A stretch of DNA of 63,118 nucleotides, counting the filler, from Asterionella formosa (taxonomy: Eukaryota): NCBI GenBank assembly GCA_002256025.1. It is 13 parts of 13 records of this genome, joined end to end, with 100 filler letters (N's around TTAATTAATTAA, not from the genome) between each part and the next. Parts side by side here need not be neighbours in the genome. Positions count along the whole stretch, not along the records: positions 20,696 to 37,781 come from NKIB01004564.1; 12 more parts are not named here. One strand, 5' to 3'. This document shows, one piece after another, positions 1 to 63,118 of this stretch (the stretch's first letter is position 1; each line of letters begins with the position of its first letter). A program made the position numbers and the translations under genes. The notes beneath the pieces are model-generated. The model worked only from the letters and a program-made list of their open reading frames with translations, did no database searches and was not told the origin of the DNA.

Positions 1-1067
1 TTCTCCTGTTGCAAAGAAGGCAAAAAAAGAAAAAGGCTACAGTAGTAAAATCGACTCCTCCAAGCAGTGTCACTTGCTGTGCTAACACATATTTTCGTGT
101 CATCAATGTGTACATGTGTGAGCAACACAGAAGTGATGTGTTGATGCTTGGTCAGCCTCCAACTAGTCAGATAAATTCATTGGGGCAACTATGGAATTAA
201 CATATGAACTCTTTTTTCTGGAGAATTGTAAACCTTCTCGAAATCATCAGATTTGGAAGGAAACAGACATGTGCTCTCAACCGATTCAATGAGTCGTTTC
301 AATTTCTTCTTCGATGTTAAAACGTCTTCGAGTGTAAACCCAAATAGACTATCCTCTTTGTCTTTCCAAATGTTCTTGTTGTTTTCCATGATATCAACTT
401 TGATTGGTATTGATATGACGAGTGATGCAGTATGGTTACGCGAAATGATAAACAAGAATGCAATGAAGCCAACGGAGTTCGATTACTATCAATGATGTGA
501 TGGGAAGGCAACAGCAGCGGCCACAGCAGCAGTATAATTGCATTTGCTTGTACGGATGGTACCACGCATGGTACATCAGTACAAGCTATTCTAGATTGGT
601 ATTTACGGCTATGGCATTACATTCATCAAATTAGATATTTTGACGTAATGATAGAGATGATAAAAACATCTTATTATTGTAAAATTATTTAGTAATATAT
701 ATTAGAAATATTAGCAAGAACATTTTATTATATGTTCATTTATTTGATCTTATAAATGTGATCAAACTATCATAGGTTTAGTTACGAGTGATTGTGAGTA
801 TGTGATAATGAAATATAAGTTAACTGTTGTACTAATCATACGATAATATGATATTGACGGTATGATCTCTTTTGAGTGTACAGTACCCTACTTCACCTTC
901 TTTGTACGAGATTGTATTATAGCATAGCCCCCATCAAGTATAGGTACCAATCTCACCTTGTTTGTAGGAGACGTGTTATTGCATGCTCAACATCACCTAC
1001 AGGTACCGGTACCAACATCACCTTGCTTGTTTGTACGAGAAGAACGTCTGATAGTTGCGTACTACCA

Positions 1068-1167
1068 NNNNNNNNNNNNNNNNNNNNNNNNNNNNNNNNN
1101 NNNNNNNNNNNTTAATTAATTAANNNNNNNNNNNNNNNNNNNNNNNNNNNNNNNNNNNNNNNNNNNN
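1068..1167. other. Artificial contig-joining linker (44 N + TTAATTAATTAA + 44 N); first of 12
   Basis: Identical spacer with stops in all six frames; the 12-mer starts at 1112, 2279, 19474, 20640, 37826, 38992, 40158, 41327, 42493, 59667, 60833 and 61998. Plain N gaps without the 12-mer (5799-6187, 7817-8538, 16378-16387, 47154-47724, 51604-52147) are ordinary scaffold gaps. Confidence 0.97.
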
Positions 1168-1360
1168 TTAACTCGAAAAAATGAGTTTTTTTAGCTAGTT
1201 ATGTAGAGGCGAGTAGCATAAACTTGCAATTGTTACTTCAATTATTAGCATCTAAATAAATTATTCAAACAAATTGAACATCGATATATTCAGTGCATAC
1301 ATGAACTTATTGCTAAATGCTATTTTACATGGGCCGGCATCTCAAACATTTGTGGGAAGC
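1168..1360 (+). repeat. Dispersed AT-rich repeat, copy A (homologous to 32400-32590 minus)
   Basis: TATTAGCATCTAAATAAATTATTCAAACAAATTGAACAT...TAAATGCTATTTTACAT aligns by eye with the reverse complement of 32400-32590 (TATTAGCATCTAATTAAACTATTCGAAACCAATTTAACAT...TAATGCTGTTTTACAT). Confidence 0.7.
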
Positions 1361-1566
1361 CGAATGCAAGAGGACACTACCTCAATTATAACATGAATGG
1401 ATTAATTGTTGGTCCATATGCATACTTTCTATGGTTGTTACATTTACATTGAGCATGCCAACAGATGTTTTATGCTTCCAATCCTCAAAACAAGCATACC
1501 ATCATTTTCTTCAATTCCATTATTCTTGCCTTTTTGCGGTTGAGAATATGTGCAACAGGCAAACCT

Positions 1567-1592
1567 CCTGGTACCTGGTACCAGGTACCAGG
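1567..1592. repeat. Perfect 26-bp palindrome built from GGTACCW units
   Basis: CCTGGTACCTGGTACCAGGTACCAGG equals its own reverse complement; the same unit recurs across the window. Confidence 0.9.
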
Positions 1593-2594
1593 TACAGAAA
1601 CCTGACCATACTTATTTGTAATACACGACTTGTTACTATATGTAGTATGTATCGAGAAGATAACAACATAATGCCAAACTGCCGACCATAGAAAATCAAA
1701 TCAAATGGAACGAGGTTCTTTCGCTACATCTCATTGTTTACCTTCATAAGCGCCATGCATCGATCATCCGAGTTGCTGGTACCTGGTAGGCAAAACAGAG
1801 AGCTTGAGGGATTTCATTCCAGTTGAAAACATTACATCCAACGATGGATCACAACATACATTATCGACCATTACTGAGATTGCCAGTCGAGAGGCCTCAC
1901 CTCACTGCCAATCACAACGACTTTGGATCGTCCAACCAAGGGCAATGGACCCAAGAAAAAAAGGCTAATCTCAAGAAGAAGAAACACATCAGATCGACAC
2001 GCGACTCTTGATGGGAAAGCCGACTCGGGTAGGAGGAAACATTAAAAAGAGAAATGTTTACCTTTAGCACTGGGGGAAGTGAATGGCTGAAGTCAGATCG
2101 ATGGCTCGAGCCTAATCTTCATCATTGTGAGTTGATTGACTGGATTAGTTGTGAACTCAAACCTTCACTAGATCGTTTGATTTATTCCATGAATATGACG
2201 TGGCTTGGATTCCGATTGAGAGAGGGGTTTTCAANNNNNNNNNNNNNNNNNNNNNNNNNNNNNNNNNNNNNNNNNNNNTTAATTAATTAANNNNNNNNNN
2301 NNNNNNNNNNNNNNNNNNNNNNNNNNNNNNNNNNTATTAGCTAGCGAATACATCAATCCGATAACCAGTACGAGGGTACCTGGTACACAAAGAGCCGGAA
2401 TAACATAACGGTATACCCAGGGGAGGAGAGGTAAAATAATTAATACAGACATCAATTCTGAGGAGAGGCTTTGTATCATCATCACGGAGAGTTAAATACA
2501 TCAACCCTGTCTTTTGATCAACAGGCATCCTGCATCTTCCATCGTAGTCTATACTATATAGCCGAGTATCAGTTGCATCTATCCACTTCTCCCA

Positions 2595-4639
2595 ATGAAC
2601 GATGCATCATCGTTGGGCACGCAACCCGAGCCCCTCTCCGTGGGTCCTCCAGCACCACAGGAGCTTCCATCGCACACACCAAGTCTTCACGATGCACTCT
2701 TTGGAGACCGCTCGGAATACAAGTACGACGACCAAGCGTCACTCGCGTCCTTGGAAGACCATGCAGTACCTCGTGGCGATCCTATACCTACTTGGGAAAT
2801 CCTCACGGACAAGCAGCATGACGTGGTGTCCATATCGGAAGATACGTTTTACGACGACCGGTCATTGGAAGCTAGAATTCATCGCTCGCTAATGCAACGA
2901 CCAACCTCGAATGGGATCAACAAATCGGTCCCACAACGACTTATACCATTAGCAACGATCGGCCTTTCGCGAGAAGCCAAACTAGAACGAACCTTGGAAC
3001 AAACCAGAAAGAAGTTTGCAGAATCTCAACATCGGATTTCCCATCTCCAACGAGAAAATGAATTATTGCACGAAGAATGCCAACGTCTCCATCAACGAGT
3101 TGCGAAAACAGATTCCAGCGTTCACAATGACACCATGCTACAAGAGGAAATCGAGCGTTTGCGGAAGATCGTCAAGGAATTAAATTGCACTAATACGGAC
3201 GTGCAAGCCGAAGCGAAGTCATTGGCACAGGCAACGAAAGCTTTGGAAGGAGAAAAGGAACGCATGGTGGAAACATGGCAAAATACCGAACGAGATGCAA
3301 ATGATGCTCAAATGGAGTGTGCCAAGCTAAAGAAGGATTTGGAATTCTGTCGGAACGAATTGGCTGAGACGAAAAAGTCAAAAAATATGATAGAAACACA
3401 GATGGTGGATTTGCGGAAGCAAAACAAATTGCTGGAAGAGAATCTATCAGAAGAAACTAAAAAATCTGCATCCACTGTGACAGAGATGCAGTCCAAACTG
3501 GAAAATAGCATGGAAGAGTACAAAGAGTTGCAAACCAAGATGCAAGAATTGTCCTTGCATTTGGAGGCTAAATCGAAGGCGTGCTCAGCTCTCATGACAA
3601 AGAAGGCACAATTAGAAGGATGCCTCAAGCGACCGTCGCTTCAGCATCAAGGAGTACAAACTGGCGCCATTCCCATGACTACCATGGAAAATCATTCCGA
3701 GGCTGAGCGTCCCCTCAACATGAAACGACCGCACTCACTGTCTACTACTCCCCGACCTATCTTATTTGATTCTAATGGCGACCACGGCAACACTCTCAGC
3801 GACCGGTTGAATCGGATCCGAGAATCCGCGGAAAAGGCATCCCTAGTTCGCGAACACCAACGCGACATATCAAAGCTTCAATCGGAACATGCGGCACAGA
3901 TTGCAATTCTCCAACAGGATTTTGATGAAGAAAAGGCACGATTTACAGAAGATTCACATGCCGAGTTGAATCATCGGACCAAGGAGTTGAAGCGGCGTCT
4001 AGTGACGGAATATGAAAAGAAGCTAGATGACTTGGAGCGGAAACACAAGAAGGAACTTCAGCGGGTGAGTATTGGTTCGTAATTTTGTGAATATATTATT
4101 TTTCGTTGGAGGCACCTCCTAATTCCTCGCAATTTCGTTTTCTGTAGATACGAGACGAAACAGATCGTCAGTCTGCAACTGCGACAGAATCCGTCGAAGC
4201 TGCCATGTCAGAAGTTGCAAAGACAACTTCTCAATTGGAACGTGAAACGCGCAAATGTCATGCTTTGGAACTCCAGATTGGAAATCTGCAGTCAGCGCAT
4301 GCTACCGAGAAGGAACTCCTCACTCGTCATTTTGAACAAGAACTCAAAGATCTCCAAGTTTCTTGGGAAGATGATAAAAACGCCCTTTTAACGAGTGTCC
4401 AATCCGAGTGCAATACGATCATTGAAAAGACACGTGAACGACCCATTCGAAGTGCCCAAAGATCCCTACGGTCTTTTCCCACAGCGATTCCAATGTCTTC
4501 GACTACTTTCTTTACAGCGGAAGTATCGCCCATGACACAAAGCGATCTAACACAGGTATCACCTACTGTGTCATTGTCTGAACTTAGCCAGTCTTTATTG
4601 GAAACAGAAGCGATGGTTGAAAAAGTTTTGCGAAATTGA
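2595..4639 (+). CDS. Long coiled-coil protein of unknown function, 2 exons (2595-4064, 4148-4639), ~653 aa
   Basis: The 495-aa and 144-aa ORFs are joined in frame by an 83-nt intron 4065-4147 (GTGAGT...TGTAG); E/K/Q/L-rich heptad sequence. Confidence 0.8.
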
Positions 4640-4829
4640 ATGTTCCAGGCAGGCAAGCGTATGAGAATGAAAATAATTTCTATGGGATCTTTATCTTTTT
4701 GTCTCCATTAATTTTCGTGGTCGAAATGTGTGGATAATTTTATGCTTTTTGCATTTTGTATACCACCACGAACAACATGCGATCGAAATGCAAATTTATC
4801 GTGTGGCATGCAATGCTATCACTTTGATT

Positions 4830-5177
4830 TTAGGCGATTCTGTAAATCAAATGGTATCCACTATCTGTCGACACCGGTCCACTCATTTCTCCCACCGCCA
4901 ACGCAAAGGACGCGTCTTCGAAAGGCTTTTGCATAGCTCCGCGTCCAAATGCCCCTAAATCTCCATTTCGGTCATAGGAACTGCAATCCGAGCGCATATG
5001 AGCGTACTTGGGAAAGGCCTCGTGAATGCCTTCTTGATGAATTTTCCGTTCAAACTCTTCTAGTTCTGCCAAGGCATCATCAGGAGACATGGTGACACTT
5101 TGATTGGTACGACGACTCACGGGATTTCGTGATCCAGAGTGCTTGATGAGCAAGTGAGCGCAGCGGACTTGAGACAT
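4830..5177 (-). CDS. PIN1: Pin1-type parvulin peptidyl-prolyl isomerase, single domain without WW (like plant Pin1At)
   Basis: [45 protein letters not shown] and [10 protein letters not shown] are Pin1 rotamase motifs. Confidence 0.95.
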
Positions 5178-5625
5178 GGCTGTCTGTGATTGCGATTTGC
5201 CTTTGGATACTGAAATGGCGGGTGTTGTTGGTTATTATGTTTTCGTGATTTGTTTTTAAACGCCTGTATCGGATATATACCGGTATCAATGTTATTTATA
5301 CACCGGTAATAATACCCATTACAATTTGTATGTACCGGTATTTGTGTGGTTTGATTCATCAATTAAAAAATCCACCTTGTACCGGCACAGCCCATACGTC
5401 CATTCTGTGGGCAGATCACATCAGGTACAGTACTGGTGGTACCTGTGGCATGTTCTCCCTATACGCCTACATTACTTTGTAAAAATCAACCTGGCAATGA
5501 CGACAACAAACACCCGTCGCACTGTTCTTTTTCTACTACACTAAAATTCTGATTTACTATTTCTTTTACTGGATGCATACATTGTCATCAAACATATAGG
5601 CATCTATAAACACAACAACAGAAAG

Positions 5626-5738
5626 ATGAGTTTGAAACCAGGGCAAAAGTTCAGTACGCCAACGCCTGGCTTTGGTGATCGAGTGTTTTACGAAACACTT
5701 TTACGGCAACGACCAGACAGTTTCATGGCTCAAGAATG
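5626..5738 (+). CDS. Exon 1 of a small conserved hypothetical protein; remainder lost in N gap
   Basis: MSLKPGQKFSTPTPGFGDRVFYETLLRQRPDSFMAQEW recalls a GQK..P..D..R.FYE.L..Q.P.S.MA..W motif of an uncharacterised eukaryotic family; good ATG context; probable GT donor at 5739. Confidence 0.6.
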
Positions 5739-6383
5739 GTACGATTATGCGTCGGTTTGGGGTAGTCGTAGTATGTATATTTCAATATCCAGCGACGGNN
5801 NNNNNNNNNNNNNNNNNNNNNNNNNNNNNNNNNNNNNNNNNNNNNNNNNNNNNNNNNNNNNNNNNNNNNNNNNNNNNNNNNNNNNNNNNNNNNNNNNNNN
5901 NNNNNNNNNNNNNNNNNNNNNNNNNNNNNNNNNNNNNNNNNNNNNNNNNNNNNNNNNNNNNNNNNNNNNNNNNNNNNNNNNNNNNNNNNNNNNNNNNNNN
6001 NNNNNNNNNNNNNNNNNNNNNNNNNNNNNNNNNNNNNNNNNNNNNNNNNNNNNNNNNNNNNNNNNNNNNNNNNNNNNNNNNNNNNNNNNNNNNNNNNNNN
6101 NNNNNNNNNNNNNNNNNNNNNNNNNNNNNNNNNNNNNNNNNNNNNNNNNNNNNNNNNNNNNNNNNNNNNNNNNNNNNNNNNNNNNNNTAAAATCATGTAA
6201 ATCAAACGCAAGCGTCTGTGATGTGTGTGTTGGGGGAATCAAAACAACGGAGCTCAGACAAAAGACAACACCCAAATGTCAAGACACTGGGTTGGGCATG
6301 GCAAACTATCAATTATAGAGAATAGACAACAGTGTGTGGTTTTTAAAATAGGTTGGACAATATGTCCTCGTTTTCCTTGGCTA

Positions 6384-7751
6384 TCACAATGGTAATGTAT
6401 AGGCAGTAATATCGTTGCTTGTATCTGCCACAAAGAGGGTCGAAGGAAAGATGGGGTCCAATGCTCTACTGCTGGCAATACAATTCACCTTGCTACCATG
6501 TGGAATTGCAAATAATACCCGAGGCATCCTCGTTTTTGTTTCCAGCGATAGATTAGATAGATCATCATCTAGCGGATTGATATTTGCCAATGGATTCACT
6601 GCAAACTTCCCAGCCAATTCCATTCCCAAATCCCACAGTACGACATTCCCATCACTTCCTCCCGATGCGACAATACGATCATTTACATCCACAGTTTGTC
6701 CTACGGTTGTTGTAAATTCACAAAAGCACACACTGGCAACACCTGTTGTGTGGCCTCCACGGAGTCGATGACGTGGTGTCAAGGACTTGTCTGTTACTTG
6801 AATTGTTCCATCACCAAGCCCAGCAACGATCCATCTTCCAGATGGTGACCACGCTAGAGAATGTACCATGGGTGGATTACAAATTTGGCCAACACCTGCA
6901 TCACTGTCACCATCATCTCGTGGTATTAGTAACGAGTGAGTCGCCTTATGTGGTTTGTTCATGTTCCAGAGGTTCAAGGTACAATCCGTTCCCCCAGAAC
7001 ACAATTCCGCATTTATTTTGGGATGAAATGCAGCGCACGTAACTAGTGCTTGCTGATGAGGATCATGATGAAGAAATTTTCGTCGACCTTGACTTTGGAT
7101 TGATGGATACAGTGTATCGGATACCCTAACATACCCCGAATCATCGGCCGCAGCGATATACACTGGTCCTGATCGTCCACTGGAAAAGGATAATTGGTTC
7201 ACCTCATCGGTTGTTTCAAGCGACAATGTCAAATCTTGTACTGGTTCCAGAATTATCGGGCTTGTTGCCTTGCGCAAATCATAGCCAAGGACCTGATGAC
7301 CCACAGCTAAATATCTGCAAAGCACACACATGGTGAATGGAATTAAATGTCATCATGATTGTTTAGTATACAAGAAAGGAAAAAATATATTCGTCGATGC
7401 TTTCTTCCTGTGTTTAATATTTTATACTCACACACAAAAATCTCTTGCGAATGGACCAACATTTCCTATTCTCGGTGGTTCCTTTCTAGAAAATGCTACA
7501 CTCATCACTTCTCCTGGTGCCTTGATACATAAGGAGGCACGTAGAGGAGCCCTCAAATCCCAAAGACGCGCCGTTTCATCTTCTGATCCACTCAATAAAC
7601 AACAACAAGTAATAGCAGCAGCAGCAGTATCTGTTGTTGCGGTATTGTGATGGACATTGGAGGAATGAGCCAAACATAAAACACTAGACTTGTGTCCTTT
7701 GAGTTGCACTTGTTCTATGGTTGCACCCGCGGTCGCTCTGGTTGGAGGCAT
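6384..7751 (-). CDS. WDR53: WD40-repeat protein, WDR53-like, 2 exons (7751-7432, 7314-6384)
   Basis: LKGHKSSVLCL, DEVNQL, AAADDSG, SGGTDCTLNLW, NPPMVHSLA, GHTTGVASVCF, HGSKVNC and LFVADTSNDITAY follow the WDR53 motif order; in-frame intron 7315-7431 (GTGAGT...TGCAG). Confidence 0.8.
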
Positions 7752-8538
7752 TCTATTGTATTATTCTTACACGTAACAACGATATAAGATTACCGGGTTG
7801 TCCTTGTTACAGTCCTNNNNNNNNNNNNNNNNNNNNNNNNNNNNNNNNNNNNNNNNNNNNNNNNNNNNNNNNNNNNNNNNNNNNNNNNNNNNNNNNNNNN
7901 NNNNNNNNNNNNNNNNNNNNNNNNNNNNNNNNNNNNNNNNNNNNNNNNNNNNNNNNNNNNNNNNNNNNNNNNNNNNNNNNNNNNNNNNNNNNNNNNNNNN
8001 NNNNNNNNNNNNNNNNNNNNNNNNNNNNNNNNNNNNNNNNNNNNNNNNNNNNNNNNNNNNNNNNNNNNNNNNNNNNNNNNNNNNNNNNNNNNNNNNNNNN
8101 NNNNNNNNNNNNNNNNNNNNNNNNNNNNNNNNNNNNNNNNNNNNNNNNNNNNNNNNNNNNNNNNNNNNNNNNNNNNNNNNNNNNNNNNNNNNNNNNNNNN
8201 NNNNNNNNNNNNNNNNNNNNNNNNNNNNNNNNNNNNNNNNNNNNNNNNNNNNNNNNNNNNNNNNNNNNNNNNNNNNNNNNNNNNNNNNNNNNNNNNNNNN
8301 NNNNNNNNNNNNNNNNNNNNNNNNNNNNNNNNNNNNNNNNNNNNNNNNNNNNNNNNNNNNNNNNNNNNNNNNNNNNNNNNNNNNNNNNNNNNNNNNNNNN
8401 NNNNNNNNNNNNNNNNNNNNNNNNNNNNNNNNNNNNNNNNNNNNNNNNNNNNNNNNNNNNNNNNNNNNNNNNNNNNNNNNNNNNNNNNNNNNNNNNNNNN
8501 NNNNNNNNNNNNNNNNNNNNNNNNNNNNNNNNNNNNNN

Positions 8539-9242
8539 GGCCTCCATTCCTGGTATGAGGCACTGGTAGTACCAGTAGGAACAGCGCGTCCTACTGTCCG
8601 ACAATCATCAAGTCCGAACCACCATTCTTCTATGAATGTGTCATCTTCCTTGTTGCTACTACCATGCTTCCAAAAGGCAGTTTCAAAATCACAATACGGA
8701 TACTCCTCAAGTAGATGTGATCTTGGACGGCCGATATCAGATATTAACCAACATCGTTCCGATGCAAGAGGGACTGCCATGACTGTAACTTGGTCGGCGA
8801 CGTGTGGTTTCACTCCAATATCAAATGTCTGTAATGCTCGAGTCAGTGGACTCACAAGGATCAAGTCGAATTCTTGAGCAAGAGTGCTGCTTGCCGTTGC
8901 GGGATTGGTACTACTGACAGGGGTTAACCGCGACGACAGCGCCTTGGCTTGCTGTTGCCCACGAGGTGACAGGATGGTGTCGTGATATTTGTCAACCTGT
9001 TCCATTGGGAAAATATCTGTGAAATTGGGAGATCCATACGAACAGCCAACCAAATATTCGTTCATATAAGTGCATCCATGCCGAATAAAGACAATGCGCT
9101 TTCCGCCATTGTCCAGTGTCGTTGCAGCGGCCAATGACGTTGTTGTTCTTGCTAAAGGTGGAGTGCTGGATACCGAAAAAGCGGGGACCAACCGATACAA
9201 GCATGACAGCATCAAAGCAGTGACAAGTTGAGGTTTCGTCAT
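8539..9242 (-). CDS. Histidine phosphatase / phosphoglycerate mutase-like protein, probably plastid-targeted (3' end in gap)
   Basis: IVFIRHG, LSPRGQQQA and VSPLTRALQT motifs; N-terminal signal peptide followed by PAF and an S/T-rich transit region (diatom ASAFAP-type presequence). Confidence 0.85.
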
Positions 9243-11277
9243 TGTGTATACTGATGGTAGATGGGTGAATTGGTCGATTTGGTATTGATGCATGGAGGTG
9301 GAGGAGGATGGAACGAAGCAAAACAGAAATACGATCTGCGCGCTACATAGAATTTTCTAGGTATGATAGACATTTTAGAATTTATATGTACCATGATGAA
9401 ATTATGCGGGTGTATTTCACGACGCACGTACTCCGGTACGTACCTGGTATCTAAATACGAGAAAGGCGAGCCGACGAGCGAATCTCTTCCGATTCATGAT
9501 TCACAGCACTCTTTGGTGACATCTGTTATGTCATCGCAAATGAGAAGAAATGATAGGGAGTGCCAATTGTAAAATGAAAAGCAATGATTCATGGATAAGA
9601 AAATAGTGATTGAGGTGGTGTGTAGTCAAAAATCAAACCTGATTCTGAACCAAACTTTTCCATAATTAACAACTGGACATTTGGGACTCAGTAATTCAAT
9701 GATTGGCTGGTCTTAGCAAAATTGGAAGAGGGAAAGTTCCGGAATTGAAGTCTAAATGATGGTCATCAGGGCCAGAAATCAGCAGCACTTTGCTAAGCTT
9801 GTACCTTCCTTATGATGAAGTTTTCTATATTGATATTTTTTAGCTACATCCACCAACATAAAATGATGATTTATGATCAAAATCAAACTTTTTCATTAGT
9901 AACCACCACCACCAGCCACCACCACCACCACCACCATACTTGTTCAATTATCCAGTTGCCAGGAATGATGGCAGCGAGATCCACCACCTTGGTAGGCAGT
10001 GATGCCTCAGCTTAAGTCGTACCAATATATCTGTGATTTATTCCAAATGGAAGACAATCACGAAGATCAAGATAAGGATGTTGAATTGTTTTGTATGGCG
10101 TATTCCCTTGATTGCCATTTCTAACTAATATCAGAAGGCAAGGAAGAAGTATAGAGTTGTTTCCAGGACTATTATGTTTGATGATTATCTCACTCAAGCA
10201 AAGGACACTGCTTGGCTGAATAATACAGATTTTATCAAGAGGACACTTCACAAAAATGGTAGATCATATCAAGAATATTCATATTTTTACTGCAGTAGAA
10301 AGAGGCGGGAGAAAGCAGGCGGCCCCTGTGGCGCACCAAGCCACTCATGATTCTTCTTCAGTATTGTGGGACAGATCTAAGTCTAGCAATGCTCCAATCC
10401 TGATCTAGTAAGGAATGTTTTAGAGATTAGTACAGGAACCACACCTCTCTATCAAGATCCAACCTTGAAAGTAATTCTGTCCTTGTGAGACAGAGCCCTT
10501 ACCTGACCATGATGTGGACTAGAACAAAAGCGAATTGCTTCACATATTTTGGAGAATCTTGGTAGATCAAATTGTGTTGGGATAATAGAGGTAGCCCTGA
10601 TGGCCCTTAATTTGCTCCACAAGTAGAGAATGCACCTGACTACATTGTTACATGCAAATTTTCCTTGAAGTTGAATGATTTTTTTAGATGATCAACATCA
10701 GACATAATAATTTAATTGTTTGTATTGAAAGTGGTTTGCCACCAACCATTGCGAAGTGTGGCGGATAAGATGCTGGTTTTGACTAGTACTACGAGGAGCA
10801 GATTTTATTCTGATTGACTCTTATAGTCGACGTGATCATCTTCCCATCCTCTCAGTGTTACTGTACTCCTCTCTTCCTTCCAACATTCTCATGATGTGGC
10901 TTTTTGATCATGTAGGATTTCGTGATGGAGACAATTGTTTATGAATGGAGCTGACAAAGCTATGACAAAATGAATGAACATTCATCCTAGTATGGCTTGT
11001 TTATATAGAGATTGGTGTTCAGGGAACAATTAGGGTCTATATTTTGTGGCAGTCAATGTAAGATAAATCAGCTGAATTTCAATTGGCCTAACTTCATAAA
11101 ATCAAGTCTAAGGACTAGTTCTCGGATACTGCTAATATACAAAAAATATGTGCTAAAATATTCCCCAGAATGTAGCTCCAAGCATACTGGAGTATACTTT
11201 CTACTTGTGAGAATGCATGAGGCCACACAATTTCATAATAGTACCTCATCATCATCTTTGATATAAAAATTCCACTA

Positions 11278-12811
11278 TTATTGCATGGGTGTGTCAAAGG
11301 CTGTCTGCAAGGGAACAGAGGGAAGTTGATGTGATGAAGTCAGCATGGATTCATTCCTTATCATAGAATTTTTAAATCCTTGTTCATTCGTTTCTGGTGA
11401 TCGCTTAGGCAAAAATGTTGGACTCAAGAGATCCATGAAGCGATTCTGTTTTACAGACTCTGTCGTTGGTTCCAATGATGATGTAATTGAGTTGTCGCTT
11501 GAGGTGGACAAGACAGCATACTTATCACTAACTTCGATTTCGGCTAGATCCACTGGTTGCAGCCTTTTCATTTTAAAAGATGCAACGAGATTGTGCATCA
11601 TCAGCATACCTAGAGGTTCCCGCTCCGAGGATGGCTTCATCGTGTCTTTGCTCGAAATTGTCGTTCCTCTTCCACTGAGACTTGCTTCCATTCTCAGACG
11701 ATTAAGTTCATTGTCACGAGACAACACATCTTCTTTCAAAGAAATCAGTTGATCCTGAGCCTCCATCGCAGACTCCTCCAATCTTGTCAGCTGCATCTTT
11801 GTTTCCACCAATTGATCACTCATTTTCGACGTGGCTAAGGAAAGTCGAGCATTTTCTGCAAGTAATGAAAGGTAATGCTTGGTGCATTCCGATGCAAATG
11901 GATAGTCAATGAGAGCCCGTTGTCGAGTCCACTTTCGTCTTCGAAAGATGCGTTTGTTTGCATCATCCGGATGATCCCAACACAATTCCGTCAGCGAAGT
12001 AACAAAATTATTCGGACTATCGGTATACGACCAACCATCCTCATCACAATCCACCTTGCTGGTCACCGATGAAACATTGGTGATCAAGATGCGTTTGTTG
12101 ATTCGCCAACTCCCAATCCATTGCCACGTCCCTCCATCATATGGAAGTGGAAATCCTTCATCAATGTTTATAACATGAGTGATAACGTCATTTGTCAGCA
12201 CGCATCTTTTGGGAGGGGACTCAAAAAATAGGCGACGTGAGCCTTCCTTCATCGTTTTTCCGGGCTGAGGTTTAAGAATTGGTAAATTCTTGAAAAACGA
12301 GGGAAAGTTTTGAATTAGCCCACACCATTTTCCTTGTTTGTTCACTTGCCATTCAAATACCTATAATATAGGAAGATACGGAGTGAGACCACTTCGTGTG
12401 AAACGGATTATGTATAGGTGGTATGTGTCTCACCTCCTCTGTTGCTGTGGCGTGATGATGCGCTCTCGTATCCCATGGCATGAGCTCCAAGAGTCGAACT
12501 ACATGAATCGGCAACGTTATTTGAGGGCCACTGCTTCTCGCTGCAGATATAGCCTTGTTTTCTGACGTCAATGCGTCAATGAGCTCCTTGTATCCATCAC
12601 GTTCAGTTTGGAGCGAAACCACATTCCGTCGAGTCACAGCCTGTTCGTCTTGAAGTACAGCAGAGACATTGGCTTGTTCTTCCCGAAGCATTAGGACTTC
12701 CTGTTCAAGTTCCCATCGTTGCAATCTCTCCCTATCGAGCTCGAAAAGGACAGCGGATAGAATTCCTGTTTCGTCGCGAGTCATGGTAGCAGGCGTCATT
12801 GATGGGGACAT
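11278..12811 (-). CDS. Coiled-coil + DysF (dysferlin/Pex24/TECPR1-type) domain protein, 2 exons (12811-12434, 12360-11278)
   Basis: Intron 12361-12433 (GTGAGA...ATAG) gives EEVFEWQ; WQWIGSWRI, CDEDGWSY and FRRRKWTRQR are DysF signatures; coiled coils on both sides. Start codon is a best guess. Confidence 0.75.
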
Positions 12812-14303
12812 CTTTTGTTGTGTTTTTGAATGTTCTGCGGGAGAAACAATTTCTTTGCTTAGATGACAACGATCGCTGAAGAATGGCACTTGCAAAGGTC
12901 GATCGTGGCAGCAATCTGGGTCGTGATTTTGGAATTTGCCAACCATCACGAGAATCCAGCGTCGTTGCGTTATGTGTTTGTTCACAAAGCGAAGCCAGTC
13001 ATAAGAACATGCCACATGATCAGCTGAAGTTGTCATTGTGACACAAACTACATACCGGCATATACAAATATATATATATATCATTTGTACAAGTACGAGA
13101 AAAATGATGATAATGTAATCGTCATCGTATAAACGGAGTGTTTTATATACCGGTATATTACGTACTAGGTACTAACTATATATGTATAAAATGTGTAATA
13201 CTCCGTACCTTAGGTAATTGCTATTAGCTAGTCGGTCGAAAATTATCGAATATTTTATTACGAAGAGACTATCAGAAACTAGAAATAGTCTTCCAAGTAA
13301 GTACCGAAGCAAGTTCTTGCAAACCAGTCGTAGTTACCGTACCGGTACCGGTAGTTTAGTTCTTCTTACTTCAACGTACAAAAACTATCCCAATCTCATC
13401 GTAATGAAAACCAACTGTAGGATATATACCACATCGAGGTTGGGGAGGCGCGAGTAGGTTGACCTTCTCGCCACTCCATTGCTCAACCTACTCAAACCTG
13501 TCCTCCTAGAGTAACCAGGCGACAAACGCCCACATCGACTCGCTCAGCCAGTAAATTTATCGACTAATCCTGCTCCTCCTGCCGGGTACTACCAGCAGTC
13601 TGCACCCCCACCACCAAACCTCCATTATCAAGCTGTTGCCACTCCAACACCTCCACCACTACATGTGCAAATCAATCCAGAAACCACTCCCTCCACATCA
13701 ATTCATAAATCAGGTTTTGCTCCTACAGGCTCGATCTGAACATTTCTGAAATTTTGTTGCAATGACAAAAAAATGTTAGAGTTGTACAATTGTTAATGAA
13801 AATGCATTGACAATTTTTCACACCATTTTTCCACTGACCCATTTTCTTTTTCACTTTTTATTCTACTCCCTGCTTGTCATTTTCACTCCTTACCTTTCGA
13901 TTTCCGTTTCATACTTTGGTTGCTTATCAACATCATGTCGAATTTTTCGATGCATGTTACAATCATTCTTGCATGAAAAGAGTCATGCAAGACCAGTATA
14001 TTTGTTGAACAGTACCAGGTACCTAGTCTGATAAATTTCACACCTGATAGTAAGTGCTCCGTTATGAATACCCCATTAAATAGCGGTATTTATGTGACGT
14101 TAATAATGTCCATACTAAGAACTTACCGGAATGTAAATAGACCTACCTGTACTTGCCTAGACCTACATACTGGTACACGATGGGGTATGTCGCGGATAAC
14201 AGACCAGGAGTCCTTGACGCCGGTTCTCATAATTATTTTACAATTTCAATGAATTCCATTCACTCAGTGCTACTATTATCTATTTATATCTACAACTGCT
14301 CCG

Positions 14304-16040
14304 ATGGTATCCCACTCAGCCCACAGCAACGGCATACAAAGAGAGCGTCGTCTCCCCCAATTCTATCAGGGCTTGGCTCAGGAATCCTCGGAATCGTTTG
14401 ATAATATTTTGATATATTCTAGTTGCTGTCCAAGCGAAGGCTGCCTTTGCTCCATTGGTGTCATGGCGTTTCTGCTCCTTTGTTCATTTTCAGCCAGCTT
14501 ATCACAGAAAAAATTGATGCTCAACAATACTCTGACCCACGGCGAAACCTATTTTGGGGTAGAGCCTGTAACTGGCGCGTACAATGTGATGACGGATCCA
14601 TTTTCGTTGCCCATCTTCATGGTCGCACCAAAAGATAGTATCATTGATACAAAAGCGATTCAAGATACTATCGACGAGGCATGGGAGAGGGGAGGTGGGA
14701 GTGTTGTCTTCCCCCCGGGTCGCTACACGATTGGAAGCACCTTGGACCTAAAATCGAAAGTTTATCTTCGAATTGACCCCGACGTGCTTCTTGTTGGTTC
14801 CACTCAAGAATCGGACTTTCCACATCCCGACAGCTGGGAAGCGGCTGGGATTCCCAAATCATCGAAAGAAAATAATAGTATTTTGCCCATTCTTATTCGA
14901 TGCAAGGGTCAATCGCAAGTGGGAATATTTGGGGGTGGTACGATTGATGGATCTGCAGTTCCAGACTTGGTACATGGGTTCAACCTTACTGACGACAAAT
15001 ACATCCCCAATACTTGGCAAAGCAATGATACTTGCCAAGGAGAGTGCCGGATACAATTAATATTATTTGAACGATGCCAAAATGTCTATCTTTCTAACAT
15101 TTCGTTACAAAATTCACCCGATTGGACCCTCCACGTGCGCGGATCAGAGAATGTGCTGGTCGACCATGTAAGAATATTTGGTGATTGGAGATGGCCCAAC
15201 AATGATGGGATTGACGTTGATTCCAGTATAAATGTAACAATCACCAACTCAAGGATTGTAACTGCTGATGATGCACTTTGTATCAAAACAACTAGGGGCT
15301 ATGGACCCACCAAAAATATTTTGATAAGAAATAATATTGCCAAATCACGATCGTCTGCATTTAAGATTGGAAGTTCAACAATGGAGGACATAGAGGATAT
15401 ACTTGTTGAAAACTTGCATATCTTGGCTGATACCAATCGAGGCCTTGCTATTCAACATCGTGATGCTGGCAATATTCAACGTATTCACTTTCGACATGTT
15501 GTGATGGAGGGCTTGTCATTTCAACCAACAAGCTGGTGGGGAAGTGCTGAAGCAATTTATATATCTTCCATACCCCGATATTATCCCAAATGGAAATTAG
15601 GAGCTGTTTCAGATATCATCTTTGAAGATGTGACGGCATGGAATGCCGAACAGGGTGTGTTCTTGTCCTCTCGTCATGGAACGTTGCTCCGTGATGTGAG
15701 TTTCCTTGACACCAATATTCATATTGTAAACTATGATGATGACTCTTTCATCACTCGACTGACCCCACGATTACCTGGTGTGATGTATACGTCACCACAA
15801 CGAGATTATCGCCCATCGGAACCATCCATAAATGGAGAAACGGATATAGTGAAAACTGGCATGTATTTGGAAGGTGTCGATCGCACCTCGATGCGGACCA
15901 TTTCCTCCCAGATTTGGTTTGAGAGTTTTTCCACAAATGATGATGCAATGTGGCAAGGTTCCTGTATCAAAGGTGATGATGGCGAAGAGTTTCGAATGCC
16001 AGGGTTGAAATGTTCCTACGATCAGTTGCCGTTGTATTAA
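14304..16040 (+). CDS. Glycoside hydrolase family 28 (exo-polygalacturonase-like), intronless; alternative start 14463
   Basis: DTKAIQDTID, GGGSVVFPPGRY, NSPDWTLH, PNNDGIDVDSS, ADDALCIK, SSAFKIGS and RGLAIQHRD; hydrophobic N-terminal signal/anchor. Confidence 0.92.
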   Translation: MVSHSAHSNGIQRERRLPQFYQGLAQESSESFDNILIYSSCCPSEGCLCSIGVMAFLLLCSFSASLSQKKLMLNNTLTHGETYFGVEPVTGAYNVMTDPFSLPIFMVAPKDSIIDTKAIQDTIDEAWERGGGSVVFPPGRYTIGSTLDLKSKVYLRIDPDVLLVGSTQESDFPHPDSWEAAGIPKSSKENNSILPILIRCKGQSQVGIFGGGTIDGSAVPDLVHGFNLTDDKYIPNTWQSNDTCQGECRIQLILFERCQNVYLSNISLQNSPDWTLHVRGSENVLVDHVRIFGDWRWPNNDGIDVDSSINVTITNSRIVTADDALCIKTTRGYGPTKNILIRNNIAKSRSSAFKIGSSTMEDIEDILVENLHILADTNRGLAIQHRDAGNIQRIHFRHVVMEGLSFQPTSWWGSAEAIYISSIPRYYPKWKLGAVSDIIFEDVTAWNAEQGVFLSSRHGTLLRDVSFLDTNIHIVNYDDDSFITRLTPRLPGVMYTSPQRDYRPSEPSINGETDIVKTGMYLEGVDRTSMRTISSQIWFESFSTNDDAMWQGSCIKGDDGEEFRMPGLKCSYDQLPLY

Positions 16041-16298
16041 ATTTCTCATTGATCCATGGAAGGCAGAAGCACACCTCGTACAACAAATATATTTTATGTT
16101 TATTCAATAATAGTTTCATTACATCTCTATATTCATTAACTCGTCTGCTTCATATAGCTTTCATAATCTAGTTGTAACACCAAACTGTATTTGCTCAAAG
16201 TAGATCTCGCCTTGGTCCTGGCAAGCAAGAGGACGGATATGCAGTCAATAGTTCACTTAATTATTCTTCACTATCGCCATTGGCTACCAAACCTCAAG

Positions 16299-16299
<1 letters not shown>

Positions 16300-16350
<51 letters not shown>

Positions 16351-16395
16351 CGGGGGGGGGGGGGGGGCGGGGGCGGGNNNNNNNNNNCCCCCCCC
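16300..16395. other. Poly-G run next to a 10-N gap, likely sequencing artefact
   Basis: Near-pure G tract at a scaffold break, typical of two-colour Illumina signal loss. Confidence 0.75.
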
Positions 16396-17014
16396 CACAG
16401 TCATAAAATGAAGCTTGATAGATGAGAGCCATAACCAACTTGTTGATGGTGCATCACATCAACGAATCCCAGTGCGACAGCGAATAATTTGACCCCAAAG
16501 TTCATCATCCCGCCTCCAGGGTTGTCATCGTCGTCTTTGGTATTCATCATTGTTCCATTTCTATTCACTCTTGAACAAATGGACCAAAGTACCTGCCCTT
16601 CCTCTGGATTGATACTTGCAATGGTAAATACATTGATATCAACAGGTGCTAGAACATGGTTGGAATGGTTTGCACAACATAAAGGAAGATTCCTCGGACT
16701 GTACAAATGTGGTTCACATCGTAGCTACTATGATCATTCAAATACTTGGAGTCACATTGAAACTATCATTATTTCTCACAAAAATGTAATTACAAATACT
16801 TGGCGTTCGGCGAAACAACGGTAGCCAGCAGTGCAGCTCTCCGGTATCTCTCTAGAGTTTCTGACTAGAAAGTGTGTCACAGGAAGTCGAACTATGCACT
16901 ATCATACTACTTTTACATCCAGGATGCTTGAGTACGGTGGATACAACTATTGTTTCTGGTAGCTGCGTTTGTGCAGACCATTGAATTATCGAAAAAATAT
17001 TTAAGCTGTATCCG

Positions 17015-19429
17015 TTAGAACTTTGCAGCTGGTCTTGGAGCCTTAACGCGCTTTGAGAGAGGTTGAATCATCTTCCCAGCCCGTGTTATGATCTCAGGAC
17101 GAGTCATGTTCTTAACGGCACTAGTCACATTCCATTCCTTTCCCACAGCGCCCGTCATGGCCCGCTCATACTCTTGGCGGCTTGTGTAAGGATAAGGAAT
17201 ATTGGCAATCTGAAAGCTACCGGCAGTTTTTTTGATACGCTTCTCATTGATGATGACAAGCGGTTTCTTATCGTCGGCTCGCTTTCGCTTGGGAAGCGCA
17301 TTTTCGGGGGCTTGCAACTTTTTAGGAATCTTACGGGGAGGTTTTGAAGGGGGAGCGCCCGCTCCGGCCCAAGAGCCCCACCCATTGGACGTCTTGGGTA
17401 CATCCTTCTTTGTGCGTGTTGGGTCGTCACGGTCCATTGCTTCGGCCTTTTCCTTCGCGAAGTCCTCTTCGACTTCTGTATCAGTGGGGGCTGAAAATGC
17501 ACGGCGAACAAGTTCTTCCTGTGTCAGGGAAGCAATGTTGGTAGAATTCGTGGATGGTTTTCCTTTCGTTGCTTTGTTGTGCGCTTCCATGGGCAAATTG
17601 TCCGTGAACAAATCGACCGCGCCGACAACATCAACGACTCCTTTTTTATTGAAACCCGATGTTTTGCGTTTCTTCTTATTTCTAGGTTCTGTAATAGCTG
17701 TATTGGAATCGTTCGTTGCTGCCAACCATGGGTTAGACTCGTCTTCGTTCATTTTCGTCATGGCAGAAGTGGATGACGATGCATTCTTTTTTACAGGATT
17801 TGTATGGTCTTCATCAGTTGCCTTTAAGAAAATCTTCTCGGTATCTGTGGCTTGCACACTCACTTCAAAAGTACTTGTATGCGGTCTGGTCCTAGAACTC
17901 AGCTCTACATCACCATTTTCACTGTTGCGACCGCTACCCAAATCAATGTTGATGCCGCCACTTACAGAGATTGAATTGGAGTTTCCAAAATCCAAGGAAG
18001 TTGCCACCAGCTTGCCGTCGCCCAAGATATGCTTGATTTCTTCAGCCGATGAAGCCTTTTTCGCCCTCTTCGGTTTCTGCTCCACTTCACTTTGCTCGTC
18101 CGCACCGGCGTGTTGCGCATTTGCTTCTAGTTCTTGCAGGAGTATTCTCGCTTCTTCCTTAGCCTGCTGTCTCTGCTTTTCCACACCCTTTTGCATGAAG
18201 GACAAAGCAAAAAGTCCCTTGCTTTGCTTGGCAGAAATTGCTTCGCCTTCCGTCTCTTGTAGAATCCTTTTTGCTGTCTCCACCAAATCTTCATTTTCAT
18301 CGCCATCATCATCGCTGTCACCAGTGCCATTCATTTTATTTCTTAAATCCTCGCCCCTTTTCAACTGCGCTGACAAAGCCCGCCTCGTATCTTGGTCGAC
18401 ATGCTTGCCACGTTTCAAAATACGCTTTGCCCATTTGGATGTATTTTTGTGCGCCAACGATGCTCGCTCCCGCATGCGGTCCAATTCTTCCTTTTCGTCC
18501 AATTCTTGTTGTAGAGTTGGATCATCTTGAATATTGGCCTCCAATTCACCATCCTTGGCACGTTCCCTTTGCTTCTTACGGATACGCCGGTACTTTTTTG
18601 ACTTGATTTTATTCATGTGATGACGTTTTTGTTCGTGGTAAAACATTAGGGCTCGTAATTTGGCCAACTCCCCCCGACGTTCTTTGTAGGCCTCCATGGT
18701 AATTTCATTATTCCCCAAGTCATCCATCATTTGTTGTTCTGCCTTGAGCATACTTGCTTCATCTTGCTGACCAGCTTGTGTCAATGCTTCAGCTAATTCC
18801 TTTTCAAAGTCAGTCGTTGGTTTAAACTTCCCAACTAGGGCATGCTTGGAAAGTACATTGATGCCTCGTGGACGAAAATCAAGTGTTTCCGCCTGTCGAT
18901 TCTCTTGTACGGCATCAATCCATTGTGTGACTTGTTCCGTCGAGTCTTCGTAGTGCACTTTTCGTTGGGCCCGATCTGAGACGATCCTGGCAACAGGGGT
19001 GGAGGTTGTCCTTCCCTTGGATAATTTGTCCATGGTGGATTGCATCTTACCAAAGCCATGTGTATCTTGTAGACCATTCATGAGAGCGTCCATGGTGAGC
19101 GTCGATGTAACGACGGAGGAAGAGTATTCTGATTCTTTCAGGTGTGACGCCAGAGCATGAGGTGTCTCGGCAGTGGTAGCGCTGTCAAGTTTATTTAATA
19201 AATCCAACATGTACTGTCCTCCATCTCCTTCTTCACTACTGTCATCGGATGATGCAATGTCATCAGAGTCTTCCTCACTCTCCTCGCCTCGTCCTTCCTT
19301 GTTGCTATTCTTGCTCGAGAAGAAGGAGCCATATCGGCGCTCATCTTCGGAATTGAAGGCCTCATCTTCATCAATTTCTTCGTCATCGTCACTATCCACG
19401 TGCTCGACTATGCGAGGTCGTTGCTGCTG
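17015..19429 (-). CDS. UTP14: U3 snoRNA-associated protein 14 (SSU processome), 5'-partial
   Basis: VQENRQAETLDF, ELAKLRALMFYHEQKRHHMNKIKSKKYRRI, ERASLAHKNTSKWAK, GWGSWAG, VIINEK, PYPYTSRQEYER..GKEWN and ITRAGKMIQP. Confidence 0.96.
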   Translation of the reverse strand, partial: QQQRPRIVEHVDSDDDEEIDEDEAFNSEDERRYGSFFSSKNSNKEGRGEESEEDSDDIASSDDSSEEGDGGQYMLDLLNKLDSATTAETPHALASHLKESEYSSSVVTSTLTMDALMNGLQDTHGFGKMQSTMDKLSKGRTTSTPVARIVSDRAQRKVHYEDSTEQVTQWIDAVQENRQAETLDFRPRGINVLSKHALVGKFKPTTDFEKELAEALTQAGQQDEASMLKAEQQMMDDLGNNEITMEAYKERRGELAKLRALMFYHEQKRHHMNKIKSKKYRRIRKKQRERAKDGELEANIQDDPTLQQELDEKEELDRMRERASLAHKNTSKWAKRILKRGKHVDQDTRRALSAQLKRGEDLRNKMNGTGDSDDDGDENEDLVETAKRILQETEGEAISAKQSKGLFALSFMQKGVEKQRQQAKEEARILLQELEANAQHAGADEQSEVEQKPKRAKKASSAEEIKHILGDGKLVATSLDFGNSNSISVSGGINIDLGSGRNSENGDVELSSRTRPHTSTFEVSVQATDTEKIFLKATDEDHTNPVKKNASSSTSAMTKMNEDESNPWLAATNDSNTAITEPRNKKKRKTSGFNKKGVVDVVGAVDLFTDNLPMEAHNKATKGKPSTNSTNIASLTQEELVRRAFSAPTDTEVEEDFAKEKAEAMDRDDPTRTKKDVPKTSNGWGSWAGAGAPPSKPPRKIPKKLQAPENALPKRKRADDKKPLVIINEKRIKKTAGSFQIANIPYPYTSRQEYERAMTGAVGKEWNVTSAVKNMTRPEIITRAGKMIQPLSKRVKAPRPAAKF

Positions 19430-19529
19430 NNNNNNNNNNNNNNNNNNNNNNNNNNNNNNNNNNNNNNNNNNNNTTAATTAATTAANNNNNNNNNNNNNNN
19501 NNNNNNNNNNNNNNNNNNNNNNNNNNNNN

Positions 19530-20595
19530 ACATTCCTCCAATGATGTTGTGCAAGAGTATGGATTTGCAGCACTTGTGAAAACAATTCCTCTAGAGAATG
19601 TTGTTGCACCACCTACTGTATCACTACCAACTCTCTCTGGTGAAGTTGTGCGAATATGATCCATTGTATTAATTGTCATTGTTCCTAAGCAAGTAGATTC
19701 GCCATTTGAAACGGAGTCTAATTCAAAACCTGTGAAAATTGTATCTCTGGTTAGAATAGCTTGTTGCATATTACCGTTAATAGTACCACCATAATATACG
19801 TTTCTTGTAAGCGTACCTAATGAAGGATATAATGGACGAGCAGTAAAGAACGATCTTGAATTTCTATAAATAGTTATTGCAGTAGCAGGAGAAGCTAAAC
19901 CTACTGTTAAATTTCCATTAGGATTTACACTTCCTTCAACTAAATAAATTGCATTTCTAACAACAACGGCAGAGTTATAAGTAGTACCTGCAGAGTTTTG
20001 GTGATAAATTTGAGGAATCATACCACCAGTATATGTACCAGCTCCAGAAACTGTTGAAGCAGCACCTCCCGTAAACAATAAAGTTGTAGTAGTTGCTCCA
20101 TTTACTGTAACAGTACCTTCATTTGTCAAGTTACCACCTAAATAAGTCCATCTTGCTACGGTAGTAACTGTTCCTGTATTTGAAGTATATGTAGCACCCG
20201 TATTAACAGTCATGTTTCCAAATGCTTGTAATACTTGAGAAACTGAACTTGAGTAAAATCTTAATGTACCATTAACAGTTACATCTTGAGTACGTGCAAT
20301 ATTAACATCTATATCAACGGTGTGACCAACATCGATAACAACGTGGTTATTTGCATTTGGAACGATACCACCAACCCAAGTTGCAGGATTACTCCATAAA
20401 CCTGTGCCAGCAGAAGTAATAGTTGTTGGAGTGAATTCTTCAACACTAAAACTATCAATAAATAAGTTAGCTGAAAAACTGTATGCAGCATTTCTAACTA
20501 ATCCAAATTTTGCAGTGCTTACTTTATAAGCAGCAGGTACCTTAACATTAAAGCTTGACCATGCAGTAGCAGAGGTCATTGTTCCTGCAGCTGCA
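19530..20595 (-). CDS. Fragment of a large bacterial-type secreted beta-rich protein with a G8-like motif; likely contaminant contig
   Basis: Frame open across the whole contig; ITSAGTGLWSNPATWVGGIVPNANNHVVIDVGHTVDID motif typical of Bacteroidota T9SS-exported proteins; T/G/N-rich with strongly A/T-ending codons, unlike host genes. Confidence 0.75.
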
Positions 20596-21569
20596 NNNNN
20601 NNNNNNNNNNNNNNNNNNNNNNNNNNNNNNNNNNNNNNNTTAATTAATTAANNNNNNNNNNNNNNNNNNNNNNNNNNNNNNNNNNNNNNNNNNNNCTTAC
20701 TAGCGATCTTGCACATTCAGAACAATACTAAACGAGCCACATGCAGCCGTTTGTACCGGTTTACTAGTACCGGTGGTATACATTGTTAGCGTTGCCCACG
20801 TGTAAATCTGTGTAGGGACCTACCGGTAGTTCGACTCAGTCGAAAAATGTAGCAACTCGCTTGGTGGGGCTATTGGTTTGATCGGCCAGGTTCCGAAAGA
20901 CTGTAGATACGACACATACATAGGACATATAAAGAACTCCTTTCTGCGCGCAGCAAGAAACTCGACCAAGAAAAGGAAGCAACAAGACAGCAGTAACCAA
21001 CGTTACGGTACCCCTGGTACCAGGTACCAGGTACCTGTTCAAGATCCTATGACATAGAATGAATCACAATCCGTTTGTCGGTGTCTATGTGTTGCTTTCC
21101 CAATTTTTATCTTCAGTCGTGCCTGTGCATCTGGGAAGGATTCTTCTCCTCCTTTCTCCATGTCGTTCATTCAATATAATGCATACACTGTATGTATAAT
21201 GCATCGATAAATGAGGGTTCGTTCGACAAATTCATGGAGCTCGACGCTCTTGATACAAGTCACAACTCCTGCTCGGCTCGATAGCACCAGTAACTAAATT
21301 GTGACGTCTGACTGACTACCGGTACCTGGTACCAACTGGTACCGGCACTTTGTTTTTCAAGTAAACCGCGCTTTTCCCAAACAGGGTTGAAAACGAGAAA
21401 ACTATTCGTAAATTGAACTGCCCATTGGCATTTGCACCACAATTGCACCACTATTACTTACAAAAACCAAAATTGCACCATCAGACTACGGTACTAATAT
21501 ATCAAATCCGTACTGCCTGCACTACGGTAGTGATATTTGCTATGTAGGATCACGATCAGATTCATATAC

Positions 21570-22480
21570 TAAGATATGCATAACGTAACCAATGGCCGTT
21601 GCCTATTGTACCCGGCACATACATATAATGGTCCATTCATCACTTACTCTTACCGCTACTAATAAAATCCTGCAAGTATTTCAAAAGATACAGATTAACA
21701 AGGCCATCATGTTTTGTATTACAATGCTCAAAAGAATACGAAGATTACTTGCCTCAAACGGAGGATAGCAAACCAAAGCAATTATAAAATTTCAAAATGA
21801 CTCTGTGCTGACGTCATATCGTCGCTGCACCACATTGCACCACCATAGAGACCTACGGGTAGCAGTAAAAAACTGCTGTGCTTGACCCACTAAAAAAATG
21901 TGAAACCGGGACCCCTGAACTATAATTGTTTGTTGAATCCTGAAAAGCAGCTGACGAAATTTGGTGTTGTCCCTATTGAATAGAATCCCACACAACAACT
22001 GCACATCTATTACACCTGACCAGCTCAACTTGCGAGATAGACTTTCAGGAACCCTTGCAAATCAAATGATTGAATATATACTTAACAGAGAAGCTGTGCG
22101 AAAATTGGTAATGATGCAGCAGAACATGCCAGGAAAAGAAAGCGAACATCACAAGCAGCAATCGACACACACAAACAAATGACTGCAGCACTGCACTTTG
22201 CTGTTGGAAACACCTGTCTAGCTACTAGCTAAGTCCACTGCTTGCCGGAAATCAAACGCCGGCAAGAAATCCAGGAACAAAACAAGGAGCAGAAATCGAA
22301 TCGACGGTCTTTTGAATTTTCACAGAAGGTACAGGCCATCAGAGACACTGGAAAGGAAGTTGGAAGGAACAACATAGCTTAATTGAAAACAATGGTGACA
22401 AGGTACTACTAGCATGATGGCCATGTGCCACTTCCAACAACCAGACAGACCAAGATACTTGGAGTCTTTTTGCCATGGAG
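21570..22480 (+). mobile_element. Degenerate pogo/Tc5-like (DDE_1-type) transposase C-terminal relic
   Basis: Broken frames read GPLNYNCLLNPE, DQLNLRDRLSGTLANQMIEY, ARKRKRTSQAAIDTHKQMTAALHFAVG, KVQAIRDTGK and LKTMV..PLPTT, resembling diatom DDE transposase tails; many stops and frameshifts. Confidence 0.5.
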
Positions 22481-23025
22481 AAAGGGATTCTTCATATCCA
22501 CCAATTCAACCTCGTTGTGTTGTGCTTGTGGGAGGGCAGGAGCTTAGGGATGATGACGATGGTGTGGTGGTGTTGATGGGCACAAGCATTTAATGTGGAT
22601 AAATTCATTTGTGTGTGATTTTGATAAATATGTATAAAATTTTAACTTCACTTAAAATAAGCGCTTTAAGAGTACTCATTTGCTAGAAGGGTAGACCACT
22701 TAGCGCTTCCTGGCGCTGCCAGCACTGATGTTGATGTTTGCAACTGAATGTTTTGTTTAATGATTTCCTGTTACAGATATAAATATTTACCTATGGAGCA
22801 CTTCATGTGCAGATAGGGGTTTTGTTCTGCATATCCCTACTTGGAACATGTAGGTAGTGGAAGCCTCTTAATTAAAGGATGCAAATTAGTTTAGCTTGTC
22901 CATCTTTTTCTATAGTAATAGTAGAAACATTGAGACCCCCATCCTTGCATAGCTCAGTTGGAATCGTTGTTGTTTACATAATAATGGCAATCAAATCATT
23001 ACCTCTACCATGTTGTTGGTTACAC

Positions 23026-23487
23026 CAGATGATAGACTATTATATGGTAACTAAATTTTTAAGTACGCGTTATTGAGCCTCGACTAAAGTGTGGAGTTCG
23101 TTGGGTCGCACTGGGGCGCAAAGCGCTCGGTTCGATTAGATGGACTTAGACAGGTGAAGAGGGACGGCGAGGGGTCGCGCGACGGATAAGAAATTTTCGG
23201 ATTGTGCCCTGGCGGCGTTTGTCTTGACGTATTTGGGATGTGAGGCGTAGTTGACCCGCACGATAGATTGCCAGCCAGGCCGTCAGTGCCGACGGGGAAT
23301 GAAGTAAGCATTGAGAGAGAGGAAGGCCAAATATATGTCCTTGTTCATCAGCTGGGACGGAGATCTGGTTTGAGTAAGCTGTAGTTGTCTGTGTTCGAAG
23401 CAATGTGATTCGGCGTGCATTAGTGGCAAGGAGAGTGGCGCCATAGACAAAATCATTGCGATTATTCAGATGATAGACTATTATATG
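23026..23487 (-). mobile_element. 5'-truncated non-LTR retrotransposon (LINE, Ambal-like) 3' end bounded by a 21-bp direct repeat
   Basis: CpG-rich island; minus ORF RNDFVYG..R.TLLR....AY....IFGLPLSQCL..SPSALTAWL resembles diatom LINE ORF2 C-termini; exact repeat CAGATGATAGACTATTATATG at 23026-23046 and 23467-23487. Confidence 0.6.
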
Positions 23488-23738
23488 CAACTAAATGTAT
23501 TTTTATTCAAACACAGTGCTCACCACCAGGCATGACTACCTGAATATACCTCTTATATACATGCACATGTCTGCAACACCAGAACCAAAAGAAAAAGATG
23601 TAATGATACTCACCAAGCACTGGTAAATCCATTCCATACAAACAAACAATTGCCACTCAGAGGAATATTTGCAAAATCGAATTTTAAAGCAGAGAGTAAC
23701 CTGGACCACCTGATATTCTCATGACAGTACAGAGATTC

Positions 23739-26700
23739 CTACATTGCCCTGGATTTGCGAACTAGCTTTCTAAGTTCACTTGCAGGAACCAAATAGCATC
23801 GATGCCCTTCCCCTTTATCAGCTCTGCTAAGAATTCCAATAACCTTACCTTCTCCATCGATACACGGTCCACCACTTTGTCCACTCAAGGTTTTGCAATC
23901 TACAATTATCTCCTTCAGAGGCGAAAAGGTCTTGATTGAAATTGACGAGGCGGAGTCGCTATTCTCATCATCACCTCGTGCAGGGACCTGAAACATTTTG
24001 CAAATATAACCTTTGGCAAAGTCAACCGAGAGATTTACATGTTTGCCTTTCTCCAACAAACCTTGGTTAAACCCCACAATGTGCACCGATTCATCGGACT
24101 CAAACTTTGTTGTCATTCGAAGCTTTTGCAATTCAAGAAGACCTGAGACCGGAAGCTCGGACTGAGATGCGAACCCTTCACCATCACCAATCATATCCTG
24201 CTCCATGCGAGCTGTGATACGTAATACACATGCATCGACATTCTGAACATTTTCACTCACAATTTCGGCAAAGTATCGAAACACAGCAGTTTCACTTCCA
24301 TCTGGAATGACACCAATAATTGCTTTACAATGCTTTAATCCAAAGTAAGGAATCCCACTATTGGAATAATCCAAATTAAAAAAAACATGCCTAGCAGTAA
24401 CGATAAGACCAAGCGATTGGTCAGCGACAAATCCGGAGCCAATGCTCGTGATAATCTTTTCTTGGGAGTCCCAGAGACCGACAAGAACAACACAGCACTT
24501 GACTTTCTTGCGAACATCAGGTGAGAGGAATGGTGGGGAAGGTTTGACCATCAAAGGGCATATTTCATGACCACATAATAAGTTGGTATCCACGGAATGC
24601 CCCTTGGCACATCGTATAGCTGAATCACCCCAATTAGCAGATGATTTGACATCCTTCCAGCTCCAAGACGAGGCGCAGCTGGGATGCAAGTGGGCGAGAC
24701 ATTCGGGACAGACTACATGCCGATCAAAACCATTGGAGTCTGCCAATGATGCCTTGATAGAATCCAACACCAGCTCGTATCCACCTTTCCAGAGCTTTTG
24801 CCCATGACGGCCAACTTGTCCCTTGCCACAGACAATGAGTCGCTTCATGCCGTTTCTCATACTCTTGATGTCAACACAATGGTTTGAATGTTCATCCACC
24901 ATAGCCACATAAATTTCAGCAGACGATTGTTCACAATTTTCACTGTTAGCAAAGGCCATCCTACATTTTACGAGTACAGCGGACGCCCAACAATTGACTT
25001 GAACAACCTTGATGTGACCAATCGCATGATCGGATCCAACGTGAACCGTTTGATACAGATCTTTGAGTAGCTTTATAGTTGCATGCTCCATAATGGCTGT
25101 CGCAATTCCATCTTGGAACAACCATGAATGGCACAGAGTCGTCATCCAAGCATTCCTTGTCTTGAAACACCATAAATCACTGAGTTCTTTCTGTTCCAAT
25201 AAGGAAGGAACAAAGTATGTGGGTTCAGCTGCCACCTTCAACGGCAAAAGGATACCAAAATGCAATAGCAGCCGTTCCAAAAATTCATACAATGTATTTG
25301 ATGCATTTTGATCCGCAACTTTTCTCATGAATTCCCAGGATTGCCACAACATTGCGGGACCCCCGGCAGACAAGATTGGGCAATTCGAGTTGGTTTGATT
25401 TAGGAGCGTCTGAACACTATCAGATTCGACGCAAAATTCACAGTGTAGGTTCATGAGACGTCTAGTTTTTACCAGTTCTCGTTGCAAGTCAGGGCGCAAG
25501 ATGCAAGAGAGCGCCGAAACTAGCCATTTCGGAGACAAAATAATATACTGAGATAAAATGTCATCGATGGAATTGCCGAAGTATAGAATCTCCCCTGTAC
25601 TGGAAAGAAATCGAAGGGCATCGATAACTGCTTCCTCATTCATCGTACGTTCGTTCATTTCTGAAATCAAATGAACTAACAGAATAACCTTATGACCTTG
25701 TTTTAGCCGTCGAATTGTCTCAAGGGTTTGCCTAGAAACTTCAGGCCAAACATGCGAATTTACTCTCTTTCGCCCAATGTCCAGGATTTTTTCTTGTAAC
25801 TTCGGGAATCTCTTTCCGGATACTGAATAAATCTTAAGGATGGGAAAATGAATTGGCGCCTGGTCCCCAATAAACACTGGGTGCTTCTTCAACAGGTTTT
25901 GCAACATTTCACACCGTCGGTCTACTTCCAATTTATCCATACCTGAATTCACATAAGCGACCGGCAAGATGGCGCTTCCAGAGGGAATGATGTGGTCCAA
26001 CCATGAGAGCACGCGATCTTGAATGTCATGGTGCAATGCTCGATCCGCTTGTCGCTGGTATTCTTCGCTGAGAAACTCGTTGTCATTCTCCTCGTCGTCA
26101 TCGTCTTCCATGTCCTCTCGTTTTGAGACCCCTAGATCCCAAACAAGAATGTAAAGCGAGTTAGCACTGAAAAAGAGGCCCTGAGTTGATGGATGGGCAC
26201 CAGCATACAAACTTCTGACATCCCAAATAGTAAAGGTAAAATTCTCGTCCACCTTTTCGTGTTGCTTCTCATGTTGTTTCATGTGTTGATTCTCGTGCTG
26301 ATTATCTTCCGCCTCCTTGCCTGGCTTCCATGTGTATATTTTGACAACCAATGAGCCCTTTGGTCGCCATGTTTCAAGCTTCGAGCCCATTGGTCGCAAT
26401 GTTTTACGCTTCGGTTCCATGCCTACTATTGCGCGGGCCAATTGCGACTTTTCCTTTCCGGTCCCTACCATGATAACCTTGAATTGAAACCCCTCCTCTT
26501 CAATCGGAATGGCATCGACTACAGGTACGTTTTGATTTTGCGATGGTACAGGATAAGTTTGCTGCAGCTGTTGTTCGCCCCATATGCGTTCACCGAGCGC
26601 TATGGGGAGGTTAGATGCATGATTGTCATCGTCGTTGTCAGCGTAGACAATTTCTGCAGCTGTGACAGGAGACGGCAGATACAATGGTTGTTGTGGATCT

Positions 26701-26912
26701 CCGCTATCAAGGCCTTCGTTTAAATCTATTTCGGTTCCAATTGACGATAAGGAAGTGTCAATAGTGATGGTTGAATTGATGCCATTGTCGTGTTCAGCAT
26801 TGAGAGGACCTTCCAGGGCGTCATGAAGGGGTGGAAGCAATTGCTGTGGTGGTTCGTTCCATCCCCTCTCGGTAGAGGGCACTGTTATGGAAGGAGGGCA
26901 AGAAGATACCAT
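23739..26912 (-). CDS. Roco-like protein: degenerate Roc GTPase + COR domain + C-terminal trypsin-like serine protease, intronless (~1057 aa)
   Basis: Roc-like KVIMVG..., FTIWDV, HPSTQGLFFSANSLYILVWDL; COR-like ALRFLSSTGEILYF, IILSPKWLVSALSCIL, YFVPSLL; CPECL..C..GH; protease GSGFV, VTARHV, VDACVLRI, GQSGGP. First ATG at 26912 (track starts at a non-ATG codon, 27044). Confidence 0.85.
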   Translation of the reverse strand: MVSSCPPSITVPSTERGWNEPPQQLLPPLHDALEGPLNAEHDNGINSTITIDTSLSSIGTEIDLNEGLDSGDPQQPLYLPSPVTAAEIVYADNDDDNHASNLPIALGERIWGEQQLQQTYPVPSQNQNVPVVDAIPIEEEGFQFKVIMVGTGKEKSQLARAIVGMEPKRKTLRPMGSKLETWRPKGSLVVKIYTWKPGKEAEDNQHENQHMKQHEKQHEKVDENFTFTIWDVRSLYAGAHPSTQGLFFSANSLYILVWDLGVSKREDMEDDDDEENDNEFLSEEYQRQADRALHHDIQDRVLSWLDHIIPSGSAILPVAYVNSGMDKLEVDRRCEMLQNLLKKHPVFIGDQAPIHFPILKIYSVSGKRFPKLQEKILDIGRKRVNSHVWPEVSRQTLETIRRLKQGHKVILLVHLISEMNERTMNEEAVIDALRFLSSTGEILYFGNSIDDILSQYIILSPKWLVSALSCILRPDLQRELVKTRRLMNLHCEFCVESDSVQTLLNQTNSNCPILSAGGPAMLWQSWEFMRKVADQNASNTLYEFLERLLLHFGILLPLKVAAEPTYFVPSLLEQKELSDLWCFKTRNAWMTTLCHSWLFQDGIATAIMEHATIKLLKDLYQTVHVGSDHAIGHIKVVQVNCWASAVLVKCRMAFANSENCEQSSAEIYVAMVDEHSNHCVDIKSMRNGMKRLIVCGKGQVGRHGQKLWKGGYELVLDSIKASLADSNGFDRHVVCPECLAHLHPSCASSWSWKDVKSSANWGDSAIRCAKGHSVDTNLLCGHEICPLMVKPSPPFLSPDVRKKVKCCVVLVGLWDSQEKIITSIGSGFVADQSLGLIVTARHVFFNLDYSNSGIPYFGLKHCKAIIGVIPDGSETAVFRYFAEIVSENVQNVDACVLRITARMEQDMIGDGEGFASQSELPVSGLLELQKLRMTTKFESDESVHIVGFNQGLLEKGKHVNLSVDFAKGYICKMFQVPARGDDENSDSASSISIKTFSPLKEIIVDCKTLSGQSGGPCIDGEGKVIGILSRADKGEGHRCYLVPASELRKLVRKSRAM

Positions 26913-27121
26913 GGAAGCTTTACAGTGCTCTTTTGAAAAGAATACGCCAGGGATGGAGGACAGATAGTGGTGTGTATTGTTGTTTTGGTTCTTGAAAAAA
27001 CATGAAAAGAGGTCTTTGCTTCTGACCGATATGCCTCTTTTCACATCTCCTATAATAATGAAGGAATAAATATATACCGGTATACAGTAGTCTAAGTAGT
27101 AAGTATTACCGTAAACCTCTT

Positions 27122-27244
27122 AATATCTCCACGTACTTTTCGGGTTTTGTGGAGCACGCTTTATTTAGTCATGTAATAAAACCGGTCGTGGAGATATTGT
27201 GAAACCCTAACCCTAATCCGCCCAAATTTGGGGATAGGGTTTCA
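27122..27244. repeat. Two adjacent inverted repeats upstream of the Roco-like gene
   Basis: AATATCTCCACG (27122-27133) pairs perfectly with CGTGGAGATATT (27187-27198); TGAAACCCTA (27200-27209) pairs with TAGGGTTTCA (27235-27244). Confidence 0.7.
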
Positions 27245-28479
27245 TGACGTCATCGGACACCAAAATAAATAGCAAAAGACTCCATCCATATAAAAAATTT
27301 AGTATAGATACTGGTCCACATGTTATACATACATGAAACCATGTAAAATATTTGACAGTGGTGACAACTAAGAGTAATGCAATGTAGTTAATGAGTGAGC
27401 CAGACATGTTAATGAGTGAGAGCATCCCGGCTATAGTGAGCTAAAATTGAGTTGCATTTCAGTCTTACCGGATACTTCGACATTTACGTAGGTCAGATAT
27501 GAACAGGCTACATCCAATATATTCCACACACGAGTGTACCACAGGACGGAATCCAGAATCCGTTCGTATGCCATATTTCATGTCGAAATCAACAGAACGA
27601 CATCACAAATAAAATTTATTATTTATTGTTTCTATCATATAAATCATATATATAGTATGTTCAAGGAGCATGGTGATATCGTACATTACCTGTAACCTGG
27701 TAACCAGGTACCAGGTGTATGTATACCAGGGGCAACTCAGCACGAAGTACTAGGCGATAGAATACGAAAATTATCACGTGACTATGACACAAAGCTGAGC
27801 AAATGATGCTTTAGTTGAAACACATAGAGATTCCTGATTCCTGATCAGGTTATGAGAGTGTCAATATATTTTCGTCTCTAGTGATCTGATTAGGAACATG
27901 TACCACAATCCACTAGATGATTGATTCAAGATCACATGGTTAAATATCGCGTGTAAAATGCCACAGTTGAGAGAGGAACTTTCAGGAGAAGTTCTCTCTA
28001 ACCTGTTAATTGGACTCTAGAAGACAATCAGACCTAGAGGCCAAATCAATAAATGATTGACTAGACAATTACAGATATGTCTGCAACATCAAGGAACATT
28101 AAAGAAGCAAACTAGATATGATCTAGTTATGATTAACAGGATCATTCTGTAAGCAGTCTTCGATCAAACAGTATCTGGCCTAAGTTGAGACAGGCCAAGA
28201 TTAAGACAAATGTGTATTTAGGAAGAGGATGTTGTTTATTCTCAGTTCAAGTTGGGAACACAAATGAACCTCGCCTCCGAAGATCACCTCTATTTTGAAA
28301 CATGCATGAGCTTGGAAGTTTCAAAATTATACATTCAAATTTACATTTACATTAAGCTCACTCTTTTATAAAAACAATTATTAACAACAACAGATACGTA
28401 GCATCTTCCAACTTACTCTGTAGAGTACCGGTAGTACCAGATGACTACATACTGATTTTTGTGCATAGAATCCTTGTTG

Positions 28480-31400
28480 CCATTCCGACTTGATCACTTG
28501 CATTGATGCATTTAATGTACAGGTACTCCTCTCTCCTCTTTCCATTCTCATATCGGAAATCGAAAATTTTACCTTTTGACTAAGTCATGTGCGCTCGTCG
28601 AGTCCCTCACGAGCTGCCTTCATTGCTTTCCTTAGCCACAAATCTGGATCGACTTAACAAGCATGGAAGTGCAAATTGTCACGTAATACAGAAGCCAGGT
28701 GTGCCAAAAAGGCGGCACTGGCAGACTTCAGACCAAAAAGAGCATGGACAATCTTTAGCACACAACCTTGCTTTCAGCGGGCCAAATTCGTCTCCTGCCA
28801 CAACATAAGAGCTCCCTGTCACAGACTCCGTCAAATAAGCATTCCCAATGTCTGTTAGCCATAGGTTCAAGCCATTTAAACCGGCAACGAACAGGGCAAT
28901 CCAAATTGTCTCCCTTGAAACAACACTTGCATACATAATTGCCTTTGGGGGGTCAGTCGTATGACCCCCTGCCACATACCTAGTAGCCTTGGGCATGAAG
29001 TCTATCTTGTAATCCCAAACTAAATGTCCTGGAGTCTTTTTGTATCCAGCAACAAGGGTTTTCTTTTCTGACTGAACTTCGAAAGCTATCATCACTGCAG
29101 ACTTGCATCTCCTTGCGGAGTGCATGCATTCAAAATGTATTACCTTTTTCATTGTCCAACCTTGCTGCATCGGGAATGTTACTTGGAATCTGAACCTCAA
29201 ATTTGAAGCCAGCTTGGTGGTTTCTACTCTTTGTTGCCTTGATGATTCGTTTCTTGAGTTTTAAGACCATTGTAACCCACCAATCAAAAGCAGGCTCGAT
29301 TTTGACTCGGTTTGCTTTGGCATAGTCTATTCAGCAACTTCAATTGCATTTGGTTCCTTCATAGTCTTTAATGGGAGCCAGGATGTAGACCTGTCCCTCC
29401 ATTGGACTTCTAGATCTCAACCAGTTGTTGTCTTCTTCTTATAATGTTTATCATTCCTCTTGAACTATTGATCACTCTTTTCCACAGCCTGGTTCACGAT
29501 TTCAGTGAAGAGTTGGTACTGATTACCCTCCTTGTCTACCTGACTGAGAAGATGCTCTGCCAAGATATTGTATGCGATTTGCTGTCTTTCACCATCTAAG
29601 AATTCGACCTGCCTCATAAACCCTGAAATCTAACCTCGGAAACCTGTGCTTTCGCCAAACCAGGTTCCTGTTCGCATCCCGCTTTCGTTTCATGACCACC
29701 GCAATCATTTCTCCTTTATCCTAATCTCAAATTCCTTCATTTCATCTCAGCATTGAATATTTCACATAATCAGCATCAACAATTGGCCTCACATTTGATC
29801 GAGCAATGTTCCGTCCATTTGCCTTAAGTATGCAATAACATAAAGCTTGCCCAACACTTGTGGAGGGGCCAACAAGCCATCTCCCAAGTTTCCGCTGGGC
29901 CAGGCCACTCTTTTCCATATCATCTGGATCATAATAAAATACAAACTGATAGAAATCTAAATCCGTTTACTCCAAAATGTCAGAAGTCTCGTCTGTCATC
30001 ACTTTTTATGGAGATCGGCCATCAAGTGCAGATCTAAACATGATTTTACAGATGTCGGAGGTATCTTCTGCTCCAAAGCACCATAGCATCATGTCTAGAC
30101 AAATTCAGTATATATTCATGATATGACGCCAATGAGTCTTGAATTGTCCAACTTCACTCTCAGCTCTGATCATCCAGAGACTGTGGGGCTCTGTTGTAGT
30201 GCAAGGAATTGAGTAGGTCTTCCAGACTCTCTCAAAATCTGTGAAGTCCCCCGTTTCTGCAGCTGCGTTGTCTAAGTGGTACCTAGTTCCGGAATACGAC
30301 CATATTGCAGGATGATGGCATCATTAAATCTTTTCATCATTGAATCTATTCTTAAAATCTGCCTTGGAGCGCGTTGGATACACCTTGGCCCAACACTGAT
30401 CATTGCAGAAAGTTCTGCACATATGTGTCCCTTCACCAACTTCACCTTGTCCTTGGGAAACATGGTATCAGTATACCACTTAAGCCCAAAGGTGCGAAGC
30501 CGGCGGGAAAACTCTTCCATTTGTGAGCAAAATCTTACTGCTGTTGTTGTAGATGCCTGTAGGGTACTCGCTGCAGTTGCCAAACTTTTCCCCCATCGTT
30601 GGGCCAGTGTGGCTGCATCCACAGTTGAGCGTAGATCTGTGCTGGAAGTGGCTCCAACCCAGTGCACGATGTCCCCATATGTGCTAAGAAAATCCCCAGT
30701 TGTATCTCCACAAACAACATTATCTTAACAAACCCTCTTGAGGTCAGCAAAGGACTGCGAATAGGGGTCCCATGCTGACTCGGAAGTAAATGTGACGTGC
30801 CATCAGTTGATTAGTTCATCGTCGGTAGGGAGGCGAGTAGTGAGATAGGTGATGCATTCATGCATCTTGAACGGGAGGAAAAGAACTTTCTCAGGGACAT
30901 AAATTACATGCATAGACTTTCCTTGGGAATATTGCTTGGGACAGGTGTCGACTACAATACCATATGCTCGACACTGTTAGCTAGGTTTGAGGAGGGAATC
31001 GTCTAAACACTTACCAAAGTAAAGGCCTTTGTTCCAGAAACCAATGATGGTTTCCTGTACCCCTGGTAGATCAATCGCTGTTGCACACATACCAGCCAAT
31101 TGGGACATCCAAGAATTATCCCAGATCCCCAGAGAGGACCAAAACATCCACCACACGATCACTCTGTTTAAGTAGGCGGAATGTCCTTCCGAAGCGAGCA
31201 ATATGTGTCGGCTCTGGAATCCACTTCCAGATGAGCTGTGACTTTATATTCACTAGGATGTTGTATGACTAGTGCCTTTCCAAACTTGTAGCTCACTTTA
31301 CAGTTAGTCACAACTCCGGCAAGCTCCCTATGGGTGCTGCTCATTGAGCTGACTTTTTGCTTTGTGGTTTCTTGGAATGCCTATTCCAAGAGTCACGACC

Positions 31401-31650
31401 AAATGATGCGGAAGCAGCATCACTTGGCATGTGGCTGGGACCTTCTGTCGCATCATCTTCAGAATCGGCTTGCTTGTCATCGTGTCCTTCACTTGATACC
31501 AATTTAACAACACAGTCTTCCTCTTTATTTCCACCTCTACCTAAGTAACTCACATATTTGCTCCCAAGTTTCCCTCCAGCTTTCTTCTCTGCCTCAATTA
31601 CATTATTTGATGTAATTGTTCTCGCCTTGATGTTTCTTATCGCCATTCTC
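28480..31650 (-). mobile_element. Pseudogenised Ty1/copia (diatom CoDi-type) LTR retrotransposon polyprotein
   Basis: RT: GHLVWDYKIDF..K..YVAGGHTTDPP..YASVVSRETI..A.LNGL...TDIGNAYL; integrase: KWYTDTMF, TTEPHS.W..RAESEV, LGRWL.GP..VGQALCY; linker EVQWRD.STSWLPLK. Numerous stops and frameshifts; LTRs not identified. Confidence 0.88.
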
Positions 31651-32399
31651 CTACCCTATGTCTGAATCTTTCCTCTTTAATGCCTTGTACTTGATTTTAG
31701 TTTCTTGATTTGCCGACTTGTATAGTGCTACCGGTCCCCTACAATTTTTGCACAAAAGTCTCGGGAAACGCACAATGAGTTAGTCCTCGGAATTCGGGAC
31801 TACCCTTTTTGACTAAATATGTAGCAAATCAATATTCATTTTTATCAATGATAGATTATTTTCGTAACTAAGTTTTAAATGACTCTTTTCGATTATGAAA
31901 TGGAGATCGAAAAATATAAACATTTTTCGTACTACAGTCTATCATTTCAAGAATTCGGATGCATAATGATGTACTGACGTTTTCGACATGGAACAAGTCA
32001 TGCAGCAGGCATTAAGACGTCGTGATACAATACCGATAGTCTTCATACAACAAGCATTAAGACGTCGCAACAGCCACAATAGTATACAACTTATACTATT
32101 ACTGGTGTACAGTGTACATCAGAGTACCCTCTACCTTATTCAATCATGAGTGCCTCCCGAACCCCCAACACGTTGTCTGCTCGGAATGAAGATGAAGACC
32201 TTTCTCTGGAGACGAGTGATCTTGTTTCCGTATTGAAGGGTAGTTATTCTGACGAAGTTGGCAAAGGCCAAAGCGTTGGTCAGTGTGTATTACAGGGTCT
32301 CCAATAAATCTGTTCTTGACCATGCCCAGAAGCCTTCTAAAATCAAGAAAATCGTCCCATGGGACAATTCATGTCTGCTACCTGATTTTTTGAGTCGAT

Positions 32400-32590
32400 T
32401 TTGGTCCCGAAAATATTTCAGTGGCCAGCTGATGTAAAACAGCATTAGGCGATATCCACATGTTCAGAATTAATAGATGAATGTTAAATTGGTTTCGAAT
32501 AGTTTAATTAGATGCTAATAAATCAATTACAGAATCAGAGTATCTGTTCACGACTGTAACTAATAACAAATGCATTTTTTCGCGTAAGCC
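32400..32590 (-). repeat. Dispersed AT-rich repeat, copy B (homologous to 1168-1360)
   Basis: Colinear similarity by eye with the start of contig 2. Confidence 0.7.
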
Positions 32591-32969
32591 GACCCTCACG
32601 TAGAGAGTTGGTATGTTTGCTACGTAATTCTTTTTATGCGAACAGCAAAGACACTAGTGGTTCTGGCGATTTGACGCAATCGTTTTCGCCCAGAGGGAGT
32701 ACAATATAATTTATTGAAATGCAAGCAATCTTTGTCTCATGGTTGCTTCCAAAACAAATGCTACAGCAATGAGGATCAGATAATTTATTGAAATTCAAGT
32801 TATCTCTTGTCTTGTAGTTGATTTCGAAAAAAATCAAACAGCGAAAAGGAGAAATCATGGAATCTTCAGCAGTAGTATCAGTATTTTGCACAACTGGAAT
32901 TGATTGCTGTTGAGAAGCACAAGACCCAGAAAGGGCAATGGAGTTACATGAATGGGGACTTGTTGATTG

Positions 32970-33640
32970 AGTCATGAAGCATTCCTGAAGGGATTGTTGA
33001 CATTTATTATGGCTATGACATGGCACAGAAGAATGTGCATGGTCAAAATGAGAATGAGTAGGTTGTGTAGAGCCAGCGTCCACAGGTATGTGGCGAGCCG
33101 TAGAGACTCAACTGTGGGGGGCAGCATTGAATCGCTCGTCAAGAGACATATGGTGGTATGAATTACAGCATTGGCGACCACATGTCGTGATATGTTCATA
33201 ACGAGGGTCAGATTGTATGCTGATTGTTGTAGGCTATGGTAGGAATTGACGTGTAGTAGGATTAGTAGGAGCCACTGAGGGGACATTAGCTGCTACAATA
33301 GGTTCCTGAATGGTTTGTCAACGGATATGATGTTGATGTCTAGGATGACCAATAGAAGGAGACATGAAGCAAATGTTTCTGAAGGGAGTGTTGTTGATGA
33401 TGGCTATGCTATTCAGAAAGTGCAGAAACATAACCAATAGGAGAATGGGTAGGTTGTGAAGGAGACATGAAAAATTCCTGAATGGTTTGTCGATGCTGGG
33501 GATGATGTTGATGTCTAACATGACAATGGAGACATGAAATTTTTCTGAAGGGAGTGTTGTTGATGGCTATGATATTTCACAATAGAATGTGCATGGTCAA
33601 GACGAGAATGAGTAGGCTTTGATGTTCCTGAATAGTTTTT
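32970..33640. repeat. Degenerate tandem repeat array
   Basis: Recurrent CATGAA..TTYCTGAAGGGA.TGTTG..ATGGCTATG..GAATGTGCATGGTCAA..GAGAATGAGTAGG blocks near 32972, 33362 and 33531, alternating with TTCCTGAATGGTTTGTC..GATGTTGATGTCTA blocks near 33303 and 33475. Confidence 0.7.
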
Positions 33641-33824
33641 CGATGGGGGGGGGGGAGATGAAATGTGCGTTATAGGGGAACGTGCGTGGTCAAAATGAGC
33701 TGGATCTGGAGAGATGTTTAAGGAAGTACTTTTCCAATTTTTAGAACTTGCTTGATTGACATTGTAGTTGAAGTAGGTAGATCAACTACTAGTACGGTGA
33801 TGGGAGATCACACTGGGTTTTGAC

Positions 33825-34165
33825 GGTAGTTGTTGGTTGAGCACGTTGCCTTTGATCTGAGGTTGTGAGGTTCGATTCCCGCAATTTTTTTGAGAAGCAA
33901 TTGTTGGGTTCGACTTCCACACTCCTTACCGTCCCGCATGGTCTTGCCTGTTGTGCAAGAAATAGTGGGTTGTCCCCCTACAATCAGCTTGTGCCGCGTC
34001 GGATTTTCCCCTAACGCTGCGGCTAAGACAATCATCTTTCGTGAAGGCTGGTTGGGGACTCACCTACGCTAACAAACTAGGGAAGCACAGGTCTTGTTGG
34101 CAGGCAGCACAATGAATACTTGCCTTGAAAAAGGAGAATAGGAATGGGATATAAAACAGATTATC
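33825..34165 (+). mobile_element. tRNA-headed SINE-like element, copy 1
   Basis: B box GGTTCGATTCC at 33869-33879, second B-like box at 33907-33918; ~340 bp colinear with the reverse complement of 50275-50638. Confidence 0.75.
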
Positions 34166-37100
34166 AATATAAAATTTAATTGACATTTATCTGGTATTTA
34201 TATTAGCACCAGCAGGTATGGAGGTATAGAAGTTCTATCAGGTAGCTACTGTATCTGCTGTTGTGATTATCAATTGCGTTATCCCAGAAAAGATATGATA
34301 TGAGTACACCATTCCGATTTTTTGCATGGAAATAAATGCCATGAAATCACTTTTTTCTTTCTCCAGATATCTAGTTTGCCGTTCCATGGATCAGGAGCCC
34401 TAATGTTCTTATTATTAAAAAAAGTCGGAGTTGGATTGGACAGTATCACCCGCCTTCTTAAGCATGAGTTCCAATTGTGGTAAGGTGAATTCGGAGGAGG
34501 AGACATTTTCATAACTCACTACCATCTGACGCTCGCGGATCCAATCGCTAAATGCATACTATGCCATGATAGTTTACCTGCTGATACTAGCTTTGTAGCT
34601 GGTGTAAAGCATGACAGGACGGTATAGTCATCCAAGGGTCTTAGGCTTGTAGCTGTATCAATATCTTCCTCAATCAGGCGCTTTGCCTGTTGTTGTGTCA
34701 ACTATCGTATACCAGTGAGTGTTGCTTGAAAAGCTTCATGTTCAGGAGGGTATCCATACTGCTCCAGTTCATCAATCGCCAGCATGATGGTGAGGTCCAG
34801 TATAGGAGGCTGAGTGAATTTTCGAGGTTGATTCCTTCAATGAAGGTGCCAGGCGTCCGAATTCTCCTTTTGTTAACGACATTGAGTGTTGATAAGAGTA
34901 CCAATCGGTGCGTTCAAGCCTTGATGTAGTATATGACTCTATCGTCACAAAAATAATGTCTGATGCCATTGTTGTGAGTACACCTTTCAGGTGATTGGAA
35001 AACGGATGATACAAACAAACAGGAGGTCCACAATGTCGAATCAAGTAAACAAGAGCATGGGTTTGATAAACGATGTAAATCTCGAATTGTAACAATAGAT
35101 GTTATAATCGAGCACCCGAAAAGACGATTTAGAAAACAAACGATAAAAAAGAGAGCATAAAAGTAATAATTGTGAAGTAAAATAAAACACAATCTGTTCA
35201 TCAGTATTTGCCAGTATCCATTGAATTACATGTATACTATATATATATAAATAATGAAGGTATACATGTTATAAATGTATAACCAAAAGACTGCTCATAA
35301 CGGCTCATGGTATCACTTGTCAAGAATTTAACAAATCCTCGGCCTTTACATCTGTTGATGGTATCCCACCATAATTTGCCCAAGTCATTCCTCTACTTGA
35401 GCAGTAAATGATGCTAAGTCGACTCATCTTTTTATCGTGTGATTGTATGATCTTGTTCTCAAAGGTATAGGCAGATCATTACTACCGAAGTCAATTCCAA
35501 ACATATAGCAAATGATCAACCTAAAAAATGACAGCTGGTCTATATCAAGTTGAAGGTCCTGTCAAATCCCATCAACTTCTTGTGATCTAAAGGGTATCCA
35601 AAATCATCGTCTACCCTAATGAGGAAGTTTCTTGATGTTGTATGGTTGTGGCCATCAGCAGCTAAATAACAGCCAACAAAACGTGATATTCACAGCAACT
35701 TTGGTTGTGAGGTGAATTGTTGAGGGAATCATCACCAAATCTATAAAAACAGTCTGTACACTCAATAAACTTTGGCATGATAATGCTAGGCATGCCAGAG
35801 CAACAATCACATCATGAAGGCTGGAGCAACAGTGTAAGTTGGATGTTATTGGACAAACAATCAAGTCATTGGTATCAATTCTTTGCTGGCTGGTCTACAG
35901 TTTTGAACACAGTTTGCCACAGCTCACCTTTGTCATTGCTAGGTACGGTTGTGCTCATTTGTATGAAGCGACGATTCCTTATCATAGCAATCCACCGAAG
36001 TCCATGCTGTCTCGTCAATCTCTGAAATACTAGCTATTACGCAGCAAAATTGTAAGTGAACTTTGGGTTGTAGCTAGTATGCTGTGACAGTTGCATGTTG
36101 GTAATGCGACCACCACTCTAACATCTCATTGCATGTATGCATGAAAATGTTCGTTTGATTATCTAGTCATCTGATTTATTCTGTTTACCATCCATGCCTA
36201 GTATAGAGTCATACTTCTTTGTTTTCATCGCCAATTCAAGCCCAATTGATTGCCAGATATCATCAATTAACCACCCTGTTTTTATTGCTAGAAAAATCCC
36301 TTCGAATGTGTTTGTCTATTAATTACCGACTTTTTTCAAGTTTTTAAACTCTGGCGCATTTTGATTGTTGAATTGACTAAAGCTTTCTGGATTCTCTATC
36401 ACAATGTCATGCAAATTTGTCACTGAGGGTCCACCATTTGTTACAAGCTGATAAGCAGGTCAGGTTGTTAAAAATTCATACAAATAACATGATTCATTGA
36501 TAGATTTAAGAGATAATTGAACTCACTCCATAAGCCTATCATTGAGGCTTCATGAGCAATGCAAGGAGTGCATGAAGCTAAACTCACAATGTGCAAGCTT
36601 ATTCAAACTAGCTAGCAGTATGGATAAATCAACTACTAAAGACTTAAGACTACAATGTTAACATCGAAACTATGATTTAAAATTTTTGATGCTAATGAAT
36701 TGAACAAGGGAATTAATTTGTTTCAAGCAGCCAACCGTAGAATCATGCCATTGTTCAATGTTGTCAACAATTTTCGACAGAACAAGTAGTACTGACATTT
36801 CTAATAGCTAGCTATTAAATATTCATGAATCATTTCATCTACATTCTATGATTTCGTTGAGGTTGAATGAAGTGATGGTGAGTCGTAATTGATTGTGTGC
36901 ATCAAACATAAGGACAATAACTTTGTCCCCCTGCAACATATTATTTTAGGAACAAGTAGTCTTTACAAAAAACCTTCCACTTCTACAATCTAGAACAGCC
37001 TCCAGAGTCTACTTTATCCAGACTCATTGCAAGAGCTGTTGACAGTACTATTACCCTATAAAAAGTTTGACGGTGCCTCAGTCTGCAGGTGTAAGTTGAA

Positions 37101-37350
37101 TAACAGTAATGATCTCAGTAAAGTGGAATATTTGACATTTATACTGACCACTTCATCAATTTAATTATGAAAACAAACCATCAATTTATGTATTACACAG
37201 ATTGACACTACCATTGCCATTGGCGCCCGTTGTTATTGGAGGTGGTGTTGTGATGATTCAATGACAAATGTTATGCATCCTTTAAAATATAAAATAAAGC
37301 CATGACTGTGGCAAATGATATTGCAAAATGAATGAAAAAGGAACTCATGG

Positions 37351-37781
37351 TCAAGTTTCTTGCAAATACAGACAATGAATGATTTTGAATAGAAGCATGA
37401 TTGCGACTATTCCACTCACTTTGGCAATCACAACCTTGTTGTCAGTAATACAATCAAAGTTCCTAAGTGCTTCATGACCCTTTTCTTGAACACCAGCATT
37501 CAAAGAATGATTCTTCAGAGCAGCCTGAATTGCAGTGATACCTCCTGCTGCAGCTATCCTCACCCTGATGTAGTCATTCACAGCCAAGTTGCTAAGTGCT
37601 CCACAACCATAGTATTGCACATAGGCATTGGATGAAAAACTCTTCATAGCAAACAGAATCATATTGGAAACTCCTGCTGCAACCATCAACACCTTGTTGT
37701 TCTTATTCAAAGCCAAGTTCCCAAGTGCACCACAGCCATAGTGATGAACATTAGCATTGGATGAATAATTCTTCATAGCAG
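37351..37781 (-). CDS. Armadillo-repeat protein C-terminus (aardvark-like), 5'-partial; possibly decaying
   Basis: Three ~42-aa ARM units (MK.YSSNANV..YGCGALGNLA.N..NK...AAG...I..AM); almost no CpG. Confidence 0.8.
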
Positions 37782-39047
37782 NNNNNNNNNNNNNNNNNNN
37801 NNNNNNNNNNNNNNNNNNNNNNNNNTTAATTAATTAANNNNNNNNNNNNNNNNNNNNNNNNNNNNNNNNNNNNNNNNNNNNAAAATAGCCGATAGCACAT
37901 TTCTTAATAAAATTTATACATTCACAGTTCATAACAACAATGCTATCAGCAGATTCAACACTTTCACAGTTGCTGTAAAACGACTACAAAGACGACTAAA
38001 CAATAACTAATTAAGTTAAGCAAAAGATGTGAAGCAAGTTATTTATTACTATCTTAGATTTGATTGCAGGTATAAAGGCAGCAAAATGGAGTCATTGTGA
38101 GATGGGAACAAATTGTTTGCTTACCCATAAGTACCGGAAAACTATTGTATTCATTATACTATATGTACTCCTAGTCAACAGTCAAGACAGTACAGGTATA
38201 CCAAAATTATCAATCAACTCTTTTAGTACGTTAAAACTATCCAATAATCGCATTTGTGCTCAAATAAATGAATAAATGGACACAACTTGTACCGGTTTTT
38301 ATTCATTTGTACAGTACAACGGGACCTGTCTTTTCGTCAGCCGCACCCCCGGTTGCTTCAGGCTGCCCCTCTATTGCCCTGGTCATTGTTGTGTTTTCAT
38401 CATGTTTCCCTGTTTTGAAGAATGAAACTAGCATAAAACCTAGTATGTCACTAAGTGGTGATCACCATGCATACAGACATTTTTAAGTGAAGAGTGAATT
38501 GATGATGTTTTGTTTGCAAACAAACGCCAGTCCTGCATCACATTATTTATCAATTTCAGCAAAGTGACCCCAAGTTGCTGGTACTGGTACCCTGGTAGGT
38601 TCATGATGCCCAACAAGTTGTGGTATTTATGCTGAAACTAAAAGTTTAGAAATTGTTATCCCATATTTAATTGTTTGTGTAAGGTTATGGCCCCGGCTTA
38701 ACCCTAGTTCGGAGAAAATATCGCAAGGGTTGTAAAAACGGCGTGGAACAGGGAGTTTCCTACTATTAATTCTCATGATTCGAGTGTCCATTTGAAAGTT
38801 TGATTTAAATAAGAATCGGGGACAGATTGATAGAGTTCCATTTTAAAAAAATATGATATTTAAAGTCAACGTTTATACTTTTTCTACATTGCTGTATGGA
38901 GACTTAATTTTGCTCAATGCCAAAACACATAAATAAATTAGGAGTATNNNNNNNNNNNNNNNNNNNNNNNNNNNNNNNNNNNNNNNNNNNNTTAATTAAT
39001 TAANNNNNNNNNNNNNNNNNNNNNNNNNNNNNNNNNNNNNNNNNNNN

Positions 39048-39590
39048 GTTAGGTTTTGGCGTCACTGGTGCCCAGGTAGGTTTTGGCGTCGCTGGTGCCC
39101 AGGTAGGTTTTAGCGTCGCTGGTGCCCAGGTAGGTTTTAGAGTCACTGGTGCCCAGGTAGGTTTTAGAGTCACTGGTGCCCAGGTAGGTCTTGGAGTCAC
39201 TGGTGGCCTGGTAGGTCTTGAGGTTGTTGGTGCTTTGGTTGTTGGCATCTCATCTTCCAATGCAATTCGTTTTATCACGGATGAAAATGCATCTTGAGTT
39301 TTACCGGCAGGTGATGTTACTTGTGTTTCGTTAGGTGACAACTTTTCCTCTTCATCCACTTTGTCATGCACCCCTTCATGGGATGGAACTGTGTTGGGTG
39401 AATCTGTTGAAGGTAAACTACGGACTGACAAACTAGACGTAGTAGCACCCATGAAAACCCCAATCCCATGAGGAAGGGGGTTCCAATCTGCAAGACTGGA
39501 GTTGTGAAGGCCAGGCAGGAAACTTCGGAAGTTCAATTCGGCTGCAGCGCCTGAAGCAAAGATGAGAAGGCATGATAGAAGCAAATTCAT
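39048..39590 (-). CDS. Secreted Pro/Thr-rich protein with 9-aa tandem repeats (PTWAPVTLK), 3'-partial
   Basis: Signal peptide MNLLLSCLLIFASGAAA; 27-nt tandem units at ~39048-39220 running into the contig end. Confidence 0.75.
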
Positions 39591-40213
39591 TTTCACTTTG
39601 CAATGGATTGGCAATACCATATATTTTATGTTAGAGAAAGAAACCTCTTCAAAAATTTAAGAAGTGAAAATTAAATTTGTTTTTAAAATTTGAGTGAAGA
39701 ATGTAACTGATACGGGCACATCTTCCTTTTTGGCATCTTTTTGACGTTGTCGATTTCCTAAGAGGTCGCTCGATTGACTTTTATGTATGTCGGGCACTCT
39801 ACCCTATATACAGAATTTCTATTTGTCATGTTAGCAGGTATTCCTACTCCGTAATTAAATAGGTGCACATCTTTGTTGAGGGGAACCTTATCGTGAATAA
39901 AGGTGAACTACAATATTATGACTATTCTATTGCTGTTCCAAGTACATCGTTGTCAGCACTCACGCATGTACCTAATCTGGTGGCTGCGCCGGTATGGTTC
40001 GTACGGCGCATGTATGGAGCATCATATGCAGATATTAACACACCCTCACCAACAGATGCAGGCAGAAGAACAGGAGCGGGGATGGAGATGCTATCAGCAT
40101 CGGAAGCCAAGCANNNNNNNNNNNNNNNNNNNNNNNNNNNNNNNNNNNNNNNNNNNNTTAATTAATTAANNNNNNNNNNNNNNNNNNNNNNNNNNNNNNN
40201 NNNNNNNNNNNNN

Positions 40214-41282
40214 AGCAGTTCAACGAATACTGCGTGCATTCCCATTCACCGCCAATCGATTTGCCTCAGCATCCAAATGCAATGCATTGGACCTAAAATG
40301 CGAAATCTGCCAATACTCTAAAGGACACCGTTGTTCAACAAATTCTTCCACAATCACTGCAAATCCTGAACGAACTGGTGCACTGACAGCTGAACATCTT
40401 GGACCTGGTGTTAGAGTTTCCATTGATCACTTTGAATCTCGCCTTCCAGCTAGGACGCACCTTTGACTCCTATGGAAAACCATCAACAGACACCTACAAA
40501 GGGGGCTGCATATTTGTGGATCATGGCACCGGATACATTCAGGTGGAGCACCAATTGGAATTCTCTGCTGTTGAAACCATCAGAGCAAAACAAAAGTATG
40601 AGCAACAAGCAATGGACAATGGTGTCATTATACAATCCTATCTCACTGACAGTGGAGCATTCAAAGCATACTCTCTTGTTCAACATATTCGAGAACATAC
40701 TCAGCTTCTTCAATACTGTGGAACAAATGCACACTATCAAAATGGTGTAGCAGAACGGGCTATTAGTACAGTATCTGACATGGCACGCTCAATGATTCTC
40801 CATGCTTCCAGTCATTGGAAAGGAGGGATTGACAGCACACTTTGGCCTATGGCAGTTACTTACGCGGTGCACCTTTATAATCATACCCCAAATAATCATT
40901 CCCTTTGCCAAGCTGATCTCTACACTGGAAGCACAATTCCCAGAAATCGACTGAGAGATCTTCACACTTGGGGATGTCCAGGAGTGTATGTTCTTGACCC
41001 AACTCTTCAGTCAGGGAAGAAATTACCTAGATGGCAACCACGATCACGACGAGGTGTGTTCCTTGGATTGAGCTCCATTCACTCCAGCGAAGTCCCTTTG
41101 GTCCTTAATTTGCAAACTGGGAGTATTACCACTCAATATCATGTGGTTTTTGACGACATTTTCTCCACAGTGGCGTCAATTGGAAAAGATGAAGACCCTC
41201 CTGAATACTGGGACGATTTGTGTCTAGAAAATACAACCTACATACCGAACAATTCAAACACTAACACACCAATGCATCTTCA
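40214..41282 (+). mobile_element. Ty1/copia (CoDi-type) integrase fragment with one frameshift near 40445
   Basis: CEIC zinc finger, VSIDHFES, GGCIFVDH, YLTDSGAF, AHYQNGVAERAI, LWPMAV.YAV..YN, WGCP.VYVLDP.LQ.G.K.PRW.PRSRRG and QYHVVFDD.F. Confidence 0.92.
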
Positions 41283-41382
41283 NNNNNNNNNNNNNNNNNN
41301 NNNNNNNNNNNNNNNNNNNNNNNNNNTTAATTAATTAANNNNNNNNNNNNNNNNNNNNNNNNNNNNNNNNNNNNNNNNNNNN

Positions 41383-41795
41383 ATGACTCCACCATGGCAA
41401 TTTGGTCATCGATCTATGATCAGATTGAAACAGTTTACAGGGATACAGGCAAAAAAGTAGTTGTGGATTCAGCATTTGCATCTAAAAAATCAAATGCAAT
41501 GTTGAAATCGCATCAAAACAATGTTGATGCAAATGGTAATCCTCGACAAAGATTTGGTATGAATCGCCAAGCCACCTCCATCCGACAGCTGTCGGAATGG
41601 GGAATGCGATGCATTCAGGGATCATTTCCGAGAATCAAAGAAAAATTTCGTTATGAAGAAAAAGGTGAGAGAAAATCAATTCTCCAAATGATTGTATTGC
41701 TCTACAACTTTCGTGCTAGCAAAGTTGGTCAGAACCAAATTGCTTCAGTGTATATGCCCTATTTGCATTGGAATGCAAATAGATATGCCATGTAA
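41383..41795 (+). mobile_element. PIF/Harbinger transposase (DDE_Tnp_4) C-terminal half
   Basis: (H)DST, VVVDSAF, NRQATSIRQLSEWGMRCIQGSFPRIK and VLLYNF motifs. Confidence 0.85.
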
Positions 41796-41869
41796 TTCAA
41801 AGAAATTATTCCTTCATGATTATTTAGCACCACTTCTTTCACATTATATTAGAATGAATTAATTTAAGG

Positions 41870-42448
41870 TTATTCATCATCACTACTACTGCTACCACTG
41901 TTGTTTTTTGGTGTTTGACATTGAGTTGAGGCAGACAAAGTTTGTTGTGCATTGGCACCTGCTGTCGAGGTTAGATTTTGGCTTTGAATTGTTTGCTGCA
42001 TTGAAATCATGTTTGAAGCTATAATTGAATTCATAATTGCATGAGTGTGATTGGCACTGTCAGTGAAGGTGGTTGTTTGAGATACCCCATGCTGATTCAA
42101 CAATGATGCCATGATTGACATCATCATCATGTTCATCATGTTCTGTTGCTGCAGTTGTTGCTGCTGCTGCAGGTTATCAGTATAGTTCGAGTAGCCTTGT
42201 GAAGCAACTGTGTCGAAAGAAGAGAAAGCTTTTTTTCAACAGGCCCAGTATTGTTTGACACTGCCTTATCTCTAAATCGAGGGGACACCATAGGTCAAGG
42301 AAATCTTGAACCAGAAACATTAGCATAAGCGGCAGATGTTGCTCCACCATTGTCTTCACTCTCCCCACCAGAAATCGCTATAAAATCATCATCAACATTT
42401 GGCTCATCAATATTGGGCTCATTGGGCTCTCTCTCTATTCCAAGATCA
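41870..42448 (-). pseudogene. Convergent second ORF of the Harbinger element (acidic, then Q/M/N-rich), disrupted and 5'-partial
   Basis: Stop lies 75 bp from the transposase stop, in the convergent orientation usual for Harbinger ORF pairs; an internal stop and a frameshift are present. Confidence 0.5.
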
Positions 42449-42764
42449 NNNNNNNNNNNNNNNNNNNNNNNNNNNNNNNNNNNNNNNNNNNNTTAATTAA
42501 TTAANNNNNNNNNNNNNNNNNNNNNNNNNNNNNNNNNNNNNNNNNNNNATAAAATTAAAACAAGAACTGCTAATTGGAAATCAATAGATCAGTTCTACCG
42601 TTAGTTCTTGTTCTAGGCACATCAGCTGAGCGACAGAAGTAAATCTCGATGAAATATAAACCTATACTTAAAATATTATTGTATCCCCAATCCTAGCTCG
42701 TTTCTCGTCTCTTGGTTATCATCAATTGTATGCACACACAGTAGTTAGATTCACAACAAAATGG

Positions 42765-43799
42765 TTAGAGTTGACTGAGCTTGTCCCACGCGACCTGCCC
42801 AATAGCTGCATCTTGAGCTCCCGTTCCAGTCAAGTCCACCACAATGATCTCATTGCCTTCACGTCCTGGTTTGGTGCCATTCACGATCTCTCCCAATTCG
42901 GCATAAACATCATCTAGAGTCATGACACCAGCTTGAATCGCTCCTCGCAGCTCCCCGACCTTGCTCGTCTGCTTGGTCAAGTCAGAAATGTACTTGCTCG
43001 CCTTGAGAACATCATTCGGGATCTCCTGCTTGGTAGATTGATCACTTCCCGACGCAATAATTGTGACGCCCTTGGGATTCAACCACTCTTTCTCCAAAAC
43101 TAACTTTGATCCAGGTGTTTGTGTGAAAATAATGTCCGATTTGCCACACAACTCTTGAGCAGTCGACGCAACAGTAAAGGGCATACCAAGTTCTGCCTCC
43201 ATTTCCTTGCAAAACTCCTCAGCTCCCGCCAATCCAAAGGCAATTCCCTGAATGGGCCGGACAGCAGCCGCTGCTCTAGCCATGACTTTGGCAATGGCTC
43301 CACATCCAATAAAGCCCACAACATTTTGGTCAGGAGTCGTTGTGTGCTTCATAGAAACAGCACCCGCCGCACCGGTTCTCAAGTCTGTCATGAATCGATT
43401 CTCTTGAAAGACCCCCAGTGGGGCACCGGTTACAGCATTGACGACAACGAAAATGCCAGATCCTGGAGGCAGGCCCTTTTCAATATTCTTATAAAATGAC
43501 ACGCAGGCCAATTTGACAGTAAAGGTGGGAGTTCCGGATATGTACCCACCCTTGATATGGCAATCTCCAGGTCCAGCATTTGACGACTCGTCAATGCCAA
43601 TGTGCATGGGCATCGGAACGTCCACCTTGCCCTTGGCGAGGGCAGAAAAGGCAGCTTCAACAGCATCAATGGCGTCAGCGACAGTCAATTTCGATGTCAC
43701 AGTGGCATAATCGAAGAGTCTGGGAGCTGGAAAGGCTGAGAAGCTGCGAGCAGCTCGTCGAGCTGTCGAAGTGCTAGTACGAGCGAGTGAAGACAACAT
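42765..43799 (-). CDS. OCD: Ornithine cyclodeaminase / mu-crystallin family protein with mitochondrial presequence
   Basis: GDCHIKGG, TDLRTGAAGAV, GFIGCGAIA, GELRGA, AELGEIVNG and VVDLTGTGAQD; R/S/T/A-rich N-terminus MLSSLARTSTSTARRAARSFS. Confidence 0.92.
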   Translation of the reverse strand: MLSSLARTSTSTARRAARSFSAFPAPRLFDYATVTSKLTVADAIDAVEAAFSALAKGKVDVPMPMHIGIDESSNAGPGDCHIKGGYISGTPTFTVKLACVSFYKNIEKGLPPGSGIFVVVNAVTGAPLGVFQENRFMTDLRTGAAGAVSMKHTTTPDQNVVGFIGCGAIAKVMARAAAAVRPIQGIAFGLAGAEEFCKEMEAELGMPFTVASTAQELCGKSDIIFTQTPGSKLVLEKEWLNPKGVTIIASGSDQSTKQEIPNDVLKASKYISDLTKQTSKVGELRGAIQAGVMTLDDVYAELGEIVNGTKPGREGNEIIVVDLTGTGAQDAAIGQVAWDKLSQL

Positions 43800-44127
43800 G
43801 GTGAATGAGGGAAATGGTAATGTCAAGTAATACTCCTCGTCTTGCCGAACGAGAATAGTGAGAACATCAAATCAAGATTCAACGATGAAATTCGTACAAA
43901 GATCCATTTTGGGTTTGAACGTCGATCAGTTGAAGCTATACATGCATACATACAGTACAGTACCTGGTACAAAGAGTATAAGTACCACGTACATATTTTC
44001 CTACTGTGATGCATGTATTGCATGTACTGTTTGTACATAGATCTATGCATCGTGATGTCATTACATGTGTACAAATGAAGCATTTTTGTACCTGTATATA
44101 TGTTGCGTGTTAACTCCTATTTGACCG

Positions 44128-44158
44128 ACGTCACTACATGGAACGTCAGCGGCTGACG
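44128..44158. promoter_or_regulatory. Candidate bZIP/aureochrome-type TGACGT boxes upstream of OCD
   Basis: ACGTCA at 44128 and 44143 plus near-palindrome CGTCAGCGGCTGACG, ~330 bp upstream of the ATG. Confidence 0.3.
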
Positions 44159-45304
44159 AGTTTTTGCTTCCGCCGCTAACATTACGCATACAACTGGTAT
44201 ATGCACGTATGATTACTGCTAGCTGCTATGCTTGAATATAAAACTTGTGCATATATTAGTACCGGGTAGTCCGAAATGGTGGGTGTGTGATCGATCGTCT
44301 GCTGTCGTTTGCGATCCAGAAGTAAGCACCACGAACCCCCGTTTTCCTGCCTTACAAAAGTTGCATTATGTACATACGCACGGTGTGGTTTGTATGTAAC
44401 GTTGGTGCATGTATGTACCAGGTACCGTACCCACAAAGCACTGAGCCACATCATGGGAAACCACAGCCAAACAAACAAGGGCATTTTGTTGAGTGATGAT
44501 AACCAAACAAAAAAATAATACTTCGTTTTATGGTGTATTATTGTAACTACTGGTATACTACTGGGATAGGATTGATTGAGTGGCACCCCTTGGCAACACA
44601 GGTAACAAGAATTAACCCTACAATAATTGTTGATGCCAACATAAATGGAGTGGAGGAGTGTGGAGAGTGTGGGATGCCCAATCTCACAAGAAAAGAGGGT
44701 AAAAAATCTTGAATGCTAAACATTTGTGCCAATCAGTGCTATACTTCCTGATATGCATACTTTGTGAATAGAAGAGTCTGGTGGCCCTATAGATTTCTTA
44801 CAAGTGTCCCTACCCTCCTTCAGGGACCTTCCTGACCAGATTTAATTTTGTTTGCACCTTTTTACTAGCACCAGCTACTCTTGATGTTGTATGTTTTGTC
44901 TTGGTTGTGGGTCTTGGTTATGAAAAATATTGAAAATAGATAATTGTCCCTGTGCTGCAAGCTTTGTTGAGGCCGCATACAGGCCAAGTCTTCCATTTCC
45001 ACAAATTTCTTTTTCTTGCATGATCTACTTCGAAGAAGTTACTCTCAAGATTGATGAGGAACATGTTTGCGTCCCTGGTGCAAATCAAGCTTTTTTGCCA
45101 TATAACTCCTGAATATGATTTTGAAATGCATAATTTTAATGGGAGTCGATAATCTTGTAGATATTTTTCATCCCTGTGAGTCAGATCCATACAGTGAGTC
45201 GATGCATGCAATTGTACCCACACTTGAGTGAGTGATGACATCATGGAGTGCAAGAGATAAGCTTCTTATTCATACCAACATATTCCACTAAATAGCAGCA
45301 GGCC

Positions 45305-47153
45305 TTAACTGGAACACAAAAGCAGCCCATTGATACGAAAAGAAGATCCACCAACAAGCCGAAAGCTCACATGTACTGTATCTCCCAATATGGCACCTTC
45401 ACCTACTAGATGAATCTTTTGCCAATAGTTTACACTTGTTCTGGAGTCGTGAATGCCCCCCAATATCACGCTTTGGCTCTCCTTGTAATGTGTCCCATCT
45501 TGCTTCACAACATGAGTCTGAACAGAAACAGTACTATCCTTCCATTTATTACCATATGATTTCAGGTACACGATTGTCACTGTCCGTATGTGACAATCTT
45601 TCGCTTGGACAGCAATTTCAAAGGAAGCATTTGCTGTATTCGTGATCCAGCCAGGTTTCTCTCCTCCTGCAAATTGATTTTTCCCACCTGCTGCTTCCCA
45701 TCCAGAATTGTTCAACAAGACGCTCTTAACAATGGCAGCAGCTGCGTCTTTAGAATGCACGCCAAGGCCCTTGGTATTTATCCATTTGTATTGACATGAT
45801 TTTGATTTGGAAGTTCCCGAGGAACTTTGCATTCGACACTTGGCATCATGTTCCATTTGTGAATGATTCCACTGTTGATACAATTCAGCATAGTTTGCCT
45901 TGTTTTTAAGTGGCGGCAATTGATTCAGAGTCAAATGTGCAGTCTCCTTTCCATCACCAAAAGAAGCTTCGTATTCACAAGCATCAATGAAAGAGTTGGC
46001 AAGACTGTATGTTATTGACCAAGAAACAGCCGCATGATAGATAAGACCCGGGTGACAGTTCCACCATGGATTTCCCCAGTAGCTGTTGTAAGTATCATTA
46101 TAGGAGCCCTCATCGCCCTTGATCTTTGGAATGTCGTGCATCGTAATGTCTTGGAATGCCTTCTCAAACGATATTCCCATAACATCGTACCATTGAGTGA
46201 CCATGGCTTGGGTTTGACCCAGCTCCATAAAATTTACCGTTCGAGGATTTCTCATCATTGTATCAAGGTGCGAAATGAAAACAGGCAAACCATCACAACG
46301 CATCGTTCTCACTGCCTGAACTAAATTTTGGGCGATTTCCAGTTGTTTGTCTGCCTCAAATATAAAATCATTGCGTCCAAATGCCGCAATAATGATATCA
46401 GGTGCCAACGTTGTTTCCAAAAACCCATACTCCACTATCAGTGCCCCAATATCACTGGTGGTCCCGCCCACCCCCAAATTCTGTACATGAACCACATTCT
46501 GGCCTTGAAATAACACCTTATTCAGAACCCGTTCTAGATTATTGGCCCACGCCGCCCTTCGCGAGTTTTCTGGGCTCCAAAATCGTTTTAGATTTGGGAT
46601 CGGATACGAGGAGGTCGATTCCATGCCCCATACAACAGATCCTCCCAGTGCAACGATGGAAAGCGGTGGATGTTTGGTGGGGTCCTCCAAGCGCCGACGA
46701 ATAATTTCCACCAATCGGCTCGAATCAGCGATTGGCATAGGATGGACCACCGATTTTCGCATGCGTTCCGGTGTCAAGAGCTTCATCATGTGGCCAATGC
46801 CCTCATGGATATCTGAGTTATTCGTTCGCTGTTCCCAAAGTTGATGTGCAAAGGCGACGCTGTCCTCGACAAGGTCATGTTGCAATGCTTCCCATACTTG
46901 TTTCGGACTTGGTGGATTCGAGAGGCTATGTGTGGCACTGGACGAAACGCGGAACAAAGTCAGGATGGACCGACAAATGTGGCTTGTGTTTCTTGGGATT
47001 TCGCTTCCATGCTCCAACGAGGAAACGGCATGAAACGATGTTTCATTGCATTGCTCCCTTGCTTTGTAAGTGCTTGTGATGGGAATAATGTAGTGCAAGT
47101 TCAAAGACAACAAAGCAAACGTTAGTACACCAACAATCAAGAAGGATTTAGTC
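45305..47153 (-). CDS. SGNH/GDSL-like esterase or acyltransferase with N-terminal membrane anchor, 5'-partial
   Basis: Block I IVALGGSVVWG, block II NLGVGGTTS, block III FGRND, block V HPG; hydrophobic N-terminus. Confidence 0.75.
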
Positions 47154-48390
47154 NNNNNNNNNNNNNNNNNNNNNNNNNNNNNNNNNNNNNNNNNNNNNNN
47201 NNNNNNNNNNNNNNNNNNNNNNNNNNNNNNNNNNNNNNNNNNNNNNNNNNNNNNNNNNNNNNNNNNNNNNNNNNNNNNNNNNNNNNNNNNNNNNNNNNNN
47301 NNNNNNNNNNNNNNNNNNNNNNNNNNNNNNNNNNNNNNNNNNNNNNNNNNNNNNNNNNNNNNNNNNNNNNNNNNNNNNNNNNNNNNNNNNNNNNNNNNNN
47401 NNNNNNNNNNNNNNNNNNNNNNNNNNNNNNNNNNNNNNNNNNNNNNNNNNNNNNNNNNNNNNNNNNNNNNNNNNNNNNNNNNNNNNNNNNNNNNNNNNNN
47501 NNNNNNNNNNNNNNNNNNNNNNNNNNNNNNNNNNNNNNNNNNNNNNNNNNNNNNNNNNNNNNNNNNNNNNNNNNNNNNNNNNNNNNNNNNNNNNNNNNNN
47601 NNNNNNNNNNNNNNNNNNNNNNNNNNNNNNNNNNNNNNNNNNNNNNNNNNNNNNNNNNNNNNNNNNNNNNNNNNNNNNNNNNNNNNNNNNNNNNNNNNNN
47701 NNNNNNNNNNNNNNNNNNNNNNNNTGCGCTTTGCTCTATATGCAAAAAATTAGAAATGACCACAAGAAGCAATCATGCAAGCGAAACCATGTGCATTGTG
47801 CTTTCTGGGAACCACCCAACAGTGACTCATAACTGACTACTGGTACCGGTGCTGGTGCTGGAACCAGGTACCTGGTACCGATAATACCAGTGTCAGGTAC
47901 AATGTGGTACATGGCACTGGTACCAGTTCCTTGCACCCGGTTCCTCATGAGCGACCTTTTAAATGTCAGTTGGTGATTTGCTCTGCTCTGATATGTACGT
48001 ACTTCGGGAGGATAATAAAATAACTTTGTCAAGAACGAAAAGCTGGGGGGCTGGAGAAACTACCGGTACTCCTAAACCACCTTGCACCTGGTACCTGGAA
48101 CTTACCGGCATACACTTCTTGGAGAAATTCCATCGGAAAAGACTGCGTTTACCGGTATACCATGGTGTACGCAGCATCTCTTTAAGATTACCTCCCCTTT
48201 ACTAGTTTCCAATTAGACGACAGCCATGGAGCCTGACGTAATGACCATCCTTGAGACGACTATTAATAATAACGTTTCAACACAGATAATTATGTAACAT
48301 TATATTATTGGTACAGATATATAATTCAGTTAACGTCTTACATATGTATCAATGGAATGTTGCCCGACGAAAAAGCCGGAAAAGTGTCTA

Positions 48391-49468
48391 CTATTTTGTT
48401 GCGTTGATAGTGTCATTGTCGTTTGAGTTGTTGTCTGATCTAAATGAGAAGTTAGCTCCGTTCACTGGAGCGTTGTATCCAAAGATAAAACGTCGCTGCG
48501 GGTTGAGTTCCGTATCATTTCGATACGCAACAGGTCGTCGGAGTACAGACAACGAAGAGTTGCTCGGACCCACGAAGGAGTTGGCATAGCCATCAGATGG
48601 ACCAGCACCCCAGAGCTGGCTGGACCTTGAAGATATCTTTAGCGGTACCTGCAAGGGTAATAAAAGGCGAATATCGTCAGGCGACGAGATTCTCATTTCC
48701 ACAAGCTCTTCTTCCATTGTTGAGTGATCAGTCATTTCATAATCAGTATCGTCATCATCACCATGATCATGACTCGTATTGACAAACAAACCTGCTGGCA
48801 TGGCATCGATGCAGGGTAGGTCCGGACTATTGCTCAGATTGGGCGAGGTTCGCGGTGATATTCTGGGCTTTAGAGGTATTCGCGGTATCCTGCGGCCCAG
48901 TGGTAGATCAATTGTATCGCTTGTATCGAACGGCAGCTCCTGGGCAAATCCCATGCCTTCTTCATGGAAATCGTGACATGAAAACTCCTCAGGGAGGAAC
49001 AAAGGCAAGAACAGCGCCTGGTTCCTCTTCAAACTATCCGAGACATGACTTCCCTCCACTATCTTGGCGATCGCCTCTTTCATTAAACAGGGCGGTGGCG
49101 ATGTTATGCCTGACTCGGATAGATATTCGGGAGTATGTACCTTATTGTGATAGTTAGGGCTCAAGCGCCTATTGTCTGCATGGAGAAACGGCATGGCGAT
49201 ATTGCGATCCCCTGGCTCACTGTCTAGGAAATCTCCATATCGGTTTCGTCCCGTCATTTGGCGCTTCTGTCGGTGTTCGGTCATTGGAGATGTCATGGCG
49301 CCTTTTTCTGTCAATTGGTCCGACAAAAGGATCGTCGAAGTTGTGTACAATGTGTGCTGAAATCGAAAAGATGAAGTGTATGTATTGTAGCTATAGCCAG
49401 CCGTACATGGAGTTTATGGCGGGTTGCATAGAATAATAGTACTCTGTACTCCGTACCTGGTACGCCAT
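48391..49468 (-). CDS. Hypothetical disordered Pro/Ser-rich protein; probable micro-exon 49468-49457 plus exon 49356-48391
   Basis: 319-codon ORF; a putative phase-0 intron 49357-49456 (GTACGG...TTTCAG) joins MAYQ to HTLYTT in frame; alternative start at 49296. Confidence 0.6.
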
Positions 49469-50274
49469 CACAGAAAAAGAAGAACCAGCAAAATTATTGT
49501 GGCCTTGTAGCTCTAAAAGATCTTCAGAGCTGGATAGTTTGAAATACTCTGAAGGAAGAAATTCGATTCCATCAGAGTGCAACAATGATCTGACGTGTGT
49601 TCTTTTCGGCGGGAAAAAGCAAAAAGTATCATATTAAATAAAGTAACGCCAAAACGAGCAGAGGCGACTCCTAGAAGGTAATTTGAAGTTTCAATCTGGT
49701 AAGTAATGAAATTTCTGACACTTTTTCAATCAACTTATGAGAGTTCTAGAGCTGCTCAAATCCATATCCGAAAACAAGCCTGTTTATTGGACCAACATCA
49801 ACCAGTGCACCCTTAATAATGTACCAACTGTCCTATGCTACCTCGTCGATCAACGTCACTCATGAAAAAAAGGCGTCATCTGACGTAATCCTACTGGTAA
49901 TACGGTACCGTTACCAGGTACCCTTGTTCTCGTTGAAACATACAACGATGGCAGTAGTACCTGTTTATTTGGTATAGCAAAAAGCCGAAGTTGCTTTCTG
50001 CACCTTCTTGCCAGAAGTTAAATACTGATGCTATTTGAAAGCTACTTATGTATCTAAATCACCTTCAGAACCAGCCAACAGTGAGCTATCACTGTCCAAA
50101 AATTTGACAATATCGACTTTTTCTATGGTTGCCAAAATATTGGAATCAGAATTCTTGCTATGAGCCAAAATGTCATCATCAGAATAGTAGATGTGTGCCG
50201 GAATCTTTTGTTCTAAAATCTCCTATCCAACAAATTCCATTCTAATTGACCGCTTCCACATATATAAAAAGATT

Positions 50275-50638
50275 AGTATGTTTTATAGCCCATTCAAACT
50301 CCCCTATTTTTTGGCAAGTCTGTCATTGTGTTACCTGCCAACAAGACCTGTGCTTCCCTAGTTTTGTTAGCATAGGTGAGTCCCCAACCACCTTTCGCAA
50401 AAGATGATCGTCTTAGCCGCAGCATTAGGGGAGAATCCTACTACCACCTAGGAAGGCGGCACAAGCTGCTTGTAGGGGGCAACCCACTATTTCTTGCATA
50501 CCACCAGGCAAGACCATGTGGGATGGTAAGGAGTGTGGGAGTCGAACCCAACAATTGCTTGTCAAAAAAATTGTGGGAATCGAACCTCACAACCTCAAAT
50601 CAATGACAACGTGCGTGCTAAACCACTAAGCCATTCCC
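50275..50638 (-). mobile_element. tRNA-headed SINE-like element, copy 2
   Basis: On the minus strand: A box TGGCTTAGTGG (50633-50623), B box GGTTCGATTCC (50586-50576), T7, second B box GGTTCGACTCC (50548-50538); colinear with 33825-34165. Confidence 0.78.
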
Positions 50639-52589
50639 TCGCTTCCACATATATAAAATATGATTGGTGAACATGAATTACATTCCTCCATTTCATTGGT
50701 CCGGTTTGCAAGATCTTGCAAACCAATGCTGGGAACATTGGATAAACATAGAACATTTTCCTGGGTGTACTGACAGTCTGAGACCATATTCATATTGGGT
50801 ACCAGTAGATGATCATCATTGAATATATGCGTACCTCTCCTTGAGTGCACTTTCAAATATTTGCCAAGCCGCCGGGTCATAGTATGCATGACACATAGTG
50901 GTCGCCAATCAGAGTATAGATTGTAGTACCCGTATATGTACATGAAAATATGTACAATATAATATACATAGAAACCGTGATTTGAATAGTCTATGTCGAA
51001 CGGATTCATTGTTAGCACATAAAATCGTCAATCGGAGTATGATAGCTAGAGAGCCTATGCAGATATGTTGATCGCATTTTAGGGTATATATATATCAAGC
51101 GATAAAGAATGTTTATATGTAAATTAGCGATATTGACAAGTAATTTATTAACATATTCGCAAATTTCCACTGATTTCAATTTTTCAAAAGAAATCACTTC
51201 ATTCAAAAATAGTTAATAAAATTCTTAATTCTAGCTAGGGATTTTGGGCAACCCTGGCAGCTGCATTCAATTAAAGACAATTTGTCTTCACACATGGCAT
51301 GACATGATTCATTTTCTTCAAGGGCAACAGCACTGTGAAAAAGCGGAGCAAAACATCCTATTTAGCAGTAGAGTAATTGTCACTTGAATCAAGCTAATCA
51401 TTGTCACAATCCTTTGTATACATTTGTAACATTGTCTAACTTCATCATGATGAAAATACTTTCAAATGCTGTTTCTACATCAAAACAAACCAGATCTCAA
51501 ATTCCCAGAAATATATTATTGTTTTTTTCTAATTCTTCATCTCAGCCACTCCTGGTCACATTTCAGACTTAAAGCTCACCAAATATTCATTAGCTTCTTA
51601 ATTNNNNNNNNNNNNNNNNNNNNNNNNNNNNNNNNNNNNNNNNNNNNNNNNNNNNNNNNNNNNNNNNNNNNNNNNNNNNNNNNNNNNNNNNNNNNNNNNN
51701 NNNNNNNNNNNNNNNNNNNNNNNNNNNNNNNNNNNNNNNNNNNNNNNNNNNNNNNNNNNNNNNNNNNNNNNNNNNNNNNNNNNNNNNNNNNNNNNNNNNN
51801 NNNNNNNNNNNNNNNNNNNNNNNNNNNNNNNNNNNNNNNNNNNNNNNNNNNNNNNNNNNNNNNNNNNNNNNNNNNNNNNNNNNNNNNNNNNNNNNNNNNN
51901 NNNNNNNNNNNNNNNNNNNNNNNNNNNNNNNNNNNNNNNNNNNNNNNNNNNNNNNNNNNNNNNNNNNNNNNNNNNNNNNNNNNNNNNNNNNNNNNNNNNN
52001 NNNNNNNNNNNNNNNNNNNNNNNNNNNNNNNNNNNNNNNNNNNNNNNNNNNNNNNNNNNNNNNNNNNNNNNNNNNNNNNNNNNNNNNNNNNNNNNNNNNN
52101 NNNNNNNNNNNNNNNNNNNNNNNNNNNNNNNNNNNNNNNNNNNNNNNGTAAGGTACCAGGTACCATACCGTTAGTCGTCGCGACCAGGCAGTGGTCCTGC
52201 CGGAGTGGCTGCGCCCTCCCTTGGATCTTGAAACCCGGATTTCCTGCTCGTCTTTGGATGCGGCATTGCTGTTTTGGTGCGTTATGCTGTTGACAAAATG
52301 GCTGGTCATCCTTAGTACCGGTACAGCACCCAGCAAGCTGGTCGGAGTACATACGACAGTCAGTACTAGTAACAGATTCCAAGGACACAACGAAAAGGAG
52401 AGGGAACACCTGTGTCCAGCACAGCCAACAGCATGCAATTACGACTAACCCTGATAGCAGTACAGATAGTACATAAAGTAAATTCTTGTTTTTGTTGCTG
52501 TTATTATTTTATTTTTCATGTATACCGGGTATTCCGATTTTAAACCACAAAACAGACCCTCACTAACTGTCTCGTCCATTGACGCAAAC

Positions 52590-53738
52590 ATGTCTGCATC
52601 CACCAACGACCAGAAGCTCCCGCCGAACGGTGCGTCCTATGGGAGCACGCTTGAAACCGATTCACTCACATGCAACTATGACGACATCAATGGAGGATTA
52701 GACATTGATATTGAATCCTCCTCCTCCGCCTTTTTGCCGTCCTCCAAACTCCGGCGTTTCGCCATTGAGCTATCGTTGTACGCCAACGTCTTTATCACCG
52801 TCACCAAGCTCGTTACATACATACAAACCATGTCTCTTAGTGTCTTGGCTGCGTTGGTGGACTCGGTCTTGGACATTGCATCACAATTGGTATTGAACTA
52901 CACCGAGCGCCACTCGTCCTTGTCTCGCAGTTCCGCGCTGTACCCCGCCGGTGCTGCGAGGCTTGAACCTGTGGGAGTACTAACATGCGCGGCGCTCATG
53001 GGTATGGCATCCTTTGAAGTTATTAAAGAGAGCATTCAGAGCTTGGTGGCGCGGGAGGTTATGCAGGATGTTTCCTTGATGAGCTTTTGGAGTATGATGT
53101 TTGTCATTGTCTTGAAGTTAGTGCTCCTCGTTTTGTGTCAACGGGCTGACACCAATTGGGCCAAAAGAAACGATAGTGCTAGTACCAAATTTACTATCTC
53201 AGACCCAACGCTGGAAGCCCTGGCCCAAGATCACTACAATGACGCACTTTCCAATGGAGTTGCCGCAGTTGCCCTGCTTTGTGCCATTCAGGATGATTCG
53301 CTATGGTTCTTGGATCCGATTGGGGCCATTGCGATTTCTGTTTACATTATTCATACATGGTTTTCGACGGGTAGAGAGCAGATTGAACAATTGACAGGAA
53401 AGTCCGCTCCTGAAGACTTTGTCTTGGAATTGAAGGAATTGGCAGAAAAGTTTTCACCAGACATGGTGGTGGATGTATGTCGTGCCTATCACTTTGGCCC
53501 AAAGTTTCTAGTCGAATTGGAAGTTGTGCTGCCCAAACATACCGTGCTTTTGGATTCGCACGACTTGGGAATGGAACTACAATATGAAATTGAATCAAGG
53601 GAAGAAGTGGAGCGCTGCTTTGTGCATATTGATTATGAAACTCGACCATATGATGAACACGTGGTGAGCAAAGTGCCAGAGTTACGGGAAAAGTATCGGC
53701 CAAGTGCATCGAGAACAACCAGTGCACATAGTATGTAG
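52590..53738 (+). CDS. Cation diffusion facilitator, Mn-CDF / MTP8-11-like metal tolerance protein
   Basis: DSVLD (TM2) and DHYND (TM5) DxxxD motifs, YPAG..RLEPVG, RAYHFG, HDLG..LQ..IE and VERCFVHIDYE. Confidence 0.93.
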   Translation: MSASTNDQKLPPNGASYGSTLETDSLTCNYDDINGGLDIDIESSSSAFLPSSKLRRFAIELSLYANVFITVTKLVTYIQTMSLSVLAALVDSVLDIASQLVLNYTERHSSLSRSSALYPAGAARLEPVGVLTCAALMGMASFEVIKESIQSLVAREVMQDVSLMSFWSMMFVIVLKLVLLVLCQRADTNWAKRNDSASTKFTISDPTLEALAQDHYNDALSNGVAAVALLCAIQDDSLWFLDPIGAIAISVYIIHTWFSTGREQIEQLTGKSAPEDFVLELKELAEKFSPDMVVDVCRAYHFGPKFLVELEVVLPKHTVLLDSHDLGMELQYEIESREEVERCFVHIDYETRPYDEHVVSKVPELREKYRPSASRTTSAHSM

Positions 53739-54281
53739 ATAGAGAAAGGATTTGCAGTAAGTTTCAATCGAAAGAATAGATGCGAACAAAATAACAAATT
53801 AGAAAAGTATGCACAATGCAGTCCCGCTGAAAAATGAAATACTATGCCACTAGACCTTGATAAGTTATTCAAAGCAATAAAGTCTTTTTTCCCATCCTCC
53901 TCCAAGTATTGGTGACATTCACCGTTGCTGAGATTCCTAGAAAATTGGCTTTTTCTCTAATTCTGTTCCACATCTACTACCACATGGTCCTTCTAGATTC
54001 AATTTTGTTCAAAATTGGAACTACAACCGCGTTCATCATCAATGAACAATCATGATATAGTAGATAGTAGCTATCTGCAACATCTCCACAGCTTACTTGT
54101 TTGCTCCTGAGATTATCAATTGCTTGTGTCTAACACACCTACTGGTATATACACATAATCAGTAAAAGAAAACAGACAATGATGCGAATGAATGCAACTT
54201 GCAAATTGTGAAAAAATGGTTGTAGACAACTTATTTACTTGTGGAAGAGGAGAGGAATAGTGCGGTGTTTTAACTGTATTG

Positions 54282-56038
54282 CTAGTGGAAGTGATTGATT
54301 CCACCAAATTGAGCAAATGGATCTTCCTTTGGTTGTGGCTGAGGGTTGGAGGATGGCATTGGCATCATGCCACCCATCATATGACTGTTATTGGTAGGTT
54401 CTGACCCACCCATCATGCCACCTCCACCCATGGGCATGCCACCCATCATTCCACCTCCACCCATTGGTTGTCCTCCCATCATATGGTTGTTATTGGTAGT
54501 AGCAAATCCACCCATCATTCCACCTCCACCCATAGGTTGTCCTCCCATCATATGATTGTTATTGGTAGATGCTGACCCACCCATCATACCACCTCCACCC
54601 ATGGGCATGCCACCCATTGGTTGTCCTCCCATCATGTGACTGTTGTTGGTAGCCACTGACCCACCCATCATTCCACTTCCACCCATTGGTTGTCCTCCCA
54701 TCGTTGCGTGGTTCGAAGTTAGGGAATGCACACCCATCATCATCATGTTGTTGTTATTGGTAGTTGTGGCACCCATACTAGTTTGCTGCTGTGGCATCGT
54801 CGTCATCATCATCATTCCTTGTGGCAGCATTGTAGTAGTACCAAGGCCCATGGTAGTAGGATGCGTACTGTTGGCATTCATGGCTTGAAATTGTTGTTGC
54901 ATGGCAAGAATTTGCTGTTGTTGCTGCTGCATCATTGCCATTTGTTGTGGTGTCATCATCATTGGTTGCTGCTGTTGATGTGACACGAATCCATTATTGG
55001 TCATCATGGGAGTGGAATTAGTTGTTGAAAAAAGACTCATGATATCGGCATTGCTTTGTTGTTGTGGTTTGGGCACAGATGCTGCTGGCGTGGGTGCAGT
55101 TGTCATGGTGGCAAACAAATCAGTTGTTGTCCCAGTTGGAGTTGATGGTGGAATGGAAAAACTCAACAAGTCCTGCGCATATGCTGCAGGTGGAGCAACA
55201 ACAGGAGCAGGAACAGGTGGTGGTGGAGCGACAGGCGCAGGTGCTGTAGCAACAGCCGAAAGACGTGGTGGTGCTGAAATTAAGGGTCCTCCATTATTCC
55301 TAGCATCTCGTGCTGCCACTCGTCGTTGTGCTGCCTCTGAAGGAGGTGCTGCAGGCTTGTTCAGTACAATGGACGGTGTCTTTCGCACAACAGTTGCAAC
55401 TACGGCCTCGTCATCGTCTTCCTCTGAACTTTCTTGCCCTTTTCCCGATAGGAACGCATCCAATGCTCGTGGATCAAAAAACTTGCGCCGTTCATACTTG
55501 TCCCGAATGTACCGTTCTCGTTGTGGCCCATCCGCAATATTTGTCAATTTGCTCTGTCCTTGCAAATGTGCTTCAAATATCTGATTAATGCGCTTATTCC
55601 CTCCTCGTTCCATGGCCAACACTTCATGTTCCTTCCCTGATAGTGAAGAAGTGATTGTATATGGATATGGAAATGGATATTGATTAATTAGTGCTTTGAT
55701 TGCCAACAACAACAACAACAACGCCGCAAGAAATTGTAACAAACGGAATTGAATACCGATAGGACAAACACAAACATTTTACAGTTAGAATACTTACATG
55801 AATCTAAATTGATGGAACGGACAAAGGCAATGTGTACACCCAATCTTCGATGTGATCCAGAACATTCCAAACACATGAATGCTCCAACTGGAGGAGTCCC
55901 TGATGGCGCTCCAGGGATTTTAATCAATGAGGCCCAACGTGGCTGTCGTTCTGGACAATCGACACAAATGGCATTCTCTGGACGATTCATGCACACCTTG
56001 AGACGTTTCTTGAAGGCTGATTGATTGCTAGCGTCCAT
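54282..56038 (-). CDS. ArfGAP, SMAP/AGD5-like, 2 exons (56038-55798, 55636-54282)
   Basis: CVDC...CLECSGSHRRLGVHIAFVRSINLDS|WKEHEV..M..GGN, RERYIRDKYE; intron 55637-55797 (GTAAGT...TCAG); DLL and DPF motifs; M/G/Q-rich tail. Confidence 0.93.
54360..54710 (-). repeat. Coding tandem repeat (TNNxHMMGGQPMGGGGMMGG) in the ArfGAP tail
   Basis: About five imperfect units visible in both DNA and protein. Confidence 0.85.
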
Positions 56039-56451
56039 GATGATTTTGGTTTGTTGTTTGCTTTGTGTTGCCTTGCTGGGAGTATCTGTCAGCTATCGGT
56101 ATCTGCCTACAAAGGCGGATGTGAAATGACCGAGTTTCTTCAGGCAGCAGCAGAGTGCAGAATAGTTTGACCGGTATAGAAGCGTTAAACAATGCGCTGG
56201 AATCACGACAATATGGAATCATAGTTGATCAATACACTATGTATGTACACCGGTATAGATTGTACGGTACTGGTGAGTCTGGTATGCAGGTAACCTTGTT
56301 CTTGTTCTTCTCCATCATCAGCAGTGTCAGCCAGCGGCAGCCAGGATCACATATGGCGGAGTACTGGCTTCGCTCAACAAATTAATGACAGCATATGATC
56401 ATACACAGTATGTACCATGTACCGCTGCTAGACTACTACAGCCATTGACCG

Positions 56452-59400
56452 ATGATAGACAATCATGATGTTAAGCAGAAGAATGACAATGGCAAAGAGA
56501 AGGAGAGGATGATGGCCACACCAGCTGCAGATGAAGAACGAAGAATTCAAGAAGGATTGTTGGAATTGTTATTCCAACGGAAACAATTGATTCGTGGCGA
56601 CATTTCTGCCGCCAAGGAGACCAAGGATGTTACTCAACTGCGCTTGACAGAATTACAACAAAAACTATCCCAATTGCATACATCTCGACAACAACATTTA
56701 GAATTACAACAGGAATTGCAACAAGCATTAGAAAAAAGTCGAGAGCGTTTACTGAAAATGATGGGACAAACTGATATTTTTCATAATTTTCTCATAGAAC
56801 AAAATGAAGAAGAAGAGCAACAACAACAACAAATTTCTACAACACCACCACCAGTAGTTGTGGATCATCAGATGGAAAATAGTGAAAACAAGGACAACGA
56901 AATGACAAATCGTTCCGAACTACTCTCAACCACAGCACGACTTTCCTACTTCACTGCAGGAGAAACGTTGGCGGAATTTTGGTGTGTTCCAAAGAGCCGT
57001 TTGCCTTGTACGAGTAGTACATTGATACCCACATTCAATCAAGAGCAACTCATAATTGACATGATGAATGTTACATCTCTAATGGCATTATCGAAGGATG
57101 CACATTCTGGAATGTATCGAAGAGAATCATTATATACTACAATTTTGTGGATTCCAGGAAAGGATCACGCGGACGAAGAACAGCAACGACAGAACCATCA
57201 GAATCTTCACAATAGACGTGAAATTGATGCTCATGTGACTCTCTGTCCCTACGAACTGGCAGGAGAATGTGCAGATATGTATTGTCCATTTCAACACTTG
57301 TCGAGCAAGCGAGAGAATCAAATTGTTAGTAGAGAGAAACTGCGGTTGCCAGATTTGAAATTACCAGCTGCTCCATCGTCTTGTGAAGTCCATGTTACAC
57401 CAGAACGACCCAAAAAGCGTCAGAGGGTTATGGAAGAGGTTGCCCGGAGTTTTGCTTGTTCCACTGAAAGTAGCAACACAGCCATGGAACAAGAACAAAC
57501 CACAGATTGGAAAGAGGAGGATTTTATTACATTACCCAAATGTCGCAAAGAAATCAATGATAGTGAGGACGAGGAAGACAAGAATGACGAAGATGATCGG
57601 CAAACAGAATCAGAAAGGCGGCACGACATGAGTGCCGGGGACAACCATGACTCTGACTTATGTTTTTGGTGGTTGTCAGATGACAAAAAAATTCAATTGA
57701 CGAAGCAAAACTTGTCCAGACTATCGTTACTTGAATGGTTGGATAAAGTATGTGAAATCAAGGTCGATTCTCGAACAACAACAATAATTCAACCTCCACC
57801 GAACACATTGATACCGTTTGTTGGCAAGATGATCGATGCCATTCGCCTTTGTGTACATGCGGGGAGATTTGATATTGCTAGGGGAATCGGAAACCTTGTT
57901 ACGAAATTCCTCTCTGACCCTTCCCTGAAAAATTGCAGAGTTGCCAATCATCTCATCCATCCGACTACTGACGTCATGGAACTCGTGACTTCGGCCTGGA
58001 GATATCACCATCAAGCCCATGGACCGCTCCCAGCGTTTTTTAAGGCGATTGTAGTAATGGCAATTGTTTCAGAATATATCAAGATCTGTCATTTTCAAAA
58101 CGATGACTCTGGTTTGAAACAAACGTCTGTTGCAATGTTTGATGTCATTCAGGGTCTGTTCAAAACAGGTTCGAATAAGAAAAAGCTGAAACGCGATATG
58201 CAACATTTGGCTGAATTGAACAGAACATCTATCCCGGAAGATGTAAACCTCCAGGCTATTCTCCAATTCAGTATTGCGTACAGGCAAGGTCATCACAGAT
58301 TGAATGAGACATTAAACTGTTCAAAATACATGATTGAACGGGATTCGTTGGCAACGGGATTACAAGCCATTATTACCCGTGGATTTTCAGCCCTTGATGC
58401 AGCGCTCGCATTTATACATCCATTGGATCCAACCAAGTCGTTATTGTTATTTTCTCATATTGACGAGACTGTCCGGACGCTCTCCTCGGAAACAGACGAC
58501 CCACTCTTGCTTACCGTACTTGCACCAATCAAAGCCCTACAAGCATGTGTCCTTGTCCGCCAGCGCAAGTACCGCCAAGCCCAACTTTGTATAGAATCGC
58601 ACCTGCATGACGAATGGGGCCTCATGAAGTTTTCAGAGCTCCTTTGGTGTCAATACGTTCAGCTCAGGGCATCACTCCCATGGAGTCCGAAGTTTCAGTC
58701 TGAAAACCACATATTGCCCATCGAACTTTTTGCGGAGCATGAAATAATTGCCATACGAATACACCAACTTGGTGTGAATTGTTTTCATCTGTCCATGTCT
58801 GGAGATCTTCCCCTATTAAAAGCTGCAAGTGATTCGAAGAAACGAGGGCGGTCGATAGAGCCATGGGTGGAAGCAGTCATCAACAAGGACTCATCACTAA
58901 AATCATTAGATCTCAGCAACTTCGTATTTACCGGCGTCTTGAGAAAAGGCGAGAAATCCGTCTCGTCTATACCCCTAAGCATTTTCGTAGGGGGTTGGGC
59001 AATTTCATCCCTCAATCTAATGAACTGCAATATCACTGAGCTACCAATTTTCTTTGGACAATACCTTCCTAATTTGCGGGTAAGTTGCTATATGATACAA
59101 TTTAATATTTTTCCTTGACTACTGTTCCGAATTGGCTCAAAATAAATTATTTTTTACGCAGCATCTCGTTCTCCAGAACAACAAATTGACAAGCCTTTCC
59201 CCCACTTTGGGATTACTGAAGAAACTAGAAAAGCTCAATATCTCGGGGAATCTTCTTAAACGTCTTCCACCTAGCCTTGGAAACTGCAAGGAACTCAAGT
59301 ACCTTGACGCGTCGTACAACCAGTTGACTATTGTGACTGAGGCCCTTGAAGGGTGTCAAAGTCTTGAGTCGTTGAAACTAGACCACAATCCCCAACTTAT

Positions 59401-59622
59401 TCACCCATCTTGTTTAGTTACCAAACTTCGGAATCTGAAGGAGTTCAAACTAGGAGGGTTGGAAGTAATTGTTACGCTCCCTCCTAAATCAGTGAGGAAA
59501 ATGCCTGTTTCTGTCAAAAATGCTTGTAAAGATGCTACTACTACGAGCAAAACCAATGCGGAAGAATTACAGAGGGATAAAACATTGACGATGGATCTCG
59601 CTGCTTCCCCCGATGCCATGAT
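56452..59622 (+). CDS. Coiled-coil + zf-C3H1 (ZFC3H1/Red1-type) + leucine-rich-repeat protein, 2 exons (56452-59079, 59162->59622), 3'-partial
   Basis: IDAHVTLCPYELAGECADMYCPFQH; LRRs LKSLDLS, LNLMNCNITELP, LVLQNNKLTSL, LNISGNLLKRLP, LDASYNQL; in-frame intron 59080-59161 (GTAAGT...CGCAG). Confidence 0.82.
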
Positions 59623-60726
59623 NNNNNNNNNNNNNNNNNNNNNNNNNNNNNNNNNNNNNNNNNNNNTTAATTAATTAANNNNNNNNNNNNNNNNNNNNNN
59701 NNNNNNNNNNNNNNNNNNNNNNGGGGTACAAGTTACATCAGTTACAGAATGTGTAATAGTATATACCGGTGTACTGTATATGCATAGAAAAGGCAATGAA
59801 GAAAAGTGCAATGACAAGTGAAATCCAGATCATGCATGTGAAGTGATGAAGAGATTTGACAGTTATCGGTTTAACGGCACTGTTTGGTGTCCCATTTGTT
59901 TCATGTAAAATAAAGGCGTATTGAAATTTATGGCGCTTCTTCCTAGCGCGCTCCAGTACCAGGTACTGCCCTGGAATGACCGGTCAAGATCGTTCTCGCG
60001 CCGCTCGTTTGCATATGATTTTGCTATATTAAAAATACTGTCTATTCTTTGCTTCCATTTAGACATTCCTCAGACTACATCTAGTCTTCGGACACCTGTC
60101 GACATCAACAGCCTAACAGACACATTCTGACAAAGATGTCGTGTACCAGGTACCGGGTATCCATGATTATCCAATACGTGTGTATCATCAGACTGTACAG
60201 CATAAGCGATCAGGTACTATTTATTTCGTACGCATCATATTACCTAGGAGTGCGTACCTCCAAGTTGTTGCGGTAATTTTCCTGAAACTAAAGATTTAGC
60301 TTTCTTTATCCCAGATTAAAATGCAAAATGACCGCAACTTGCTGGTACCACATGACATACTGTAATGGGGAGCCAATAGATAGGTATCCCGGTAGGTACA
60401 TCATGCATTTGCCGCCATGCAGGAGGAGGAGCAATGAAAGCAAACAATAAAATAATTGTGGGTCGGTCAAAATTATAGTCATCCTTTTTTTCTTGCTTTT
60501 TTTAATACCTATGATTACATACGATAGGTCCCGGTACTCCTATACATAGCGATACTACCAGTACATTTAGGACTCCGGCGGGTATCATAAGTACCGGGTA
60601 ATGATAAGTTTCAACGCAAACCGGATCAAGGTCCATAGAAGGCTCCTCTGATTCCGTCTCTATTCCCCATTAGTCAAGAAAGTCAATTCATAATCTACAC
60701 CGGCTTTTAACATCATGGCTGATAGA

Positions 60727-60788
<62 letters not shown>
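60727..60788 (+). repeat. (AGCAAC)n microsatellite at contig end
   Basis: About 10 perfect units, in frame with an ATG at 60715 (MADRSNSNSN...), so possibly coding. Confidence 0.9.
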
Positions 60789-60888
60789 NNNNNNNNNNNN
60801 NNNNNNNNNNNNNNNNNNNNNNNNNNNNNNNNTTAATTAATTAANNNNNNNNNNNNNNNNNNNNNNNNNNNNNNNNNNNNNNNNNNNN

Positions 60889-61953
60889 AGAATCATTGCA
60901 GCAGTTTATAGAGAGCAACAGTAGCTGTAGTAAATGCAGTGAAAAGTTGAGATGATTGCAAGTGTATAATATTGCATACAAACAAGGAATGGCAGATTTA
61001 CAAAGGTACCTTATCCACAATTGTCAAGGAAAAAGATCAATAGAAGATAAATGCAATGAATTCATTGAAAGCCATGATAGTTTCATTGACAGCACAGAGT
61101 CATCAGAATCTCCTTCACAGATAACAAGGCTGATTGTTGCCGACAATGCTAGTCCATTTCTTGGCCTTGCTAGCCGAATTTCAATTACCTGAGCGCAATG
61201 TGATGAAAGAAAGTATATTGAACCTGTAATTTGCAAAAACAAAGAAGGAAATTATGAGAAAGGCAATCAATCAGAACACTTTGCGATCAATAACATGTTT
61301 GTTCTTGGTTGTCATGAAGCAGGAATGAGTCCGGTTGACGCTGATATAATATGCTTGTCCCTTTCCTTACCTTTGCAAATTGGTTACTGGAGCAGGAAGG
61401 GAAGGTTTAATAATCCGGAGCAACGAGTAGGCGAAGCTGAAGTAGTTGCAACAGAAAAATCAATGAGAGAAGCAAAGAGCCGGTTTTCTTATCCAATCCC
61501 TCCAACTGAGTTCGCGTCCTAATTCGCCCCTGCTTCTTGATGTCTCGAGGCCCAAAATGCGATGCGAGATTAACAAAGAACAACTGCCTGCGACTGAAAA
61601 TCTATTATGGATGCTTCATAAAGAAAAATCGACATAAGCCATTCGAAGATTTTTGTACAGCATCAATGGCACCAATCCACCACTTATTTGACAGTCATGA
61701 GCACTGTAATCCGGAATGGTGTCCTGCAAAAGCAAATAAAAGAGTTGGTAAAGGAAATATCGGAACATTGAGGACAACAAGGAAATGTTTGATTGGCTAA
61801 TTGAAAATGTTAGCAAAAAAATGGAGGGTGAGAAGCTCAAAGCATTACATCATCCATTCGATACACAAATGAATGAGGCGATGAACAATGCTGTTGCAAG
61901 GCGTTGTCCAAAAACCAAAATGTTTGCTGGCTCCCAAAGCCTGCTCTATTGAG
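60889..61953 (+). mobile_element. Degenerate Mutator-like transposase fragment
   Basis: CSKC, FAINNMFVLG, EKSMREA, APIHHLFDSHEHCNPEWCP and HPFDTQMNEAMNNAVARRCPKTKMF; frameshifts and apparent internal deletion. Confidence 0.7.
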
Positions 61954-62053
61954 NNNNNNNNNNNNNNNNNNNNNNNNNNNNNNNNNNNNNNNNNNNNTTA
62001 ATTAATTAANNNNNNNNNNNNNNNNNNNNNNNNNNNNNNNNNNNNNNNNNNNN

Positions 62054-63118
62054 TAGTTGGACTAGCTGCTTCATCTCTTTCCATGTATTCACGTTGCGAA
62101 CTGCCATTGGCACATGCTCTGCCTTTAATGCTCTTGTCTCTCTTTTCAACCAAAAAAATTAGACTTTCCATTGCACGTCGCTTTTCAATATCGGTTAGGT
62201 CTTCAATCCTAATCGGTTCAAACACAACTCTATCGTGTAGTTGTTTCATTTCCTTATAAGCAGCGTCTCTTCCTTTCTGGCCAAATTTCTTGAGGCCTTT
62301 CCTTAAGCTGTATGACTGAACAAAGTGAAATGCTTCTTTATCGATACACATCTCATTCATATAACACATTGTCTTTGCGATCACTTTCGCATTATCAGTC
62401 GTGTATTCTTCTCGACAGTGTGCTTGGGTATGCAAATGATTTTGGACCATAGTTAGTTTTGATGGTGGTCTTGAGACTCTTCCAGACCTTGTAATCCTAA
62501 CATTTGGGTCTGAGTCATCCTGAGTGCTTGGATTGATTTCTAACATTGCCTCTTCATTTTCAGTTTCAGTTGCTTGCTCTTCATCCTCATCTTGGATTTC
62601 ATCTGCATTCATTTCAATATTATTCTCATTGTTGCCCTCGTCAGGTTCAGGGTCATCCTCTTGAGTATTGTCATTTAATTCGAGCTGTTCTGCTTCATAT
62701 ATTTCATCCGGAGTCATTTCATCATAGTCTTCTTCTCCGAGAATTTCATCATTGCTTTCGTTGTCACTAGCATCTTGATCTTCATAATCTTCGTCTTGTG
62801 CATCTTCAAATGCTTCATTATCATAATCCACTCCTGCAATCCAAGCACTATCATAAAATAGTTGTCCCGTTCGATTTGCTATCTTGAGACCATCTGGCAT
62901 ATTTTCCTGCACAGCAAGGGCGTGTACTTGATTCATGATTGCTGGGGTAAGTGGTAGAGGAGTAATTGTTCGTCTAGTGATCAATGAATTCGTAGGTAGG
63001 TGTAACAATTCATGACCTCCTTGCACATTGTCATTGTAGCGTAGAAAAATGCAATCTAGGCTGCGAGGTGCATTTGTGTTTGAAAACACAGGTTCTTCAT
63101 GTGCTTGGACATAAGTGC
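62054..63118 (-). mobile_element. Ty1/copia pol fragment (integrase end, acidic linker, RT start), uninterrupted
   Basis: NAPRSLDCIFLR..QGGH, TRSGRVSRPP, GLKKFGQKG..AA.KEMKQLH and LIFLVEKRD..IKGRACANGS.QR..AASPT. Confidence 0.92.

Follow-up and report, generated by a model that had tools for sequence, protein, structure and literature searches.

A transcribed diatom Roco-protease gene from Asterionella formosa with a degenerate Roc domain and an HtrA-like serine protease

An open reading frame (ORF) of the diatom Asterionella formosa joins a Roco-type module devoid of its GTP-switch motifs to a seemingly active HtrA-like serine protease. The frame encodes a protein of 1057 residues (hereafter P0001) and is located on a contig of 17,086 bp (positions 20696-37781) of the window, i.e., the whole stretch of 63,118 nucleotides that was analyzed, in which 13 contigs are separated by linkers of the form N44-TTAATTAATTAA-N44. 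A preliminary description had proposed a single intronless ORF encoding a pseudo-GTPase Roc-like region, a COR-like region, a Cys/His cluster and a protease, and had interpreted this arrangement as a candidate defence or cell-death switch.

The ORF is a genuine, transcribed and unspliced diatom gene. Upstream of its ATG, the stop-to-stop frame extends to position 27119 without an earlier ATG, and tblastn across the window revealed one copy of this gene type. Since 70 relatives were recovered in one search and the diatom-wide family counts 411 representatives, the frame is not a chance product. RNA contigs of four runs (X1, X2, X6 and X7), assembled from polyA metatranscriptomes or transcriptomes of three studies, tile the gene with 0-7 differences and without any joint, as expected for the intronless frame initially described, while the flanking bins (21903-22504 and 28826-30000) are bare of RNA in all four runs. 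As the RNA evidence consists of contigs, the transcript ends and strand given in Table 1 are approximate. Regarding the genomic surroundings, the ORF is the sole frame longer than 193 codons on its contig. The view that the scaffold is otherwise full of transposon relics received little support: in a Pfam search at E<=0.01, transposon families were matched by none of the 82 other ORFs of at least 55 codons, and the scaffold's larger ORFs gave nothing either. The neighboring 193-codon ORF, for which no Pfam match was obtained, looks like a copia-type reverse transcriptase solely in its language-model features (Atlas feature score 0.96; 26 of 30 matches in the RVT_2 set).

Table 1. Position of the gene, of its domains and motifs, and of a neighboring ORF along the window.
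Feature	Position	Strand	Basis or remark
Transcribed span	23081..27035	minus	ORF, ~660 nt 3' UTR and ~20-120 nt 5' UTR; approximate
Complete ORF, protein P0001	23739..26912	minus	ATG to TAG, 1057 codons and stop
Disordered N-terminus, residues 1-139	26496..26912	minus	pLDDT <50 at residues 1-6 and 8-138
Roc-fold domain with degenerate GTPase motifs, residues 140-389	25746..26495	minus	Structural alignment and family profile
P-loop remnant VGTGKEKS, residues 149-156	26445..26468	minus	Aligned to LRRK2 'GNTGSGKT' via family profile
Switch-I tandem duplication, 30 nt, in frame (KRKTLRPMGS / KLETWRPKGS)	26352..26414	minus	TRF
12-nt in-frame repeat, 3.9 copies (NQHENQHMKQHEKQHE)	26256..26303	minus	Inserted ahead of the G3 strand
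G3 remnant WDVRS, residues 230-234	26211..26225	minus	DxxG lost
COR-A, residues 390-574	25191..25745	minus	Pfam COR-A and structural match
COR-B, residues 575-727	24732..25190	minus	LRRK2/LRRK1 structural alignments, secondary structure; boundaries approximate
Cys/His module and linker, residues 728-794	24531..24731	minus	C735, C738, C768, H772
HtrA/DegP-like serine protease, residues 795-1057	23742..24530	minus	H842, D893, S1013; without PDZ
Copia-type reverse transcriptase-like relic ORF, 193 codons	28682..29260	minus	Language-model features; neighbor, outside the gene

Two domains of P0001 are recognized by Pfam above threshold: COR-A at residues 396-572 (40.7 bits, cut-off 35.3) and Trypsin_2 at residues 825-1027 (45.3 bits, cut-off 27.6). 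In agreement with the preliminary description, which had reported neither LRR or ankyrin sensors nor a kinase, no Pfam family of these types is found in P0001 at E<=1. The same holds for Pfam Roc, though two sets of relatives were scanned with above-threshold Roc matches, in 4 of 12 proteins of the one and 8 of 11 of the other. The Roc domain was instead identified through a family profile, which matches the Roc-COR region of LRRK2 with an E-value of 4.9e-19, and through its predicted fold. An AlphaFold2 model of the protein (pLDDT 79, pTM 0.80, 561 residues at pLDDT >=90) superimposes residues 132-572 on MbRoco2 (4wnr; Z 24.6, rmsd 3.4 A, 307 aligned) and residues 137-786 on LRRK2 (8fo9_A; Z 24.5), and the LRRK2 and LRRK1 alignments extend to model residues 786-789, through COR-B. 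The Roc-COR-A-COR-B arrangement is hence shared with LRRK2, LRRK1, C. tepidum Roco and M. barkeri Roco2 (profile E-values 4.9e-19 to 1e-10; Z 21.7-24.6), and the Roc-like and COR-like regions first described are corroborated. In contrast to these Rocos, P0001 has a serine protease as its output rather than a kinase or none, lacks LRR, ARM, ANK and WD40 repeats, bears degenerate GTPase motifs and contains an additional C2CH module after COR-B. Its hydropathy profile shows no 19-residue window reaching a Kyte-Doolittle value of 1.6 and its N-terminus is hydrophilic, suggesting a soluble, intracellular protein. A two-copy model of residues 575-1057, folded without the family alignment and with an uncertain single-chain fold, scored 0.00, a value that speaks neither for dimerization nor against it.

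The catalytic motifs of the protease are TARHV (H842, nt 24387-24389), NVDACV (D893) and LSGQSGGP (S1013, nt 23874-23876). As anticipated, the His-Asp-Ser triad is complete, and none of the 57 family members aligned departs from it. In alignments with Deg5 and DegQ, the motifs around His and Ser fall on the catalytic ones of these proteases, and the domain superimposes on DegP, DegQ, DegS, Deg1 and HtrA1 with Z-scores of 21-23.6 and rmsd of 2.1-2.9 A over 180-193 residues. The assignment of the Asp is less direct: the one pairwise alignment covering it, with DegQ, sets the HtrA Asp strand one strand earlier, at a non-conserved Glu, and a phmmer search of the PDB with residues 827-915, aimed at the HtrA equivalent of D893, returned only a chance match to an inositol monophosphatase. 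Its invariance and motif context nevertheless point to D893 as the catalytic Asp. A chymotrypsin fold and TxxHV and GxSGGP motifs are common to P0001 and to HtrA, DegP and DegS (MEROPS S1C), and some relatives of P0001 are labeled 'S1-C subfamily serine protease' at their source. P0001 differs from HtrA by an apparently intracellular location, by the absence of a signal peptide and by ~20 more residues between the His and Asp strands. No PDZ family was detected by Pfam in P0001 or in 23 relatives scanned, and P0001 terminates at residue 1057, directly after the protease domain. Judged from these motifs, the protease is probably active and probably the sole catalytic output of the protein. The CxxC...C..GH cluster is likewise present, as CPEC (735-738) and CAKGH (768-772), and C735, C738, C768 and H772 are invariant in all 57 aligned members. 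This C2CH module is presumed to be a zinc knuckle and to bind zinc; an Atlas search with residues 725-800 gave no usable match for its family or fold.

When G1 (GxxxxGK[ST]), G3 (DxxG) and G4 ([NT]KxD) were sought in P0001, none was found intact. Both degenerate motifs pointed out initially, the P-loop VGTGKEKS and the G3 motif WDVRS, were retrieved. In the former, the span from Gly to Ser is 7 residues instead of 8 and a Glu replaces the second Gly, and the G4 position, aligned to the LRRK2 motifs through the family profile, reads AYVNS. The switch-I duplication (period 30, 2.0 copies, 87% matches by TRF) is an insertion relative to the closest relative, P0002, and pLDDT falls below 50 at residues 175-183. 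Near the P-loop, the Roc fold is predicted with a pLDDT of 90 (residues 141-160), and K155 and S156 of the P-loop and D231 of G3 are retained. Descent and fold make P0001 a Roco, whereas its switch chemistry does not. Its Roc domain has likely ceased to bind or hydrolyze GTP in a canonical manner; because Lys155 and Ser156 are kept, non-canonical nucleotide binding is conceivable.

Degeneration of the GTPase motifs extends to the family. Among 57 aligned members, the P-loop is canonical in 8; it has the 8-residue spacing without the canonical glycine pair in 31, takes the 7-residue form in 5 (including P0001) and another form in 13. The DxxG of G3 is missing in 12 of 12 members of the well-supported clade of P0001; at this position the middle clade has WDVQG and the canonical one WDFAGQ. 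Family-wide, the G4 stretch, which the family profile aligns to 'GTHLD' of LRRK2, reads 'ILPVA..' instead of NKxD, and its trailing Asp is retained by the canonical clade only. The family is old and diatom-wide (Leptocylindrus, Odontella, Pseudo-nitzschia, Nitzschia, Seminavis and Fistulifera) and comprises at least two ancient paralogue types. Type A has an LRR-Roc-COR-protease architecture and canonical GxxxxGK[ST], DxxGQ and [ST]xxD motifs, while type B lacks LRRs, begins with a long disordered region and carries an Asp or Glu at the second P-loop glycine. All 6 members of the main canonical clade that were scanned contain LRR families, as opposed to 0 of the 17 other homologues. P0001 belongs to a type-B subclade in which the glycine of G3 and the aspartate of G4 are missing as well. 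Type-A paralogues such as those of Pseudo-nitzschia multistriata (VEU35608.1) and Odontella aurita (A0A7S4J5Y0) are homologous to P0001 over Roc and all that follows it (E 1e-112 or better), with the same Cys/His module and triad; unlike P0001, they carry LRRs and canonical GxxxxGK[ST], WDFAGQ and [ST]xxD motifs and are 1700-2100 residues long. Intronlessness is a trait of the family, as illustrated by a Nitzschia gene model of 4755 nt for 1584 aa, so that retroposition, suggested at first as one alternative, is not indicated.

Within this family, the copy of the window has diverged markedly. P0001 shows 158 unique changes versus 31 for P0002 (chi-square 85), i.e., a roughly fivefold excess which concerns every domain except the Cys/His module, and its end branch measures 0.33 versus 0.063. 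The expectation of a fast-evolving gene thus holds for this copy. In addition, its P-loop has lost one residue, its switch region has been lengthened by two tandem duplications that preserve the frame, and its N-terminus is far shorter and devoid of the conserved linear motifs of its relatives, whose N-terminal regions are 300-600 aa long. No part of the window codes for the first 360 residues of P0002. Two scans of metagenome contigs for P0002-type DNA yielded none: the first gave 10 pattern matches of which none was confirmed, the second 12 loci (L001-L012) just 23-38% identical. P0002-type sequence does occur in the same RNA libraries as the P0001-type gene, contig depth being unable to rank the two types by RNA level, and in two sequences, P0214 and P0216, a front part of the P0002 type is followed by an end of the P0001 type. 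On the other hand, of the 88 alignment columns with a family conservation of 90% or more, P0001 keeps 85, among them those of the triad, of the oxyanion motif and of the four Cys/His ligands, and its ~20 indels relative to P0002 are all in frame, the 1057-codon frame staying open. Among 13 RNA variants of the gene, 9 are non-synonymous and 4 synonymous. The substitution rate, the indels, this 9:4 ratio and the loss of N-terminal motifs fit relaxed constraint and changed function alike. We infer that the copy derives from a full-length P0002-type gene, of which it would be a diverged paralogue, allele or orthologue in a sister species, and that selection still acts on its open frame and intact protease core.

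Overall, we give a probability of about 0.6 to the reading in which P0001 is a diverged copy, under selection, of a type-B diatom Roco-protease that joins a pseudo-GTPase Roc-COR scaffold to an HtrA-like protease. Roc and COR would then form a scaffold that works independently of nucleotides, in packing and perhaps in oligomerization, and this scaffold would hold and gate the protease domain, presumably the only catalytic output of the protein. It is possible, although unlikely, that the copy is instead a decaying duplicate or allele, transcribed and open yet non-functional, with the full-length P0002 type as the working gene. The roughly fivefold surplus of unique substitutions across the large domains, the loss of ~250 residues of N-terminal conserved motifs, the slippage-type duplications within Roc, the prevalence of non-synonymous RNA variants, the P0002-type sequence in the same libraries and the composite P0214 and P0216 are consistent with decay; a 3171-nt frame without stop, in which all indels respect the frame and nearly all family-conserved residues are kept, and a fold predicted with such confidence argue for constraint. 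That Roc would be a working non-canonical switch binding GTP, ATP or another nucleotide, with the protease still nucleotide-gated, appears very improbable. K155, S156, D231 and the well-predicted fold at the P-loop would suit such a switch, but an acidic residue occupies the second P-loop glycine throughout type B, the loop of P0001 is one residue short, the G3 glycine and G4 aspartate are gone and a 10-residue duplication interrupts switch I. Moreover, substitution of the equivalent glycine in Ras (G15A) yields a nucleotide-free protein.

The defence or programmed-cell-death switch of the preliminary description, in which COR-mediated dimerization would pair the proteases and activate them by analogy with proximity-activated caspases, found no direct support and is considered improbable. 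A switch-like scaffold followed by a protease effector, the LRRs of the type-A paralogue (a typical sensor module), and the fast evolution of this copy with a transposon relic nearby are in line with this idea. However, P0001 has no sensor domain, and the family is ancient, spread across diatoms and transcribed in cultures that had received no challenge (mmetsp and eukprot data). HtrA-type proteases are, in addition, usually trimers gated by loop rearrangement and not dimers. A further argument for the switch comes from prokaryotic conflict systems, in which, according to the portion of the source considered, a Ras-like AP-GTPase is strictly followed by COR and trypsin-like proteases can act as effectors (PMC7159879). 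These systems resemble P0001 in their Roc-COR unit; as portrayed there (PMC7159879), they are bacterial, nucleotide-dependent and encoded by multi-gene conflict loci, a context and a dependence not seen for P0001.

The combination of Roc-COR with a peptidase is already published: ROCO proteins with a C-terminal peptidase have been reported in stramenopiles (PMC11378527, 2024), and the gene of P0001 belongs to this family by its domain architecture. In the excerpts of that article considered here, brown-algal group 3 ROCOs cluster with SAR ROCOs, some of which also bear a peptidase, and, like P0001, they are low-copy stramenopile proteins with Roc-COR followed by a C-terminal PA-clan (IPR009003) peptidase (PMC11378527). 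They are presented there as a domain listing obtained with the Roc profile PF08477, which fails to detect P0001, and the same excerpts do not mention 'P-loop' or 'GTP-binding'. LRR-ROC-COR is stated to be the sole structure of brown-algal ROCOs (PMC11378527); compared by these domain descriptions, P0001 differs from the LRR-bearing proteins by its missing LRRs and its degenerate G1, G3 and G4. The article further counts no SAR species with more than four ROCOs, and its peptidase-bearing brown-algal group is without the shuffling of LRR exons from which the idea of immune receptors arose (PMC11378527); both points also speak against the defence switch. Our search for functional studies of diatom Roco-proteases or of pseudo-GTPase Roc domains returned none, the nearest being the brown-algal ROCO, conflict-systems and LRRK2 literature.

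To our knowledge, the cell-death machinery of diatoms is largely unknown. A long shot among the scenarios is a two-tier system in which type A would be an LRR-bearing, GTP-competent sensor and type B, LRR-less and with a pseudo-GTPase, a nucleotide-independent executor or adaptor; assembly through COR would release its protease, and the truncated, fast-evolving P0001 would act as a decoy or modulator that co-assembles with the full-length P0002-type protein. If true, diatoms would possess an equivalent, built on proteases, of the apoptosome or of paired sensor and helper NLRs. Diatom biology in any case gains a conserved, expressed intracellular protease, any link to defence or cell death being speculation. 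Roco proteins have been studied chiefly via LRRK2, for which the question is to what extent Roc-COR operates as a GTP switch and to what extent as a scaffold. The diatom family offers a natural series, from canonical LRR-Roc-COR-proteases, through members with a crippled P-loop and no LRR, to P0001, in which all three GTPase motifs are gone and the N-terminus is shortened. COR, the invariant Cys/His module and the protease triad are conserved along the whole series and, if the protease is active, the series would directly test nucleotide-independent Roc-COR function with an easily assayed output.

The structure of the 1057-aa protein encoded by the window's ORF (hereafter the query) was investigated by profile and fold comparisons. 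A Pfam scan identified COR-A at residues 396–572 (40.7 bits, cut-off 35.3) and Trypsin_2 at residues 825–1027 (45.3 bits, cut-off 27.6); Roc, LRR, ankyrin, kinase and PDZ families gave no match. A profile built from 57 family members matched the Roc-COR region of LRRK2 at 4.9e-19, LRRK1 at 2e-16, the Roco proteins of C. tepidum and M. barkeri at 1e-10 to 1e-12, and HtrA1 and HtrA2 at ~1e-7 to 1e-8; the first of these matches supports the Roc/COR kinship proposed in the preliminary description. In an AlphaFold2 model based on the 57-sequence family alignment (mean pLDDT 79.4, pTM 0.80), residues 1–138 are disordered. Using Foldseek and VIA-align, residues 132–572 were placed on the RocCOR structure of MbRoco2 (Z 24.6, rmsd 3.4 Å, 307 residues aligned), residues 137–786 on LRRK2 (Z 24.5), residues 135–786 on LRRK1 (Z 23.3) and residues 795–1057 on DegP, DegQ, DegS, Deg1 and HtrA1 (Z 21–23.6, rmsd 2.1–2.9 Å, 180–193 aligned). 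A crude hydropathy scan revealed neither a membrane segment nor a signal-like N-terminus.

Against Deg5 and DegQ, the His and Ser motifs of the query fall on the catalytic motifs. At the Asp, the query–DegQ pairwise alignment is off by one strand; D893 is the probable catalytic aspartate, its context (RYFAEIV..N..NVDACVLRI) mirroring the DegQ strand pair YKAKLIGKDPKTDLAVIKI. C735, C738, C768, H772, H842, D893 and S1013 are invariant in 57/57 family sequences. Collectively, these data uphold the structural half of the earlier reading, namely a Roc-COR fold, the proposed domain order and an intact triad with intact Cys/His ligands, and each of the motifs it quoted was found in its place (see table).

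Features of the gene and its product (nucleotide positions along the window, residues along the query)
Feature	Position	Strand	Description
Contig carrying the gene	20696–37781		
ORF	23739–26912	minus	Single ORF, ATG-to-TAG, 1057 codons
P-loop remnant	Residues 149–156		VGTGKEKS
G3 remnant	Residues 230–234		WDVRS
Cys/His cluster	Residues 735–738 and 768–772		CPEC and CAKGH
Protease triad motifs	H842, D893, S1013		TARHV, NVDACV and LSGQSGGP

Upstream of the ORF start, the frame stays open to 27119 with no further ATG. Rather than a single locus, the window comprises 13 unrelated contigs, namely three of 17,074–17,095 bp and ten of 1065–1069 bp, joined by N44-TTAATTAATTAA-N44 linkers, so that genes on different contigs are not neighbours. 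The contigs at 2335–19429 and 42549–59622 carry ordinary eukaryotic genes, encoding a WD40 protein, glycosyl hydrolase 28, Utp14 (451.8 bits), an ornithine cyclodeaminase family protein, a cation-efflux transporter, an ArfGAP and a zf-C3H1 protein. At the extreme end of the gene's own contig, the ORF 37354–37779 (minus strand) shows weak similarity to armadillo repeats, with matches below cut-offs to ARM_ARMC5 (8.9e-06) and ARM_LRRK2 (1.4e-05), and may belong to a second gene that is truncated there. Transposon fragments lie on two 1-kb contigs at 40387–41280 and 41385–41792 (both plus strand), with matches to a retroviral-polymerase SH3-like domain (29.6 bits) and a DDE_Tnp_4 endonuclease (30.2 bits). 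Another 1-kb contig, of lower G+C (0.37), holds one uninterrupted 355-codon frame at 19530–20594 (minus strand) with a G8-domain match (26.1 bits, cut-off 22.9), and may be diatom or contaminant DNA.

The query sequence was found, whole or in part, in 12 of the 14 listed runs, 11 of these 12 being recorded as RNA. RNA contigs from four runs, from which strand, exact ends and level are not readable, were mapped to 21000–30000. Contigs with 0–7 differences tile 23081–27035 without any joint within this interval, and the flanks 21903–22504 and 28826–30000 are without RNA cover in all four runs. As cover is confined to the gene in polyA libraries of three studies, these data argue for transcription as an unspliced mRNA of ~3.9 kb. 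An uninterrupted ORF is normal in the family, the Nitzschia gene model having 4755 nt for 1584 aa. Around 21000–21600, high-depth RNA contigs match short pieces (~21013–21035, 21315–21334 and 21416–21451), with long loose ends and one joint with 12 other letters, a pattern more suggestive of a repeated or shared element than of the Roco-protease gene.

A word-indexed search retrieved 70 relatives, the best being P0002, a full-length protein with 67% identity over 86% of the query, and an exhaustive search 411 representatives at E<=1e-3, including 194 at E<=1e-30. All named members are diatoms: Seminavis robusta, Nitzschia sp., Cylindrotheca fusiformis, Grammatophora oceanica, Fistulifera solaris (two homeologues), Pseudo-nitzschia multistriata, P. 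pungens, P. multiseries, Odontella aurita and Leptocylindrus danicus. Within this diatom family, two old types can be told apart. Type A possesses canonical motifs (G1, e.g., GMAMVGKT; G3 WDFAGQ; G4-like [ST][FY]xD), and LRR families are present in 6/6 members of its main clade. Type B, with no LRR in any protein scanned, has a disordered N-terminus of 300–600 aa containing short conserved motifs, and a GxxxxD/EKS P-loop; the G3 glycine is lost in all 12 members of the well-supported clade containing the query. Of the 57 sequences, 8 have a canonical P-loop, 31 keep its 8-residue spacing without the canonical glycine pair, 13 show some other alteration and 5 (the query, P0007, P0014, P0047 and P0074) have a loop shorter by one residue. 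The motif degeneracy noticed earlier is hence real, and most of it is shared across the family, not damage confined to the query.

The query is sister to P0002 (support 100), with an end branch of 0.33 versus 0.063, and has 158 unique residues against 31 in P0002 when P0003 is taken as outgroup (chi-square 85). This imbalance, which is alike with five other outgroups, reads by domain (query:P0002) 35:6 in Roc, 32:3 in COR-A, 29:8 in COR-B, 24:6 in the protease and 2:1 in the Cys/His module. Relative to P0002, the query contains ~20 indels, every one in frame, two of them being tandem duplications inside Roc, one in switch I (30 nt x2) and the other of 12 nt x3.9. It matches 85 of the 88 columns that are >=90% conserved among the other 56 sequences, missing three (D518G, R944H and N1019D). 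Evolution of the query is accelerated yet frame-preserving. The conserved N-terminal region is missing from the query, and no other part of the window encodes that region. In the type-B relatives P0002–P0006 this region bears the short, strongly conserved motifs LLREW, YPxATFVxNxVR, DDEYVLIDGDLVAIP and NRMRRSMRGFRKWMKKRQGK, none of which occurs in the query; the acidic-Tyr-x-x-Ile stretch there resembles an Atg8-interaction motif.

A 204-nt RNA contig (24571–24774), found in runs X1 and X6, has 7 differing sites, 5 giving the P0002 residue and 2 being synonymous, which indicates P0002-type transcripts in the same libraries as those of the query. Within the ORF, the 13 RNA differences comprise 4 synonymous and 9 non-synonymous ones, small numbers that mix the query and P0002 types. 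Two JGI metagenome proteins of the P0002 cluster, P0214 and P0216, are clean single-breakpoint mosaics: the former is P0002-like, then query-like at 52/52 informative positions from query residue 914, and the latter switches at query residue 783, being query-like at 73/74 thereafter. These could be either natural recombinants or assembly chimeras; whichever their origin, they show that sequences of the P0002 and query types occur together and are identical over some stretches.

The combination of a ROCO protein with a C-terminal peptidase (IPR009003) has been published before: the available text of a 2024 survey reports such proteins as brown-algal "group 3", nesting with SAR ROCOs that also bear peptidase domains, counts <=4 ROCOs per SAR species and describes LRR exon shuffling as absent from groups 3 and 4 (PMC11378527). 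The portion available of a 2012 Ectocarpus paper makes only passing mention of diatom ROCOs (PMC3341825), and that of a conflict-systems paper covers bacterial AP-GTPase-COR modules (PMC7159879). Our literature search returned neither a functional study of the diatom Roco-protease family nor any account of its pseudo-GTPase branch. The query belongs to the Roco family by descent and fold but fails on the GTPase motifs; likewise, it is S1C-like by fold and triad but lacks a PDZ domain. The proposal of a defence or cell-death switch found no support.

The G1, G3 and G4 motifs of the query are degenerate. The second P-loop glycine is replaced by an acidic residue, the loop is shortened, G3 has lost its glycine and G4 its aspartate, and switch I is duplicated. 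Judging from these sequence changes, its Roc is likely no longer a canonical GTP switch; in Ras, changing the equivalent glycine (G15A) yields a nucleotide-free protein. We infer that the protease would be the only catalytic output and that Roc-COR would provide it with a structural platform. In type A, the gate of this platform would presumably be the LRR together with GTP, and in type B it may be the disordered N-terminus. In the query, where this disordered region is largely gone, the protease may be left ungated, the protein may modulate the full-length form, or the gene may be in the course of being lost.
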